IMG/VR virus record: IMGVR_UViG_2521172672_000002
Coordinates: 6,931 to 70,930 of that record
Strand: one strand, 5' to 3'
Source of the DNA: a virus
Lineage: Duplodnaviria > Caudoviricetes
DNA length: 64,000 nucleotides
The stretch's first letter is position 1, and each line of letters starts with the position of its first letter. The notes beneath the pieces were generated by a model. That model ran no database searches and was not told the DNA's origin. It saw nothing but the letters and a program-made list of their open reading frames with translations. Both the position numbers and the translations under genes were made by a program. Below, piece by piece: positions 1 through 64,000 of the stretch.

Positions 1-323
1 AGGGCCGAGACAGCTGCACCCAAGAGTACCATTAGTGCAAACAGGCGTGCCCCGCTGCCTCTCCCCCAACGAGCCACATGAAGCGCTACCCACTCGAAAA
101 AGCCTGCCTCATCCAGCAGGAGGCTGATGATGATCACCGCAATGAACGTCGCCGTTGCGTTCCACACAATGTGCCAGACCACCGGGATATCACTGAGCGC
201 AACAACGCCAGTTAGCAACGCGACCACCGCTCCGGCAGACGCACTCCAACCCACGCCAAGCCCTCGGGGTTGCCAGATCACCAGTACCAGCGTTACCAGA
301 AAAATAGACACTGCCAGCAACAT
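1..323 (-). CDS. arsB: Arsenite efflux pump ArsB, 5' part (runs off window)
   Basis: Reverse-strand translation from ATG at 323: [28 protein letters not shown]...[25 protein letters not shown], the characteristic ArsB N-terminus; directly downstream of arsR. Confidence 0.93.
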
Positions 324-342
324 CTCGGGTCTCCAATAACAC

Positions 343-699
343 TTAGCAACAGGAAACCTGGCGTACCGGGCGACCTTCCATGGAAGCAAGGCGACCTTGG
401 TCATCACCGAGCCAAGTGCGGTTAGCCTCGAGCGTCGCCTGAAGTACATCCAGTGCCCATAGAGGCAGTTCCGGATGAAGACGGTAGTAAACCCATTGGC
501 CCTGCCGACGGTCCTCCAGCAGCCCGCAGGTACGAAGCTGAGCCAGGTGGCGTGAGATCTTCGGCTGGCTGTCGTCGAGTGCCCAAACCAGTTCACAGAC
601 GCACAGCTCACCCTCAGCTGCGAGCATGAGCATGATCCGGGCGCGGGTTTCGTCACCAAGGCATTTAAAGAAAATAGGCGGCTGAATGAGCATGACCAA
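343..699 (-). CDS. arsR: ArsR family As(III)-responsive repressor
   Basis: ELCVCEL metal-binding motif, [17 protein letters not shown]-terminal CC. Confidence 0.95.
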
Positions 700-761
700 C
701 CTTTATATTCGATTCTACGCATATGCGAATTTACAGATATGTAGCCGCAATTGGAAGCGGC

Positions 762-1124
762 TCATCTCGCTTCAGGCGCCCACGTATGCGCAAGCAGATC
801 AGGAAACTCGCTTACCCTTTGGGTTGGCAGACGACTAAGGACGTCTTTCAGGTAGGCGTATGGATCATGTCCATTCAGCCGTGCTGACTGGATCAGGCTC
901 ATGATCGCCGCTGCCCGTTTACCGCTGCGTAACGACCTGGCAAGGAGCCAGTTCGAACGACCGAGGGCCCATGGGCGAATCTGATTTCCCCCCTGATTGT
1001 TATGGATGGGCACATTCGAAGCGAACAGGTCAAAGAATTTGCGACGGGCATGGACCATACAGCCAATGTCGAACAAGCCCTGTACGAAGCTGGCGTTGTA
1101 ACCTGCAAAGTCATCGCAGACCAA
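762..1124 (-). pseudogene. IS66-family transposase (TnpC) C-terminal remnant with internal deletion
   Basis: CMVHARRKFFDL, IRPWALGRSNWL and SLIQSARLNGHDPYAYLKDVL motifs, with the long intervening region missing. Confidence 0.85.
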
Positions 1125-1180
1125 CTAGCGATTGCACGAGCCCAGAAAACGAGGCTGCATAGGAAATCCGCTTGATGGAC

Positions 1181-1215
1181 CAGAAATGGTGTCCACTCAA
1201 ACTTAGGGGGCTCCA
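1181..1215 (-). mobile_element. Possible orphan IS terminal inverted repeat (IS3-like end)
   Basis: Minus strand TGGAGCCCCCTAAGTTTGAGTGGACACC resembles IS3-type ends; no partner end seen. Confidence 0.3.
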
Positions 1216-1357
1216 TGGCCTTCAGCAGTCGTGCGGGGAAGATGTGGTTGCCGGACGGTTACACTACGACTGCCATCACGTCAGCAATAGCGCCCTATCG
1301 GGGACAGCCACGCTAGCGACAGCGGATCGAGCACCAGCAGTTGCGACTAACGATCTG

Positions 1358-1615
1358 TCATCTTCTGGGTAACCAGGCCGCGAGCAGCCATATCACGCCT
1401 GTCGCCAACACCCAAGGCCACCTGCTCGCGGGATTCATTGCCATACCCACCAACGCGATAACGATCAATGCCCCCCCCGCCCATCGTTTGCGCGCTGGTG
1501 TAAACCATCTCTGAAACCGCCTAAGCATGGCCTGCACGTTTATCACCACCTGTGCTGCACTCAAACGATCGCAGTCTCTGTCGTCGTTCTGATTCACCGC
1601 GCCTTGTATCCGCAT
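1358..1615 (-). CDS. Small two-TM membrane protein (start uncertain)
   Basis: Two hydrophobic segments in the C-terminal half of the ORF. Confidence 0.45.
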   Translation of the reverse strand: MRIQGAVNQNDDRDCDRLSAAQVVINVQAMLRRFQRWFTPARKRWAGGALIVIALVGMAMNPASRWPWVLATGVIWLLAAWLPRR

Positions 1616-1674
1616 GAATTGACGTGTGCCGGAAAATTGCGGCCATCAGCTACTATGTCCCGGTTATCAGTAGG

Positions 1675-2091
1675 TCAGGGAAGAACACCGCGCGCCTGCT
1701 TCATTGCCTGCAAGGTCATGCGCTTGTGCTGCAGCGCTGACTGATCTTCGATCCTGCGCACCGCCAGCGCTCTCAATACCTCATAAGCAAGCGCATGACA
1801 GACAGGCTCAGTCACGCCATGCCCACGCTGCAGGTCGATAGCGGCTTGCCGACGCTCAATTTCCATCCTTGCTGGGTCATACTCGAACGCCGCAGCTCGC
1901 GCCTCGAGCATCACACTATTGGCGGCGGCCAGGTCGACATCCAGCATCCCAGTGAGCGCGCACTGCTCACCTGTAATGGATGACAGCGCAAAACCCTTGT
2001 ACTGAGCCTCACCCATAACCGGCCGTACAGGTTGCGCAGTGCAGCTCGAAAGCACGACAGTGGCCATGAGCAGATATCGATAATTTTTCAT
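1675..2091 (-). CDS. Hypothetical lipoprotein
   Basis: Signal peptide with lipobox-like VLSSC; start uncertain. Confidence 0.55.
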   Translation of the reverse strand: MKNYRYLLMATVVLSSCTAQPVRPVMGEAQYKGFALSSITGEQCALTGMLDVDLAAANSVMLEARAAAFEYDPARMEIERRQAAIDLQRGHGVTEPVCHALAYEVLRALAVRRIEDQSALQHKRMTLQAMKQARGVLP

Positions 2092-2261
2092 CAGGTCACG
2101 TCAGGTCAAATACAGTGGATGAGCCATACCTTACAATTGGCCTCGTCAAAACCACGCTCCAGGCGCTGCTCGTTCGGCCACCATACCGATGTGCCACGCT
2201 TAGACTCACTATCTTCCCTGCCACCCCTCTTTTTCCGCTATCACCCGTTAAGGATGATGCC

Positions 2262-2699
2262 ATGATCATTCGCCAGGCTACTAATACCGACCATCCGCAG
2301 TTGCTCGACCTTTGGCTGCGCGCCGTTCGTGCCACTCACCATTTCCTACAGGAAGCCGATATCGAGGCGTTGTTTGCTCAACTGCGCGATAGCTACCTGC
2401 CGGCTGTCGAATTATGGATGGCAGAGGATGCCGTAAACGGCCCGCTTGGGTTCATCGGGCTTAACGTAAGCCACGTAGAAATGCTGTTTATCGAACCCAA
2501 TCGGCGAGGTGAAGGCATCGGCCGCGCGCTACTGGATCACGCCCGGAGTTCACGCGGCCAAATTAGCGTTGATGTGAATGAGCAGAATCCGAAAGCGGTC
2601 GGGTTCTATCTGCATTATGGTTTTATCCAAACAGGCCGCTCCCCTCTCGATGGTGAGGGCCGCCCGTTCCCCTTGCTGCACCTGAGCTTGCCCGGCTAG
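2262..2699 (+). CDS. GNAT family N-acetyltransferase (YjaB/YiaC-like)
   Basis: MIIRQA start, VRATHHFL, acetyl-CoA motif RRGEGIGRALL, VNEQN..AVGFY..YGF. Confidence 0.9.
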   Translation: MIIRQATNTDHPQLLDLWLRAVRATHHFLQEADIEALFAQLRDSYLPAVELWMAEDAVNGPLGFIGLNVSHVEMLFIEPNRRGEGIGRALLDHARSSRGQISVDVNEQNPKAVGFYLHYGFIQTGRSPLDGEGRPFPLLHLSLPG

Positions 2700-2788
2700 C
2701 ACTGCAGCCGTGGGGTGCTACTGGTGCGCTCATTGACCATTACGAAACCTTCATCGAAAACCAACTGCTCACCCAGGGAGGCAGTGAA

Positions 2789-3166
2789 ATGATCAACCAT
2801 CTGGATCACCTCGTTTTGACAACCATCGATGTCGAGGCATGCAAGGATTTCTATACCCGCGTCATGGGCATGAACCTGGAAATTTTCGGTGCCGGGCGCT
2901 TGGCTTTGCGCTTCGGTGAGCAAAAGATCAACGTACACGTGCGTGGCCACGAATTCGAACCCAAGGCTCACTTGCCAGTCTCAGGCGCGTTGGACCTCTG
3001 CTTCATCGCCTCGATCAGCCTTGAGAAAGTCGTGGCCCATCTAGAAGCACAGCAGTGGCCAATTATCGAGGGCCCCGTTCAACGCACCGGCGCCACGGGA
3101 CCTATCCGATCCGTTTATGTGCGCGACCCGGATCTCAACTTGATAGAGATATCGGAGCGACTCTAG
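2789..3166 (+). CDS. VOC/glyoxalase family protein
   Basis: LDHLVLT...FY..VMG and SVYVRDPDLNLIEI motifs. Confidence 0.9.
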   Translation: MINHLDHLVLTTIDVEACKDFYTRVMGMNLEIFGAGRLALRFGEQKINVHVRGHEFEPKAHLPVSGALDLCFIASISLEKVVAHLEAQQWPIIEGPVQRTGATGPIRSVYVRDPDLNLIEISERL

Positions 3167-3561
3167 CAGGGTTTACAGGAGCAGAATGAAGCGCGATCCA
3201 GACAGGCCTGGGTGCTCTCGAGAAAACCAAGCAGGCTATCGGGTTGGGGCTTGCCGGTAACGGCCCCGACCGATCAGGAAAAGAGCTTGAACGCTACCCA
3301 GCTCGTCGCCAAAGCGAAGACTGCGCCCGCAGCAGCCGACAGAAAGATGCTGCGCGCTTGGTGCTGCGTGCCCTCGCGGACCTCACTGCCCAGCTGTGCC
3401 AGGTTCTCTTTCATCTGCTTGATAACTTGATCATGGCTCATGGTCGCCCTCGCTTGTGATGCCAGGTCACGCCTGTTGCTAGACCCTATGGCGATAGTGT
3501 CGGCCGAATTGGCGTAAAGCTCAAGACCACTCGGCGCAAGCCTGTTTCTCAGGACGGGAGG

Positions 3562-3750
3562 CTAGAGCTTTTGAATGAAGGCCGCAGCGGTAACGATGAC
3601 GGTGACTAGCCCTCCCACCGCGACAAAGGGGTAAAACAGCGTCTCGCGCTTCATTTTGTTGGCCTCGGCGATCAATTTTCGCGCCTCGGCGGTGAGCTTG
3701 TGAATTTCAGCTTGGAGCTTCTCAAGCTCCAGCTCCTCCTTCTCGGTCAT
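3562..3750 (-). CDS. Small coiled-coil protein with C-terminal TM helix
   Basis: RBS AAGGA upstream, heptad-like N-terminus, hydrophobic C-terminus. Confidence 0.6.
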   Translation of the reverse strand: MTEKEELELEKLQAEIHKLTAEARKLIAEANKMKRETLFYPFVAVGGLVTVIVTAAAFIQKL

Positions 3751-3859
3751 TGGCCGTCCTTTCGTGCCTTGAGCCGCACCCTGTCGTGCGTCCTCTGTGC
3801 TGCATTATGTGTTCTCAGGTTAAGGAATGCAGCACGCCACAGCATTCATTGATGCTGTA

Positions 3860-3898
3860 CTCCTCAGTGGCGGGCACCGTGGCCTTGAGCGTGGCCAC
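3860..3898 (-). pseudogene. Trace of a tail assembly gene I from an older prophage
   Basis: Translates VATLKATVPATEE, versus AFKALKVTIPGFEEE in intact gene I (20996-21577); same position downstream of a lipoprotein moron. Confidence 0.4.
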
Positions 3899-3951
3899 CA
3901 CGCGCTCGGTAGCAGTCAGCGACCATTGAAAAGCTATCCACCCCGGATAGG

Positions 3952-4308
3952 TCAACCGGCGCATGACCTGACCGCATCTGTCACGCGCTCCAGCGGTGAC
4001 TGCCAGGTGCGATAGAAGTGATAACGGACAGTCGAACCACTTGGTGCTGATGCCACATCGACCAAATGGATAGGCGTCTGCGCGTCAGGCGCCAAGACAG
4101 CGTAGCGGTCGCCAGATGTCTGCAAGATACCGCCGACACTTACCCCCAGCACCGTGGTGTTCTGCCAGGCATCTCGGATGCACTCGGCAACCTGCTGGGG
4201 TGGCCTTGACGACTTCAAGTCCAGCAGTGGCGGATTGCTTCGGGTGTCGCCAACGCTCGCACACCCCGCCAGCAATGCCAAGCCCGACCCGACTATGATG
4301 TTTCGCAT
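3952..4308 (-). CDS. Phage moron-type lipoprotein (paralog 1)
   Basis: LLAGC lipobox, C-x4-WQ motif and C-terminal Cys shared with 4371-4721 and 21629-21973. Confidence 0.8.
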   Translation of the reverse strand: MRNIIVGSGLALLAGCASVGDTRSNPPLLDLKSSRPPQQVAECIRDAWQNTTVLGVSVGGILQTSGDRYAVLAPDAQTPIHLVDVASAPSGSTVRYHFYRTWQSPLERVTDAVRSCAG

Positions 4309-4370
4309 ATTTTCTATCTCCTGAAAGTCGAGACCGTATCAGCCCGGCATCTGCGCGCTCGACGGAACCG

Positions 4371-4721
4371 CTACAGACAGCCTTGCAATGCTGACAGGCG
4401 CTTTTTTGCGATCCAGTTCCCCAGCACCACGTAGTACTTTGCTTCAGACCCACTCGGTGCTGGCTGGATGTCTACGAAATACTCTGATACTTGCGTGAAG
4501 ACGGTATAGCCGACATCGCGGCCTGCTTGAAGAGTGGCGCCAGGTGTTCCACCAAAAATCGGCTGATTTTGCCATTCGTACTGGACACACTTCGCCAGCG
4601 CGGCGTCAGTTTTGGTCGATCTCAGAACTTTATAGGGACCAGCCTGACGAGCTTCATTCATGGTTGGAGCCATGCATCCCGCTAGCAAAGCCAAACCCAT
4701 TGCCCCGATCAAGATTCGAAT
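4371..4721 (-). CDS. Phage moron-type lipoprotein (paralog 2); ATT at the expected start position
   Basis: AAGGAGGGA RBS followed by ATT CGA ATC TTG (IRILIG, cf. MRVLIG of paralog 3); LLAGC lipobox. Confidence 0.7.
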   Translation of the reverse strand: MRILIGAMGLALLAGCMAPTMNEARQAGPYKVLRSTKTDAALAKCVQYEWQNQPIFGGTPGATLQAGRDVGYTVFTQVSEYFVDIQPAPSGSEAKYYVVLGNWIAKKRLSALQGCL

Positions 4722-4776
4722 TTGATCCCTCCTTGATGATGCCGGGAATCTACCACAAGGCGGCGTGGCCCAGCCC

Positions 4777-4808
4777 AGATGCGAAAAGCCCAGAACAGAG
4801 CTGGGCTG
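4777..4808. repeat. Intergenic hairpin element, copy of 22610-22640
   Basis: AGATGCGAAAAGCCCAG...CTGGGCT versus AGATGCGAGAAGCCCAG...CTGGGCT. Confidence 0.7.
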
Positions 4809-4827
4809 ATACAAGGAAATCTGCTTA

Positions 4828-5133
4828 CTACTCGAACACTGGGCGCAAGAAGCTTCGCTCGTAACTCAGAATGAATTTCCTGTCGCTGGCCTCCTTGACC
4901 AATTCCATACATGCCGAATCGCCTGCCGCCTGCTGTCGATACTGCTCATAGGCAGCAAGGCTCTCGAAGCTGAACAGGCAATAGGCGACATTGCTCGCCC
5001 CCTCAGAAGGCAGGAAATAGCCATGGTGCTGGCCTCCCATGCGCTCGACCAGAGCGATCCAGTGACGGGAATACGCCTCAAAAGCGGGAAGCTGGTAGGG
5101 ATCAATCACATAACGAACATGGCAGGTGACCAT
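4828..5133 (-). CDS. NIPSNAP family protein
   Basis: TCHVRYVIDP...HHGYFLPSEGA...FSFESLAAYEQYR...ERSFLRP. Confidence 0.9.
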   Translation of the reverse strand: MVTCHVRYVIDPYQLPAFEAYSRHWIALVERMGGQHHGYFLPSEGASNVAYCLFSFESLAAYEQYRQQAAGDSACMELVKEASDRKFILSYERSFLRPVFE

Positions 5134-5214
5134 GGAGTCATTCCTTTGAAGGCTTGAGTAAAGCGCAAACTCTAAGGCAATCCTGCACAGACTTCCAAGG
5201 ATGACCACCTATCC

Positions 5215-5315
5215 CCCTGGACGCATCACCCGTAACCGTACGGCCTCATGCCGTCGTAGCGTTGTCTCCCAACGACCCGCCCCGGTCCGTTGCTGGAAAG
5301 CCCATGGACTTGGGC
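5215..5315. repeat. ~100-bp intergenic element, copy of 23338-23440
   Basis: Shared CCCTGGACGCATCACC.GTAAC...GTAGCGTTGT...CCCAACGACCCGCCC.GGTCCGTTGC.GGAAAGCCCA.GGACT.GGGC. Confidence 0.85.
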
Positions 5316-5483
5316 TTGGATGCTCAAGGAGGATCAACTTGAGCGAGCAACGCGCAATGAATTCCCACGAGGTCGGCGTGTGCGCTGCACTTCCGTCAGA
5401 TGGCGCATTCTTTGCGACTCTCGCCCTCTCGCAGCGCAGTAAGATTAAAGACGTAGCTAATGTACCGATAGACGTCATGCCAG

Positions 5484-5770
5484 CCGATGGGATGGGATCA
5501 ATCTGCAGAAGAGGATGCAGCAAGTCATAAGGAGAGTCGCCCTAAGCAAGATAGAGGAAGGAACGAAGACAGAAAGGGACTTGTGTGCTGCTGAACGATC
5601 AGGCTTTGCGTGCTATCCAGTTCGCCAGGCCATACGCCGACTGCCTCTGTTCTAAGTCCCGCATTCATAGCCCAACAGCTGGGTCACAGCGTTTACATGC
5701 TGATATCGACCTATGCCGTTGGCTCAACCCAAGCTCCGACTGGAGCAAGCTGGAAAAACTCGAAGTATCG
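5484..5770 (+). pseudogene. Tyrosine integrase remnant 1 (frameshifted, internally deleted)
   Basis: Fragments RWDGINLQKR...RVALSKIEEGTKTERD, VLLNDQALRAIQFARPYA, PAFIAQQLGHSVYMLISTYA and RWLNPSSDWSKLEKL align with the integrase at 62807-64000. Confidence 0.85.
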
Positions 5771-5921
5771 GACGTATCAAAACCTGGCCGAGTGTTTCAA
5801 CGACGACGCCACTGCCATCCTGAGCTTCGTAGTTCGCGCTGCCGCCTAACCCTGCGGCGCTGCCCGCCAGCACCCAAACGAAAAACGCCGCCTAGAGATA
5901 GGCGGCGTTAGAAATCCCCCA

Positions 5922-6089
5922 TCAGGGCTTGAAACCCTTATCTGGTGTCTTCGGAGGTGGGATGTCCCATAGCCTGTCGCTGGATTCCTGCTGCGCCTTT
6001 GCTTTTTGCTCTTCTGTTGAGCCAAAGCAGCCGCTCAGCAACAGCGCAGTAACGGCGACGAAAATTGCGCCAATCATGGTGTGCTTCAT
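5922..6089 (-). CDS. Small lipoprotein
   Basis: RBS GGAAGGA, LLSGC lipobox, terminator-like hairpin at ~5880-5910. Confidence 0.7.
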   Translation of the reverse strand: MKHTMIGAIFVAVTALLLSGCFGSTEEQKAKAQQESSDRLWDIPPPKTPDKGFKP

Positions 6090-6572
6090 AAGGTTCCTTC
6101 CTGTGAAATGGTCGGGCATTACATCAAAAATCGCCAATCGCCGCAAAGCATGGCGCTGAGCCAGTAGCCACCACCTGCCGTACTCAAAACATGAACGCTT
6201 CCATATCCAACCGAATTCTTTGAAGGAGGTGAAAACGCCTCCATGTGGGTTTAATTATAACTAGCCTCCATATCCTCTTTACTTCGCTGCAGGCACATTC
6301 CTTTTACGTAAGCTTCTGCGTACTCAAAAGTGCTTCACCGATCGAAGTCTTCGACCAAATTCGACCCAAGATATCTGACCTAATTGTAACACCGTAAATA
6401 TAAACGCAACTGGGGAAACTATCAGTATCATTTTTCCAGGCAGATCACCGATAGACCTCACCATCACTAAAGATCATCGACTGCAACGGTGGTCTTTTCA
6501 GCTCAGCCAAGTACGCAACACTTTGTGATCTAGTCATGCTAGGAAACACCTCACCTTTAGGTATAGGTAACC

Positions 6573-6992
6573 TTGAGCAGGCTGGGCTGCCGATTGTTGG
6601 GCTGGACCTATGTCGATAGCGCCGACATCAATCAGCTGCTGGAAATCGCAGAGCTGCAGCTGGCATTGACGATCCACGATGACGCTGACATCCAGGATAG
6701 ATGTATTCAGGCCGAGAATTTGGAACTGCACACCAAGCTAGCTGACTGGAACACCACAATCATTCCAGCGCTCAGCAGCGACCTTCGCGAAATCCTCGGA
6801 CGCCCGAACCTTACTTGCCACCACATCGCCAAGGCTCTACGTATTATGGGGCTCACGATCGCACCCAATGCCGAAGTCAAGCAGGCCGTCGTGATTCACT
6901 GGCCTCTCGGGCACACCCTAAGGCACGGCGCGGATTGGCGTCAGCGTGTAACAGCCGAGCTGGCGAAGGCAGGTAATACGCTGAAAGCCTAA
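6573..6992 (+). pseudogene. Degenerate phage early-region hypothetical protein
   Basis: ILGRPNLTC..IA..LR..G..I...AE..QAVVIHW motif recognisable from phage early proteins; poor start. Confidence 0.45.
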
Positions 6993-6994
6993 TA

Positions 6995-7060
6995 GGAGTA
7001 CAAATGTACTACACTCCGCTATACCCCCTTTCTCTCTATTCACTGCTGCGCTATGTCGAT
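6995..7060 (+). repeat. Phage early-region intergenic element, copy of 60277-60345
   Basis: TGTACT...CT.TA.CCC..T.TC.CTATTCACTGC.GCG.TATG shared; a partial copy (TGCCGAGATATGGCGGC) lies at ~7743. Confidence 0.7.
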
Positions 7061-7148
7061 AAAGCCTGACCCGCCCCACATAAAACCATACTAGCGGCTC
7101 GGTTCCCCCTCGTGCCCAGCGAACAGCCAGCTTAGAGAAGCCTCTGCT

Positions 7149-7649
7149 TCAATTGGTTTGCATGCAAATTTGAGGCTGAGGCACAGGCTCCGGCATCAGG
7201 TTGGCATGTAACAGATCACCGTAACCCCAGACCAGCGTTCCCAAGACTGCCGCGATGGCGCAAACAGCGCGCCACAACGTGTAGTAACTGCCATGCGATC
7301 TTCGCATCTGCCTGTTGAGTCTGCTCACACCCTCGCCCAAAAGCGATTCGCCAAGAAGGGCAAATACAGTTATAACAGATCCCGACCGTGAAAATTGCGC
7401 AGCGTCTCCCTCAAACCACCACGCGATACTCCAAGCGAATGAAATAAACACCGCGATTGCAGCTGCGTATAGGCGTCGCCTAACCTCAAACAATGATGCC
7501 GCTGCCTTGCCAGTTACCTCAGGCACGTACCTTCCATCATCAATTGAATCGCAAGATCCCCCGTAATTTTCCTCTTTCCTCTTTAGGGCGCCGTGAATCA
7601 GAAGTGTGGCAGCAACGCCTACGATCAGGCTTAGGTATGTTTTGCGCAC
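7149..7649 (-). CDS. Hypothetical membrane protein (cargo)
   Basis: 3-4 hydrophobic helices; opposite strand to the surrounding phage relics. Confidence 0.65.
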   Translation of the reverse strand: MRKTYLSLIVGVAATLLIHGALKRKEENYGGSCDSIDDGRYVPEVTGKAAASLFEVRRRLYAAAIAVFISFAWSIAWWFEGDAAQFSRSGSVITVFALLGESLLGEGVSRLNRQMRRSHGSYYTLWRAVCAIAAVLGTLVWGYGDLLHANLMPEPVPQPQICMQTN

Positions 7650-7823
7650 GTGGCTATCTCTCTTGAAATTTGAATTATCTTAATTACTTGTCCGGCTAGT
7701 ATATATGCCTGACGCATTTTTAATGGTGTATTTACGCATCAGTGCCGAGATATGGCGGCCAAGAAATCCGTAGGCCCAGCGCACAAACGGCGGCACGGTG
7801 GTGCCCGTTGATGAGGTGAGCGA

Positions 7824-8105
7824 ATGACCCGCCTCGCCTTCTGCCTCCTGCTGTTGGCCACAGGCGCAAGCGCCGGGCAAACCTTTCATGTCGAGGCATT
7901 CGGGAACATCGACAGGGGCGGCAATTGTGTGCACGACGAGGAGCGCGGCGTTACCTGCTACGTATTCTACGGCGGCATCAGCTGCATTTCCGACAGCCAG
8001 CCGCAGGCCAGCAATCAGCGCCAGCTCTCCCAGCACGAAACCCAACCCGAACCTCCACCTGCTCTGGCGCCTGGGCGCTGGATTGATGAGAGGTATGAGT
8101 TGTGA
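7824..8105 (+). CDS. Phage secreted hypothetical protein, paralog of 60673-60924
   Basis: MTRLAFCLLLLATGASA...RGVTCY...ISCI...WIDERYEL nearly identical in pattern. Confidence 0.75.
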   Translation: MTRLAFCLLLLATGASAGQTFHVEAFGNIDRGGNCVHDEERGVTCYVFYGGISCISDSQPQASNQRQLSQHETQPEPPPALAPGRWIDERYEL

Positions 8106-8483
8106 GGAAAATTCGAGATTTCTTGAAGGCTGTCATAGGGTGGGCTAGTTGGAAGATGGCCGACTCTCTGCATAAGACGTTCGGCGCCTGGCATCCGCAT
8201 GATGCTATTGACGAAGACCTTGGCTACTGGGGCTAGACATGACCGACCGGATCGAAGCAGAAGGCTGGCTGCTGAGGCAGATCGTCAAGGACGTGGGCCA
8301 GTGGCAGAACCCCGCCAAATACCACGAGGCAGCGCGTTGGATGGCGTGGCGTACACCCCACTGGAGGCTGAGGCCCTGGCCGCTGGAGTCAAGCCATGAG
8401 ATCTTTGGGAGAAATCATCGAAGCTTCGAAATCGAGCGACTGCCCCGACTACGACGACCTGCGCCTATCAAACACCATCAAAA

Positions 8484-8963
8484 TCACCATTCGTCCAAGT
8501 CGTGGAGACGTTGTATCTGGTGCTTGTACTCGCACACTATCTGATAGGTAGAACTCGCGGTCCCAGTGACGAGAGCACCTACCACGTCGCAATCTGCCTC
8601 TACGAACTTCTCCCACGCTGCCTGCGCCTGGGGCATCATGGCCGGTACATTTTTCGGGAGCGAGCCTTCATCGACATACCCCTTTGCGGTGGCCAGGGCC
8701 TTCTGGTACTTCTCTTCCACCGCGTCCTTGGCCGCCTCCCGCATTTCATATGCGCAATGAGCTGAATCCTGGGTGGTTTTGGTCTCCGGCTTTCTCAAGC
8801 ACTGCTGCCAATCGGCCTCAAGCTTCGCCGCGTACTGACGCACCGCTGCATCCCGTGCTGCAATCTCTGCTTCTTCCCCGTGCAGCTCGGCGTGGGCTGC
8901 GCCTACTACTGCCAGCACCGCGCCAGCGATACCGGCCTTGGTAACGGTCTTCATTGGTCTCAT
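8484..8963 (-). CDS. Secreted LprI/DUF1311 lysozyme-inhibitor-like protein
   Basis: Signal peptide; C...C, AQAAWEKFVEADC and C...QRLHDL pattern. Confidence 0.75.
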   Translation of the reverse strand: MRPMKTVTKAGIAGAVLAVVGAAHAELHGEEAEIAARDAAVRQYAAKLEADWQQCLRKPETKTTQDSAHCAYEMREAAKDAVEEKYQKALATAKGYVDEGSLPKNVPAMMPQAQAAWEKFVEADCDVVGALVTGTASSTYQIVCEYKHQIQRLHDLDEW

Positions 8964-9226
8964 TTCCCTGAGTCATAGCCCGGCCGGCGTGATGCCGTTC
9001 CAGGCGGGTTTGGCTCGGCCAGAAGCCGGGCGAGGTGATCCTGACGCATTATATGCGTTGCCATTACCCTCGAGTTGGAGCACCGCAACATTTCAACCGC
9101 AATCAAGGCCTGATCAAAGCGCGCGATTAGCTTCGACAAGATCGTGACGCCCTGCGGTATGCCGGAGGACACCTTCTATGACCCTAGCCCTGATGTACAT
9201 GGCCTACCTGATTTGCGGGGGCCGCG

Positions 9227-9603
9227 ATGAGCGCAGCGGTTGAAGTGCTCGACACATGCAGTGCCCGCCGCATGATGTGGTTCGACAAGGAAGACCAGCG
9301 CGCCCTGTTCGGCGACATCCGCGACGACGAACACCAGCGATGCGACAGCCGGATACTGAAGGTTGAGCCAGATGTGCTGATGGACTTTCGGAGTCTGCCC
9401 TTGGGGACGCCGCTTTGCGCTTGGTCGTGTTCGATCCGCCGCATCTGACCCGGGCCGACGTGGCTCGCTGGATGCGGGCAATGTACAGAGTGCTCACCAG
9501 TGAATGGCGGGAGGATATCCCCCAAGGCTTTGCCGAGCGTTTCCGTGTACTGGAACCTGAGGGAATCCTGATCTTCAAGTGAAACGAAGCCCAAGTGCTG
9601 GTC
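9227..9603 (+). pseudogene. Phage SAM-dependent methyltransferase remnant
   Basis: VLDTCSARRMMWFDK...FGDIR, then after a frameshift FRLVVFDPPHL; stop codon in LIFK*NE. Confidence 0.75.
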
Positions 9604-9612
9604 AGCACCAAC

Positions 9613-9937
9613 CAGTCCCTTCGTGTTCCAACCTAGCAAAGGTGGGCTGTGGATCAACGAGCCAAGTGTTACAATCCGCCACTTCAAATCGGCGCTGAAG
9701 GCGCTGAACATCCGTGAACGCCGTCAGTACGACACCCGCCACACCTACGCAACCATGTGCCTGATGTCTGGGATGAACCCCGCGTTCATCGCGAGCCAGC
9801 TCGGCTACAGCGTCGAGATGTAGCTCTCTACCTACGCGAAATGGATCAGCTCCTCCTTGGACTGGAGGGAGCTGGAGAAGCTGCCGCCCCGAGTCGAAAT
9901 GGCCCAAAATTGGCCCAGAACTGACGAGAGGGCCTAA
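9613..9937 (+). pseudogene. Tyrosine integrase remnant 2 (C-terminus only, internal stop)
   Basis: RHTYATMCLMSGMNPAFIASQLGYSVEM*LSTYAKWI...DWRELEKL, homologous to the C-terminus of 62807-64000. Confidence 0.9.
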
Positions 9938-9969
9938 ATACACCTCTGGAACCCCCGCAGGACAAGCAC

Positions 9970-9997
9970 TTGATCTCCACAGCAAACATCACCATGC
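9970..9997 (+). other. Putative attL core: duplicated 5' end of a YbiT-like ABC-F ATPase gene
   Basis: TTGATCTCCACAGCAAACATCACCATGC = (M)ISTANITM, recalled as the Pseudomonas YbiT N-terminus (MISTANITMQFG); lies right after an integrase 3' end and the frame does not continue as YbiT. Confidence 0.7.
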
Positions 9998-10080
9998 GCT
10001 ATGCCATGGGGTTTAGCGGGTGGGGATGTGTAGGTTTTGCTGGGCCTAACTCCCCTCACTCCCCCACCGATACACATCAG

Positions 10081-10100
10081 TTGGTTCGCCAATTGGTCCG
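10081..10100. repeat. Putative integrase arm-type direct repeats
   Basis: TTGGTTCG-CCAA-TTGGTCCG mirrors TTGGTCCG-AAA-TTGGTCCG at 63960-63978 and TGGCCCA-AAAT-TGGCCCA at ~9900-9918. Confidence 0.6.
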
Positions 10101-10191
10101 ATAGCTTTCATCCAACTATGATGCCGATCCGGCATAATCTAGGCCGTTCGAAGCGCATGCCCCTCCTCTGGCGTTCTGCCGAATCCCACCC

Positions 10192-10557
10192 CTATCCTGC
10201 TACACGGTCGTGATCCCGGACGCTGAACCGGACCACACCCCACACCTCGAACGTATCGCCCTCCATGATGTACCGCGACGGGTACTTGGGGTTCTCCGAC
10301 CGCAGGACCAGCACACCATGCTCATGGCACATGCGTTTGCAGACCGGTTCGCCGTTCACCGCCGCGATCACGATATCGCCGTGCTTGGCCTTGACGCTTC
10401 GATCAACGACCAGCAGGTCACCGGAGTACATGCCGATACCCTCCATGCTCTCGCCTTCGATCTTGACCAGGTAGGTCCAGGGCGCACGCACCTGCATCAG
10501 ATCGTCCAGGCTGAGCTGAGGCATGTCGTCGATTTCGAAGTCAAGAGCGGTGTTCAT
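10192..10557 (-). CDS. UmuD/RumA-like S24 peptidase-fold protein
   Basis: GESM (Ser), GDLLVVDRS, GDIVIAAVNGE and VCKR (Lys); no umuC partner. Confidence 0.85.
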   Translation of the reverse strand: MNTALDFEIDDMPQLSLDDLMQVRAPWTYLVKIEGESMEGIGMYSGDLLVVDRSVKAKHGDIVIAAVNGEPVCKRMCHEHGVLVLRSENPKYPSRYIMEGDTFEVWGVVRFSVRDHDRVAG

Positions 10558-10571
10558 TGGCGGAGCCTCCA

Positions 10572-10591
10572 TACTGTATAAATGAACAGTA
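10572..10591. promoter_or_regulatory. LexA (SOS) box
   Basis: TACTGTATAAATGAACAGTA = CTG-N10-CAG consensus, just upstream of the umuD-like RBS. Confidence 0.9.
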
Positions 10592-10639
10592 TGGTAGTGG
10601 CCTGCGATAGGGCCGGCAACTGCCGACAAGCGGGATGCG

Positions 10640-10864
10640 CTAGTGCGTAGGGGGCAGTTTGCTGCCCATCAGCTTGGCGACGGTGCGAAGCTGGTAGTCG
10701 GAAACCGCCTGGGCCAAGGACTCGGAATGGAGCCGCAGACGCTCTACCTCCTCGGCTAGCGCACCGTAATCCCTAGCCTCCCAGTACCGTTTGAGAGCTT
10801 CCATCGACTGCGCAATGAGCGGTTCGCCTGCCTCAACGGCCTTGGCAAAATCATCTTCGTCCAT
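10640..10864 (-). CDS. Hypothetical protein
   Basis: 74-aa helical ORF at the prophage end. Confidence 0.6.
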   Translation of the reverse strand: MDEDDFAKAVEAGEPLIAQSMEALKRYWEARDYGALAEEVERLRLHSESLAQAVSDYQLRTVAKLMGSKLPPTH

Positions 10865-11065
10865 CAGCTAATCCCTTGTTGATGCATAAGTATAGGTCCA
10901 GTGACGCTTCTGCAGGGGAGCCACCAACAGACGTTGGAGCACATGCCCACGTTAACCAAGCCCCAAGTCAATCAGGGATGAGCCGCCGTGTACAGGCCAT
11001 GACGCCTAACCTATCTTCACTTTTTTCAATAGTTTGGATAGGATTCTCAAAAAGAGAACGTATAA

Positions 11066-11587
11066 ATGTTAACAGAAATTAATTACTTCCTAATAGATTC
11101 TGGTTCGGATAGCACAGCCACTTGGGTCGCGATCACATCGCTCGCTGTGTCAATTGGCGCGCTTATAGTTGCAGCATGGCAAACGAGAATGACCAGGAGC
11201 CACAATAAACTGTCAGTCAAGCCGAACTTAGCTATCGACGTAAGCCAGGACGGCAGTAACTTCTCTGCAGTCTTAAAAAACACTGGGTTTGGCCCGGCAA
11301 AAATCACTAAGTCAACCTTATATTTAGACGGCGTCCCTCAGGCGGGCCAAGGAACAGCGCTTATAGAATCAGCCTTCAAATCAATTCCACATTGCGAGCT
11401 ATTCTATACAGAATTTTTCCATCCACCTTATGTATTACCAACTAGCGGCTCCGTCCAGCTATTCAAGGTAGAGTTCGACGATAAGCAAATAGGAGATTTT
11501 CGAGACTACATAATGACAAGGTTAAAGCTAGAGATTAGCTACACATGCTTCTATGAAGATGTGCAATTCTTTTCTTCGGACCAGTGA
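11066..11587 (+). CDS. AT-rich moron; N-terminal TM anchor plus soluble domain
   Basis: Visibly lower GC, convergent to the lysis genes, one TM helix (aa ~18-38). Confidence 0.75.
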   Translation: MLTEINYFLIDSGSDSTATWVAITSLAVSIGALIVAAWQTRMTRSHNKLSVKPNLAIDVSQDGSNFSAVLKNTGFGPAKITKSTLYLDGVPQAGQGTALIESAFKSIPHCELFYTEFFHPPYVLPTSGSVQLFKVEFDDKQIGDFRDYIMTRLKLEISYTCFYEDVQFFSSDQ

Positions 11588-11606
11588 TCAGTTTAGGCGT
11601 ATCTAG

Positions 11607-12104
11607 CTAGTACGCTTCAAGTGCTTGATATTCACTCTGGCACTGCTCTCCCGCTATTCGGGCTTGGTCATAAGCCTTCGCCAACTCTCCCGCTCGAGCA
11701 TCAGCCCGTGTGAGCAGGTCGGAGAGCACCATGGCAGCGCGGGTGGCTGCCTGGCCTCGGGCGACAGCGGCGGTATCCGTGCGGGGGCAACTGACGGCGG
11801 CGGCGAACTTGGCGCCTTCGTTGCGCAGCCGCTGGCCAGCAGCATCGGCGCCAGCAGCGTCAGCATCAGCCGCCTGGTGTTTTTCATATGCATGGGCTCT
11901 CGCCTCCTCCTGCGCCTGGGCGCGTTGATGTTCCTGCTGACGGGCGCCGCGCTCACCAAGCACCTCGGCAAGACGGTCGCCGCTGTCGCGCTGGGCCGTG
12001 GCTTGGCCGGCTTGCGCCTGCTCTACACTCCGGCCGTGCTCGTAGGCGGCCCAGTGGCTGGCCACTAGGACCAAGCCAGCCGCCAGACCGACCCAGGGGC
12101 TCAT
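11607..12104 (-). CDS. Rz-like inner-membrane spanin (DUF2514-type)
   Basis: N-terminal TM, Ala/Gln-rich coiled coil, follows the endolysin, contains an embedded lipoprotein gene. Confidence 0.85.
   Translation of the reverse strand: MSPWVGLAAGLVLVASHWAAYEHGRSVEQAQAGQATAQRDSGDRLAEVLGERGARQQEHQRAQAQEEARAHAYEKHQAADADAAGADAAGQRLRNEGAKFAAAVSCPRTDTAAVARGQAATRAAMVLSDLLTRADARAGELAKAYDQARIAGEQCQSEYQALEAY
11654..11893 (-). CDS. Rz1-like outer-membrane spanin lipoprotein embedded in Rz in another frame
   Basis: GGAGGAGG RBS; MHMKNTRRLMLTLLAPMLLASGC lipobox; Pro-rich mature part. Confidence 0.8.
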   Translation of the reverse strand: MHMKNTRRLMLTLLAPMLLASGCATKAPSSPPPSVAPARIPPLSPEARQPPALPWCSPTCSHGLMLERESWRRLMTKPE

Positions 12105-12547
12105 GCCAGGGCCCGCCGGATGCCCTCATCGATCAGCGTCGACGGATACGGGTTGGTGCCGTTCTCGTGCACGATGATACCAACCACTAGCTCGCGCAGG
12201 ATCTGGGGCCTGGAGATGTCGATCTGGCCGCGCACGCCGACGCCCAGGCGCTTGGCGATGGCCAGCGCGTAGGCATTGGTGTCGTTCTCGCTAGCCGGCG
12301 CCCAGCGATTGATGAACTCCAGCGGCGTGTCGATACCAGGTCGGCCAACGCCGGGCATCCCATCCTTGCCACGGTAGTTGAGCAGCAGCTTGCCCAGGGC
12401 GCGGATACCGTTCTCTGGATGGTCGAAGCGGGCGAAGCGCGGTTTAGCCACGCCTACCTCAATGCCCAGCTGCCCCTGCCAGGCGTTGCGAGGGTTGTAA
12501 TCGATGTTACCTGGGTTGTTATTGCGGACACCGCGGGGTGTGGTCAT
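12101..12547 (-). CDS. Probable endolysin (lysozyme-like RNNNPGNI family)
   Basis: RGVRNNNPGNI, FARF...GIRAL, RWAPASENDT.AY and HENG motifs; immediately upstream of the spanins. Confidence 0.75.
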   Translation of the reverse strand: MTTPRGVRNNNPGNIDYNPRNAWQGQLGIEVGVAKPRFARFDHPENGIRALGKLLLNYRGKDGMPGVGRPGIDTPLEFINRWAPASENDTNAYALAIAKRLGVGVRGQIDISRPQILRELVVGIIVHENGTNPYPSTLIDEGIRRALA

Positions 12548-12563
12548 AGGTTTTCTCCAGGCG

Positions 12564-12588
12564 AAAAAAAGCCCGCGCTGGGCGGGCT
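12564..12588 (-). terminator. Rho-independent terminator
   Basis: AGCCCGC/GCGGGCT stem with T-run on the minus strand. Confidence 0.7.
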
Positions 12589-12607
12589 GTATGGTGAAGC
12601 GTGTGGC

Positions 12608-12835
12608 TCAGGCCTCGGCGCTCTCGTCCGGTACCGGATCGGGCTTGGCTGGCTCACTGCCAGTGATCACGACTTCGGCGGTGAACTCCTCGAGGAGCTC
12701 GGCAGTGACAAACCGGTGGCTGGGGAACTGGCGCAGGCCGGCTTGGATACGCTCCCTGGCCTGTTCCAGGGTGGTAAAGCGGGTCTTGTTGTCAGGGTCG
12801 TAATCGTTGGTCAGGTTGATGGCTACGTAGGGCAT
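12608..12835 (-). CDS. Hypothetical protein
   Basis: GGAGA RBS, flanked by hairpins. Confidence 0.65.
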   Translation of the reverse strand: MPYVAINLTNDYDPDNKTRFTTLEQARERIQAGLRQFPSHRFVTAELLEEFTAEVVITGSEPAKPDPVPDESAEA

Positions 12836-13041
12836 GGTTATCTCCAGGTGAAAAAAATGCCCGCGCGTGGCGGGCTTGAGGGTTATTTGACTGTCAGGTT
12901 TTGGGGTACTGTTGCTTTACTCGTTGAATCGTGGAATAGAACGGCTCGGCCTTGGGCATTGTCCCTTGGTCCATAGCGTGCCAAAGCATGTCCAGCTGCT
13001 CCTCAATGGCTGGGTAATCCGCGGCCCGGGCTTTGGCATGG

Positions 13042-13428
13042 TCACTTTTGTGCTCGATTTTCAACGCTCAATACCTCGCTCTGGTAAGGCCACAGGTCGA
13101 TCACAACCTCATATTCGCCAGGCAGGCTGAAGCCCAGCTCGATGTCGCTGCCGTCGGCGGTGTACTCCACGCCCTCAATGTTGAGCACGGCTTTGGCGGG
13201 CACGCCTTTGAGGGTCATGCCAACCAGCTGCAGTGCCATCTTGGGTCGAGGCACGATCTTGCCCGCGCTGACGAACTGCTCGAGCTCGCTGGCCCGGGCG
13301 AACAGATAGGAAAATCCTGTTCGCTTCGCGTTGAGCTCCGCCTCGAGCTGGGACATATAGCCCCGCATACGGATTTCTCCGCGCTCGTTGTAGAGCACTA
13401 CCTCACCGGCAGGGGGTGACTGGGTCAT
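13042..13428 (-). CDS. Hypothetical tail-associated protein
   Basis: ATGA overlap with the J stop codon. Confidence 0.65.
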   Translation of the reverse strand: MTQSPPAGEVVLYNERGEIRMRGYMSQLEAELNAKRTGFSYLFARASELEQFVSAGKIVPRPKMALQLVGMTLKGVPAKAVLNIEGVEYTADGSDIELGFSLPGEYEVVIDLWPYQSEVLSVENRAQK

Positions 13429-16400
13429 CTCATGATTCCTTGCACCATAAGGTTCTGATAAGAGAGCACCACGCCTACCGCGCCGAGGATCGAGAAATCG
13501 ACCGTGTGCTGGCCTGCTCCCACGTACTGACCAGAGGCCAGGGTGATGGAGCTGTCCGACCAGTTCGCGACGGATTCAGCGATCATGTTTCCATCCAGGA
13601 CCAGGCGGTACTGGTAGAACTGGGTGCCGTTCGATAGGAACGTTGCGCAGTAGTTGATGTAAACCATGCCAGGCTGAGGCATGTAGAACGTGATGGTCAG
13701 TGGCGTTTGCCAACTTCCGTTGCAGTTGAAGCGAGGGGCATAGCCAGCGTACCGGGGGATGGTAACTGCCTCGTTACCGATCTTGAGCGTGTCCACCTGC
13801 AGGTTGCCGATCTTCGAGTTGGTGATGGCCGCGTCTTGGATCTGGGCGTTGGCAATGGCACCGTTGGCGATCTTGGCGGTGCCAATACTCGCGTTCCGGA
13901 TGTAGGCGTCGGAGATGAACGTCTGCCCGCCAACCACGGAGAATGGCGACGAAAGCCCTCCCCCGTTGGCGTTGAGCAGCACGAACTGGTCCGAATAGAC
14001 CACGAAGGCCGATTGCACCACCCCGTTTTGCTCGTTGATGCCGATGCCAAACCCGCCCCAATGGTGCACGCCCATCTGGTTGTTGATCTGCACACGCATG
14101 GTGTACTGCGCGTTGAGCATCCCTTTCATGTCGGACTGCGCTGTAGCGACCTGCTGGACAGCAGCATTGGCGTTACCTGCCGTTGCCTGGGCCGTGTCGA
14201 CACGTTTGGACAGAGCGCCATCGGCATCGGCTCGCGCTTGAACCTCACTCTGAACAGCCGCCGCCGCTTCATTGGCTTTCGCCTGGGCAGTGTTGATCCG
14301 CGTGCTTAGCGCCGAGTCGGCAGTGGCGCGAGCAGTCGTTTCATCCTGAATCGCTGAATTGGCGTTGCCCACTGACGTGTACAGCCCGTCCGTGCGCTTG
14401 GCCTCCGACTCGATCTTGGCACCCTGCTGTGTGACCTTGGTATCCAGCGCCGATACCGCAAGCGCCTGGCCAGCAGCCTGGCGCGTTGAGGTGCCAGGGG
14501 TGAAAGCAGAGGGCGCCGTCGACTCCCCGACCTTCTCCTCGACCATGAAACCGTCGAACCACGTAGACCCGGAGTTACCTGCAGACTGCGTGAACAGCAC
14601 CATACAGGCAGGCCCAGCCAACGCGGCAGGAGCCGTGAACACTCCGCTGTACCGCGACAGCTCCAGACCCACGTTCACGTTGGCGAAGACTACCTCGCTT
14701 TCGCCGCCTGCGGTGTTCTGGAAGCGCATACGGACCGCCACGTTATGGACCGCGCTGCCTTTGGCCCAGAACGAGACGATGTACTGACGCCCGGTTACCA
14801 AGCGCAGGTTGTAGTCGGTGGGACTATTTGCCAGCCACGTCCAGCCCGAACCGGTGTTCGACTCCACCTTGAGCAGCCTGCCGCTGTACGCCGCAGCGTC
14901 TGCCACTGCACTGAACACCAAGCCGGATTGGCTTCGGAAGACCGGTAGCGAGTCAGTGAACGTGGAGTACTCCGCTGGCATCAGGTTTGACCCTGACCCG
15001 CCGATAGCCTCGACCTGGCTGCCGATCCGCGTAATGCTCGAATTGGCAGCGGTCAAGCCGCCCTCCGCCGCTGTCACGCGACCGGTCAAGGACTGGAGCG
15101 CGCTGGTGCTGGCTTTGGACGGCAAACCGCTGGAGGTGCTGTTGACAGCGTTCTCCAGGTTGGTCGTCCTGCTGCTGACGCTCGACAGGGTCGAGCCCTG
15201 TTGCGAGACCGTTGATGACAGCCCAGTCACGGCGGACGACAAGGCCGAGCTCTCAAAGCTGTTGACCTGGCCATTGTCCCGCCAGCCCGTTGCCCGAATA
15301 CCCTCCTCGATTTGATAGCGGTCGGCCTCTATGAAGCCGCTGCTGGTCGAACCACCGCCGTACACCACGACCGCTGCGTAAATCTTGGTCGTAGCGGCTC
15401 CTGGCGTGAAGGTTACGGTCAGCCGTACCCAGCCGTCTGTTGCATCGGTGCGGGCCCCTGCCCAGCTCTCGGTACCGGCACCTGCCTCATTGGTCCCATA
15501 GGCCTGAGGCAAGATACGCAGACCCGGCGAACCACGCATATAGACCGATGCCGTGTAGGTTTTGCCTGGCACTGGCTTGAACCGGAACTGCGACTTAACG
15601 TAGCAGCGGGCCCAAGTAGACGGCGTCAGGCCGGTCACATCCAATCGCTGCGCCATGCCCGATGCCAGCGAGGACGGCACCAGACTCGGGACTCGAGTCG
15701 TACTGCCGGTGCCGTCATACCACCAGCCGTCCGCCATTCCTGGCGTGCCCGGGTCGACCCGTTCGAACGATGGGTTGAAGACCAAGTTCTCCGCGCCGAC
15801 ATCGCCGATGCTGTTGTTCAGCTCGGTCAGCTGACCGGAAACACTGGTCATCCCGCTTTCGGCCCGCTCCACTCGACCCGTCAGGGCTGTGTTAGCCAGG
15901 GCGTTCGCCTGGGCCTGGTCGAAGCTGTTGCCCATGCTGAACGTGGACGGCGACTTCTGCTCGTTGACCACCGCTTCGAACATGAACCGGTCGAAGTAGC
16001 TGACCCGGTTGGCCACCCCGGAGCGGTTGCCCTGGATAGCCAACTGCATCTGCGTACCGGTGTAGGCCGGGTCTGTGAGGTCAATGACCCCTGAGTACCT
16101 GGCCCACGAGGTCGTCAACGCGAAGGTAGGCGCGTTCGACGTCTTGAAAGATGTCCCGTCCGCGAGCAACACGCGGGCGTAGGCCCCCACCATATGGCCA
16201 GCCGTCTCCGTCCTGGCATAGAAGGACACCAGGTATTTCCCTGGCTTGAAGTCCATGTTGCAACCAGGCGCATTGAAACCGGTGTTCAAACCGAAGGTGT
16301 GAGAGTCGACGGCGCGACTATCAGCCCGCAATGCATAGCCTTTGAGGGCTTGCGGATCAGCCACTGTAGTGACGTTGACGCCACCGTTGGAGTACATGGG

Positions 16401-19400
16401 CGGCAAGTCTTTTGTGAACGCACAGTACTCAGCAGGGACCAGGTTGACGCCACTGGCGCCCAAGTTGTTCAGGCTTGCATTGATGCCTGTCAAGGCCTGG
16501 CCGTTGGCGGTGATCGCAGCGCCCTGCTGTGATACGACGTTATTAAGAGACTGGACTGCAGATGATTCGGCTTTCTTGGCCACCTCCTGATTGGTTGCAT
16601 TCAGCGTATTGATCAGTACGGTGATGGCACCGGATTGCGAGCTCAGTCCCTGCTCCGTTCGCTCAACCCGCGCACCAATGGCTGACGTGGCCGTGGCGCC
16701 TGCGTCGATCTGCGCCTGCTCGGTGGCGTCCTCGATGTCGAAATAATCGACAACGACCTGCCCGCCCACGTCCGAGTAACCGGCGATGATCATGGGCGAG
16801 AACCAGGCAGCACCTTCCTTGAGCCGCTTGGGGTCTGCCAGCGTCCCAGCACCAGCTGCCCCGCCCTCCGAGCCAGTTGTATGCCCCTTCACATACACCT
16901 CGGCGGTAGTCCATTCACCTTGGCCGAGCTTCCTGTTGCTCAGCAGAACGTAGTGAGAGGACCCGACCGAGCCCGTGCCCAGGGTGCTGACGCGGGTTTT
17001 GCCGTCTTCCGCGTAGCAATCAAGGCCTGCGTAGGTGCCGGGCGAGCCGGTACCCATGGCGACCTGTTGCACTCGAATGGTCAGCTTGTAGAGGCGCGTC
17101 GGGTCGAAGCGGATCTTGCGGGTCGAAGCGCCCCACCAAGTCCGGTTGCCGGAGCCGCCGTCCAAGATCAACGCCGCGCCCCGCGTGATGCCGTTGGGCG
17201 TACCGAACGAGGCCGAGGAACCGGCACCCGAATTGGTTGACACCCATTGATCCTGAGCCATGTCCGAAAACACGCTCTGGTAGACCTTGGTCGGCGAGTT
17301 GTCCTGGCTGGCCAGCAGCTTGGTGTCTATCCGGGTCAGTGCCTGGCCCTGGGCGGTCTGGTTCTGCCCCTGGGTCTTCACCTCGTTGCTCAGGGCCTGG
17401 ACCGTTGAGGCGTCGGCCTTCTTGCTCACACTGTCAGTCAGCGAAGTCAGGGCCTGGCTCTGCGAGGTCAGCTGCTGATCCTGAGTGGCGTCCTTTTGCT
17501 CAGTGGCGGTCACACGGCTGGTGACCTGCTGCAAGGCCTGCGAGCTGGCCTTGCCGTCGATGCTGGTCTGCATCCCGTCCATGCGGGTGGCTTGCGACGA
17601 CAGTTTGCCCTCGGCATCGCTGACGCGGGTGGTCAGGCTGCTGACTACAGAAGCGTCGGCCTTGGTCTGCGCCAGGGCGAGAGCACCAGCGGCAGCAGCG
17701 GCTGCATCGGTGGCCACCTTGTCCGTCACCGCAACCCAAGCCGAGCCGGTCCAGCGCTTCGGGGTGTTGGCATTGCCGGTGGTGTCGATCCACAAGTTCT
17801 GCGCCAGACGATCAGCGACAGCAGGCGCTGCCGACTGAACGATGACCTTGCCCTTCCCGCCCGCCAGCGTGGCCGCATCCTGAGCAGCCTGCTGAGCAGC
17901 CGAGACGTTGCCATTAGTGGTGGTCAGGCTCGATTGCAGCCCGCTGATCTGAGACGCCTGGGCGGTCACCTTGCCATCCAGCGTGGATACATCGGTCTCG
18001 ACCTTGGAAACGCGCGCAGCCATACCGTTGGCAGTCACCACCGCCTGGCCAACATCGGTCCAGTAGGTGGCGTTCGGCGGTGGCGTGTTCAGCGGTACCG
18101 CTTTCAGGGCCTGGTACAACTTGCCATCGCTGCCTAGGGCGCTTTGGCCGACGCTGTAGGCCTTGTCCTTGCGGTATGGCAGAGAGCCGGCCAGGGCCGA
18201 GACGTTGGCGATCTGCTGCTGCAGCTCGGTCTTGGCAGCCGAAACGTCCGCGCTCACGGCAGTAATTTGCTGCTCGAGATTGCCCTTCACAGTGCCAAGA
18301 GCGTTGTTCACGTCGCTGATCTGCTTGGCCAGCTCAGTCTTGGCGGTGCCGATCCGCTCGTTAACCGAGCCCGGGCCGTTGCCATCGATAAGCGCGATCT
18401 TTTCGATCTTGCTGGTGAGCTCCTTGCCCAGCTCGCTCTCGGTGATCTGGTCCTTGATCTGCTCGAGGATCGGGCCAGCATCGGCACTGGCATTGCCGGT
18501 GACCACAGTCGGCGCCACAGGGAAGAACGGCCCAATGTTGCCGGACCGGTCCACCAGGCGCGCCCAGAAGAAGAAGCGCTGACCCGCACGCAGACCCTGC
18601 ATGACGTGCTCGCTCTGCGGGTAGGCCAGGTCGGCAAGTTTGGTTGCAGCACCGAGGTCGGTGCCTTCGCTGTACCACAGCTCGGTACGCTCGGTGTCTT
18701 CGGCGCCGGCAGGCATGCCCCACTTGATGCCGATGCCGAACAGCAAGCTCTCGGTTGCCAGGAAGGTGACCGCCGGCGGCAAGCCTTCCTTGCCGTTCAG
18801 CTGGGTCAGGTCCGAGCTTTTCCAGATCGAGGTGATATCGAAGGCACTGACCGAACGGACGCGGGCTAGGTAAGCGCCAGCGTAGATACCGACCACGTCC
18901 ACAGATGCCGCACCAGTGCGCTGCAGGCGGATCCAGTTGCCGTTGTCCTTGCGCCACTCGACATCGTAGGCAACGGCGCCCGCCACTGCCGGCCAGGCGA
19001 TGGTCATGGTGCTGACCGCGATACCCTGGTCGATCATGTGGCCAGACGACAGCGATACGCTGGCCGGAGGCGCCACGGTGGTCACCGGAATGACGCTGAT
19101 CGGACGCTCGTCCAGCTTCGCTCCTGTATCAATCGCGGCGAACTTGCTCGGGTTGAACTCGAGCGCGGTGATTTCGTAGTTGCCCTCCTGGGTGCGGGTG
19201 GTCTTGAGCACCCGGAACAGCTGAACCGCCAGGTCGTCGTAGTCGATCGCCCACTGCAATTCAGGTTCGGGTTGCAAGCTGTACTCGGTGGTGACGGTCA
19301 CCGCCCGGCCCGCGACGGAGTGCACGGTCCGCGCCTGGGCGGTACCGTTGGGCAGGTTCACGATCAGCCGGTCGCCGGCCTTGATCGGGGTGTCACGGTC

Positions 19401-20939
19401 CAGCGTCACGACGCGGCCAGCGGCAGAGGAAATACGGCCGCCGTTCGGCCGGCCTGCCACCAACTCGTCCGCCACTGGGATAACGAACCCAGGCAGCGGG
19501 ATACGACCCTCCATGCCGGTCTTGAAAGTAACGGTGCGGTCCTGGCTGTTGCTCAGCAGCGCCCACTTACCACGGCGCTGGGCCTCGGATGCCCGGGTGC
19601 AGCCAATCGCGGACAGCTCGATTGGGCGGTCCCGGTACCGGCGCTGCAGTGCGTTGTCGGTCACCGGAATGACGTCGGTGTCGTAGTTGTTGGCCGGGTT
19701 GTCGTAGCTGACAAGGGCCCGGCTGTAGTGCGTGCTGCGCTCGGCGCCGCCATACACGAACTCACCGTCGATCACGTTCGACCGGGTGAAGACGTAGTCG
19801 ATATCCTGAGCACGCGGCATGTCCGCCTGCATGAACAGCGAGCCATGCGCCCAATAGACCATGCCGCGATAGATGGCAGACAGGTCACGTAGCAGCGTCC
19901 AGGCCTCGGCACGGCCTTGCAGGTTCATGTCGCAGAGGAAGCGTGGCTCCTGGCCACCCACACCGTTCGGCACAAGCTGGTCGCAGTACTGGGCGATGCG
20001 GTACATCTCCCACTTGTCGACCATCCACGGCTTGATGCGCTTGCCCAGGCCGAAACGGTCTTCCACGCACAAGCCATAGGTCACGAAGGCGGGGTTGTTG
20101 GTCCAGGCCAGCTTGAACGTGCCGTCCCACACACCGCTGTAGGTGCGGGTGATCGGGTCATAGGTGCTCGGTACCGGCCAGCGCTTGGCCTTGCACTTGA
20201 CCGTCACCGCCGGGATGTTCTGGAACTGCTGGGCATCAAACTCGATGTACAGCAAGGCCGTATTCGGGTACCGGATCTTCTGATCGATGATCTCGGTGTA
20301 GCCCGCCACGGTCATGGTATCGGCCACGGTGCCGCTATTCGCGTTCGGCGTGAGTCGGCGCACGCGCAGCATCCACCCAGAAGTGGCCTTGGGCAGATTC
20401 ACGCGCACCGAGCGCTGGTAGCCATTGGTGGACTTGCCATCCACAGCGCCCAAGTGAGCTTCGGCATAAGCGCCACCGTCTGTAGCGATATCGATTGCGT
20501 ACTCGATGCGATAGCCCTTGGTGTCGCCGTTACTCTCCTGCTTGGCCAGGCGCGGCCAGGACATGCGCACGCGAATAGCCGAGAGTTGGGTGTTGCTCAG
20601 GGCGCGCGTGAACGGGTTATCGCTACGCAGCTCAACGTTGACGGAGGTTTCGTTCTCCACCGACGGGATGCCCTGGATGTAACTCTGCTCAACGGAGCCC
20701 GGACGCCACTCCCATTTCACACCCGGGAAGTTCACATTGCCGCTGGCATCAGCGATCGGGGTGTTGTCGAGGTAAATGTCCCGGTCGGTGGGCACCCCAT
20801 CGAATTCGCCTTCGCCCACTGCCAGCAAGATCTTGGCGATGTTCGTCGAGCGCAAGCTGTCCGGCGATTCTACTGCCTGCTTTGGCTGGCTCTCGCCACC
20901 CTTGGCGCCGACAATTTCCAGGTGATCTACTGGGCCCAT
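13425..20939 (-). CDS. Tail tip / host-specificity protein J (~2504 aa) with inserted carbohydrate-binding-like domains and DUF1983-type C-terminus
   Basis: GAKGG...ESPDSLRS, YPNTALL, WDGTFKLAWTNNPA and EPRFLCD lambda-J motifs; GGAGG RBS before ATG 20939. Confidence 0.95.
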   Translation of the reverse strand: MGPVDHLEIVGAKGGESQPKQAVESPDSLRSTNIAKILLAVGEGEFDGVPTDRDIYLDNTPIADASGNVNFPGVKWEWRPGSVEQSYIQGIPSVENETSVNVELRSDNPFTRALSNTQLSAIRVRMSWPRLAKQESNGDTKGYRIEYAIDIATDGGAYAEAHLGAVDGKSTNGYQRSVRVNLPKATSGWMLRVRRLTPNANSGTVADTMTVAGYTEIIDQKIRYPNTALLYIEFDAQQFQNIPAVTVKCKAKRWPVPSTYDPITRTYSGVWDGTFKLAWTNNPAFVTYGLCVEDRFGLGKRIKPWMVDKWEMYRIAQYCDQLVPNGVGGQEPRFLCDMNLQGRAEAWTLLRDLSAIYRGMVYWAHGSLFMQADMPRAQDIDYVFTRSNVIDGEFVYGGAERSTHYSRALVSYDNPANNYDTDVIPVTDNALQRRYRDRPIELSAIGCTRASEAQRRGKWALLSNSQDRTVTFKTGMEGRIPLPGFVIPVADELVAGRPNGGRISSAAGRVVTLDRDTPIKAGDRLIVNLPNGTAQARTVHSVAGRAVTVTTEYSLQPEPELQWAIDYDDLAVQLFRVLKTTRTQEGNYEITALEFNPSKFAAIDTGAKLDERPISVIPVTTVAPPASVSLSSGHMIDQGIAVSTMTIAWPAVAGAVAYDVEWRKDNGNWIRLQRTGAASVDVVGIYAGAYLARVRSVSAFDITSIWKSSDLTQLNGKEGLPPAVTFLATESLLFGIGIKWGMPAGAEDTERTELWYSEGTDLGAATKLADLAYPQSEHVMQGLRAGQRFFFWARLVDRSGNIGPFFPVAPTVVTGNASADAGPILEQIKDQITESELGKELTSKIEKIALIDGNGPGSVNERIGTAKTELAKQISDVNNALGTVKGNLEQQITAVSADVSAAKTELQQQIANVSALAGSLPYRKDKAYSVGQSALGSDGKLYQALKAVPLNTPPPNATYWTDVGQAVVTANGMAARVSKVETDVSTLDGKVTAQASQISGLQSSLTTTNGNVSAAQQAAQDAATLAGGKGKVIVQSAAPAVADRLAQNLWIDTTGNANTPKRWTGSAWVAVTDKVATDAAAAAAGALALAQTKADASVVSSLTTRVSDAEGKLSSQATRMDGMQTSIDGKASSQALQQVTSRVTATEQKDATQDQQLTSQSQALTSLTDSVSKKADASTVQALSNEVKTQGQNQTAQGQALTRIDTKLLASQDNSPTKVYQSVFSDMAQDQWVSTNSGAGSSASFGTPNGITRGAALILDGGSGNRTWWGASTRKIRFDPTRLYKLTIRVQQVAMGTGSPGTYAGLDCYAEDGKTRVSTLGTGSVGSSHYVLLSNRKLGQGEWTTAEVYVKGHTTGSEGGAAGAGTLADPKRLKEGAAWFSPMIIAGYSDVGGQVVVDYFDIEDATEQAQIDAGATATSAIGARVERTEQGLSSQSGAITVLINTLNATNQEVAKKAESSAVQSLNNVVSQQGAAITANGQALTGINASLNNLGASGVNLVPAEYCAFTKDLPPMYSNGGVNVTTVADPQALKGYALRADSRAVDSHTFGLNTGFNAPGCNMDFKPGKYLVSFYARTETAGHMVGAYARVLLADGTSFKTSNAPTFALTTSWARYSGVIDLTDPAYTGTQMQLAIQGNRSGVANRVSYFDRFMFEAVVNEQKSPSTFSMGNSFDQAQANALANTALTGRVERAESGMTSVSGQLTELNNSIGDVGAENLVFNPSFERVDPGTPGMADGWWYDGTGSTTRVPSLVPSSLASGMAQRLDVTGLTPSTWARCYVKSQFRFKPVPGKTYTASVYMRGSPGLRILPQAYGTNEAGAGTESWAGARTDATDGWVRLTVTFTPGAATTKIYAAVVVYGGGSTSSGFIEADRYQIEEGIRATGWRDNGQVNSFESSALSSAVTGLSSTVSQQGSTLSSVSSRTTNLENAVNSTSSGLPSKASTSALQSLTGRVTAAEGGLTAANSSITRIGSQVEAIGGSGSNLMPAEYSTFTDSLPVFRSQSGLVFSAVADAAAYSGRLLKVESNTGSGWTWLANSPTDYNLRLVTGRQYIVSFWAKGSAVHNVAVRMRFQNTAGGESEVVFANVNVGLELSRYSGVFTAPAALAGPACMVLFTQSAGNSGSTWFDGFMVEEKVGESTAPSAFTPGTSTRQAAGQALAVSALDTKVTQQGAKIESEAKRTDGLYTSVGNANSAIQDETTARATADSALSTRINTAQAKANEAAAAVQSEVQARADADGALSKRVDTAQATAGNANAAVQQVATAQSDMKGMLNAQYTMRVQINNQMGVHHWGGFGIGINEQNGVVQSAFVVYSDQFVLLNANGGGLSSPFSVVGGQTFISDAYIRNASIGTAKIANGAIANAQIQDAAITNSKIGNLQVDTLKIGNEAVTIPRYAGYAPRFNCNGSWQTPLTITFYMPQPGMVYINYCATFLSNGTQFYQYRLVLDGNMIAESVANWSDSSITLASGQYVGAGQHTVDFSILGAVGVVLSYQNLMVQGIMR

Positions 20940-20995
20940 GCTTTCCTCCGGGCATAAAAAAACCGCCAGATGGCGGTGCATTCATTCGCTTGGCG

Positions 20996-21577
20996 CTATG
21001 CCTTGTCCTGCGCCTCAATTGAGGCGGAGATGATCGCCCCACCCCAGCGTCGTTCGCCGATGCAGATCGGGACAGGGTTGCCGCTTGCTGTGGTGTTCTT
21101 GGCGCTGCCGAAGGCGTACGACGGTAGGTTTTCCGGCGCCGCACTTTGGGATAGGCCCTTGGCCTGGGGGCTGAGCATTTGGATTACGCCGCCAGCAACG
21201 AGTGCAATACCAGGTGCTGCAGCCGCCTGAAAACCGGGGATGAACGAGACCACAATGAGAATGGCGCCGATGATTGTTTGGAGCAGCCCGGCACGCTTTC
21301 CGCCCTGTACGACTGGGACGATCCTCAGCTCCTGAACCCCCCCTCTATCGAAATCGGACTCGCTCACGTTTTTCCCGTTACGGAATATGGCGAATCTCAT
21401 CCCAAGGCGATCCAGTCGTTTAACCTCTTCCTCAAAACCAGGAATGGTGACCTTCAAAGCCTTGAACGCCTCCCAAGCTTTCCCTGTGTCCAGAACCTTC
21501 GAGTGCCGCCTTCCAAACTTCTGAGCCAATGATCCAGAGAGCTTAATGTCTACATGATGCTGAGCAGATGCCGGCAT
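20996..21577 (-). CDS. Tail assembly protein I
   Basis: LSGSLAQKFGR, IVPVVQGGK and GNPVPICIGERRWGGAIIS. Confidence 0.92.
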   Translation of the reverse strand: MPASAQHHVDIKLSGSLAQKFGRRHSKVLDTGKAWEAFKALKVTIPGFEEEVKRLDRLGMRFAIFRNGKNVSESDFDRGGVQELRIVPVVQGGKRAGLLQTIIGAILIVVSFIPGFQAAAAPGIALVAGGVIQMLSPQAKGLSQSAAPENLPSYAFGSAKNTTASGNPVPICIGERRWGGAIISASIEAQDKA

Positions 21578-21628
21578 GATTCCTCCAGGCGTAAAAAAGC
21601 CGCCCGAAGGCGGCTGTGTTCTTGGGAA

Positions 21629-21973
21629 CTACAAGCAATCCCTGGCAGCTTTTTCAATAGCGCTTCTACCGAGCCCTGGACTCCACGCCATCCTTTGCTT
21701 GAGCGTCACAGCGCTGCCCGAACCCGATCTGCGGATATCAAGCAGCTCATCGGTCATATTGCTCTGGGCAACCCATAGTCGGTAACCGTCTGAGGTTTCA
21801 ACCATTGCCGAGTCAGCGCGTGCCGCTTGCCACTTTGGGAAAACACAAAGCGCGTATGCCTTTGGGTCTTTAGGAGTGGCGGCAACGATCGTTGGCTCGT
21901 TTTTCTCTAGGTCCGCAGGCGAGACACATCCCGCCAGCAACCCCAACCCCAATACCCCGATCAGAACTCGCAT
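21629..21973 (-). CDS. Moron lipoprotein (paralog 3)
   Basis: MRVLIGVLGLGLLAGC; C-x4-WQ and terminal Cys; terminator at ~21593-21615. Confidence 0.8.
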   Translation of the reverse strand: MRVLIGVLGLGLLAGCVSPADLEKNEPTIVAATPKDPKAYALCVFPKWQAARADSAMVETSDGYRLWVAQSNMTDELLDIRRSGSGSAVTLKQRMAWSPGLGRSAIEKAARDCL

Positions 21974-21990
21974 GTGAACTCTCTCAATTT

Positions 21991-22560
21991 TCATGACTTC
22001 ATTACTTCTTCGAGAGGCATGTAGCATTTACCAATGAAGAAACTGAAACAAGTACCTGCCTGACCTCTCATGCGCTCGACCTCGGAAAGCTGCCTGCGCT
22101 TCTCTGCTATCGGAATTCTCAGGCTCCCGATAGCCTTTACTGTGAGCAAAAAGCGAAGGTAGTCCCCACCGTCAGCATCAATTTGGCCGATCTCGGACGC
22201 CATCGTAGCCCCAACAGAGAAAACTCTTCGGAGCCTTGTGACTGGAATCCATATTCCCTGCCAGGAGTGCTTTGCTATTTTCGGCAGCTTCTCCGGCGGC
22301 AGTGACTCCAGGCGCCCATGCTGCTGCAGCACTCTAAGCGAGTTCCTGGCTTGCATCGTCGCGCAAAACTTGTAAGCCTCAATGCCATCAACGCTATCTA
22401 GCCTTTTCTTATACGGCAAGCGCAAAAATCGCTCCTCGAAAGGCGAAAAGCTTTCAACCAAGATGACGCCATTGGAGTCTGGCTCGCCCTGGCTGACGAC
22501 TATGTGGTCAGGGCCATCCCAAGCAGTCGAAGTTGCGGTAGTCACTTTGAGGGCATCCAT
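21991..22560 (-). CDS. Hypothetical moron protein
   Basis: 189-aa ORF in the K-I insertion hotspot; no motif recognised. Confidence 0.6.
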   Translation of the reverse strand: MDALKVTTATSTAWDGPDHIVVSQGEPDSNGVILVESFSPFEERFLRLPYKKRLDSVDGIEAYKFCATMQARNSLRVLQQHGRLESLPPEKLPKIAKHSWQGIWIPVTRLRRVFSVGATMASEIGQIDADGGDYLRFLLTVKAIGSLRIPIAEKRRQLSEVERMRGQAGTCFSFFIGKCYMPLEEVMKS

Positions 22561-22654
22561 GTCAATCTCGGGAAGACTGTATCACCTAAATCGGAGGCTT
22601 CGGACTGCAAGATGCGAGAAGCCCAGCGCGGGGCTGGGCTTGTCAGGCATGAAG

Positions 22655-23131
22655 CTATGCTACCCATGCCATAAGATCATGCCACCACGTGGTAGGAAGC
22701 TTTTGTGAAGTCATACCACGCTCTATTACCGAATCGTTGTAGGCCGGGATACGCAAGGCCTCGATGGCCGGTGCTTCAATTTGGCGCAGCTTCCAAATCT
22801 TGGCGTCCAGCTCGTTCAGGCTCAACGTTTTGGCTCGCCGCTCAAGTGCTGTATAGCGCTTGTAAAGATCGGAGCAGACATACCGCTTACTCCCAGGAGA
22901 GCAGACCACATCCAGTGCAGTAATCACTGCGGTAACAAGAGCCGCAACCCCGGCAAGCTTGGGGCTGCTGGAGAGGAAGCCCGCAAAAGCTGAACTGCCA
23001 GCAACGACAGTCACCAGCTTGAAAAGACCATCAATCTTCCCAAACAGGCGAGCCTGAAGGTGAAAATATCTCGAGGCATAGCAGATATCGCCGACCGCCT
23101 CAAAATGGCTGCGTTCATCGGCTCTATCCAT
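22655..23131 (-). CDS. Two-TM protein, SLATT-like
   Basis: Helix-TM-TM-helix layout (YASRYFH...TM TM...YKRYTALE). Confidence 0.6.
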   Translation of the reverse strand: MDRADERSHFEAVGDICYASRYFHLQARLFGKIDGLFKLVTVVAGSSAFAGFLSSSPKLAGVAALVTAVITALDVVCSPGSKRYVCSDLYKRYTALERRAKTLSLNELDAKIWKLRQIEAPAIEALRIPAYNDSVIERGMTSQKLPTTWWHDLMAWVA

Positions 23132-23136
23132 GTTGA

Positions 23137-23244
23137 TTAGCTCTTTTGCTGAGACGGTGGCTCTGACGGTGCAGCTGGAGCCTGTGGCGCGGCAGGCGTC
23201 CTGGTGGGCGGTACGTGGCTTTTGAAGAACTCATCTTGAGACAT
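23137..23244 (-). CDS. 35-aa Pro-rich peptide
   Basis: GGAG RBS; MSQDEFFKSHVPPTRTPAAPQAPAAPSEPPSQQKS, ending 5 nt before the 2TM gene. Confidence 0.5.
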   Translation of the reverse strand: MSQDEFFKSHVPPTRTPAAPQAPAAPSEPPSQQKS

Positions 23245-23337
23245 GATAACTCCAAGTGTCATTGTTGGTGCTGGCAATTTACCACAGCCCAACTGCCCTG
23301 GCGCCCTCTGGCGAATCCGCTCCTGTCCACCCAGCCA

Positions 23338-23440
23338 CCCTGGACGCATCACCAGTAACTGCCCGACACCCTGCCGTAGTAGCGTTGTGCCTCCCAACGA
23401 CCCGCCCTGGTCCGTTGCGGGAAAGCCCACGGACTGGGGC
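23338..23440. repeat. ~100-bp intergenic element, copy of 5215-5315
   Basis: Direct sequence similarity; lies between divergent moron genes. Confidence 0.85.
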
Positions 23441-23461
23441 ATGATGACCTAGGAGGCCCAT

Positions 23462-23683
23462 ATGAGTAACAACACTCAAGAAATCTTCAATTACACAGGC
23501 TCCACGTTGCTAACTCTGGAGTGCATCCTGTCTGGCCTCGCCGACCAAATCGCCAAGACGCATGGTTCAGAGGCACTAGCAGAAGCCCATTCATACGCAC
23601 TCAAAAAAGCGGCCAGTCATCCGGGTGGTCCTATCAAGCCTGATGTTGAGGCCATTTCGAGGTTCTTCAGTGGGCTCAAGTAA
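23462..23683 (+). CDS. Hypothetical moron protein
   Basis: AGGAGG RBS, opposite strand to the tail genes. Confidence 0.7.
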   Translation: MSNNTQEIFNYTGSTLLTLECILSGLADQIAKTHGSEALAEAHSYALKKAASHPGGPIKPDVEAISRFFSGLK

Positions 23684-23867
23684 CTCCAAGCCTTAACGCC
23701 TCCTCGATATGTTGAAGCCGACGCTCAATCAGGTCGGCTTTCTCAGGCAGGCGCCGCTCCCTATCTTTCGAATAGGTCAAGCGCTCGGCACTGACGATGA
23801 AACTCTTCGCGAGCTGGGCGTTGCTAATGGTGGTGCCGTCCTTTCCTGTTGCGTGAGACTGAGCCAT
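23676..23867 (-). CDS. Small hypothetical protein
   Basis: AGGGGGA RBS; MAQSHATGKDG... Confidence 0.5.
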   Translation of the reverse strand: MAQSHATGKDGTTISNAQLAKSFIVSAERLTYSKDRERRLPEKADLIERRLQHIEEALRLGVT

Positions 23868-23892
23868 ATGATCCCCCTGCGGCGAAGCCGCT

Positions 23893-24648
23893 TCATTTCG
23901 CGTCCCGATGACGCAACACAAGGCGCATCCGATCGAGCCAGGGCCCGCCGAACACAATGATTTCTGATGGCCGCCCCAGCAAGTGGTGCAGCATGAATGG
24001 GCCCGGTCCAAACACATGGCTGCCCTCATTCGGCAGCTGGGCATCAGCGCCAAGGTAGATACCAGCATGGTTTGGATGGGCGGTGCGCCCCACCGCCATG
24101 ACGATCAAGTCGCCACGCTGCGGCTCGCTCACTTGGTAGAAACCGGCGGCCTCATAGGCCTGCTCGTACAGGCTCGGTCCGTCGGCCTTTTCCCACCAGC
24201 CCTCTTCCCGGGAGTAAGCGGGAAACTCCAGCCGCCATTCTCGCTTGTACCAATCGGCGCAGGCCTGCCAGCAGTCCCAAGCGCCGTGCACGAACGGCCT
24301 CCCAAGCAGCGGCGTGCTGCCGGTTGGCGTGATCGTGCGCAGATCACCCTCCGGCCAAGACAATATGTACCAGGGCAGGCCCGTGGCCTCGCACATGGCT
24401 AGGTCGCGCGGTGACGGCCTGCTGGTGGCGTCGGGATGCGAGTGAACGATTCCAATCACCTCGCCCCGATCTTCCGCCTCGGCGTACTGCTCTGGTGCAA
24501 TCCGGAATTCCTCAGTCGGGTCGTTGGACGCGTTGGTGCACGGGTGATAGACCTGCCTACGGCTAACCTGCAGCAGCAGGCCGCAGCACTCGCGCGGGTA
24601 TTCAGCCGCTGCGTGCACCTGCACGGCGGTGAGTATGTGTTTGCGCAT
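23893..24648 (-). CDS. Tail assembly protein K (JAB/MPN + NlpC/P60)
   Basis: YPRECCG, VHSHPDA...PS..D, GRPFVHGAWDC and NHAGIYLG. Confidence 0.95.
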   Translation of the reverse strand: MRKHILTAVQVHAAAEYPRECCGLLLQVSRRQVYHPCTNASNDPTEEFRIAPEQYAEAEDRGEVIGIVHSHPDATSRPSPRDLAMCEATGLPWYILSWPEGDLRTITPTGSTPLLGRPFVHGAWDCWQACADWYKREWRLEFPAYSREEGWWEKADGPSLYEQAYEAAGFYQVSEPQRGDLIVMAVGRTAHPNHAGIYLGADAQLPNEGSHVFGPGPFMLHHLLGRPSEIIVFGGPWLDRMRLVLRHRDAK

Positions 24649-24650
24649 GG

Positions 24651-25400
24651 TCAGCTCCGGGCGATCAGCGAGACGGCAGGAAAGCCGCCGAAGGGAAGTT
24701 CGTTGCCCTGGCCATGCCGGACGGTGCACCCGGTATCCAGACAGCCGTTGCATTGGTCCTTGGCCGGGTCCGAGGTCGGGTTCCCATCCATGTCATAGTA
24801 GGGACCGGTGTAGCCACAGTTTGGCCCTCGGTACCCTGCCGTCATTGCCCAATGGCATAGCTGCGTCATCTGACGCCCAATCGTTTCGCCGCCCACATCG
24901 CCCGGGCTTGCAAGCTCCCAGGCTACAGTGGTGCCACTCTCAGACACCTTCTGGTCGATATACCAGACTTCGATCGCCTCCTCCGCCGGATCTGCGGAAG
25001 AGTTGCCGCCGGGAAAATTCGCAGCGTCCAAGTACTCGGCGAAGGTGTGCCGCATGGTCAGCTTGAACTCAAGCAAGTTGTCGAAGGCCAAGCACAGCGC
25101 GGTGATCCGGCCATTGACGTTGCCCACGCTGAACGTCGGCCGCACCGCAGTGCCGTCGGAGTTCGCCTCGATGCCTTCAATCTGCACTGGCCAGGCGCTG
25201 TACTCGTTGCCTTGCCACCAGATGGACTTGGCCTGCAGTTGCTCGGCATTGGCGCCGGCTGCTCGCAACTCCTCGGGTGAATGGGGAATGGCGTGGCCAT
25301 GGAAGCGCAGGGTGTCGGCGCCGAAGTCCGAACCGTCGAGCTCGAACAGCAGCACCTCGCTGCCAGGCTCCAGGGTCTGGATGTCCTTGATCAGTGACAT
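24651..25400 (-). CDS. Minor tail protein L
   Basis: LFELDG, C-terminal Cys cluster (CHW..YRGPNCGY..C..C...C) and PFGGFP. Confidence 0.95.
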   Translation of the reverse strand: MSLIKDIQTLEPGSEVLLFELDGSDFGADTLRFHGHAIPHSPEELRAAGANAEQLQAKSIWWQGNEYSAWPVQIEGIEANSDGTAVRPTFSVGNVNGRITALCLAFDNLLEFKLTMRHTFAEYLDAANFPGGNSSADPAEEAIEVWYIDQKVSESGTTVAWELASPGDVGGETIGRQMTQLCHWAMTAGYRGPNCGYTGPYYDMDGNPTSDPAKDQCNGCLDTGCTVRHGQGNELPFGGFPAVSLIARS

Positions 25401-25409
25401 GCTGGTTCC

Positions 25410-25748
25410 TTATGGGTGAAAAGCCCGCTCGAGGGTGGCGGTCACTTTGAAACGTCCACCACCCACCGGGGTAGGCTTGGGGTCTTTGCAGGTGAATAAG
25501 CCAAGATCCCCGAGCGGCGTGGTCCACAGAAAAGCCTTAGCCCCGCCGTGCCTGTCGAAAAACTCCATGACTTTGCGTACTTGGGCCTTCGTGCCGGTGA
25601 CGGTGATGGGGTAGCTGTCTTCCTTGTTGTTGGGCCCGTCGCCGACCACCTGCCGATACCCGCCCCCAAACCGGGATTCGCGGGTGCGATAGCTGATCTC
25701 GGGGGTTTCACCGCGCTGGGTTGGCCAGCTGAATTTCTCAATGGCCAT
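25410..25748 (-). CDS. Minor tail protein M
   Basis: FGGGYRQ..GDGPNN and FFDRHGGAKAFLWTTP. Confidence 0.92.
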   Translation of the reverse strand: MAIEKFSWPTQRGETPEISYRTRESRFGGGYRQVVGDGPNNKEDSYPITVTGTKAQVRKVMEFFDRHGGAKAFLWTTPLGDLGLFTCKDPKPTPVGGGRFKVTATLERAFHP

Positions 25749-28700
25749 CACCGTCTCCCGCTGGTGTTTCGATGGCTGACACCACCTGGGCGCCATGAGT
25801 CGGCCACCGCCCTCTCGGCAGCCATTTGCATTTGCTTTTGCATGTTCTGCTGAAGCAGCGTTTGATCGAGCTGCATGCCTTCGTTGCTCCTGTCCTGCAT
25901 GACCAGGCTCACAGGGGCGGATAGAGTAATGGAGGTAGCTCCACCGCCTACCGCCCTTACCCCAAGCTGACCACCTGCAGTCCTGGTCAAAGGCATGACG
26001 GCCTCATCGCCTGCCTCTCCCATCACGCCCATCCTGCCGCCGGCCATGCCGAACGCCGTGGGCTTACTCACAATCGAGTTGGTGAAGGCGCCGCCATTTG
26101 CAAACAGCTGCACGCCGTTCGACCAGGCGCCGCCAAGAGCTTGAGGGAAGTAGGTGCTGCTGTAGCCTGCCTGCGATGCACCCAGATTTGAGGAAACCGC
26201 GCCCGCCGAGCCGGCCTCCATGCCATTACCCCCACCGCCGCCAAAATAGGCGGATGCCGCAGTGGCGCCCCAGCTCACCAGGCTGCCAAGCAGCCCAGAG
26301 GCAGCACGCTGGGTCTCGATCCGGACCATGTCAGCAAGGATCGACTTGGTGAAGTCTGCGAACGAGAACTTGCCAGTCATGGCGAAGTTGACGACCGCAT
26401 CTTCCATCGAGCTGAATGCATTGGTGAACAAGGATCGCGTCTGCCCGGCAACATCCCGAGCCTGCTCCAAGTAATTTTGGAAGGCAGACGATGCACCTTT
26501 GCGCCAGTCGCCCTGGGCAGCTGTCATCTGGTCGTAGTTGGCGATGGTGGTTTCCTGCAGGTCCTTCTCGGTTTTGTTCAGGGCCGCCAGCTTCTGGCTG
26601 TACTCATCAAGGCTCATGCCGCGGGAGCCGTCGCCGTACTGGTTGGCCAGGTCCAGGCGCTGTTGGTTGATGCGATCAGTGATTCCGTACTGCTGATCCT
26701 GCAAGCCGCGCTGACGATCACCCAGTCCAAGCCCGTCTGCGGAGCGCTGTCCCTGCAGCCTTAGCGCTGTGACCTGCTGGCCGAGCGCGTCGGTGTAGGT
26801 CTGCACTGCCCTAGCCTGCTTAGCGAGCCGGCCCTGCTCGTTTGTGGCAAGCACCGACAGTTCGGTATCGGCATCCTTCTGTGCCTTGACCATCGCAGCG
26901 CGGGCATCGGCGATCTTCTGGTCAAGCTGGATTCGCTGCTGAGCGCTGGTGCTGCTACGCCCTTTGGCCTGCTCCAAGGCTTTGATCTCAGCCTCGTAGG
27001 CGTTGGTGACCTCTGCCTTCTGCTGCTCGATGATCGCAGCGCGCTGGGCGGCGTACGATTCCTGAGAGATCAGGCCGGCCTTCTGCGCCGCATCAAGCTC
27101 CTTCTGGTGATTCTTGTACTCCGCGAGGATGGCGCCCAGGGCATTCTTCTGGTCGTTGAATCCGGAGAGGTCAAGCGGCTTGGACCGGCCGGCCGGATCC
27201 TTGAACTGCTTGGCGATGTCAGCTTCGACCCGCGCGATTCGCTCCGGCTTCAACCGCTCATCGTTGGGATTTTTTTCCCTGATGTCATCGAGCGACTTCC
27301 TGTATTCCTTGAGCTTTTCGGCACGCTTCTCGGCGTTCGTCCATGCCGACTTTTCCAGCGCGTCGACTTTGCCCATCGCGACAATTGCCGCCTGCTGACT
27401 GCGTGCCTCATCCGCTTTCGACCTTGCAATGCCTTCCTGCTCCTTACGGTAGAGCTGCAAGGTCCGTAGCCGGCTTTCGTCTTCCTCGCGGGTGCTGCCG
27501 CGCTCCATCAGGTTCGGATTGTCCTCCCCGATAATCGGAATGGCGCTATAGGATTGAGGATCCGCTAGTTTGCGTTCTAGCGCCTCGATTTGCTGCGCCA
27601 GTGTCACTTCTCTGCCAACGCTGTACGTTGCGTCGAGCGCTCCAGCCGCTGCGGCCTTAATTCCCTTCCACGCCTTCTCTATCAGGCCAAGATTATCCGT
27701 GATTTGACCTGAACGCTCCTTGATGGTGTCAGCGTACGTATCGGTGAGCAGCTTGGCTGCTCCGATGGTGTCACCCTGCTCCTTCAAAGCTACGATCTGC
27801 GAGTACGTCGAGGCGGTCAGGAAGTTGTACTGCTCGTTCAGATCCTTGGCTGCTGCGACCGGATCCTTGCCGATCTTCACGAACTCGGCGACGGTCTCTT
27901 CCACTGCGCGGCCTGTAGCATCGCGCCATTCAAGCGCAGCCTCGGTGATCTCGACGAAGCTGCCGGCGGCAACCTTCCCGCTACCGGCTAACTGGGTCAG
28001 CACTTCCGCTGCGGCGCCGGTGGTGCCGACGGTGGCCGACACCTGGGCAGCCATTCCAGACAGGCGATCAGCAGTGGTGCCTGCAGCATTGCCGGAGGTG
28101 ATGAGAGCCTTTTGGAAGCCGACCGCTTCCTCGCTCCCCTTGTAATAGGCGTAACCCAGTACGCCTACAGCGGCAGCTGCGACTGTGAAGGGGTTGACCA
28201 GGCCGAGGACGTACCCGCCGAGCGCTTTCACAGCAGGCCCTACGCCGCCGAACATGTCCTTGAGCTGCCCGCCCTGCTGCAGCAGCACGGTGAGCGGTGC
28301 CTGCCCTCCCTGAAGCGATACCACGATGTCGGTGAACTGAGCTGGCACATTGCGTAGCGCCGCCGCCGTGGCCTTGGCCGACATACCGGTTTTGTTCAGC
28401 GCTGCGTCTGCACCTCCAAGTGCAGTTCGGGCCTGGTCGATCTTTGTCTGGTACTCACCGAAGGTCTCGGCATCCAGCGCGCCGCTGGCGCGGTAGCCCT
28501 TGAGCTTCTGCTCCATCTGATCCAGCCGACCCAATGCCGCGACAGTCGGATCAATCTTGCCCAGCAGTTCGTCCAGTGCCTGCCCTTCCTCCCGGTGGGC
28601 CCCGGCCGCCTTCCTCGCCGCCTCCGCCTGACGCTCTTCCGTTGCGATAAGGGCCTGGGCGCGGCTGTTGATGGCCGCCTGACGGCTGGCGCTATCTGAG

Positions 28701-29221
28701 AGTACGGCGTTCGCCTGGGCGGTGACCTCCACACTCTGTTCAGTGGCCCGATTGAGCGTCTGAATATACTGGCTCGCCTCCAAAGAGGCTTTGGCCACGG
28801 CCAGAATCCTAGCCTGTTGCTCGTCAGCGGACTCAGCGGCACGACGCCCAGCCTGGGCACCGGCATCCGTGGCAGTAGTCAGCGCCTGCTGGACTTGCCC
28901 GGCCTGCGCGGCCTCAGCCCGGAATAAGCCCATGTTCGCTGCGGCGCTGCTGAATGCCGTGGATGCGCTGGTAACGGCGCGGCCCACGGTAGCCATCTGC
29001 TGCGCGAGTTCGGTCTGCTTGGCGTTGAGCGATTGCAGCTCCTGCACGATCTGCCGGGTGTCACCCTGCAGGCTGCCCAGCGCAGTCTCCCACGCGCGTC
29101 CGGTTCGCCCAGCCGACTCTTCGCTGCGCTTGCCGGCGTCCGTCAGTTGGTCGAGGTTATCCTTGGCCTCAACAGCATCACCGGAATCGATCTGAAGACC
29201 GAGGGAAGCAATGGTGGTCAT
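25748..29221 (-). CDS. Tail tape measure protein
   Basis: 1157 aa, Ala/Gln-rich; PAQFTDIVVSL.GGQ.PL.VLLQQGGQLKDMFGG; C-terminal GVMGEAGDEAVMPL. Confidence 0.95.
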   Translation of the reverse strand: MTTIASLGLQIDSGDAVEAKDNLDQLTDAGKRSEESAGRTGRAWETALGSLQGDTRQIVQELQSLNAKQTELAQQMATVGRAVTSASTAFSSAAANMGLFRAEAAQAGQVQQALTTATDAGAQAGRRAAESADEQQARILAVAKASLEASQYIQTLNRATEQSVEVTAQANAVLSDSASRQAAINSRAQALIATEERQAEAARKAAGAHREEGQALDELLGKIDPTVAALGRLDQMEQKLKGYRASGALDAETFGEYQTKIDQARTALGGADAALNKTGMSAKATAAALRNVPAQFTDIVVSLQGGQAPLTVLLQQGGQLKDMFGGVGPAVKALGGYVLGLVNPFTVAAAAVGVLGYAYYKGSEEAVGFQKALITSGNAAGTTADRLSGMAAQVSATVGTTGAAAEVLTQLAGSGKVAAGSFVEITEAALEWRDATGRAVEETVAEFVKIGKDPVAAAKDLNEQYNFLTASTYSQIVALKEQGDTIGAAKLLTDTYADTIKERSGQITDNLGLIEKAWKGIKAAAAGALDATYSVGREVTLAQQIEALERKLADPQSYSAIPIIGEDNPNLMERGSTREEDESRLRTLQLYRKEQEGIARSKADEARSQQAAIVAMGKVDALEKSAWTNAEKRAEKLKEYRKSLDDIREKNPNDERLKPERIARVEADIAKQFKDPAGRSKPLDLSGFNDQKNALGAILAEYKNHQKELDAAQKAGLISQESYAAQRAAIIEQQKAEVTNAYEAEIKALEQAKGRSSTSAQQRIQLDQKIADARAAMVKAQKDADTELSVLATNEQGRLAKQARAVQTYTDALGQQVTALRLQGQRSADGLGLGDRQRGLQDQQYGITDRINQQRLDLANQYGDGSRGMSLDEYSQKLAALNKTEKDLQETTIANYDQMTAAQGDWRKGASSAFQNYLEQARDVAGQTRSLFTNAFSSMEDAVVNFAMTGKFSFADFTKSILADMVRIETQRAASGLLGSLVSWGATAASAYFGGGGGNGMEAGSAGAVSSNLGASQAGYSSTYFPQALGGAWSNGVQLFANGGAFTNSIVSKPTAFGMAGGRMGVMGEAGDEAVMPLTRTAGGQLGVRAVGGGATSITLSAPVSLVMQDRSNEGMQLDQTLLQQNMQKQMQMAAERAVADSWRPGGVSHRNTSGRR

Positions 29222-29224
29222 GAT

Positions 29225-29541
29225 CTACTCCATGGATTCGGCCATGACGGCCAGGGCCTCGACTTCCATCACGCGGAGATCGGGAAAAATATCGGGAAGG
29301 TCGCGGCGCTTGATGCCCAGCATCGAGGCCGTGGTGGGGACGGCCGTGTAATCCAGCCCGGACGGGCCGCCAGGGCCGACTCGCCATTGCGTGCCCATTG
29401 CGTCGAACAGGCGGAAGGCAGGCCAGGCATCTGGCCACACCTCTACTTCATCTTCCGCAATGTCAGCCGGGGTCAGGCCTAGAGCCGCCAACTGCTCGGC
29501 AGAGGGACCCTGCTCATAGCACGCCCGGGCGGCCGCCCTTA
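29225..29541 (-). CDS. Tail assembly chaperone GT C-terminal part (DUF1799-like), reached by -1 frameshift
   Basis: VWPDAWPAF..F..M.TQWR.G.GG..GLDY; frame open from the slippery site. Confidence 0.85.
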
Positions 29542-29922
29542 GTTTCCCAAGCGGGCCGGGCTGTAGGCAGCCTGGAAGGCGTCGATGACGGCCTTTGGCG
29601 CCCCCGTACAGGTACGCGCCAGCTCAAGGATCGCTTTCTGGCTGAACTTGTCCTCCAAGTCCCACCCGGTAACGATTTCGCCCAGTTGCTCAGCCTGCAG
29701 AGCGATCTCGCCGGCGGTCACCTCTTCCCAAGTGGCGTTGTCGGCCTTGGCCTTCTCTGCCCAGGCGTCGCGCGCCTTGTTCCAGCGATCAAACATGCCA
29801 GCCAGCGTCACCCGGTCCATGTAGCGGAACTCGAATTCCACCGGCACCGACTCTCCACCGATTCGAGGCACCTGCACCTCGGCAGTAAAGGTCGGGTTCT
29901 GCGCGATTTTGATCTTCGCCAT
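29539..29922 (-). CDS. Tail assembly chaperone G
   Basis: NPTFTAEV.VP...ARLGN*, between major tail and tape measure genes. Confidence 0.9.
   Translation of the reverse strand: MAKIKIAQNPTFTAEVQVPRIGGESVPVEFEFRYMDRVTLAGMFDRWNKARDAWAEKAKADNATWEEVTAGEIALQAEQLGEIVTGWDLEDKFSQKAILELARTCTGAPKAVIDAFQAAYSPARLGN
29542..29548 (-). other. Programmed -1 frameshift slippery heptamer GGGAAAC
   Basis: TTG GGA AAC TAA at the end of G; the -1 frame reads CTA AGG GCG... into the GT ORF without a stop. Confidence 0.85.
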
Positions 29923-29931
29923 GAGGTTTCC

Positions 29932-30591
29932 TTAGGCAGCAGCCAGGTAGCGAACCGGACGGCCCGAGAGCGCGATGCTGATGGTTCGGGTCATCAGGTT
30001 GTTGCGCTCCATGGTCGGAGTGGTGGTGATGCTCACGTAGCCCGGATAGAGGATCTGGTCGCCGTTGGGCAGCTTGAGGCGGACGACCGTCAGCTCTTTG
30101 CTGTCGCCGTAGGCTTCGACCAGGCCCACGTAGGCAGCCGCTGGTTGATCCTCGACAGTGATCGACAAGGTGATGGGGTTGCGATTGGTGGGGAACTGGC
30201 GATCATCATCGTCCTCCAGGTACCCGACGGTGAGGTACTGCTGCTCGCCGCCGGAAGAGGTAAAGGCAGTCACCTTGGAGATCTGCGCCCAGTTGCTCAC
30301 CGGGATCACAGAGCCCACACCTGCGCCGGCGGTGTACTTGTCGGCGTTGGTGGTGTTCAGGCCGGCCATCGAGAACTTGTCAGTGGCAACACTGGCTGCG
30401 CGGACAGCGCGGTCGTTGATAAGCGACCAGCCGGAGCTGACAACCAGGACGTCGCCGTTCTTGATGTTGTGCCCCGCAGCGGTGGCCACGGGAGGAGCAG
30501 CGTTGGTCAGGGCAGTGAAGGCGACGGCAGCGGCGAGTACGCTGGCGATTTCCAGTACAGAGCCGTTCGGCAGCGGGAAGCGTGCGGCCAT
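29932..30591 (-). CDS. Major tail tube protein
   Basis: LPNGS, SGGEQQY..VGYLEDD...FPT.RNP; position before the chaperones. Confidence 0.9.
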   Translation of the reverse strand: MAARFPLPNGSVLEIASVLAAAVAFTALTNAAPPVATAAGHNIKNGDVLVVSSGWSLINDRAVRAASVATDKFSMAGLNTTNADKYTAGAGVGSVIPVSNWAQISKVTAFTSSGGEQQYLTVGYLEDDDDRQFPTNRNPITLSITVEDQPAAAYVGLVEAYGDSKELTVVRLKLPNGDQILYPGYVSITTTPTMERNNLMTRTISIALSGRPVRYLAAA

Positions 30592-30651
30592 GGGATTTTC
30601 CTCTTGGGTATAAACGAAAAAGCCCGCACGCGGCAGGCTGTGGAAGCGGGC

Positions 30652-30840
30652 TCAGACGTTCCAACTGAACGTGAGCCCCGCAAGAAATCGGCGCTTGATA
30701 TCGGCCTCCATGCGCTCTTTCGGGGTTTCTGTACGCAAGCCGACCGATGCGATCAAGGCGTCACGTATGACCACTTGACCATCCTGGATCAAGAACGGCG
30801 GCACAATCTCTGCTGGCTGAGTGGTGGGGGCATGATCCAC
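30652..30840 (-). CDS. Small protein with a DUF1983-like motif
   Basis: PFLIQDGQVVIRDALI resembles PFSVVGGQTFISDAYI near the J C-terminus. Confidence 0.5.
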   Translation of the reverse strand: MDHAPTTQPAEIVPPFLIQDGQVVIRDALIASVGLRTETPKERMEADIKRRFLAGLTFSWNV

Positions 30841-30860
30841 GGAAATGACCTCGAGTTTGG

Positions 30861-31274
30861 TTACTGGTCCGCGACGCCGCGGTAGGTGAAGCTGGTCGGG
30901 ACCGTATAGGTCGCCGACTCGGTGATGGTCGGGCCCTGCTCCAGTGGCTCGGTGAGCAGGCCTTCGAAGCCGCTGCGGCTTAGCTCTGTATCAACCCGGA
31001 ACAGGCTGCTCAGCTCGTCGACCAGTGATTCGGCAACGCCCAGGGGCTGGCCTGCCGGGCAAACGATGCTGATCTGGTAGACGCCGGTGTATTCGTAGGC
31101 GTCGCCGCCCAGGTATCGGCAGGTGGTGCTGGCCGGCAGCAAGTAGGCTCGAAGGTAGGTCTCGCCGGACCCGGCCTCGAATCCCTCTTCGAAGTTGGCG
31201 ACCCGAATCGGGCGCGCCGTCGCCCAGGCCATCAGCTTGATCTCGATGGCCTGGCGGGCTCGTGCATGGCTCAT
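30861..31274 (-). CDS. Tail terminator-like protein (DUF4128-type)
   Basis: MSHARARQAIE...YLRAYLLPA.T...YTGVYQISIV.PAG; now also in frame with the scaffold fragment. Confidence 0.85.
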   Translation of the reverse strand: MSHARARQAIEIKLMAWATARPIRVANFEEGFEAGSGETYLRAYLLPASTTCRYLGGDAYEYTGVYQISIVCPAGQPLGVAESLVDELSSLFRVDTELSRSGFEGLLTEPLEQGPTITESATYTVPTSFTYRGVADQ

Positions 31275-31441
31275 ACGCTGTTGTTCCTGATGGCTTCGTC
31301 GACGATGTGCTGGAAGTTGGCCAGGGTGACCCGGACCATGCCGGCTGGGGCCTGGGTTGAATGCCCGTATTCCAGCGGAATCGCATATGGCAGATTGTTC
31401 ACGATGTAGGCCGTCTGGCCGACGGTCAGCGCCTGCACCTG
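31271..31441 (-). pseudogene. HK97 gp10-like head-tail protein, C-terminal 56 codons only
   Basis: QVQALTVGQTAYIVNNLPYAIPLEYGHSTQAPAGMVRVT...* with no start codon. Confidence 0.85.
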
Positions 31442-31442
31442 G

Positions 31443-31574
31443 CTTGGACTTGAGGCCCGAGACCTCCACGTCCAGGAATTTCTGTACCTCTCCGCCGAGC
31501 GCCGCCTTCAGCGCGGCAGTTTGGGTTTCGTCGAGGGTCAGGCCGTGGGCGGCCGGGTCGAAGTCAAAAGGCAT
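31443..31574 (-). pseudogene. Capsid scaffold-like protein, N-terminal 44 codons only
   Basis: AAGGGGA RBS; MPFDFDPAAHGL...EVSGLKSK, then an abrupt switch to gp10 sequence; position after the head morphogenesis gene. Confidence 0.7.
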
Positions 31575-31665
31575 GTGGCTATCCCCTTGGGACTGGTTGG
31601 CCCGCCTTGCGGGCATAAAAAAACCCCGGCATTGCCGAGGTTGCTTGAGTTAGGGGTTAGGTCTG

Positions 31666-32016
31666 CTAGAGATGTATTCCATGCCTAGCCAGATAATCCA
31701 AAATTGGAGTGAGCCTAGTCGGCCCCATACCCTTCAGGGCCCTTAGTTGCTTCTTGCTCATCACTCGCAATTGGCCGAAAGTTCGAACATCGTTGTTCGC
31801 AAGCGAGTTGTAGGAAAGTCCGAGATTTGCGTGATAGAGATCAAAATCGTCTGGGGGTTGAGAATGGGACATAGATTCGGCCTGCTGCACAAGAGCATTC
31901 TTGAGCTCGTTGGCCGCAGCCAGAGACTGGCATTCGACGACCGTCTTGATAGCCTTCCCATCGTAACGGGTAATGATGTACCGGGTGACCTCCCGGACTT
32001 GGAACTCGGGCTGCAT
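31666..32016 (-). CDS. Moron with RNA polymerase alpha-CTD-like helix-hairpin-helix domain
   Basis: SYNSLANNDVRTFGQLRVMSKKQLRALKGMGPTRLTPILDYLARHGIHL parallels the alpha-CTD pattern N.L....I....L.......L....N.G...L..I...L...G..L. Confidence 0.7.
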   Translation of the reverse strand: MQPEFQVREVTRYIITRYDGKAIKTVVECQSLAAANELKNALVQQAESMSHSQPPDDFDLYHANLGLSYNSLANNDVRTFGQLRVMSKKQLRALKGMGPTRLTPILDYLARHGIHL

Positions 32017-32112
32017 AATCTATCTCCGGCCTGCGCACAGGCTGAGTTAAGGGCATTTTAAGGGCCTCGGATATTAACCGAGGCGTCATTTGCCTTCAAC
32101 GCTGCGCAATTC

Positions 32113-33207
32113 TCACGATATGCCCGCACTATGAAAGATCTGTGGCTCTAGCTGTTTGACCTGGGCGAGCGTCAGCGGCTTGAAGTTCTTGTCCAACTGC
32201 AGCGAGGCGAAACGCTCAGCCGTGAGGCCTCCGTCTCGGAACAGCTTTGCACGCACCGGGCCCAGCGCCGCGTCCTGGAACGCCGCAGACTGCGTCTTGA
32301 GCCATTGGTAGTAGCTGAGGCTGGCCGAGACCTGCGCGCCGCCAGAGGCGCCCACTGAGGCGCGTGTGGCACCCTTAGCGAATGCGGCCGACAGCTTGGT
32401 GATCGGCGTAATGGTCGTCCGGCAGTTGACGTGGAATGGCGGAACCGGCCCCTTCCCTATCTCAAACTCGCGTCCGTCCAGGCTTTTGCACTGCTGGCTG
32501 GTCTTCCGGTCGAGGGTGGCCACGATCCGGTAGCCCGGGACGAACTCGGCGTTTGCGGCCAGCGTCTCCATGCGTGCCGTTGCAGACACATGCTGCACGG
32601 CGGTGTGCACCACCGAACGAGCGTTGCGGTTACTGACCGCCAGCACCCCATCGGTGAAGTTTTGTGCGGCCGTGCCGCGTATAGCCTGGGTGATCTCTGC
32701 GTTGGTCTGACCCTGCACCACGCCAAGGCGGATGGCATTGGTCACCCGGGTAGACTCAGTGCGCGTCCAGCCGCTCAGGAAGGGCTTTAGCAGCGTACCG
32801 CCGTCGATCCCTGCCACCTGAAGAGGCTGCGTATTGATCGCGGCTCGGATCAGCGAGTCGGTCGGCATGATGGCATCGATGAGCAGTGCCTTCGCCAGGC
32901 TACGGCTTTCGAACGCGGCTAGGTACTGCGCGATGTCGACCAGGTCGGCCTGCATGCGGTCGCCGAAGGCTTGATAGATGCCCAGTAGCTTCCCGCCGAC
33001 TCTCGACAGGAATTCTTCCAACCGGCTCCGGCTGTAGGTGGTCAGCTCGCGGCGCGTGAGCTGGTCCCGCACCTGGGTATCCACCTGGCGCAGCACTGTT
33101 TCAAACTTCTTCACCTCACCCGCTTTAAGCCGCTCCAGCAGCACCGCGTGCCGACTGACCTGTTCCAGCAGCATCTCGTCCGCCGTTTGCGTCGGTTTTG
33201 TCGTCAT
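32113..33207 (-). CDS. Head morphogenesis protein (SPP1 gp7 / Mu F family)
   Basis: ATLDRKTSQQCKSLDG and PPFHVNCRT. Confidence 0.92.
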   Translation of the reverse strand: MTTKPTQTADEMLLEQVSRHAVLLERLKAGEVKKFETVLRQVDTQVRDQLTRRELTTYSRSRLEEFLSRVGGKLLGIYQAFGDRMQADLVDIAQYLAAFESRSLAKALLIDAIMPTDSLIRAAINTQPLQVAGIDGGTLLKPFLSGWTRTESTRVTNAIRLGVVQGQTNAEITQAIRGTAAQNFTDGVLAVSNRNARSVVHTAVQHVSATARMETLAANAEFVPGYRIVATLDRKTSQQCKSLDGREFEIGKGPVPPFHVNCRTTITPITKLSAAFAKGATRASVGASGGAQVSASLSYYQWLKTQSAAFQDAALGPVRAKLFRDGGLTAERFASLQLDKNFKPLTLAQVKQLEPQIFHSAGIS

Positions 33208-34585
33208 CGTCGGTGTCCAGGTTGATGCCGGCTGACTCGCGCTCGTCGCTGATCAGCTCGGCCTCTTCGTCGTAGGCCCGCTCAGGCAGCTTGCCAGTGG
33301 TGAGGTACTGCCAGTAGGTGTCGGCGCTGATGGTTCCGGCCATGACGCCCTTCTGCAGCTCGGCCAGCACCTGGGCGTTGACCTCAGGGATCACAAACTC
33401 AGGCTTAACCGTGAAGACCACGTCGTCCGGGTTGTAGCCGGTCCATTCAGCGGCATACCGCAAGGCCTGCTCAATAGCCGACGCTGCGGTGATGACGATG
33501 CTGTGCAGCGTGGCGTGCTGGTCGTTCTGGCGGGTCTTGCGGGCCTCGCCTGATTCAGTGCCGGACACGTCCATGACCTTGGCGCCAGCTTCGAGGGCTG
33601 CGCTCTTCTGGTCAGACATGGCCGTTCGGACAGCCTCAACGCCTGCCCCTTGGAACTCCAGATAGCCGCACTGACCCTTGGGTCCGAGATCCCAAGCTGC
33701 AGACGGCCCGGTCACGCTGAGCTCCACGCTTTCGTCCAGGCCGGACACCCACGGCTGTGGATGGCTGGTCTGGTGCAGAGCGGTGAAGTAGTCAGCGCTG
33801 AGCTGGTACGACTTCAGCGCAGCCCTGGCCATGGTCAGCAGCGGGATCTCGTCCACGTCCGGTGAGTTATCGGTCGAGCCGCAGTAGATGACCGGGATGT
33901 ACTCGAGCCCACGCACCAGCTGGTTGCCAGCGCCAACGGTGCCAAGGGGGCGCTCATCATCGATGAGTTCGCCTGCTTCATTGCGCACAGCCGTGTAGCA
34001 GACTTGCCCCTGCATGAAGAACTCGCGGTAGACCGTCTGGCACTCATGGCTGTAGCGGTCCTCCGCCTTCTTGCGGAACTCGCGGAACACGGCCAGCACC
34101 AGGTCCTGGCGCCCGCCTTGATCGGCGGTATCCCAGTTAATGCCGTTCCGAGCAGCGTAGGTTGCAAAGTAAGGCTGGCCCTGGTCGTCCACGTTGACCA
34201 CAAGCGGCACACGCCCGTGGGAGATCGTCTGCCGGACGATGCGCAGGAAGAGTTGAGTCAGGCCGAAGCCGTCGGCGGTGGCGTTCTCTTCGACGCCCTT
34301 GAGCCCACTGGGCAGCTTCACCTCAGGAATGAGCCGGGAGACCAGGCCCATCATCGAGCGCAGCGAATCGCGCACCCAGTGCTCGTACTGCGCCCGCGCT
34401 GTGTAGTTCTGATAGAGATAGGCATTGCCCTGGCCATCCAGCTTTTCAGCCTCGACCATGCCGCTTGGCTTGGGCAGGTTGCGTGGACTGCCCTTGATGG
34501 CGCACTCGCCTTCCAGAGCATCGTCCATCATCCGCCACTCTTCGATGTGAGCGTCGTACTCTGGGTTGGTGGATTGAACAGGCAT
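33125..34585 (-). CDS. Portal protein (DUF4055-type)
   Basis: Between TerL and head morphogenesis; PLLTMA...YQLSADY...LH...PQP and ESGEA motifs. Confidence 0.88.
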   Translation of the reverse strand: MPVQSTNPEYDAHIEEWRMMDDALEGECAIKGSPRNLPKPSGMVEAEKLDGQGNAYLYQNYTARAQYEHWVRDSLRSMMGLVSRLIPEVKLPSGLKGVEENATADGFGLTQLFLRIVRQTISHGRVPLVVNVDDQGQPYFATYAARNGINWDTADQGGRQDLVLAVFREFRKKAEDRYSHECQTVYREFFMQGQVCYTAVRNEAGELIDDERPLGTVGAGNQLVRGLEYIPVIYCGSTDNSPDVDEIPLLTMARAALKSYQLSADYFTALHQTSHPQPWVSGLDESVELSVTGPSAAWDLGPKGQCGYLEFQGAGVEAVRTAMSDQKSAALEAGAKVMDVSGTESGEARKTRQNDQHATLHSIVITAASAIEQALRYAAEWTGYNPDDVVFTVKPEFVIPEVNAQVLAELQKGVMAGTISADTYWQYLTTGKLPERAYDEEAELISDERESAGINLDTDDDDKTDANGGRDAAGTGQSARGAAGAA

Positions 34586-36075
34586 TACGCCAAACCTCCG
34601 ATGCGGCGACTGCCGCCTGTGCGTTTACGTCGCGCCATGGCAACGGCGAAATAGCGGAACCCGTCTGCCGGGTGGGATGACCAGTCATGCAGGGGCTTGT
34701 CTTTCCAGCATCCGCGCTTGTCATCCCACTCCTTGCGGTAACTCTCCAGGGCGGTGATGCCCTCTTCGCATTTGGATTGGTCGAAGGCGCAGTTCGGCAG
34801 AACTTCGCGCACTTGCTCGATGCCTTCGTCAACTCCCAGCTTCGGCACGACCTTGAATATCAGGCTGTACTTCTGGCCGTCGATCTCGTAGCCCTCACGC
34901 GCGAGTTCGCGTCGAGTCTTGCCGTCGCTACCAAATTCCCTGTTGTCGATGTCGTGCGGCCCCCAGTGCTCCCCGTAGGCGTAGCCCCGATCCTTGAGCA
35001 CCTTCATGTAGTGCCGCAGGCCCTCGCCGCTGTTCTGGTAGAAGTCGATGACGTGGAATTCTTCGCCGACGATCCGGACGAACCAGATGGCCGTGGAGTC
35101 GCCCACACCGATGTCCCAGAACGTGTGCACCGGTAGGTGGCTGTTGTCTGGCAGCTTGCCGATGCGCTGTGCGGCGTAGAGCTTGGTGAACTGCTTCGCG
35201 TAGTAGGCGCCCTCGATCGTCTGCTGGAATGCCTCGGCAGGGATCGACGGGTACTCGCGCTTCATGTCGTCGCCGAGGGTCTTTTCCTTGGCGCTGTACC
35301 AGGCGCGCTGGCCCGGGTTGGTGACGATGCCGTGCTTGGCGGTCAGGTCGTCGAAGTACTTGGTCAGGCGGTCGGGGATGACCACGCCGGTCGGGTCCAG
35401 CCAGTACAGCGGGTTGCGCCACCAGCTGAAGAAGAAGAACTTCCAGTCGAGCAGGCCCAGGGGCACCCCGGCCAGTTGCTGCTTCTCAGCGGACTGGCTG
35501 TAGTCGAAGAAGTAGCCCGCCCGCCCCTCCGCCGTCGACTCGATCGTAACGAAACACTCTGCGGCGACAGCCTCGAAGGCGCCGGTGACGATCTCTCGGG
35601 CTTTGTGGGGAAACTTGGCACAGATCTTCCCGAACTCGGATACGTGCAGATACCGTAGAGTCCCGCCCCGAAAGGATGTGGACACGTAGAGCGATCCGCC
35701 TTTGCTGAACACAAGCTCGCCAGCAGCATCGTTGCGAGCAGGATTAGCAGCGCGTATTTCCTTGGGAAGGTGGTCGTACGCATACTTGATCTTCTCGCGG
35801 AAAAGCCGCTTGGCGTCGTTCAGGGTGTGGGCGATCAGGGCGCACTTGGCAGCCTCGAATAGCGCGGCGTCGAGTTGGACGATGCAGACCAGGGTGGTAA
35901 ACCCTAACTGCCGAGCCTTGAGGATGATGTTGCGGGTGTGCATCCCCTGGAAGTAGTCGATCTGCTCCTGCGTCATGCGGAAGCGGACCTTCTTGCCCTG
36001 CTTGTCCGTGATGAAGTACAGGTTGTTCAGCCGCCAGAACCGGTCCCGAAGCAGTTTCATGTGCTCGGGCTTCAT
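34585..36075 (-). CDS. terL: Terminase large subunit
   Basis: ILKARQLGFTT Walker A, LHVSE Walker B, ESTAEG, WDIGVGD and SHPADGFRY. Confidence 0.95.
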   Translation of the reverse strand: MKPEHMKLLRDRFWRLNNLYFITDKQGKKVRFRMTQEQIDYFQGMHTRNIILKARQLGFTTLVCIVQLDAALFEAAKCALIAHTLNDAKRLFREKIKYAYDHLPKEIRAANPARNDAAGELVFSKGGSLYVSTSFRGGTLRYLHVSEFGKICAKFPHKAREIVTGAFEAVAAECFVTIESTAEGRAGYFFDYSQSAEKQQLAGVPLGLLDWKFFFFSWWRNPLYWLDPTGVVIPDRLTKYFDDLTAKHGIVTNPGQRAWYSAKEKTLGDDMKREYPSIPAEAFQQTIEGAYYAKQFTKLYAAQRIGKLPDNSHLPVHTFWDIGVGDSTAIWFVRIVGEEFHVIDFYQNSGEGLRHYMKVLKDRGYAYGEHWGPHDIDNREFGSDGKTRRELAREGYEIDGQKYSLIFKVVPKLGVDEGIEQVREVLPNCAFDQSKCEEGITALESYRKEWDDKRGCWKDKPLHDWSSHPADGFRYFAVAMARRKRTGGSRRIGGLA

Positions 36076-36077
36076 GG

Positions 36078-36671
36078 TCAGGCATCCTTCGATAGTTCAT
36101 CCATCAGCTGCGACAGTTCGTCGGCGTCTTTTGACTGCTCCTTGTCGTCCAGGCCGAATGCAGTGCGCTCGAGCAGCTGCAGGTTCTTCATAGCCGACGA
36201 CAGCTGGAAAAGGGTCTTGGCGTTACTGGGCAGGGCCACGGCGGCGAGCATTGAGCTCCGGCGGAAGCCGCTCTCATCATCGGCGGTCTCGCGCTCGATT
36301 TCGTCTTCGATGTCCTCACGCCGTTTGATGGTGGTGAGCAAGTCATCCATCAGCAGGTTCGCAAGGTTCGCGGCTTTGCGAATGTCGCGGCGATGACTGC
36401 GAACGACCGTCGCGCCCTCTTCCGCCGCCTCTTCGATGATCTCCGCGTCCCGCTCAGGGTTCGCGCATTGGTCTTCGCGAACCTCGCCGCGAACCAACTT
36501 GTTGCGAACCTCTTTGCGGACTTGCTCGGAAAGGTCCCGCTCCCAGCCCAAGGCCTTGGCCTTCTTCCTGATAGCGGTGTCGCTCACCCCGTTACGGTCA
36601 GCGATGGTGCGGATGGAAAGCGCCCCAGCCCGGAAGGCTCGTTCGATCGCCTCCCAGTCGGGTTGCTTCAT
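36078..36671 (-). CDS. terS: Terminase small subunit
   Basis: PDWEAIE...SIRTIA...GVSDTAIRKKAK..GW HTH, directly upstream of terL. Confidence 0.88.
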   Translation of the reverse strand: MKQPDWEAIERAFRAGALSIRTIADRNGVSDTAIRKKAKALGWERDLSEQVRKEVRNKLVRGEVREDQCANPERDAEIIEEAAEEGATVVRSHRRDIRKAANLANLLMDDLLTTIKRREDIEDEIERETADDESGFRRSSMLAAVALPSNAKTLFQLSSAMKNLQLLERTAFGLDDKEQSKDADELSQLMDELSKDA

Positions 36672-36688
36672 TATGTAGCTCCGTTAAG

Positions 36689-36895
36689 TCAGTCCCTGGA
36701 CGCTGGTTGACGATGCGCTTTTTCAAGCACCGATAGTTTGAAATCGCGGCTATGGCTCTCTGCCCCATCATTCCATTCACATCGCGCCCACAGGGCAGGA
36801 TCAGATTTGTACTCACGCGGCCCTAAATGTGTGATGCGCATTACGCAATCAACACCGGGATGAGTCACCCAGTCGCCTACCTTGAGATCTTCCAC
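36689..36895 (-). CDS. YodC/DUF2158-like small protein
   Basis: LKVGDWV...M.I...CEW..G....DF....LE. Confidence 0.6.
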   Translation of the reverse strand: MEDLKVGDWVTHPGVDCVMRITHLGPREYKSDPALWARCEWNDGAESHSRDFKLSVLEKAHRQPASRD

Positions 36896-36977
36896 TTTTT
36901 GTTCTCTATTTGCCTTTTTAGGAACATATGGTCACTTCGTCCGACTTGCAAGGAGTCGGCATAAGTATCTCAGAGCC

Positions 36978-37400
36978 TCAAAATATTGGGTAAGCCACAG
37001 CAACCTTTATGCCTACGTAAGAGATCACTGCGAGAAGCACAACCCTATTCCGGCATCGGTAATAAAAACCGGTCTTATTGTCAATGCGCTCTAGCATTCT
37101 CAGCGCTGTCGATTCGTCCCGGCCGCCATGCATAGAACAGAGCTCAAGGTACCGAGCATTGCACCGCAACAGATGGATTGTGCTTTCGATCCGTTTGAAT
37201 CCGAGCCAAGCCGACAAGGCTAAAAGGATAAGTGGGGCCAGGCTGAGCGTCGACGCGTTCCAGCCCAGCTTTTCGTACGTTTGAATCTGTGCAAGATAGG
37301 CAAGCCCGGCCAAGGTAGCACCCAGGACAAACTGATCGAAGCTCATGCTCCTGGCCGACGCATCGGACTCCAGATCTTTTATTCGCGAATCGATCACCAT
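36978..37400 (-). CDS. Three-TM membrane moron
   Basis: AGGAG RBS and three hydrophobic segments. Confidence 0.7.
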   Translation of the reverse strand: MVIDSRIKDLESDASARSMSFDQFVLGATLAGLAYLAQIQTYEKLGWNASTLSLAPLILLALSAWLGFKRIESTIHLLRCNARYLELCSMHGGRDESTALRMLERIDNKTGFYYRCRNRVVLLAVISYVGIKVAVAYPIF

Positions 37401-37457
37401 GACACTGCTCCTGGTTTGATAATCAGGCGCAATATAGCTTTCCTCCTCCTGTTCAGC

Positions 37458-37661
37458 CTAACTGCACTGTGAGTCCCTCCACTCGATGCAAGGGTAAGCC
37501 TTCAGGAAGGTGGCTGATGCATCGCAATGATTGCACTTATGCGGATACTTCGGCGGATGTGAGGTCAGCACCATCCCGGTGTAGACCATGCTTCCTACCC
37601 CACAGCTATCGCATGCGTAGACCACCTGATGAGCGTGAACTTGCTTTGTAGTCTCTGGCAT
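37458..37661 (-). CDS. Zinc-ribbon small protein
   Basis: CDSC...HKCNHC; GAGGAGA RBS. Confidence 0.7.
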   Translation of the reverse strand: MPETTKQVHAHQVVYACDSCGVGSMVYTGMVLTSHPPKYPHKCNHCDASATFLKAYPCIEWRDSQCS

Positions 37662-37711
37662 CCCGATCTCCTCGCGCCACGAAACGGCGCCTACCGATTT
37701 TGTGGCGCGGA

Positions 37712-38023
37712 TCAGTTCGACCGCTTGCACAGGTCACAGTCCAGGCGCCGGCAGATCCAGCGCTTGACCCGTGGCCAGTAGGTGATTACGAACATGTGCC
37801 GGATACCGGCTAGGGCCAGAGCGACGTGCATCGTCACGCCGGCAGTGTTCGGGGTAAAGAACATCCGGTCCGACCTGGCCAGGATGGCGTAGCCGCTCAG
37901 GGCGATGACGATGTACAGCATCTTGCCTATCACCCCATCCCTGACCTTGCCGCTCAAGACTGCCCAGGTAGCCCATAGCGCGATGAACCCAGCTGCCAGG
38001 GCGTTGACGTATTCGAGAATCAT
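37712..38023 (-). CDS. Three-TM lysis-associated membrane protein (holin/antiholin-like)
   Basis: Overlaps the holin stop codon; three TM helices. Confidence 0.65.
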   Translation of the reverse strand: MILEYVNALAAGFIALWATWAVLSGKVRDGVIGKMLYIVIALSGYAILARSDRMFFTPNTAGVTMHVALALAGIRHMFVITYWPRVKRWICRRLDCDLCKRSN

Positions 38024-38346
38024 CCGTTTGGCCCTCCGAACTTGGACCTGATGACAGACCAGAGATCAGCGGCCTTGATGGCGCGGGTTACGGCAGCGAT
38101 CAGTGAGCCACCAAAAGTGCCCAGCAGGAACCCGACGCCTGCCACGCTGCGTGGCTCGACGATCCCGAAGTACGCGCTGACCATCCCAGTAAGGTAGTGA
38201 GCGCAAGCCATACCAGTGAGCAGGAAAAGAATCCAGGCCTTGCGGTCGGTGAGGTCGTCTTTGTGCCATCGGGTGGCAACCAGGGCCCCCAATAGGCCCG
38301 CTATTGCCCAGTCGAGCTTATCGAGCAGACGGTGAAAAAACTCCAT
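38020..38346 (-). CDS. Putative holin
   Basis: Three TM helices, charged C-terminus, first gene of the late operon. Confidence 0.75.
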   Translation of the reverse strand: MEFFHRLLDKLDWAIAGLLGALVATRWHKDDLTDRKAWILFLLTGMACAHYLTGMVSAYFGIVEPRSVAGVGFLLGTFGGSLIAAVTRAIKAADLWSVIRSKFGGPNG

Positions 38347-38405
38347 GCGCTCGACTCCGTATGTGCATGTAAAATCCCCTGGCCAACAAAGCTGAGGACA
38401 AGGGA

Positions 38406-38795
38406 ATGAAAAAGTATGTAGCCGCGGTATCGCTCGCAGTGCTAGGCGTGGCTCAAGGTGTGCAAGCAAGCGATTTCACAAGCGTGGAGATCTGCAAGGC
38501 TGCAATTTCCGTGGAAATGAGCCGACCCACCAAAAAGATGAAGACCAGATCGCATGGTGCGGTACCCGAGATCTCTTACAAGCGTCCTGATGGAGACTCT
38601 TTCAGATACCGATGCCAGGTGAGCGACGACACTGTTGTTTGGTCAACGTTCTTGAACGACACCCGCACCTGGGGGCGCTGGCGGAACCGTTATTCTGAGG
38701 GAGATGCAACAACCACCTATTCGGTAGCGGGCGGCCAACTGACAATCCGCAATGATCAGTCTGGCGATAAAACCTTCAGAAAATCAGATTTCTGA
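38406..38795 (+). CDS. Secreted hypothetical protein (moron)
   Basis: Signal peptide; ICKAAI...YKRPDG..FRYRC...GRWR motif. Confidence 0.75.
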   Translation: MKKYVAAVSLAVLGVAQGVQASDFTSVEICKAAISVEMSRPTKKMKTRSHGAVPEISYKRPDGDSFRYRCQVSDDTVVWSTFLNDTRTWGRWRNRYSEGDATTTYSVAGGQLTIRNDQSGDKTFRKSDF

Positions 38796-38896
38796 ATGCC
38801 TGTCCCTGCCTGAGTCAAAACAAGATACTTAGAGCAGGCCCTCTTGAGGCCCTTTGCAGGCAAGAAAAAACCCGGCACTGGGCCGGGCTTAGAAAT

Positions 38897-39034
38897 CTGT
38901 ATGGGTCGAAACTATGAGCGTGAGGGATTCGAACTCTCGCTTCTAAGGGTATAGGCTCGCATCGCCACCCTTCGAACTAGATGCGTCAGCGGTGAACCAT
39001 CTCTGCTAAGCGCTCACAGCTTCGACCCATGCAG
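38897..39034 (-). ncRNA. tRNA-like structured RNA with extended closing stem
   Basis: 24-bp terminal stem (1 mismatch, 2 G-U on the minus strand), D-loop-like AGCAGAGAUGGUU, T-arm GAGAG-UUCGAAU-CCCUC; no canonical anticodon arm or CCA. Confidence 0.6.
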
Positions 39035-39076
39035 ACTATGACATAAAGACCCAGCGCATGGCCGGGCTCTGAATGG

Positions 39077-39266
39077 GTGCAGACGGCAGGAGCTGATCCC
39101 GGCACGGTGGCGATAGGCGTGGACTGGACGCCTCGTTTTGTAGCTGCAGGTGTGCGTACCGCTTTCCACTCGCTCTCCGCACCTGTTCGGCCGATGGATC
39201 TTGATACCAGCCCCGAACAGCTCTCGCTCACCTGATTAGCGCATCAGCCTGCGTATTCATCTGCAT
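39077..39266 (-). ncRNA. C4-like structured RNA, copy 1 (late leader)
   Basis: Closing stem AUGCAGAUG/CGUCUGCAC; AAUACGCAGGCUGAUGCGC and GCCGGGAUCAGCUCCUGC modules shared with 49468-49599. Confidence 0.55.
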
Positions 39267-39304
39267 GGCTGGAAGAGTCGAACATAATACGACCCTCTCA
39301 GGAT

Positions 39305-39341
39305 AAAAAAACCTCAGTCGACCTTCGCCGACTGAGGTTTT
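39305..39341 (-). terminator. Strong terminator upstream of late genes (tR'-like position)
   Basis: AAAACCTCAGTCG/CGACTGAGGTTTT stem with T-runs on both strands. Confidence 0.8.
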
Positions 39342-39361
39342 TGTTGGTTGCGCTGAACTCG

Positions 39362-39625
39362 CTAAACCTTTGGGCTAGAAAACACCCGAATGCTAAGTGC
39401 CGGAAGGTTGTTAACGTACAGGGCCGTTGAAGCATTTGCCAACATTGTCACCATGGAAACACCAATCAATTTAGCCATACGCATACCCCCTTTTGGTCCA
39501 GTTTGCTGATTGTTAGAAGAGATTTTTGTAAGAACGAACCACATGAACAGGACTGGAAGTCCAAAAACTGCGGCCCCCTTCAACGTCAACAACTTCCCCG
39601 CACCGCCCACTCCGAAGAGGAGCAA
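39362..39625 (-). CDS. Possible small hydrophobic protein
   Basis: AT-richer ORF with hydrophobic stretches between the Q-like gene and the terminator; start doubtful. Confidence 0.3.
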   Translation of the reverse strand: MLLFGVGGAGKLLTLKGAAVFGLPVLFMWFVLTKISSNNQQTGPKGGMRMAKLIGVSMVTMLANASTALYVNNLPALSIRVFSSPKV

Positions 39626-39719
39626 CTGGCCCTCAATCCCCTACACACGCAGGAAATACAGGATGGGAGAAATTTACGACATGGCGACATGATATTGCAA
39701 GCCCTTTTGAGGGACTATT

Positions 39720-40403
39720 TTACGCCGCCTCGCTTTCCAGGACCCCTACTGCCTCAAGCATGTGCTGAGCCTCGACCAGCGCCTCGTTCACCAACCCTTC
39801 CAGCGAGCCACGAATGGCCTTGTTCCAGCGCTGGTAGGTGCGCTCTGTCAGCCCCTGGTCGTCCCAGCTGGTCATGTCGTAGTTCGATGCAGCCAGCACG
39901 ATCATATCGCCCGGGCGATCCTCGGCCACTGCCCTGGCGTGCGCATTGGCCCGCTCCACGGCCCGCTGGGCGGCTTGGTTGCGCCATGCCCAGCGATCCT
40001 CGCCCTTGTCGCACTCGCGAAGCTCTGCAGGCTTGGCCTGGACCGCTATGCGCTGCACACCCTTGCGCTGCTCCGGCACGGCCCACACCATCACGGCCTG
40101 CTGGGTGAACCGCTTGGGCGCGGGCGTGGGAACAACTGGTATCAGCGCGCAGATGGCCTGGAGCTTGCGCCCCTTGTGCGTGCTGTACTTGGCCAGCAGC
40201 GCGTGCCAGTGCCTGGGGCTGAGCTGGGCATGCAGCATCTTGTGCACAATGCAGTCGGCCAGCAGCGCCGCGTCTTTGCCGGTGATCTCCCCTTTTAGTT
40301 TGCTGGTCTGCACCCTGGGCTCAACGCTGCAACCGCCTGCGCTGTTGATCGTCTCTGCCGCCAGGGCGCGCACTACTGCGGATACCACGTTCTGATATTT
40401 CAT
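39720..40403 (-). CDS. Late gene antiterminator Q-like protein
   Basis: Last gene of the nin region; C-terminal HTH-like ERTYQRW. Confidence 0.65.
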   Translation of the reverse strand: MKYQNVVSAVVRALAAETINSAGGCSVEPRVQTSKLKGEITGKDAALLADCIVHKMLHAQLSPRHWHALLAKYSTHKGRKLQAICALIPVVPTPAPKRFTQQAVMVWAVPEQRKGVQRIAVQAKPAELRECDKGEDRWAWRNQAAQRAVERANAHARAVAEDRPGDMIVLAASNYDMTSWDDQGLTERTYQRWNKAIRGSLEGLVNEALVEAQHMLEAVGVLESEAA

Positions 40404-41002
40404 GCTGCGGCCCTCCTGAGGTCCTTGAGTTTCTGGCGATAGGCGGCCTTGATGGCCTGCAGGTCTTCGATGGTCAGGCGCTGGGGCTGATGAGGGCCTT
40501 CAAGCCACTCCACCTGGTCGGCACCGATGCGCCCCACCAACCGGATGCGGTACTCGACCGCGTTACCCGACAGGTTCCGGTTGCACTTCACACACTGGCG
40601 GTGGACGTTCAGCGGCTCGAACCGCAGCTCCGGGCAGGCGCCTACCGACCGGTAATGGCCGGCATCCCAGCGGCTGCCGGTGATTAGGTTGTGGTCGCTT
40701 GGGTTCGAATCGCAGCTGATGCACGGCAAGCCGGCGTCGCGCTCGCGGATGTAGGCATTGAACGCGGCCTGCGCCTCGGCCATGTGCTCGCGGCGGGTCT
40801 TCAGCTTCTCCCGGCGCTCCTTGAGGTCTTCCCGGGCCTGCTTGGTGATTGCCTTGGCCGCAACCTTCTGCAGCTTCGGGTCTTTGGCCATGGTCTTCGC
40901 ACAGGCGATGCTGCACACCTTCTGAGTGGTCATGGTTGGCTTGAAGGGCTTGCCGCAACCAGGAGCCTTGCACTTCTTGGGCTTGATCTCGGCTACGCGC
41001 AT
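40400..41002 (-). CDS. ninG: NinG/Rap-like recombination endonuclease
   Basis: AQAAFNAYIRERD..LPCISC, WDAGHYRSVGA.PELRF..LNVHRQCVKCN..LSGN. Confidence 0.92.
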   Translation of the reverse strand: MRVAEIKPKKCKAPGCGKPFKPTMTTQKVCSIACAKTMAKDPKLQKVAAKAITKQAREDLKERREKLKTRREHMAEAQAAFNAYIRERDAGLPCISCDSNPSDHNLITGSRWDAGHYRSVGACPELRFEPLNVHRQCVKCNRNLSGNAVEYRIRLVGRIGADQVEWLEGPHQPQRLTIEDLQAIKAAYRQKLKDLRRAAA

Positions 41003-41304
41003 GGCTCGGCCTCCTTGGCTTTCTGCTGCTCGGCGGTGAAGTCGCGCCCAATAGGTCGCAAGTGGCGAGGCTCGCACAGGCCGAAACCGGCGAAGACGCC
41101 ATCTTCTGTACGGAAGACGACCCCTTCCCCTCTGACTACCCAGCAGTCGACGTCAGAGTGCCGGTAGAGGCTGCCATTGGGCCCGGCATACAGGTCGCCA
41201 TCCTTGACCATGCTGCTCAGCTCGACGACTTTGCCAATGTTCTGGGTCAGCGAATTTGCGCCAACGATGAGCGCCAGGTCGCCAGGCTTGAATTGATGGT
41301 TCAT
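40993..41304 (-). CDS. Phage hypothetical protein
   Basis: FKPGDLALIV...HLRPI; coupled to its neighbours. Confidence 0.7.
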   Translation of the reverse strand: MNHQFKPGDLALIVGANSLTQNIGKVVELSSMVKDGDLYAGPNGSLYRHSDVDCWVVRGEGVVFRTEDGVFAGFGLCEPRHLRPIGRDFTAEQQKAKEAEPCA

Positions 41305-41462
41305 ACCTCGTCACCCCACTTGTAGAACACGCCACCCATGGCAAGCGCTGTACCGAAGATCGTCCAGAAGGCCGGGCTGCTCATGTACACGCCAACCATT
41401 GCCAACTGTGCAGCCAACGCGCCACCCAGCAGCGCAGTGATCGCTGAATACCCAGTCTTCAT
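41301..41462 (-). CDS. Small membrane protein
   Basis: ATGA overlaps on both sides; two TM helices. Confidence 0.5.
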   Translation of the reverse strand: MKTGYSAITALLGGALAAQLAMVGVYMSSPAFWTIFGTALAMGGVFYKWGDEV

Positions 41463-41929
41463 GCCGCCACCTCGCCCACCAGGTCGCCGAAGAACACACC
41501 CCTGGCCGTGAACTCGGCCAGGATGCGGTCGGTGTAGGCCACGCCCTGCGCGCGATTGAACAGGCTGGTCACCGGGAAACCGTCTGGGCCAAACAGCTTG
41601 CACTCGCCCATCATCGCCAGCTTCTCCTCGTACGGTAGGTGGCGCATGACCCGATACCAGGCCTGCTGGAACTCGGCGTCTTCGTTCAGCAGGATCTGCA
41701 CACCGATGTGCAGCTTGCAGTAGCGCCGGGCGTCGGCGGCGTCACCGATCTGGGTCATCTCCGCGATGCGCTTGTAGAACGCAAACCACAGCGCGTTCTG
41801 ATCTAGGGTGCGATCCTTGCCTGGGCGCAGGCTGACCACTACGAATTTCTTGTCGCGGAACATGCTGGTCAGCTTGCTGATGGCCTCGGAGAGCTTTGTG
41901 GTGCTGTTAACGCTGATTCGGTCAGTCAT
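41459..41929 (-). CDS. NinB-like protein
   Basis: RTLDQNALW...IAE motif. Confidence 0.7.
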   Translation of the reverse strand: MTDRISVNSTTKLSEAISKLTSMFRDKKFVVVSLRPGKDRTLDQNALWFAFYKRIAEMTQIGDAADARRYCKLHIGVQILLNEDAEFQQAWYRVMRHLPYEEKLAMMGECKLFGPDGFPVTSLFNRAQGVAYTDRILAEFTARGVFFGDLVGEVAA

Positions 41930-42126
41930 GGCTGTCCTCCCTGAAACATGAGCAGCAGACACAGGACGATGAACGCGATACCCATCACATCGGTCATCCC
42001 CACCACTTCACACTCAGGCCAGATCAACTGCGCCTCACGCAGCGCACCCGCACGGTCCAGGCTCTGCTCCATCAGCACCATCTGGAAGGCCTTGGGGCCT
42101 ACGATTACGGTCCATACACGCTTCAT
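41926..42126 (-). CDS. Phage hypothetical protein
   Basis: Coupled ORF in the nin region. Confidence 0.5.
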   Translation of the reverse strand: MKRVWTVIVGPKAFQMVLMEQSLDRAGALREAQLIWPECEVVGMTDVMGIAFIVLCLLLMFQGGQP

Positions 42127-42557
42127 GGGGTCACCTCAGGCTCGTCTGGGTAAGGCATCCAATGCGTTGGCACAAGATCACCATCCAGTCGCTCAACACC
42201 GTCAGGGCCGTAGCACCATGCGTCTTCGCTGTACTGCTCTTCCTCGCTGTAATCGCCGCTTTCTCGATCTTTGTCTGTCATGAACGTGTCGGCGCAGGTG
42301 AGCTGTCCGCTGATCACGCCGCAATCCTCGCGATAGAACAGAACCTCGACATGCTTGGGGCATGACTCCATCGGCTGCCAGCCGGTAGCGGCACGGGATC
42401 GTTGCCACCACTTCCATGCAAATTGAGCGGCGTCCCCTGCGTATCTCTCGGGGTCGATACGGCTACGTGTTGGCTTACGACCTGGCGGCGGCTCGTCACC
42501 TCGCATCACATCGGCCCAGTACGCCTCGAACTCTTCGCGCATCTTGTTGGTGTCCAT
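42123..42557 (-). CDS. DUF551-like protein
   Basis: WQPMESCPK...VPTHWMPYP. Confidence 0.75.
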   Translation of the reverse strand: MDTNKMREEFEAYWADVMRGDEPPPGRKPTRSRIDPERYAGDAAQFAWKWWQRSRAATGWQPMESCPKHVEVLFYREDCGVISGQLTCADTFMTDKDRESGDYSEEEQYSEDAWCYGPDGVERLDGDLVPTHWMPYPDEPEVTP

Positions 42558-42708
42558 CAGTGCTTCTCCTTGGCCATGGCGTTCAGGCAGGCCTTGCAGG
42601 TAACGCTGCTCCGCTCTGGGGTGAACTGGCTGGCCTTGACCAACCGTCCGCACTTCACTGCGACAAGGCCCATGTAGGCCATGCGGTGCCACATGTGGAT
42701 TCTGTTCA

Positions 42709-43470
42709 TCACACCCCCTCCCCGGCCGGCTGCCCGGCGCGCTTGATGTTCAACTTGGCCAGCAGGTGTGCACGGCATGCGGCAGCACCACTGGGAATTC
42801 GCTGGACTTCCAGCAGCCGCACCTGGCGCTGGGCGGCGTACTCGTCGGCCAGCTCCGCAGCGCCCTTCTGGCTGTCGTGGCCGATGCCGGTGGCGATATC
42901 GCCCAGAGGCTCGCCGGCGACTAGCATGCGAATGGTGATGTCGTAGGCCCGGGCAAAGACCTTCTCGGCCCGCTCCACCTCCATCGACCCCAGGTTCTGC
43001 GCCTCACATTGCAGGGCCGCGTGGCGCACCGCTGCGTGCGTCCAAGCGCGTGACCCTGCCCTGCTGGGGTGGAAGTTCTCCAGCGCCTCTGCCATGGCCC
43101 TCACAAGCGGCGGAATACCCATCTCTTCCGGGGTCGGCTGGCACAGCTTGATGAACTTGCCGCTGCTCGGTGCGAAGTCGGTACCCAGCACCCGGCATTT
43201 CTGGATGCCGAAGCGGATCTGCTCCAGGGTGTTGATGCCCGCTGCCACGAAGGACTTGATCCAGCTGCGCTTGGCAGCCTTCAGCGCGTCATCGTCTGGC
43301 CAAGCCTGCTTCCAGGCAGGGAAGATGGCCTGCAGCTCCTTGAACAGGGCGTTGACGACCTCGGTAGTGCCCGGGTCGAGCTGCTTGGCCGGGGCATGTA
43401 CCTCGGCAGGCAGGTTGCCGGTCTTGGCCATGATCTGCGTCACGCTGCGCAGTTTCTGTTGTGCGCTCAT
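42709..43470 (-). CDS. Replication protein P-like
   Basis: LFKELQAIFPAW, AKRSWI, EQIRFG and FAPSSGKFIKLC. Confidence 0.85.
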   Translation of the reverse strand: MSAQQKLRSVTQIMAKTGNLPAEVHAPAKQLDPGTTEVVNALFKELQAIFPAWKQAWPDDDALKAAKRSWIKSFVAAGINTLEQIRFGIQKCRVLGTDFAPSSGKFIKLCQPTPEEMGIPPLVRAMAEALENFHPSRAGSRAWTHAAVRHAALQCEAQNLGSMEVERAEKVFARAYDITIRMLVAGEPLGDIATGIGHDSQKGAAELADEYAAQRQVRLLEVQRIPSGAAACRAHLLAKLNIKRAGQPAGEGV

Positions 43471-44195
43471 AAGCCCCCCAGGTCATCAGCCCAGCTGGTG
43501 TCGTTGAAGTCGGGGCCGTTGCGGCGCTGGCCCTGCTGGGCACCCGGCAGCACCTTCTCCGGGAACAGGCCGGTCCAGCCGTTGCTGATCGACTGGTTGA
43601 TCACGGCGTCAGGAGCGTGGTGCTTGGCCAGCTGGGCGGCCTGGCGCTCGCAGGAGGTCTTCGTCAACGGCTTACGGATCTCGCGGCGGTGCTGGCACCA
43701 GTCGGCCCAGGCCTGGTCACTGACGTTGGATGGCTTGGCAGTCATCGGGTCGAATTTCGGAGCCTTCTTCTTCGCCGAGGGAGCGGTAGCGACCGTCTGC
43801 TCTACTGGTTCAGTGACTGGTTCAAAAGAGTGACTGGTTCTGGTGCTTTCTGGGCCTACACCCCCTGTAGGCTGTGGGCCTACACCTGTGCTTTCTGGGC
43901 CTACAGGGGTGCTGTTTGGGCCTACAGGTCGGCACAGGGTGATGCGGTAGAGGTTCGAGCTATTTCCCTTCGGCCCTTCGCGGTTCTCGATGCGCACCAA
44001 GCCCTGCATTTCCAGGTGTTTGATGTGCTTGCGAACGGTGCTGCGGTCGATCTCGCACTGGTCCGCGATGTGCTGATAAGACGGCCAGCACTCTCCTTGG
44101 TCGCTCGCGTTGTCGGCCAGCTTAATCAGCACCAGCTTGCGCAGCGGATTGCCGACCTTGGTCTTCATCGCCTTGACCATCAGCTCCATGCTCAT
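43467..44195 (-). CDS. Replication initiator O-like (N-terminal HTH)
   Basis: KLVLIKLADNA...CWPSYQHIA..CE...STV; internal iterons; C-terminal SISNGWTGLF. Confidence 0.9.
   Translation of the reverse strand: MSMELMVKAMKTKVGNPLRKLVLIKLADNASDQGECWPSYQHIADQCEIDRSTVRKHIKHLEMQGLVRIENREGPKGNSSNLYRITLCRPVGPNSTPVGPESTGVGPQPTGGVGPESTRTSHSFEPVTEPVEQTVATAPSAKKKAPKFDPMTAKPSNVSDQAWADWCQHRREIRKPLTKTSCERQAAQLAKHHAPDAVINQSISNGWTGLFPEKVLPGAQQGQRRNGPDFNDTSWADDLGGL
43803..43926. repeat. Replication origin iterons inside O
   Basis: TGGGCCTACA core at 43851, 43875, 43896 and 43917 (spacing 24/21/21), plus 3x ACTGGTTC at ~43803-43840. Confidence 0.85.
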
Positions 44196-44797
44196 TGGGC
44201 GCGCTCCCTGGCCATGACTGCATCAATCTCTGCATCCACGTCGGTGAACTCAGCACCCGGGAACCAGTCTTGGATCAGCCAAATGAAGGTCTGTTTGTTG
44301 CGCAGCCAGGTGTAGCGGTCAGCAGCCTTACGCAGCGCACTCAATTGCTGGTGCTGAGCGAACAGAGCGTCATTCGGCACTAAGCTGTACTCGCGAAACT
44401 CACCGCCCATACGCATGAGCATCGATTGAGCTTCACCGTGGTATTCGTGGCGCTCATTCAGGTCTTCGTCTTGGTCGTGCTCACCATCAACGAAACGTTT
44501 GAGGAGGTTCGCTAGAGCCTCGTTCTCTGCCTTGAGTTGGTCGCGCTCTGCCTTGAACGATGCCGATAGCGATTGCTCTGCCTGGTCAAGACGGACAAAC
44601 CACTCCTCGAACTTCTCCAGTCGCTCGATCTCCGCAACCAGGGCCAGGATGGTCTTCGGCATGGCATGCTGAAGAAAATCCTGAACAGCCTTGACCTCTT
44701 CAGGGGCTGAGCCTACGGCCATCGTGATGTTTACATCGGTCGTGACTGCGTTGGCTGCCTCGGACAGCGCCTTTAATGCTTCCTTGTCGATGCTCAT
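44192..44797 (-). CDS. Ead/Ea22-like protein
   Basis: IDKEALKAL, P.TILALVAEIERL and ADRYTWLR. Confidence 0.7.
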   Translation of the reverse strand: MSIDKEALKALSEAANAVTTDVNITMAVGSAPEEVKAVQDFLQHAMPKTILALVAEIERLEKFEEWFVRLDQAEQSLSASFKAERDQLKAENEALANLLKRFVDGEHDQDEDLNERHEYHGEAQSMLMRMGGEFREYSLVPNDALFAQHQQLSALRKAADRYTWLRNKQTFIWLIQDWFPGAEFTDVDAEIDAVMARERAQ

Positions 44798-45591
44798 GCT
44801 GCACCCCGCACGGCCTTGTCGTGGGTGTGCAGGCCGTCCCAGTTCTTCTTCATGGGCAGGTCGCCGGCCAGGTACAGCTCGTACAGGCGAGTCGCCCCCT
44901 TGCGCAGGAGGATCGGCGTATAGCTGATGAATGGGTCTTTGCCGTGCGGAGTGACTTCGTGCTGGTGCTCGGTCATGTACTTGTCGCGGGCGTAGGCGGC
45001 GACGCGGTAGCGGGTACCGGACTTGCTTTCGTTGTAGAGCCAGTTGCGGCCCTCGAGGAAGTGGCCGACCTGCATCACGTTGACCCCATTCAGGCCCTTG
45101 CAGAACTGGACGTGGCTCATCCCCTCCTTGAACAGGTTCTCCAGGTGGTCGATCTTCTTGGCCTGGGCCTCTACCTGTACAGTGAGCAGGACGCGGGCTT
45201 TCTCCGACTCCAGAGCCATCTGGAGGATTTCCAGCTTGCTCAGGTCGGCTGGCGCCTGCGGAGCAACTTTCGCTTCTAGCTCTTGCCAGCGGTCGATGAC
45301 CCTCGCCCGGTACTCATCGCTGTAGCCGGCCACCACCAGGTGGGTATCGCGCTCAACCAGGTCGTAGACTTCAATTGGGCGCCCGCCTGTGGCTTCACGG
45401 CGGCTTTTACGACTTGATCGCAAAAGGTTTTTTGAGAAAAGGCGCTCAATAGTGGCTACCACATCGTTATGGCGGGCCTCTACCAAGTCAGCGATTTCAC
45501 GCGACGACATAGTGCGCGCCACGAAATCGTGGTTTGCATTTTGTGGCGCGGGGTTGTTGATGGGTTGTAGACTCAGGTTCTGCATGTGCAT
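44794..45591 (-). CDS. Rha-domain / KilAC-type antirepressor
   Basis: TMSSREIADLVE.RH.DV..TI, VVAGYS..YRARVIDRWQELE, C-terminal ANT-like domain. Confidence 0.85.
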   Translation of the reverse strand: MHMQNLSLQPINNPAPQNANHDFVARTMSSREIADLVEARHNDVVATIERLFSKNLLRSSRKSRREATGGRPIEVYDLVERDTHLVVAGYSDEYRARVIDRWQELEAKVAPQAPADLSKLEILQMALESEKARVLLTVQVEAQAKKIDHLENLFKEGMSHVQFCKGLNGVNVMQVGHFLEGRNWLYNESKSGTRYRVAAYARDKYMTEHQHEVTPHGKDPFISYTPILLRKGATRLYELYLAGDLPMKKNWDGLHTHDKAVRGAA

Positions 45592-45689
45592 ATAATTGGT
45601 CTCAGTTATGTGTTGCAGAGAGCCGGGCCGCAATCCCGGCTTTTTTGTGCCTGTAAGAAGCCCGAAAGAGGGCCTCTGTGTTTTCACAA

Positions 45690-45902
45690 TCAGGGAACAT
45701 CGAGGCCCTTTTTGTGCCCTACCAGCCCCAACACCGGGGCCTTGTGTCGCATTTGTCTCAATTGCTCCTGGACCGCGAGTGAGCGACTCATCTCCAAGTA
45801 CTCCTCCGTCGATCTATCCAGGCTCCAGCCAAGGTCGGCAGCCAGCTGTCGAACCTCAGCCTTCACCTCGATCGGCAGCAATTCGAAGGTGGTTTCAGGC
45901 AT
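45690..45902 (-). CDS. Phage hypothetical protein
   Basis: GGAGGG RBS, early-right operon. Confidence 0.65.
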   Translation of the reverse strand: MPETTFELLPIEVKAEVRQLAADLGWSLDRSTEEYLEMSRSLAVQEQLRQMRHKAPVLGLVGHKKGLDVP

Positions 45903-45920
45903 AGGCCCTCCATAGGGGCT

Positions 45921-46130
45921 TCAGGCCGTCTTATCCTGCTCACCGGCACCGTTCATTTCTCGGAGCAGATCAGCAGCGCCCAGGCGACGACCAAGATTGG
46001 CCAGTTCGTGCACGTAGGTAGCGAGCTGCATGCCGGCCATACGTGCTTCCATGCGCAGCTTTCGGACCTCTTCAGGCTTCCAGCGCGACTTGATCACTTC
46101 GCTGCGTTTGTTGGCGGGGTCCAGGTGCAT
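45921..46130 (-). CDS. Small DNA-binding protein in the cII position
   Basis: Directly after cro; ribbon-helix-helix-like pattern. Confidence 0.55.
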   Translation of the reverse strand: MHLDPANKRSEVIKSRWKPEEVRKLRMEARMAGMQLATYVHELANLGRRLGAADLLREMNGAGEQDKTA

Positions 46131-46159
46131 TCAGGGATTTCCTTGTGATTGAAAAATGT

Positions 46160-46357
46160 TTACGCAGCCGACTTGCGAGCAGGTATTGGGCGAATCTCGT
46201 TCGCCTCAATGTGCCCGTCGTCGTGCATGGTGATTCGGATGTCCCGCTTGGCACGAAACATTTGGGAGACGGCGCTCTGCTGTATCCCCAGAGCCTTGGC
46301 GAGGTCGCTCTGGGTTCCATGCCCGGCCAGGTATTCCTCAAGGGAAACAGTGTTCAT
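46160..46357 (-). CDS. cro: Cro repressor
   Basis: GTQSDLAKALGIQQSAVSQM...EANEIRPIP; divergent from cI. Confidence 0.92.
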   Translation of the reverse strand: MNTVSLEEYLAGHGTQSDLAKALGIQQSAVSQMFRAKRDIRITMHDDGHIEANEIRPIPARKSAA

Positions 46358-46385
46358 CTGGTCTGCCTCATAGGGGTTTAATCGG

Positions 46386-46462
46386 ATATTAGCACTGCTG
46401 TTTTACAATATTCAAGGACAAAGAGTAGCAGTGCTGTTTGCTTAAGAATCAGCTGTGCTACT
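46386..46462. promoter_or_regulatory. OR region: three operators and PR
   Basis: Palindromes TAGCACTGCTG (46390), TAGCAGTGCTG (46426) and CAGCTGTGCTA (46450); minus-strand TTGAAT-N18-TAATAT. Confidence 0.8.
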
Positions 46463-46473
46463 AAATCACGCGC

Positions 46474-47277
46474 ATGAAGAAACCCATCAGAACCCCTTTG
46501 TCTGCAGAGCAGCTTGCCGATGCCAAGCGGCTGCATGACATCTACAAAAAGCGCGCCAAGGAGTCTAGGGAAGATCCAACCAAGCCGGCCTTGACCCAGA
46601 CCGAGGTCGGTGAGCGATGCGAATGGAAATCTCCTCAGAGCACTGTAAGTCAGTACATGACAGGGAAAGTAGCTCTGAATCTCGATGCGCTCGTAAAACT
46701 GTCCGAGGCTCTAGATTTTGAGCCGGCCGAGGTAAGCCCTACTCTCGCCGCAGGCATCAGAAGAGTCTCAGGTGGGCAGCACCTAGACCATGGGGCGCAA
46801 GCCGCCAATTCGCCCCTGCCTGAATCGGCTGATGTTCCTCAGTCCGAAGATGAGCGCTATGCATTCATTCCGCAATACGACGCGAAAGCAGCCGCGGGCC
46901 TCGGCAGCGAGAACCCTCACGTAGAGGTTCATTCCACGTTGGCATTCAAGCGCGACTGGCTGAAGTCAAAGGGCGTGAAGCCTGAAAGCCTGGCAGTGAT
47001 CTACGCCGAGGGGCAAAGCATGTGGCCAACGATCAACAGTGGTGACGTGCTGCTGGTCGACAAGTCGCGGATCGAGCCAGCTGATGGTCAGGTGTTCGTG
47101 CTTGCCGGAACCGACGGCGCAATCGTAAAGCGCCTGGTCCAAGGCCCGCTGGGTCAGTGGACCTTGCGCAGCGACAACGAAGACAAGGACGAGTATCCAG
47201 ATCGGTCTCACCTACGCAGCAAGGGGAACGAGCATCGGATCATTGGGAAGGTTATCTGGCGGGGCGGCGATTTGTAG
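46474..47277 (+). CDS. cI: CI repressor (HTH + S24 autocleavage domain)
   Basis: TQTEVG...QSTVSQYMTG HTH; AAAG cleavage site, GQSM Ser, IVKR Lys. Confidence 0.95.
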   Translation: MKKPIRTPLSAEQLADAKRLHDIYKKRAKESREDPTKPALTQTEVGERCEWKSPQSTVSQYMTGKVALNLDALVKLSEALDFEPAEVSPTLAAGIRRVSGGQHLDHGAQAANSPLPESADVPQSEDERYAFIPQYDAKAAAGLGSENPHVEVHSTLAFKRDWLKSKGVKPESLAVIYAEGQSMWPTINSGDVLLVDKSRIEPADGQVFVLAGTDGAIVKRLVQGPLGQWTLRSDNEDKDEYPDRSHLRSKGNEHRIIGKVIWRGGDL

Positions 47278-47341
47278 TGGTCCTAAACCCCAACAATAAC
47301 AGCTGCTAGATCCTCCAGGATGAATGGTATGAGAGGGCAAT

Positions 47342-47695
47342 ATGGAAGACGCTAACCGAGATCCTGAAAAGCAACCTCTGGAGTTTATGAGGTCTAATTT
47401 TCTAGTCACAAATCTAGATTTCGTGCGGTACATGGATGCGCATTTTGATAGCACGGAATGCCCTCAGTGCAAAAAGGATGAGGGCTGGATGATGGATGCA
47501 GAATCTCGCCGTAAAGACTGCACCCTTCCTGATGGGGTAGAATACATGCGGGTCTACCGGATGACATTTGCAGATGAGTCCGAAGCCTTCAGGCCTTTTT
47601 TCAGCTTGTCCTGCGCAGCTTGCGGGAGCGCTCGCCATATCCTGTGTGACAACGTTATGAATTGGCTTGCGAGCCAAACGGAGAGTGCTGACTAA
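47342..47695 (+). CDS. Zinc-ribbon protein downstream of cI
   Basis: CPQC...CAACG; GAGGG RBS. Confidence 0.75.
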   Translation: MEDANRDPEKQPLEFMRSNFLVTNLDFVRYMDAHFDSTECPQCKKDEGWMMDAESRRKDCTLPDGVEYMRVYRMTFADESEAFRPFFSLSCAACGSARHILCDNVMNWLASQTESAD

Positions 47696-48126
47696 TGACC
47701 AGCCGTTGGACACCAAAGGTCCATACCAACCCAGACCCTCAGAAGCAGCCTAATCCCATAGACGAAACGCCTGGTCTAGATCAAGATGCAGGGGTATCTC
47801 TTGAAAGAGGAGTCGCCATGGCGAATCAGTCTCGAGGCTGGGCCTTTCTCTCCTCGCCTCAATTTTCTGTCATAGCTGCTACGGTTGTTGTGCTGGTCGC
47901 AGGGGCTATGATGTATGACAGGCTTGATAGCAAAGTGGATGCCCTGCGTGCAGATGGAGGTTCTGGACTAGATAGGGCCGTCGACAAGATAGAGAGGAAT
48001 TTCGACAAAGTAGATTCGAAAATTCAGCATCTCTCGAATAAAATTGATGACGGTAACCGCGAAATTCGCATGCTCCTTCAGGTCAAGCCCTCACCACTGA
48101 GTCCTTCTCAGTCCGCCGCGAACTGA
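47695..48126 (+). CDS. Single-TM coiled-coil protein coupled to 47342-47695
   Basis: TAATG overlap; TM helix then heptad D/K-rich stretch; terminator at ~48170-48192. Confidence 0.7.
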   Translation: MTSRWTPKVHTNPDPQKQPNPIDETPGLDQDAGVSLERGVAMANQSRGWAFLSSPQFSVIAATVVVLVAGAMMYDRLDSKVDALRADGGSGLDRAVDKIERNFDKVDSKIQHLSNKIDDGNREIRMLLQVKPSPLSPSQSAAN

Positions 48127-48261
48127 ACGAACACTCTGCCAAATTACCTGTTTTATGCTGTGATGATAAGGCCCGCCCAGAGCGGGCTTTTTCATGACTG
48201 GATGATGGCGGATCGCCACAGTGATAGAATGCCTTACCACCTACTCTGAGCCTGTAACCCG

Positions 48262-48753
48262 ATGAAAAAAGTATGGATGCCATTGGCGCTAGCACTTGCC
48301 TTATCTGCATGCGCCACCCCTAACCAGCAAGCGGTCCCAAGAGTGCCTTTCCCGGTATCCGAGTACGACGCTTTGCCGAAAACTGGTACGGGCTCACTGG
48401 CAGGCCAGGTGTTCATGCGCACAATGGGCGGCGATGTGAAATTCGGGGCTGGCAGTGATGTTCATCTGCAGCCTGTGACTGCCTATACCCAGCAGTGGTA
48501 CACCGTCAATTACCTGGAAGGCCGCCCGCTTGAGCCGGCCGACCCGCGCGCCTTGCAAGGGACATTGGTAACTCAGGCAGATGGCAGCGGTAATTTCAGC
48601 TTCACGAACGTGCCGCCTGGGCGATATTTCCTGAGCTCGAAAGTCCAATGGCAAGCCCCCACTCAGTTTGGGCTCCTGCCCCAGGGAGGCGTGGTAGCCA
48701 AGATCGTGACGATATCTGATGGGGTACAAGCCAGAGAGATGCTTACTAAGTAG
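48262..48753 (+). CDS. Lipoprotein with carboxypeptidase-regulatory-like beta-sandwich
   Basis: LSAC lipobox; ADGSGNFSFTNVPPGRYFL. Confidence 0.8.
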   Translation: MKKVWMPLALALALSACATPNQQAVPRVPFPVSEYDALPKTGTGSLAGQVFMRTMGGDVKFGAGSDVHLQPVTAYTQQWYTVNYLEGRPLEPADPRALQGTLVTQADGSGNFSFTNVPPGRYFLSSKVQWQAPTQFGLLPQGGVVAKIVTISDGVQAREMLTK

Positions 48754-48768
48754 GAAGCGCATATACAG

Positions 48769-48793
48769 AAGCCCGCCGAGTGCGGGCTTTTTT
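48769..48793 (+). terminator. Rho-independent terminator of the immunity transcript
   Basis: AAGCCCGC/GCGGGCTT stem plus T-run. Confidence 0.8.
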
Positions 48794-48810
48794 GTGGGCG
48801 GCAAAAAAAT

Positions 48811-48853
48811 ATCAGCACTGCTGTTGACTCTCAAATAACAGCAGTGCTACTTT
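48811..48853 (+). promoter_or_regulatory. OL operators and PL
   Basis: CAGCACTGCTG (48813) and CAGCAGTGCTA (48839) match the OR palindromes; TTGACT-N18-TACTTT. Confidence 0.85.
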
Positions 48854-48901
48854 TGATTCATCGAGGCACTACACAGCCCCTCGACAGGCCCTCAAGCCGA
48901 C

Positions 48902-48914
48902 CGCTCTTTAACAA
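48902..48914 (+). promoter_or_regulatory. boxA antitermination element
   Basis: CGCTCTTTAACAA in the PL leader. Confidence 0.8.
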
Positions 48915-49134
48915 CCAAGACCGCCGAGCCTGCAGGCATAGCAGGCCACCATCCCCGCAGGGCTCTGGTGCGATCAGGTGTGCCGCAATAGAGCGGCATC
49001 CAAGCGGCGCGCATGCCTCGACAGATGCAGGAAGCGCGATACCGGGTGAGCGACCGGGGCCTGAGAGAAACAGACGATTCCCCGGTGCGCCTCAAGCGGG
49101 GCGCATCAGGGGGAATCCACTGGAGGAAAAGCAG

Positions 49135-49407
49135 ATGCGACCAGTTATGACATTGAAAGCAGTCCGCGACTCGTTGGGTCGATTGATGGACGAGAAGGAG
49201 GATGCGGGCGAAGGCAAGTTCCACGGCTGGGGCGTCGAGTACGAAGAGTTCGAGAACGGCCCAGGCAACTACAGCGTCGCCATCGTTGAGATGGCTGATG
49301 GCACAGTTCAGACGTTGATGCCGTGGGCGATCCGCTTCCTAGATAGCGAAGATGCTGACCAGCAATCCGTCAACGACTTCATAGCCGATCCGATCATCCT
49401 AGCCTGA
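49135..49407 (+). CDS. Phage hypothetical protein
   Basis: GGAGG RBS; FHGWGVEYEEFENGPGNYSVAIVE..DG.V. Confidence 0.8.
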   Translation: MRPVMTLKAVRDSLGRLMDEKEDAGEGKFHGWGVEYEEFENGPGNYSVAIVEMADGTVQTLMPWAIRFLDSEDADQQSVNDFIADPIILA

Positions 49408-49467
49408 ACAACCAGCGCCACGTCCGCCTGACGTTAACTGCCCGATGCCCTGCTCTCCATCGCAGGC

Positions 49468-49599
49468 TGCATCGGAGTGTGATCTGAATGCGCAGGCTGA
49501 TGCGCAAACCTAGCCTCGTTGGCGAGCTACTGAGGCCTCAAAGAGTTAGGCCGCCAAGCCGGAAAGAACGCAGCACCGGCCAGATCGCACCCCGATGCA
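49468..49599 (+). ncRNA. C4-like structured RNA, copy 2 (PL operon)
   Basis: Closing stem UGCAUCGG-A-GUGUGAUCUG / CAGAUCGCAC-C-CCGAUGCA; AAUGCGCAGGCUGAUGCGC and GCCGG..CAGCACCGGC hairpins. Confidence 0.6.
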
Positions 49600-49694
49600 T
49601 CCCGCATCCCCTTCCTTTCACATACCGACCGCATTGGCAGGCGCCAGGCCACCTTTCACGGTGGGTTTGGTCACCCGTGCCTGACGCCTGACCA

Positions 49695-50165
49695 ATGCGG
49701 TTTCCACATGAGCAAAAGAACATGAGCGAACCCGGATATTGCGAGGGCGATACCTGCGGCCGTGACGGCTGTGAGGGCGTCATCGAGTCGCACGATGTAG
49801 AGAACTGCAGCTGCCACATCAACCCACCCTGCGGCGCGTGCACCGCGCCGCGCGGCTACTGCGAGGCGTGCGGCTGGGAGGAGTCGGAAGACCCATTGCC
49901 CGAGCCAGAGCCAATCAGCCAGAAGAAAAAGGACTTCTGGAAGGCACAGGCCGAAGAGTGGGAGCGCGCCAGAAATGCCCCGTTGGACAGCACAAAGGTC
50001 AGCTGGCGATTCGTGCCCCACACCAACGCCTCAATGATCAAAGAAGGCGTCTACCCCGAACACATGACCCGCGAGGAGGTTGAACGCGAGGTTCGCGGAA
50101 CCTTCGGCGGGCGCTTCGAGCGATTAGGAAACGGACGCTTCAAGTACATCGCATACACCGACTGA
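49695..50165 (+). CDS. Cys-rich phage protein
   Basis: CGRDGC.G, CSCHINPPCGAC and GTFGGRFE...FKYIAYTD. Confidence 0.75.
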   Translation: MRFPHEQKNMSEPGYCEGDTCGRDGCEGVIESHDVENCSCHINPPCGACTAPRGYCEACGWEESEDPLPEPEPISQKKKDFWKAQAEEWERARNAPLDSTKVSWRFVPHTNASMIKEGVYPEHMTREEVEREVRGTFGGRFERLGNGRFKYIAYTD

Positions 50166-50186
50166 AACCACCACCTGGAGGGGACC

Positions 50187-50609
50187 ATGTCCGCACTTCA
50201 AGCAGCACAATGGCACTACGACAACCAGTTGCCTCCCCCGGTGAGCGAAACGCCCCAGGAGCGCGCAGAACGCCACTGGATCGAGGAAGGCATCGACCAG
50301 CTTATGCGCGGCGCGGATTACGTGTTCCAGCGCCGTATGCGCCCAAAGCAGGGCGTCACCCAGGAGCGCTTCGCTGAGGTCGTGGACGAGTTCGCCATGG
50401 GCCAGCTCGGCCTACAGGGTGCGAGCAAGTCAGTGCTGGGCAGGCTGGTGTTGGCTGCCCACTTCAAGATCGGCAGCGAGGCGCGTAACGCGGCTGACGA
50501 GCTGATGGCGGTACCGAACACCGACACCGTGCTGCGGGAGATAGCGCGGACCTTGCTCCAGCCATTGGTGAAGGATGGGCTGGTGGCCCAGGCCGAGGAC
50601 GAGCTATGA
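50187..50609 (+). CDS. Phage hypothetical protein
   Basis: GGAGGGG RBS; AAQWHYDNQLPP. Confidence 0.75.
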   Translation: MSALQAAQWHYDNQLPPPVSETPQERAERHWIEEGIDQLMRGADYVFQRRMRPKQGVTQERFAEVVDEFAMGQLGLQGASKSVLGRLVLAAHFKIGSEARNAADELMAVPNTDTVLREIARTLLQPLVKDGLVAQAEDEL

Positions 50610-50800
50610 GAAGCCCCCACGTTCTCATCGACGAGGAGCTTGATGCACTCGCCGACCCAGCCACGCCGATCATCTGCTCTGCGCTTGTCCAGCGCACGCT
50701 CACGGAAATGATGAGCGACCAGCGCATCACCATCGAAGAGTTCAACCACTACTGCGGGCGCCTCAACAAGATCGTTGATGGGCGCAAGGAGGCTGCATGA
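50606..50800 (+). CDS. Phage hypothetical protein
   Basis: Coupled ORF; ITIEEFNHYC. Confidence 0.7.
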   Translation: MRSPHVLIDEELDALADPATPIICSALVQRTLTEMMSDQRITIEEFNHYCGRLNKIVDGRKEAA

Positions 50801-51089
50801 GCACTGCACCGGTTAAGTCCTTGATTGATGAACAGCTCGAGCAGATCGAGCGAAGCCTGGCAATCATTGAAGCTGGCGTACCCCGCGACCTTCCAGTTCA
50901 GCAGCTGCGGCCAGAGATCGTCGCTGCGCTCAAGGCTGGGCAGATCGCCGTTAGGCCAGCGCGATGACCCGATACCAACGCGCCCGCCGCCTAGTCATCT
51001 GGCGCGGCTCCTTCTCTGCCCTCTTCGCCTGCACCGCCTTCATGCTCGCCAGTGCTCTGGCTGGCCATATCACGAACTAGGAACCCACC

Positions 51090-51599
51090 ATGCCAATCGA
51101 TCCTCGGGCAAACGCCCCCGAGCGCATTGCTGCGCCTGCTCCGCTGCCTCACGTCAGCCGCAGGGCACTCAAACGCGTCAAGAATCCACTCCCCGCTCCA
51201 TGCGAGTGCCGCTACTGCGGCGACCAGGTCGAGCTGGTGCGCAACTCGGAAATCTACAACGGACGCAGCTACGGCGACTGGCCCTACGCCTACCTCTGCT
51301 CTGGCTGTGGCGCCTATGTCGGCCTGCACCCCGACACGGATGTTCCGCTCGGCACTCTGGCTGATAGCGCGCTCCGCGTCTTACGCAACCGCTCCAAGGC
51401 TGTCTTCCACAAGCACATCACCGACACCGGCATGGGCCGTACACAGGCCTACCGCTGGCTGGCTGAGCAGATGCAGATCGACGTAGGCATCTGTCACTTC
51501 GGCTGGTTCGAGAAGGCTGACTGCAATCGGGCCGAAGCCATCGTGAAGTCAGCCGTGCCTCAAACCGCTATGGCAATGGCATTCGCCAAAGCCCGATAA
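51090..51599 (+). CDS. DUF3268-like zinc-finger protein
   Basis: CRYCG, YLCSGCGAYVGLHP....LGTLAD and CHFGWF. Confidence 0.85.
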   Translation: MPIDPRANAPERIAAPAPLPHVSRRALKRVKNPLPAPCECRYCGDQVELVRNSEIYNGRSYGDWPYAYLCSGCGAYVGLHPDTDVPLGTLADSALRVLRNRSKAVFHKHITDTGMGRTQAYRWLAEQMQIDVGICHFGWFEKADCNRAEAIVKSAVPQTAMAMAFAKAR

Positions 51600-51645
51600 C
51601 CCAAACACGTCAGCGCCCACCGCATGGATGGCGCGGGAGATTCTC

Positions 51646-52716
51646 ATGTCCGAAAAACAGCTCGCCGTAAAGATCGAAGAGATCAGCGAAGCTAATGCCC
51701 CTGCCCTCTATGTTGCCGGTGGCCTTCAGCAATTCATCGATCTGGTAAAGGGTGAGGTAGAGGGCGAAGTGCCTGACCTCAAAACCCGCAAGGGGCGTGA
51801 GCGCATCGCTAGCCTGGCCGCAAAGGTCAGCAAATCAAAGACCGCGGTGGAGAAGCCGGGTCGCGATTACCTGCGCCGTCTCAAGGAAATGCCAAAGGTG
51901 GTCGAGGCCGAGCTTCGCGACTTCGTGACCAAGATGGACGCGCTGCGGGACGAGACGCGTCGACCACTCACTGAGTGGGAAGCCGCCGAGGATGCCCGCA
52001 TTGACCGTCACAACGATCGTCTGAACTGGCTCAAAACGCTGACCGACGATCTGGGCGAACTGAGCCCGCTGCACATCAAAGGCCTGATCTCCGAGGCTGA
52101 AGGCATGCAGCTTGGCGCCCACTGGGAGGAATTCGAGGCCGAAGCGGCAAATGCCAAGGACAAGGTGCTTTCCACCCTGCGCGCAGCGCTCCAGAAGCGC
52201 GAGCAGTTCGAAGCTGAGCAGGCCGAGTTGGCCCGCCTGCGCCGCGAGGCAGACGAGCGCGCCGAGGCCGACCGTATCCGCCTGGCGCAGGAGCAGGCTG
52301 TGGAGACCGAGCGCCAGCGTGTGGCCCGGGAGCAGCAAGCCGAGCGCGATGCCGCCGCCCGCCGCGAGCAGGAACTGATCGACAAGGCCGCCGCCCAGCA
52401 GCGCGCCATTGAGCAGGCCGAGGCCAACCGCATCGCTGCCGAGCAGCGCGCCGAGCAGGAGCGGCAGGACGCCGAGCGCCGGGCCGAAGAAGCGGCTGAG
52501 CGTGCCCGCCAAGACGAGCGCCGCCGCGCCGATGCCGCCGCTGCCGAGATCCTGCGGCAACAGGAAGCCCGGGAGCGCGACAAGAACCACCGCGCCAGCA
52601 TAAACCGCGCCGCCCTGGAGGCCTTCGTCGCCGGCGGCATGACCGAGGAATGCGCCAAGCAGGCCATCACTCTGATCGCCCAGCGCAAGATCCCCAACAT
52701 CGCCATTTCCTACTGA
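51646..52716 (+). CDS. Phage coiled-coil protein (TolA-like low complexity)
   Basis: PDLKTRKGRERIASLAAKVSKSK; E/R/A-rich repeats. Confidence 0.8.
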   Translation: MSEKQLAVKIEEISEANAPALYVAGGLQQFIDLVKGEVEGEVPDLKTRKGRERIASLAAKVSKSKTAVEKPGRDYLRRLKEMPKVVEAELRDFVTKMDALRDETRRPLTEWEAAEDARIDRHNDRLNWLKTLTDDLGELSPLHIKGLISEAEGMQLGAHWEEFEAEAANAKDKVLSTLRAALQKREQFEAEQAELARLRREADERAEADRIRLAQEQAVETERQRVAREQQAERDAAARREQELIDKAAAQQRAIEQAEANRIAAEQRAEQERQDAERRAEEAAERARQDERRRADAAAAEILRQQEARERDKNHRASINRAALEAFVAGGMTEECAKQAITLIAQRKIPNIAISY

Positions 52717-52723
52717 GGTCGCC

Positions 52724-53668
52724 ATGAGCCAAGCAGTAGCCATCATCTCGCAGGACATTTACGCGCAGCGGAATCAGTTCGCTAACGTACTGACTGACCG
52801 CTCGCTTAACTTCGAGCGCGAGGCCGAATTCGCCATACAGGTGATCACCTCGAGTGAGTACGCCACCAAGGTCGCCATGCAGAACCGGCAGTCAGTGGCC
52901 AACGCGATCACCAACATCGCTGCCATCGGCATCAGTCTGAACCCGGCCAAAAAGCAGGCCTATCTGGTCCCGCGCGACGGACGCATCTGCCTGGACATCA
53001 GCTACATCGGCTTGATGGACCTGGCTATGGCGACCGGCGCCATCCGCTGGGCTCAGGCCGAACTGGTCTATGCCGCCGATGCGTTCAGCTTGAACGGTTT
53101 CGACAAGCCGCCCACCCATTCCTACAACCCATTTGCCAAGGATCGAGGTGAGGTGATCGGCGTTTACGTGGTCGTGAAGACCGCCGACGGCGACTATCTG
53201 ACCGAAACCATGAGCATCGAGGATGTGAACGCCATCCGGGATAGATCGAGCGCCTGGAAGGCCTGGGTCAGCAAGAACAAATCCTGCCCTTGGGTCACCG
53301 ACCCGGGCGAGATGGCCAAGAAGACCGTGGTGAAGCGTGGCTACAAGTACTGGCCGAAGACTGAGCGCCTGGAACAAGCGATTCACCACTTGAACACGGA
53401 CGGGGGTGAGGGTCTGGCCAGCATGGCGGGATCGGCGCCGAACGATCCGGAGCTAGCGAACAGCTGGATCGCTCTGGCGCAGAAGGCAGGCAGCCTTGAG
53501 GCGCTGGCCGATGTGTACCAGCAGGCCACGGAAGCCATGAGACAGGCGAAGGACAAGGTCGGCCATGCCCGCTTTAAGGCTGAGGTCACCAAGCGAGCCG
53601 ACGCACTCAAGGCCCAGGCAGCGCCAATCGAAGGTGAATCTGAGGAGGTGTTAGATGGAGCAGCGTAG
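52724..53668 (+). CDS. recT: RecT family single-strand annealing protein
   Basis: GISLNPAKKQAYLVPR, ISYIGL and PW.....EMAKKTVVKR..KYWP. Confidence 0.92.
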   Translation: MSQAVAIISQDIYAQRNQFANVLTDRSLNFEREAEFAIQVITSSEYATKVAMQNRQSVANAITNIAAIGISLNPAKKQAYLVPRDGRICLDISYIGLMDLAMATGAIRWAQAELVYAADAFSLNGFDKPPTHSYNPFAKDRGEVIGVYVVVKTADGDYLTETMSIEDVNAIRDRSSAWKAWVSKNKSCPWVTDPGEMAKKTVVKRGYKYWPKTERLEQAIHHLNTDGGEGLASMAGSAPNDPELANSWIALAQKAGSLEALADVYQQATEAMRQAKDKVGHARFKAEVTKRADALKAQAAPIEGESEEVLDGAA

Positions 53669-54284
53669 CGATGAATGGTTCGCGGCACGCCTTGGGTGTG
53701 TCACCGCGAGCCGCGTGAAGGATGTGATGGCTACCGGACGCGGCAGTGCGCCGTCGGCCACCCGCAAGAACTACATGATGGAGCTGCTGTGCGAGCGGCT
53801 CACCGGCCAGGCTGGTGGTGCTGACCTGTCGCGCAATGCCGCAGTACAGCGCGGCGTCGAGCTCGAGCCGTTCGCGTGCATGGCCTATGAGGCTGACAAG
53901 GGTCTGATGGTGGTTGAGACCGGCCTGGTCATGCACCCGCGCATCGCACACTTCGGCGCATCCCCTGACGGCTTGGTCGGCAGCGATGGCTTGCTGGAGA
54001 TCAAGTGCCCCAACACGGCAACCCACATTGTAACGATGCAGTCCGGCCGCCACGACCCGCAGTACGAATGGCAGATGCTGGCTCAGATCGCCTGCACTGA
54101 ACGCGCCTGGGCCGACTTCGTAAGTTACGACGACCGTCTGCCTGAGCCATTGCAGTACGTGTGCCACCGCTTCGAGCGCGACTTCAAGCGCATCCGGGAC
54201 ATGGAGGCCGAGGTCTCGGCATTTCTCGAAGAGCTCGCCGACTTAGAAAAGGAGATGCGCGAGCGGATGAAGGAGGCAGCATGA
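53655..54284 (+). CDS. YqaJ/lambda-exonuclease family protein
   Basis: QRSDEWF..RLG.VTAS, GASPDGLV, LEIKCP and QMLAQ. Confidence 0.93.
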   Translation: MEQRSDEWFAARLGCVTASRVKDVMATGRGSAPSATRKNYMMELLCERLTGQAGGADLSRNAAVQRGVELEPFACMAYEADKGLMVVETGLVMHPRIAHFGASPDGLVGSDGLLEIKCPNTATHIVTMQSGRHDPQYEWQMLAQIACTERAWADFVSYDDRLPEPLQYVCHRFERDFKRIRDMEAEVSAFLEELADLEKEMRERMKEAA

Positions 54285-54799
54285 ACCCATCAATCGACCT
54301 GGAGGCCGCAAAAGCGGCCTTCCTTGCGTCTGGAGGCAGCATCATCGTGCTTGACGGTTATCAGTATGTGCCGCACCGACCTCACCGCGATATTGAGCAG
54401 GTTCGCGCCGTGCAGCCGAAGCCCATGGGTATGAAGGAGCTGAAGCGCCAGAAGCAGCTGGCCGAACTTCGCGAAATGGCCAAGACCATGACCTATGCCC
54501 AGGCCATGGAACGGACCGGCCTGGCACAAAGCACGCTGTACCGAGCAGCCCAAGACGGAGGCTTTGCCTTCCAGCATGACCCTCGCCGTTTCCATGGCGA
54601 AAAGCAAAGGGCCTACGCAGACCCTGCTGAGGACAAAGCGCTGGCTCAACAGATCGCAGCGCTGCGCGACGAGGGCCTGAACCGGTCCCAGGCCAAGGCC
54701 AGGTTGGGTATCTCGGATCGGAAATTCTGCCGCGTCATCCACCTGTTTGGCGTCGACTACCCCAAGGCTGAGGGCAAGCGATGCGACGGCCCAATCTGA
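54281..54799 (+). CDS. Phage hypothetical protein with HTH-like repeats
   Basis: ATGA overlap with exo; AAFLASGGSI. Confidence 0.75.
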   Translation: MNPSIDLEAAKAAFLASGGSIIVLDGYQYVPHRPHRDIEQVRAVQPKPMGMKELKRQKQLAELREMAKTMTYAQAMERTGLAQSTLYRAAQDGGFAFQHDPRRFHGEKQRAYADPAEDKALAQQIAALRDEGLNRSQAKARLGISDRKFCRVIHLFGVDYPKAEGKRCDGPI

Positions 54800-54871
54800 A
54801 AGCCCAGGTCCGCCAGCGCCGGCGGCAAGAACAGTTCCACCTGCCGCCCAGCGGCCTATCGGAGCACAGAC

Positions 54872-55237
54872 ATGCTGAAAGCACCTTCTGGAGTGGTAAC
54901 CCTGCCGGCCTGGCTGAATCGGCCGGTCAAGAAGCTGTACAACACCCGCAGCGGCGGCCAGTACCGGCCTGATGATGTGGCCCTGGCCTTTGCGCTGAGC
55001 CTGCGCGTGCACGACAGCGCCGAACACCTGCGCAGGCTGGCCCGGCGTCTGGTCGACAAGGTCTGCCTTGAGCATCAGCCGAACATGAAGCGCCTTGCCC
55101 GCGAGCCGGACGACGCTAAGGTGTTCGACGCCGCGCTCAAGATCATCAACCGGGTGTGCGACCTGCTGGAGTACGCGCCAGGCAATCGCTTTGTGCGCAA
55201 TGGAGGCGATGATGGCTCTGACGTCGAAGCAGCGTGA
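54872..55237 (+). CDS. Phage hypothetical protein
   Basis: GGAG RBS; in operon. Confidence 0.7.
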   Translation: MLKAPSGVVTLPAWLNRPVKKLYNTRSGGQYRPDDVALAFALSLRVHDSAEHLRRLARRLVDKVCLEHQPNMKRLAREPDDAKVFDAALKIINRVCDLLEYAPGNRFVRNGGDDGSDVEAA

Positions 55238-55574
55238 CGATAAGCGCAAGGAGAAAGAAGCCAAGGCCGGCGTTGAAGATCTGCGCATGAAAACACGCGC
55301 CGGAACCCGCCAGGCCCTGGCCGAGATCATGCAGTGGGCACAGGTCGAGGAAAACGGCGAGGCAATGACCCTGCTGATCCACCGCATCCATGAATTAGGG
55401 CCTGAAGCGGCCCGCCACTTTCTCAGCGCGCCGCGCCACGAGATCGTTGTGTCGGATTTTGTGGCGCGCCGGCTCGACCAGTTCCGCATTGGGCGCGAGC
55501 TGCGGTCGCTCGACCTGGTGCTTGGCGATGATCCAGATGATGCCGGCCTGTTGCTGCTCGCAGAGCGGTCCTGA
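55212..55574 (+). CDS. Phage hypothetical protein
   Basis: GGAGG RBS; GTRQALAEIMQW...EAMTLLIH. Confidence 0.7.
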   Translation: MALTSKQRDDKRKEKEAKAGVEDLRMKTRAGTRQALAEIMQWAQVEENGEAMTLLIHRIHELGPEAARHFLSAPRHEIVVSDFVARRLDQFRIGRELRSLDLVLGDDPDDAGLLLLAERS

Positions 55575-55607
55575 TTTTGGCTATCTCTGAAAAAGCAGGT
55601 TGATTAT

Positions 55608-56258
55608 TCAGCGGGAACCGGTCGCTAAAGCCTTGGCTTCTTCAAGCTGCCGGGCATGTTCAGAGGTGATAACGGTAAAGCGCCCGATTGCTTTCATATC
55701 AAGTTGGTCGATCTCGTATCGACCCCAATACATGAAAGCTGCACGGAAAAGCTCATAGGCATATTTATGGTAGTTCTCATAGAAATCTGAGAGGTCGACC
55801 TCTCCTGAGGTGCGGTCTGTGATCGCATGTGCAGTGCAATTCCTGACCTTTCGGAATTTAGCGCCAAAATCCGATGGTATTTCTACATCGTAATCTTCGA
55901 TGTCGTTTTCCCAACCCTGCCCCTTTCCGGATCTGAGCCGATGGACGATTGACGAAAATACGCGCTTAGCTTCGCCCTGGAAAAGGGCATCCTTCTTCAT
56001 CGCTCCAGGTATTCCCGAAAAACCCTTATGAGTACCTTGGTCTCGCATGAAGCATGCGACGTAGAACTCATAGAGGTGATGCAGAAATGAGCTGTAGCTG
56101 CTGAAAAGCTGGACCTGCTCGGTAGGACTTAAGTGAGCCAATATCTGCTTTTCGCCTAGCCGAATAAATTCGTCATGGCTTGCCTTCATGAGAAAGCATT
56201 CATGATGGATAGCTGCGATCAGTGCACCGTCGAGATCGGGATCTGAGTAGTCCTTCAT
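55608..56258 (-). CDS. HEPN-motif (R-x4-H) helical protein, moron
   Basis: FRKVRNCTAH; lower GC, antisense to the early operon, AAGGAGA RBS. Confidence 0.7.
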   Translation of the reverse strand: MKDYSDPDLDGALIAAIHHECFLMKASHDEFIRLGEKQILAHLSPTEQVQLFSSYSSFLHHLYEFYVACFMRDQGTHKGFSGIPGAMKKDALFQGEAKRVFSSIVHRLRSGKGQGWENDIEDYDVEIPSDFGAKFRKVRNCTAHAITDRTSGEVDLSDFYENYHKYAYELFRAAFMYWGRYEIDQLDMKAIGRFTVITSEHARQLEEAKALATGSR

Positions 56259-56346
56259 TCATTTCTCCTTCAATGCTCCTTGATCCGGCCCCGGGCCGGT
56301 CACCCGTAGTACCCCATCCCAAACCAAATTGCCATCACGGATGGCC

Positions 56347-56613
56347 CTAGTTGATGAGCAACTGGGCTCGCAAGTTAGCTTTTGATACATCGTGATTCTG
56401 CACATACACCTCGGTGCTCCACCCCTGGGTAGCATTGGTGTAGGGATTAGATCCCATCGACGTACCGGTGGCCCACAGAATCTTGTCTCCTGGCTGTATC
56501 TCATGGGACGACAGCATTTCGATGATCGTGTGGCCTCCCCGCTGCTCAACCCAGACAGCAACCATTCCGCGATTGCGGTTTACAGCGACTACAACGCCTT
56601 CGGTAATGCTCAT
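56347..56613 (-). CDS. Small beta-rich hypothetical moron
   Basis: GGAG RBS; antisense to the early operon. Confidence 0.65.
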   Translation of the reverse strand: MSITEGVVVAVNRNRGMVAVWVEQRGGHTIIEMLSSHEIQPGDKILWATGTSMGSNPYTNATQGWSTEVYVQNHDVSKANLRAQLLIN

Positions 56614-56738
56614 TTTTCTGAAACTCCATTTTTTGGACTTGTGAGCATTAGCTCATTTTTCCGCTTTGCGCTACTCCGGCGCTGCCCGCCATCGCCTTCC
56701 CCTATTCAACGATAACGCCTCCCCGGCGAGGATCAACC

Positions 56739-57524
56739 ATGTCCGACAAGAAGATCGACGAAGCCAAGCTCGAGCGCGTAATACGCAAGATCAAGCGCTG
56801 CCTGGCCCTATCAGCCAGCTCCAACGAAACCGAAGCTGCAACCGCTATGCGGCAGGCTCAGGCACTGATGCGCGAATACCGACTGACAGAACTGGATGTA
56901 CATCTCAGTGATGTGGGCGAAGTGGAGTCAGCAGTGGCCCGAGCCAAGCGTAGGCCAACCTGGGATCGTGATCTGAGTTCGATCATTGCAGACGCTTTCG
57001 GCTGTCGGGCTTTCTCAAAGCGCCACTGGTGCAGGACCACCAGCAGATTGGTTGATCGCGCCTTGTTCATCGGCGTGACGCCCGCGCCGCAGATCGCCAT
57101 GTACGCCTACGAGACGCTGCTGAACAAGCTCGCCCAGGCCCGGCGAGAGTATGTGTCGCAGGTTAGGGCGGGCAAACGGCGCAGCTCGTACTCACCCCAG
57201 ACTGCGGGTGATCACTTTGCGCTCGCCTGGGTTTCAGCAGTCCACGGCAAGATCCATGAGCTGGTATCTCGCGGCGAAGAGGACCTTGCAATCGGCCAGC
57301 ACTCGACGGGGCGAGACTTGATGGCGGTCGAATCGCATGACAAGGCGCTGATCGAGCAGTACCTGTCAGGTCGCGAGATCGGCAAGGCCCGTAAGGCCCG
57401 AGAGCTCGAGCTAGACCTGAATGCGCAAATCGCAGGCCTGTTGGCTGGTCAGCGGGTCGAGCTGAACCCAGGTATGACCCACGGAGGCCAAAATCAGCTT
57501 AGGATGGGCACGCATGACCATTAA
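56739..57524 (+). CDS. DUF2786 domain protein
   Basis: IRKIKRCLALS.SSNE.EAATAMRQAQALMREY. Confidence 0.85.
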   Translation: MSDKKIDEAKLERVIRKIKRCLALSASSNETEAATAMRQAQALMREYRLTELDVHLSDVGEVESAVARAKRRPTWDRDLSSIIADAFGCRAFSKRHWCRTTSRLVDRALFIGVTPAPQIAMYAYETLLNKLAQARREYVSQVRAGKRRSSYSPQTAGDHFALAWVSAVHGKIHELVSRGEEDLAIGQHSTGRDLMAVESHDKALIEQYLSGREIGKARKARELELDLNAQIAGLLAGQRVELNPGMTHGGQNQLRMGTHDH

Positions 57525-58389
57525 CCCCTACCAGATCACTGGGCCGGCGCAGATCGGCGTCAGTGGCGGCCGCACCAGTGGGCACATGCTCTGGAAAATC
57601 CTTGAGGCCCACGGCGGCAAGCTCCCAGCGGATGTGCATGCTTTCTTCCAGAACACCGGCAAGGAGCGTGAGGAGACGTTGGTCTTCATTGACGCTATGG
57701 CCAAGCACTGGGGCGTCAATATCGTCTGGATGGAGTGGTGCCGGGTATACGGTCAGCCGGAAGACGCGCCCTGGTACAAGATCGTCGACTTCGAGACGGC
57801 CAGCCGCAACGGTGAGCCGTTCACGATGATGCTCGAGTACTACCAGGCATACCGGAAGGCCGAAAAAAGCCTGCCGGCCGTGCTGCCGAACTTCAGCAAC
57901 AACATGTGCACCGCCTACCTCAAGGTAAAGATCGGCGAGAAGCACATGCGCGCCTTGGGCTACGACGAATGGGACTGCATCGTCGGCATCCGCTACGACG
58001 AGCCTCGGCGCTACAGCCGCATGATGACGGCCAACGAGCGCGGCAATGCCCGTTGGGACAGCGTCTGTCCCTCCTACCTCGCGGGAATCATCAAGGAGGA
58101 CGTGGCCGCCTTCTGGGCCGATCAGCCATTCGACCTGGGAATGGACTCGGACTACGGCAACTGCGACCTGTGCTGGAAGAAGAACGAGGCCAAGCTGATC
58201 AGGACCATCCAGAAAGACCCGGCGCGGGTGATCTGGTGGTCTGGCACCGAAGAGCGTTTCGGCCAGGTGTTCCGGCAAGACCGCCCCAACTACCGGTCGC
58301 TGGCCTGGTCCGCAGATCAGCGCGCCAGGCAGACAGATTTTGAGTTTGACTACCTGGCGGAAGATATTGATTGTTTCTGCGGTGACTGA
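57514..58389 (+). CDS. PAPS-reductase-like (PP-loop) phage protein
   Basis: SGGRTSG, FQNTGKE, CT..LK, GIRYDE..R, GNCDLC and C-terminal CFCGD. Confidence 0.85.
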   Translation: MTINPYQITGPAQIGVSGGRTSGHMLWKILEAHGGKLPADVHAFFQNTGKEREETLVFIDAMAKHWGVNIVWMEWCRVYGQPEDAPWYKIVDFETASRNGEPFTMMLEYYQAYRKAEKSLPAVLPNFSNNMCTAYLKVKIGEKHMRALGYDEWDCIVGIRYDEPRRYSRMMTANERGNARWDSVCPSYLAGIIKEDVAAFWADQPFDLGMDSDYGNCDLCWKKNEAKLIRTIQKDPARVIWWSGTEERFGQVFRQDRPNYRSLAWSADQRARQTDFEFDYLAEDIDCFCGD

Positions 58390-58405
58390 GAAAACTCTCG
58401 CGCCA

Positions 58406-59104
58406 CTATTTTTTATTAAACCTGAACCAATCTAAAGGCTTAAATTCGCTGCGAGAGTTAGCCGTGTCCTCAATAGCGCCGATAAACACTGCCACCCAGT
58501 ACTTTATGCCCTCTATGCGATCATCTAAAGCGATGATCGAGTCATTTTGTTTGCTCAGCATGACTACACCTTTACCGTCGCAGTATAGGATGCCCGAAGA
58601 GCAGTCTTTTTTACGAGAGGAAACCGCCGCCTTGAAATCGCCTATACCAGTTGAAAAGCCAAACAGCCCGCACAAAGGGTAATTCGAATGCCCATCAGGC
58701 AACGTTCCAGCTGAAGCCATCTTCAACCCTTCCTCATTGTCGGGATGAAACGCCCATGCCTGAGAAAAAAACTGATCAATGGCAGCGCTATCAACATAGC
58801 TTTTAACTTCGAGAACCCTCAGTACAGAGTCAATGGGGTATATGCCATGACCGTCTCGCTCTAATAAAGGCGGCATCCGACGTTTATCGTAGATTACCAG
58901 ATCCACTTGAGGGCTCTGCCTGCCCCACCTGTCAACAACAACACCTGACCCAACTCCATAATGACCAGGCAAAACCGAGACCAAAAGCTGCTTCACAAAC
59001 TCTTCCCTGAAGCTACCTTTTTCCCCGCGATGGTTTAGGCCGCCTGTAGCGGAGAAGAGGTTCCAAAGCTCGTTAACTTTTGTTTTGAAGATTTCGTCGA
59101 ACAT
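58406..59104 (-). CDS. DUF6602-like putative PD-(D/E)XK nuclease, moron
   Basis: GEKG..RE, SG.VVD..G.QSPQVDLVIYD and P.DSV..VLEVKS; AT-rich, antisense. Confidence 0.75.
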   Translation of the reverse strand: MFDEIFKTKVNELWNLFSATGGLNHRGEKGSFREEFVKQLLVSVLPGHYGVGSGVVVDRWGRQSPQVDLVIYDKRRMPPLLERDGHGIYPIDSVLRVLEVKSYVDSAAIDQFFSQAWAFHPDNEEGLKMASAGTLPDGHSNYPLCGLFGFSTGIGDFKAAVSSRKKDCSSGILYCDGKGVVMLSKQNDSIIALDDRIEGIKYWVAVFIGAIEDTANSRSEFKPLDWFRFNKK

Positions 59105-59177
59105 TGCTCACTTCCTGTGTTGGCTGGGAGCCAAAGATCGCAGAAACGCAAAACTATTTCCATACCGGGAGCCATGC

Positions 59178-60047
59178 ATGCCCACAGAAAACCGATCCAG
59201 TAACACCGACGGCTGGATAGCCTGCGACGACGGACTGCACCTGATCCAGATGGACAAGAACCTCAGCCATTACGGCTGGGTGTTCAGGAAAGTTGATGGA
59301 GGCCTGCCCTACTCGGTTCGCGAAGCTACATCTCACGAAATGGCACATGCCCAAGCTCGCCAGCACTTGCGGATTGGAGTCGCGCAGATCGCTGGACAGG
59401 CGCCAGCCCCGCATGCCCACCCCGAGCCAGCCAGCTACCCGCCGTGCGATTACTGCGGGACAGTGCCCAGCTACCACCCTTGGCATGGCAGCGGGATGAT
59501 AAATGGCGTTGAGAACCGGCATATCCATGCATGCGACGGATGCCGTTGGCAGTTGCCTTCGTACGCTGGGCAGCCCCACCCCGACCCTATAGCCTGGATG
59601 GTTGGTACTGCCTTCTGGTGGACCAAAGAAGATGTAGAGAGGGATGCGGCGGAGACTGGGCTGCCTATTGTTGGGCTGGGGCCGATGGCCTTGGCAGCGT
59701 CTGCCCAGCAGCGCCAGGGCGACCCGGTGGCGTGGCTTGACCCAAGCGCGGGGCTGTCCTGGCTAGTTGACCGGATGACGATTGCGCCGGGAACCAAGCT
59801 CTACACCCTGGCCGACCCTGCCGAGGTTGAGCGGCTGCGCGCCAATGCGGGCCGGCACAAGCTGGAGATGGACGCAGCGTGCGGCGAGATGGATATCCTG
59901 CGCGCCCAGCTGGCCGAGGCGCAGGCGCTGCTACGCAAAGTGCGAGAGTTCGGCTGGACCAATGTCGCGCCTGAGGAGCGCGCAAGGGTTCGCGCAGAAG
60001 TTCGTGATCATCTATCCACCAGCGCAGAGCCGCAGGTGAAGTCGTGA
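59178..60047 (+). CDS. Mosaic phage hypothetical protein
   Basis: MPTENRSSNT start; PIAW/PVAW modules; ADPAEVERLR. Confidence 0.7.
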   Translation: MPTENRSSNTDGWIACDDGLHLIQMDKNLSHYGWVFRKVDGGLPYSVREATSHEMAHAQARQHLRIGVAQIAGQAPAPHAHPEPASYPPCDYCGTVPSYHPWHGSGMINGVENRHIHACDGCRWQLPSYAGQPHPDPIAWMVGTAFWWTKEDVERDAAETGLPIVGLGPMALAASAQQRQGDPVAWLDPSAGLSWLVDRMTIAPGTKLYTLADPAEVERLRANAGRHKLEMDAACGEMDILRAQLAEAQALLRKVREFGWTNVAPEERARVRAEVRDHLSTSAEPQVKS

Positions 60048-60268
60048 AGACGCACTTCGCACCATTCATCGACCCGGAAGACGTTGAGCAAGCACCCTGC
60101 GGCACATGGCTAGGGGAATCCTCCGAACTGTCTGGCGACTGGGCCAAGGTCGATTGCCGAAGGTGCCATAAGCGCAAGAGCAGCATCACCAAGGCCATAG
60201 CGGCCGAGGAACACGCCATCGTCGAGCAAATGGGCGATATGGCTGCATACATGCGCGGACAAGTCTAA
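60044..60268 (+). CDS. Phage hypothetical protein
   Basis: CGTWLGE...VDCRRC. Confidence 0.7.
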   Translation: MKTHFAPFIDPEDVEQAPCGTWLGESSELSGDWAKVDCRRCHKRKSSITKAIAAEEHAIVEQMGDMAAYMRGQV

Positions 60269-60334
60269 CCGTCCAAGAGAACATCTGTACTCCATCCCAC
60301 TGTAACCCCTCTCCCCTCTATTCACTGCCGCGAT

Positions 60335-60670
60335 ATGGCGGCTAAGGACGAAGTCATGCCTGAAGAAAACCAAGCACCCGAATTCGCACTCGATGGAAGC
60401 CAGCCGGCGCGGGCTGCCCTCGCCTGCTACCAGGTCGGCGACTGTGATTGGGTGGCGGCCACCAGCGAAGACGAGGCGCGCCGCATCCTGGCTGAAATGA
60501 ATGGGGATGATCCCTCTGAATACGCCGACTGGGACGTTGAGCTGACGAGCGACAGGATGCTCGACCAGCAGTGGGTCGACGAAGATCCGCCACACGCTGA
60601 GTGCGGCTGCCTTCGCCAGTGGCTGGCAGAGGCCACCGAGCCCTGCTACCTGATGGGCACGGAGGGCTGA
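60335..60670 (+). CDS. Phage hypothetical protein
   Basis: YQVGDCDWVAA motif. Confidence 0.7.
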   Translation: MAAKDEVMPEENQAPEFALDGSQPARAALACYQVGDCDWVAATSEDEARRILAEMNGDDPSEYADWDVELTSDRMLDQQWVDEDPPHAECGCLRQWLAEATEPCYLMGTEG

Positions 60671-60672
60671 CG

Positions 60673-60924
60673 ATGACCCGCCTCGCCCTCTGCCTCCTGC
60701 TGCTGGCCACCGGCGCAAGCGCAACCGAGAACGTCATCGACGTGCAGCACGACAGCCAGCGGGGCGTCACCTGCTACCTGCTGAATGGGGTCGGCATCAG
60801 CTGCATCCCCGACAGCCAGCTGCAGGCCGCCAACGAGCGCCAGCTCTCCCCGCACGAAACCCAACCCGAACCTACACCCGCTCTGGCGCCTAGGCGCTGG
60901 ATTGATGAGAGGTATGAGCTGTGA
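60673..60924 (+). CDS. Phage secreted hypothetical protein
   Basis: Signal peptide; paralog of 7824-8105. Confidence 0.75.
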   Translation: MTRLALCLLLLATGASATENVIDVQHDSQRGVTCYLLNGVGISCIPDSQLQAANERQLSPHETQPEPTPALAPRRWIDERYEL

Positions 60925-61148
60925 CGATGTTCATCATGGAATACCGGGTGATCGGCTACTCGCTCGCCCACGCTTTCTCTATAAATCCTAAAGCAGGCAA
61001 ACGGATCTTCACCGCCAACTCTGACGATATAGGCTCTGATGACATCCTGGCCGTCATGGAGGCCGCCCGCTCGCCCGAGAACACCCCTGACGGCTATGAG
61101 CTTTTCTCCGTTACCGACCGGGACTCATCGCAGGTGGTGCGGCCATGA
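60921..61148 (+). CDS. Phage hypothetical protein
   Basis: GTGA overlap. Confidence 0.55.
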   Translation: MTMFIMEYRVIGYSLAHAFSINPKAGKRIFTANSDDIGSDDILAVMEAARSPENTPDGYELFSVTDRDSSQVVRP

Positions 61149-61510
61149 ACGACCTGATCGAAGTGAGGGTATCCAACCTAGTCGGCGCGGCGCTGGACTG
61201 GGCGGTGGCCAAGGCCGAATCGGTACCGGTCTTCATCGATCACCAAGGATGGGTTCGAAAACTTCCAGATGACACCAGCGCATGGCGGCCAAGCTGGAAC
61301 TGGAGTCAGGGCGGCCCGCTGCTGGACAAGCATCACGCAAGCGCCCACTACCAGGCTCATCTGGCAGATGCTCAGTTTCGCTACAGCGCTGGGCCAGCAG
61401 GTAGTGGCTTTTGGTGCTACGGCCCAACAGCCCTGGTCGCCTTCTGTCGCAGCCTGGTCAAGGCAAAGCTTGGCGATACCGTGCAGGTGCCCAAGGAGCT
61501 GATGCCATGA
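61145..61510 (+). CDS. NinX/DUF2591-like protein
   Basis: L.GAALDWAVAKAE, PS.NWSQGGPLL and GPTALVA.CR..V..KLGD.V.VP. Confidence 0.8.
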   Translation: MNDLIEVRVSNLVGAALDWAVAKAESVPVFIDHQGWVRKLPDDTSAWRPSWNWSQGGPLLDKHHASAHYQAHLADAQFRYSAGPAGSGFWCYGPTALVAFCRSLVKAKLGDTVQVPKELMP

Positions 61511-61692
61511 TCGAGCAATTCAGCGTGAACGAGCTCGAGGCAATTCTGAAAGGCTCCAAGCCCAGCGACCTGCGCGGCGGCGAGACCATCGCCCAGTACC
61601 TGCACCGCGAGATCCAGCGCCTAGCCAAGGAGCGCGACAACCTCCGCAAAGACCGCGACGGGCTGCTCGTGGCCGGCGCCCACCTGTTGTAA
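61507..61692 (+). CDS. Phage hypothetical protein
   Basis: Coupled ORF; ERDNLRKDRDGLL. Confidence 0.55.
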   Translation: MIEQFSVNELEAILKGSKPSDLRGGETIAQYLHREIQRLAKERDNLRKDRDGLLVAGAHLL

Positions 61693-61744
61693 CCCATTCC
61701 ATTACTAATCAAGCCCGCCGACATGCGCGGGCGAGGATGACCCC

Positions 61745-62215
61745 ATGCCCAAAGCATTGCTACGCGAAGTCGCCATGGACTGCATTTCCGACATGGCCCA
61801 ACACCTGCCGGGAGGCTGCGAACTGTTCGTCATCGCCTGCCGGCCAGGCAAGGGTGATTTCGACCTGGTGCTTCCTTCGCCCGAGGCTAACCTTGACAAC
61901 GCTGTCGACGCACTCCGCCGCCAAGGCCTGAGCATCGACGGCAACAACATCTACAAGCAGGCTATCTGTGAATTCGCCGTAGGTGCAATGACCTTGGGCA
62001 AGCATGGCTCCAACCCTCCGCCATCCGGCCACTGGGGCCAGCAGTTCTGGGACATCGGCCGTGCTGAGGGCCAGCAGCGCGATGACTTGGTCGTCGCTCT
62101 GCAGCACCTAATCGCAGTCACTACTCCTGACGCAAACGGCCAGATTGGCGCCAAGGAAGAACACCTTGCCGCGCTCGAGCATGCCCGCTCCATGATCCGC
62201 CTGCACCACCCCTGA
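61745..62215 (+). CDS. Phage hypothetical protein
   Basis: PPSGHWGQQFWDIGRAE. Confidence 0.7.
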   Translation: MPKALLREVAMDCISDMAQHLPGGCELFVIACRPGKGDFDLVLPSPEANLDNAVDALRRQGLSIDGNNIYKQAICEFAVGAMTLGKHGSNPPPSGHWGQQFWDIGRAEGQQRDDLVVALQHLIAVTTPDANGQIGAKEEHLAALEHARSMIRLHHP

Positions 62216-62271
62216 GCATCACCCTCCCCTACTACTCAGCCCGCCGAGCGCGGGCATGGAGAGCTATTGCC

Positions 62272-62595
62272 ATGACGAAAGAAGAACTGGCTGGCCTGCC
62301 GGCGAAGGTGCGTATTGCCACGGAAGCTGGCAAGGCCGCAGCAGCCGCCTGCACTGATGATGGCGGGAGCGCGAATCTTGACCGGGTCGTGATCCCGGTG
62401 CCCGGCCTACGACTCAATCAACTGCCAGGCCTCCCGGGCTATCTGCAGAAAAAGAGCCGCTACCACCAGCAAGGCATCCATCTGGATACGCCGTGGCCAG
62501 GCCAGGGCAATCAGCACAGTGCCGGCGTGCAAGCCATGCATCAATCGCTGAAAGACCAGGGCGTCAATTGCTACGTCTACTACCAGGTCGATTGA
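62272..62595 (+). CDS. Phage hypothetical protein
   Basis: GGAGA RBS; DDGGSANLD...GQGN. Confidence 0.7.
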   Translation: MTKEELAGLPAKVRIATEAGKAAAAACTDDGGSANLDRVVIPVPGLRLNQLPGLPGYLQKKSRYHQQGIHLDTPWPGQGNQHSAGVQAMHQSLKDQGVNCYVYYQVD

Positions 62596-62633
62596 CCACC
62601 AACCTGCCGCCGCCGGCGGCGTGGAGACCACCC

Positions 62634-62966
62634 ATGGAAACCGCCAGCACCGGTGACGTCGACAAAGTTACCGAACAGAAAATGGCCGATTTGCTCGGCT
62701 GCACGAAGCGCGCTCTCGAAGGCCGGCGACTACGGGGATCTATCCCAGAGGGCGTATGGATGAAGCACAGCGGCCGAATTATCTACAGCAAGAAGAGGTA
62801 TGACGAATGGCTGGAAAGCCAATGGATTTACCCCCTGGCATCGACGTCCACTACGGCTCGCTCCGGCTCAGGTTCATGTGGGAAGGTGCTCGCAGGAGTG
62901 AGACCCTTCCCTATCCCGCGACACAAAAAGGCATCAAGGCTGCATCCCAGCTTCGAGATAAAGTAA
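62634..62966 (+). CDS. Putative excisionase (HTH), overlapping int
   Basis: EQKMADLLG.T.RALE.RR..G.IPEGVW.K..GRI.YS...YDEW; position immediately before int. Confidence 0.75.
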   Translation: METASTGDVDKVTEQKMADLLGCTKRALEGRRLRGSIPEGVWMKHSGRIIYSKKRYDEWLESQWIYPLASTSTTARSGSGSCGKVLAGVRPFPIPRHKKASRLHPSFEIK

Positions 62967-64000
62967 ACAGCCTGATAAAACTCAACCTGCTCGACCATGA
63001 CAAGTACGCGGAACTCTTTCCTAGCTCCGGCGCTGTCGTGGGTGGCGTACCAACGTTCGGCGAGTACGCGCAATTGTGGTTGGACAGCCGGGAGATCGCG
63101 GCGGGCACGAGGCTCAACTACAAAGGCACCTTGAATCTGTATTGGGTGCCCCACCTCGCCTTGGTACGTATAGATCTGATCACGCCCACGCTTCTTAGGC
63201 GGATCGTCACCTCGATCACCTGGACATCGGCATCCGTTAAACGCAATGCCATGGTGAAGCTGTCGACAATCCTCCGCTCAGCTGTGCTGGACGGGCTGAT
63301 CACCAGGAATCCCGCCGAAGCGATCCAACTTCCAGCGCGCTCAAGGAAGGAAGTCGATCCGTTCACTCTCGACGAGGCCAATTTGGTCATCGCTGAGCTA
63401 TACAAGCACGCGCACTGGCCCAGCCAGATCTACGCAGCATTCTTCGAGTTCATGTTCTTCACGGGGCTTCGTCTCTCTGAAGGCTTGGCTCTACGCTGGG
63501 ATGCGGTGGACTCGATCAAGAAAACCGCGCACGTCCGACGGACAGTCGCACTGGGCGTTGTGGAAGAGAGGACAAAAACCGGCCGCGATCGGTTTGTTCT
63601 GCTCAACGACAGAGCGCTGCATGCCTTGGCGTTTGCGAAGCAGTATGCAGAGCGCCGCAAGCAGGGCAAGGGACAGTTCAATGAATCGCCGTTCGTCTTC
63701 CCGCCAGGGAAGAACGGCGAGTACGTCAAGCAGACATCGGACCTCCACCACCAATGGCGCCCGATCCTGAAGGGTTTGGGGATCCGATATCGCCCACCGT
63801 ATAACTGCCGCCATACCTATGCGACAATATGCTTAATGTCTGGTCTCAACCCCGCATTCATCGCCCAACAGCTCGGGCACAGCGTGCAGATGCTCTTATC
63901 GACTTATGCACGTTGGATTAACTCGTCCAATGACTGGCAGGAGCTGGAAAAGCTCCAGATTGGTCCGAAATTGGTCCGTAGCTGCGATGAAGCCACGTAA
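62807..64000 (+). CDS. int: Tyrosine integrase with N-terminal arm-binding domain
   Basis: TGLRLSE (R), TKT (K), YNCRHTYA, QLGHS and STYARW (Y). Confidence 0.97.
   Translation: MAGKPMDLPPGIDVHYGSLRLRFMWEGARRSETLPYPATQKGIKAASQLRDKVNSLIKLNLLDHDKYAELFPSSGAVVGGVPTFGEYAQLWLDSREIAAGTRLNYKGTLNLYWVPHLALVRIDLITPTLLRRIVTSITWTSASVKRNAMVKLSTILRSAVLDGLITRNPAEAIQLPARSRKEVDPFTLDEANLVIAELYKHAHWPSQIYAAFFEFMFFTGLRLSEGLALRWDAVDSIKKTAHVRRTVALGVVEERTKTGRDRFVLLNDRALHALAFAKQYAERRKQGKGQFNESPFVFPPGKNGEYVKQTSDLHHQWRPILKGLGIRYRPPYNCRHTYATICLMSGLNPAFIAQQLGHSVQMLLSTYARWINSSNDWQELEKLQIGPKLVRSCDEAT

Follow-up and report, generated by a model that had tools for sequence, protein, structure and literature searches.

The window, a stretch of 64,000 nucleotides corresponding to bases 6931–70930 of the 70,930-bp IMG/VR provirus record IMGVR_UViG_2521172672_000002, contained a temperate siphovirus genome of approximately 54 kb, extending from approximately 10.2 kb to the right end of the window. 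In the packaging and head region, all on the minus strand, there were genes for TerS (36078–36671; phrog_1206, 5.4e-66), TerL (34585–36075; phrog_2472/phrog_2), the portal protein (33125–34585; phrog_145, 1.3e-120), and a full-length head morphogenesis protein of 364 aa (MuF/SPP1 gp7-like; 32113–33207; phrog_241, 1.7e-136), which showed 94% amino acid identity with the homologue in the related locus L006 over residues 1–364 of 364. Between the head morphogenesis and scaffold genes was a moron, orf116 (31666–32016, minus strand; 116 aa), with a weak helix-hairpin-helix match (RNA_pol_A_CTD-like, PF03118, E 6.7e-4) whose 19.8 bits were under the Pfam cut-off of 23.8. Just past orf116 and upstream of the scaffold start, a terminator-like hairpin with a T-tract (31642–31622, minus strand) was recognized as a consensus match only, with a stem of 9 pairs including 6 GC pairs and the tail TTTTTATGCC. 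The scaffold start and the end of a Neck1 gene were followed by the tail terminator gene (30861–31274, minus strand; 137 aa, MSHARARQ...), and the interval between the latter and the major tail gene held a small variable ORF, orf62 (30652–30840, minus strand), with a further terminator-like hairpin, detected in a hairpin scan, on its 3' side (30639–30621, minus strand). The late operon thus held two small ORFs, each with a terminator-like hairpin after it. No sigma-70-like promoter match was found in 30500–33300, and no tRNA gene in the window.

A complete lambda-like tail module occupied 13425–30591 on the minus strand (phrog_584, 569, 680, 24, 14, 18, 30, 32, and 31/2589). It encoded a major tail protein, G/GT-like chaperones, a tape measure protein (1157 aa), M-, L-, K-, and I-like proteins, three ORFs without assigned function, and a J-like central fiber (2518 aa), and the proteins assigned to phrog_24, 14, 18, 30, 32, and 31/2589 were matched over nearly the full profile or protein. 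The J-like fiber gene (13425–20981, minus strand) was very long; the first approximately 1,330 residues of its product matched phrog_31, and the C-terminal half matched several families of unknown function. Conservation with the relative G002 was limited to 17368–21983 (92%), which suggested that the distal half of the fiber is a swapped host-range region. The lysis genes were split, with the holin gene (38020–38469, minus strand; phrog_2359, 6.7e-40) upstream of the terminase genes and those for the endolysin (12101–12547, minus strand; phrog_873, 4.1e-57) and the Rz-like spanin (11607–12104, minus strand; phrog_312, 4.2e-38) past the tail fiber at the far end of the late region. Also encoded were NinG, P- and O-like replication proteins, Ant, RecT/YqaJ, an excisionase (xis; phrog_9668), an integrase (62807–64000; phrog_1, 2.9e-57) whose ORF reached the end of the record, and, on the opposite strand, a CI-like repressor. 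Profile or homologue coverage indicated that the tail, lysis, packaging, replication, repressor, and int/xis genes were full length, which confirmed the gene inventory of the original prediction (tail, holin, endolysin, spanin, CI, O/P, and int).

Between the head morphogenesis gene and the tail terminator gene, the region expected to carry the capsid and head-tail adaptor genes was interrupted by a deletion junction at 31442/31443, immediately after scaffold codon 44 (31443) and one nucleotide before Neck1 codon 169 (31442). On one side, the start and first 44 codons of a scaffold gene (31443–31574, minus strand) had 97.7% nucleotide identity with L006 9208–9339 and, by tblastn, 98% identity over residues 1–44 of 257; the full-length L006 protein matched the head scaffolding family phrog_206 (6e-56). 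On the other side were one nucleotide, the last 56 codons, and the stop codon of a Neck1/tail-completion gene (31271–31442, minus strand), with no credible start of its own and with a tblastn match to residues 168–224 of 224 (91%). The 55-aa frame at 31271–31438 matched phrog_169 'tail completion or Neck1' at its C-terminal end alone (profile positions 210–258 of 275, E 2.9e-22). Base-by-base alignment placed the missing sequence at 3,256 bp relative to L006, L014, and L009, with the diagonal shifting from 9107 to 12363 at the junction, and at 3,257 bp relative to L032 and L012. The comparison of the flanks with related prophages, which had been proposed for sizing the deletion, therefore gave a length of 3,256 bp, or 1 mod 3. 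It also bore out the claim that the capsid and adaptor genes are absent, together with the abrupt switch near 31442 into the last 56 codons of the truncated gene. The name 'HK97 gp10-like' given to that gene had no backing from Pfam, as the full-length Neck1 protein of a relative matched no family even at E ≤ 10 (nor did the relative's scaffold and Hc1 proteins), but its functional class, neck or tail completion, stood with phrog_169. The suggested CCAGG microhomology was wrong: only AG, 2 bp at 31444–31443, was common to both ends.

In L006, the block corresponding to the deletion encoded the remainder of the scaffold protein (257 aa in full, phrog_206), a major head protein of 325 aa (phrog_247/PF20036), an HeH-domain protein of 101 aa, the adaptor Ad1 (phrog_493), the head closure protein Hc1 (phrog_161), and residues 1–167 of Neck1 (phrog_169). 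The window had thus lost scaffold codons 45–257, the major capsid, HeH, Ad1, and Hc1 genes, and Neck1 codons 1–167. A major capsid gene elsewhere in the element had been named as a finding that would speak against a head-less prophage, and the profile search was run over the whole 70.9-kb record; it yielded no match to the L006 capsid protein (E ≤ 10), to the head families phrog_247, PF20036, PF05065, and PF03864, or to the scaffold family phrog_206. As positive controls, the relatives G001 and G002 both gave matches to phrog_247, PF20036, and phrog_206, and neither gave one to PF05065, as expected for a phrog_247-type capsid. The left 17 kb of the record, in which 10 + 10 ORFs were scanned, held unknown ORFs, an acetyltransferase gene, and phrog_914 paralogues, and no structural genes. 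This sequence to the left of the phage genes inflates the length of the record. The completeness given by CheckV and IMG/VR for this automatic provirus call was 100%, though the capsid block was absent.

To compare gene order and spacing, we fetched the 80 IMG/VR loci whose head morphogenesis proteins were the best 80 of 204 relatives, and 41 further loci (L089–L129) from GTDB species representatives, mostly of the P. putida group. Gene order in the intact relatives (IMG/VR loci L006, L010, L011, L014, and L032, the P. putida-group loci L089–L129, and a contig of the public run X10) was the same as in the window, namely TerS, TerL, portal, head morphogenesis, scaffold, capsid, HeH, Ad1, Hc1, Neck1, terminator, and major tail, and the flanking genes had 84–100% nucleotide identity with those of the window. 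Whereas all the intact relatives carried the scaffold-to-Neck1 block of 3.26–3.8 kb, the window did not; the distance from the scaffold start to the Neck1 end was 3.26–3.8 kb in every IMG/VR locus with both flanks among the best 80 of 204 relatives. From the head morphogenesis start to the terminator start, the window measured 1.93 kb, against 4.71–6.52 kb in 60 of 60 IMG/VR loci reaching the terminator (the other 20 of the 80 end before it and were left out of the count) and 4.55–6.54 kb in all 38 GTDB loci that carry both genes (the remaining three of the 41 have no head morphogenesis match and were likewise left out). None of these 98 loci holding both flanking genes (60 from IMG/VR and 38 from GTDB) was head-less. 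Neck1 started within the first 20 residues in 60/60 IMG/VR loci and 39/41 GTDB loci. A different capsid type was present in 15 of the 41 GTDB loci, with normal spacing where measurable. The group was highly mosaic; in L006, for example, the head morphogenesis gene, the scaffold start, and the terminator gene were 86.7%, 97.7%, and 98.3% identical to those of the window. Megablast of the phage collection returned only two distant P. syringae phages, which matched the portal and terminase genes only and were uninformative on the size of the deletion. Among the small ORFs, orf116 was found by blastn in none of the 80 IMG/VR loci and was common only to the window and X10 among the intact relatives compared, and orf62 had a blastn match in one of the 80 (L009, 69.6%). 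Two of the GTDB loci, L096 and L097, lay on two contigs of one genome (Pseudomonas bharatica CSV86) and gave identical values for all eight proteins compared, suggesting either a double lysogeny or a duplicated assembly.

All sampled words of the stretch 30900–32000 were present in eight public runs, and 96% of them in a ninth. The nine runs came from eight studies under seven organism labels plus a synthetic metagenome, and seven of them were flagged as possible sources. Contigs, rather than raw reads, of four runs were aligned to 29900–34600. The run X2 had one 54-kb contig identical to the window, and X2 may be the source of the record. In X9, which has another organism label and belongs to another study than X2, a 2,703-nt contig with a depth of approximately 1,240 spanned 31358–34060 with no differences and hence bridged the junction. 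The X9 contigs were split into pieces of 60–250 nt only at 30847–31358 and 34060–34121, and 8 of the 35 aligned contigs were 95–99% alike; this fragmentation may reflect a second related phage sequence in the sample. In X10, a 35-kb contig matched 31443–34600, which takes in the scaffold start through the portal gene, and differed at a single position among 3,158 nt (99.97% identity). At the junction it continued with 3,255 letters absent from the window and then matched 30865–31444 with 30 differences in 580 nt. An intact near-twin of the head-side region therefore exists in another public data set. The two matching pieces of the X10 contig overlapped at 31443–31444, consistent with a 2-bp microhomology. 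The layout in X12 was the same as that in X10, with approximately 3.5 kb between the two pieces. The stretch 30606–30865, which was uncovered in both X10 and X12, corresponded to the region of orf62, replaced there by 42 other letters. The X10 contig also carried orf116. A 24-mer across the junction had no match in IMG/VR, the GTDB species representatives, or the JGI metagenomes, searches from which the record itself may have been excluded. The RNA runs X15–X20 held 7–17% of the sampled words.

The deletion joined the scaffold start to the tail terminator gene in one continuous frame, as had been proposed. The scaffold frame runs into the terminator frame because the deletion is 1 mod 3 in length and the terminator's own ATG overlaps the Neck1 stop codon (ATGA). 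The 251-aa ORF of the original prediction (30861–31616, minus strand) exists and reads MPFDFDP...EVSGLKSK, then 56 codons without a match, and then the terminator. Its ATG at 31616 sits in the T-tract of the hairpin following orf116, and the ATG at 31574 has AAGGGGA 7 nt upstream; the likely start is therefore ATG 31574 rather than 31616, giving a fusion of 237 codons (30861–31574, minus strand) composed of 44 scaffold codons, 56 out-of-frame codons of the Neck1 remnant, and the 137-codon terminator. The internal ATG of the terminator is preceded by AGGA 10 nt upstream, and the predicted product may be the fusion, a native-size terminator started at this internal ATG, or both. The terminator matched PF13554 (4.3e-21; 75.8 bits against a cut-off of 27), phrog_179 (6.8e-29), PDB 2l25 (2e-17), and 'Terminator protein gp14' (1.2e-6). 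When the fusion aligned with 35 terminators was used as input for AlphaFold2, the mean pLDDT of ten-residue blocks was 26–48 for residues 1–90, 61 for the block 91–100, and 83–97 for the terminator domain. Foldseek with the terminator model returned 2l25 (E 1.9e-8), the FCWL1 head-to-tail interface chain (9jlf_D, 1.7e-7), the T1 stopper-tail terminator (1.2e-6), lambda gpU (3.8e-4), and also a monocin cap. Both the score and the fold thus identified a tail terminator (PF13554, lambda gpU-like fold), and the model suggested that the predicted 237-aa fusion is an intact terminator domain with a probably disordered N-terminal tail of approximately 100 residues. In 33 of 48 relatives, at least 57 codons ahead of the terminator ATG were free of stop codons in the terminator frame. 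The open linker is thus a background property of this GC-rich DNA, and about one deletion in three would give the same in-frame join, which looks incidental.

These results suggested, with a probability of roughly 85%, that the locus arose through a single inactivating deletion in a temperate siphovirus prophage of lambda/HK97 style from the Pseudomonas putida group, and the deletion is probably recent. One illegitimate-recombination event with the 2-bp microhomology would have removed 3,256 bp, and with them most of the scaffold gene, the major capsid gene, the small HeH-domain gene, the head-tail adaptor and head closure genes, and three quarters of Neck1. Its length of 1 mod 3 would have happened to set the scaffold start in the terminator frame, producing the predicted 237-aa fusion, which is a by-product and no indication of selection. 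The event looks young because the head and packaging genes left behind have kept their full length and the intact head side in X10 is nearly identical. The original prediction had allowed that the element is just a recent inactivating deletion, and this reading was supported by the clean loss with its 2-bp microhomology, the near-twin in X10, the lack of decay in the residual head and packaging genes, and the count of 0/98 head-less relatives. Judging from its gene content, the element would be unable to build or close a capsid, which makes it a defective prophage. Consistent with this assignment, it has the temperate gene set with int, xis, and repressor and has lost at least one virion-essential gene relative to its intact kin. 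After induction, excision, replication, tail production, and cell lysis would probably all still take place, and headless tails may form. If the seven organism labels of the runs containing the junction each stand for a different strain, the loss of the head has persisted for some time; the spread may reflect several strains or the re-sequencing of one strain.

The chance that the capsid block is present in the cell and was dropped by the assembler appeared negligible. Contigs of X2 and X9 bridged the junction with no differences, nine runs held 96–100% of the sampled 1.1-kb words, and the missing block was unique sequence with no repeat; we found nothing in favor of an artefact in this automatic provirus call rated 100% complete. 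That the join arose by illegitimate recombination between two phage genomes, either two residents or a resident and an incoming phage, was considered unlikely, and it would have had the same head-less, defective outcome. The shift in identity to X10 at the junction, from 1/3,158 differences on the head side to 30/580 on the tail side, and the mosaicism of the group, as in L006 (86.7%, 97.7%, and 98.3% across genes), are in keeping with such a joint. The tail-side differences would mean either that the ancestor was itself mosaic or that the join formed between two phage genomes; however, a mosaic boundary may lie within the deleted block or result from a later exchange in X10, and the gene order and spacing on both sides of the junction were those of a single genome. 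We regarded as very improbable a helper-dependent element that packages its own DNA using the scaffold, capsid, adaptor, closure, and Neck1 proteins of a co-resident related prophage. Its own TerS, TerL, portal, and head morphogenesis genes were kept, double lysogeny in the group may be exemplified by L096 and L097 in one genome, and the break-up of the X9 contigs at 30847–31358 and near 34060–34121 may point to a related second phage in that sample. Against this, the run X2, analyzed in full, had a single contig of at least 85% likeness on 29900–34600 and no close portal-to-tail relative, although gaps in such alignments prove nothing. Known phage satellites have reduced, specialized genomes, unlike this element, a full phage minus one block; where a satellite has a reduced genome without most structural genes, approximately 54 kb with a full set of tail, packaging, lysis, and replication genes was found here.

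A further interpretation is that the element is an incipient F-type tailocin, in which case induction would free flexible tails without heads, these would kill related pseudomonads, and selection would maintain the loss of the head; we considered this improbable. The lambda-like tail genes and those for the holin, endolysin, spanin, CI-like repressor, and Ant are present at full length, and the junction stretch occurs in runs under seven organism labels. A precedent is rhizoviticin of Allorhizobium vitis VAR03-1, described as a chimeric prophage of siphovirus type that has no genes for head formation, still carries early and replication genes, and is on its way to becoming a tailocin, at an early stage (PMC10811719). 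Rhizoviticin resembles the element in keeping tail, lysis, and early/replication genes without capsid genes, but it lacks all head and packaging genes and has only an integrase remnant, whereas genes for terminase, portal, head morphogenesis, xis, and int are all retained in the element; the killing by rhizoviticin was demonstrated by mutants and microscopy (PMC10811719). According to two reports on F-type pyocins of P. aeruginosa (10.1101/2021.02.16.431561, PMC13455828), the pyocin clusters have no Neck1 gene and no in-cluster terminator, and particles made without the terminator still kill, with uncontrolled length. By analogy, tails may stay functional despite a lost Neck1 or a changed terminator, and they could plausibly form in the element. 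Pyocins and the element have in common a lambda-like tail set (tube, chaperones, tape measure, and M/L/K/I/J-like proteins), lysis genes, and the lack of an intact Neck1; the pyocin clusters contain no head, packaging, replication, or integration genes and have the terminator encoded elsewhere, whereas the element keeps packaging, replication, and integration genes and has its terminator in place, fused to a scaffold remnant. Our literature search found no paper on a head-less prophage of this group.

Several observations argued against the tailocin interpretation. Measured by the features of F-type tailocins, the complete non-contractile tail module and the lysis cassette were found, but the head, packaging, replication, and integration genes were not absent, only scaffold, capsid, and connectors being gone. 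TerS, TerL, portal, head morphogenesis, O, P, RecT/YqaJ, xis, and int were all kept, as in a phage minus one block rather than a trimmed locus. The absence of head-less forms among 98 related loci indicated that there is no recurrent route to tailocins in this group, and selection has not had time to leave its mark, given that the head-side flank differs from that of an intact phage by so little (99.97% identity). The in-frame fusion can be put down to chance, and what speaks for the tailocin is its gene content; to our knowledge, killing is not a general property of bare siphovirus tails. It is improbable that the locus represents the earliest step in the birth of an F-type tailocin, that is, an inducible, excising prophage minus its capsid block that releases bactericidal flexible tails and makes its terminator as a scaffold-terminator fusion from the strong scaffold start. 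An inactivating deletion of this kind amounts to ordinary decay of a prophage and does not demonstrate a new headless "tail weapon".

The locus provides a clean, base-resolved example of one-step prophage inactivation with intact twins for comparison, and it cautions that a provirus rated 100% complete may be without capsid-coding capacity. If head-less tails of the element do kill, it would be natural starting material for studying the origin of tailocins from siphoviruses. Two repeated gene families were also observed. The family phrog_914, of unknown function, had four paralogues, all on the minus strand, at 265–765 of L088 and at 3952–4308, 4371–4814, and 21629–22027 of the window; one lay within the tail module, flanked by the K- and I-like genes, and the others were in the 17 kb to the left of the lysis genes. 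A small gene with a signal peptide-like start (MTRLA.CLLLLATGASA) was present in two copies with approximately 81% column identity near both ends of the element, at approximately 7827–8105 and 60686–60924 on the plus strand, and the gene was also found in the relative G002.
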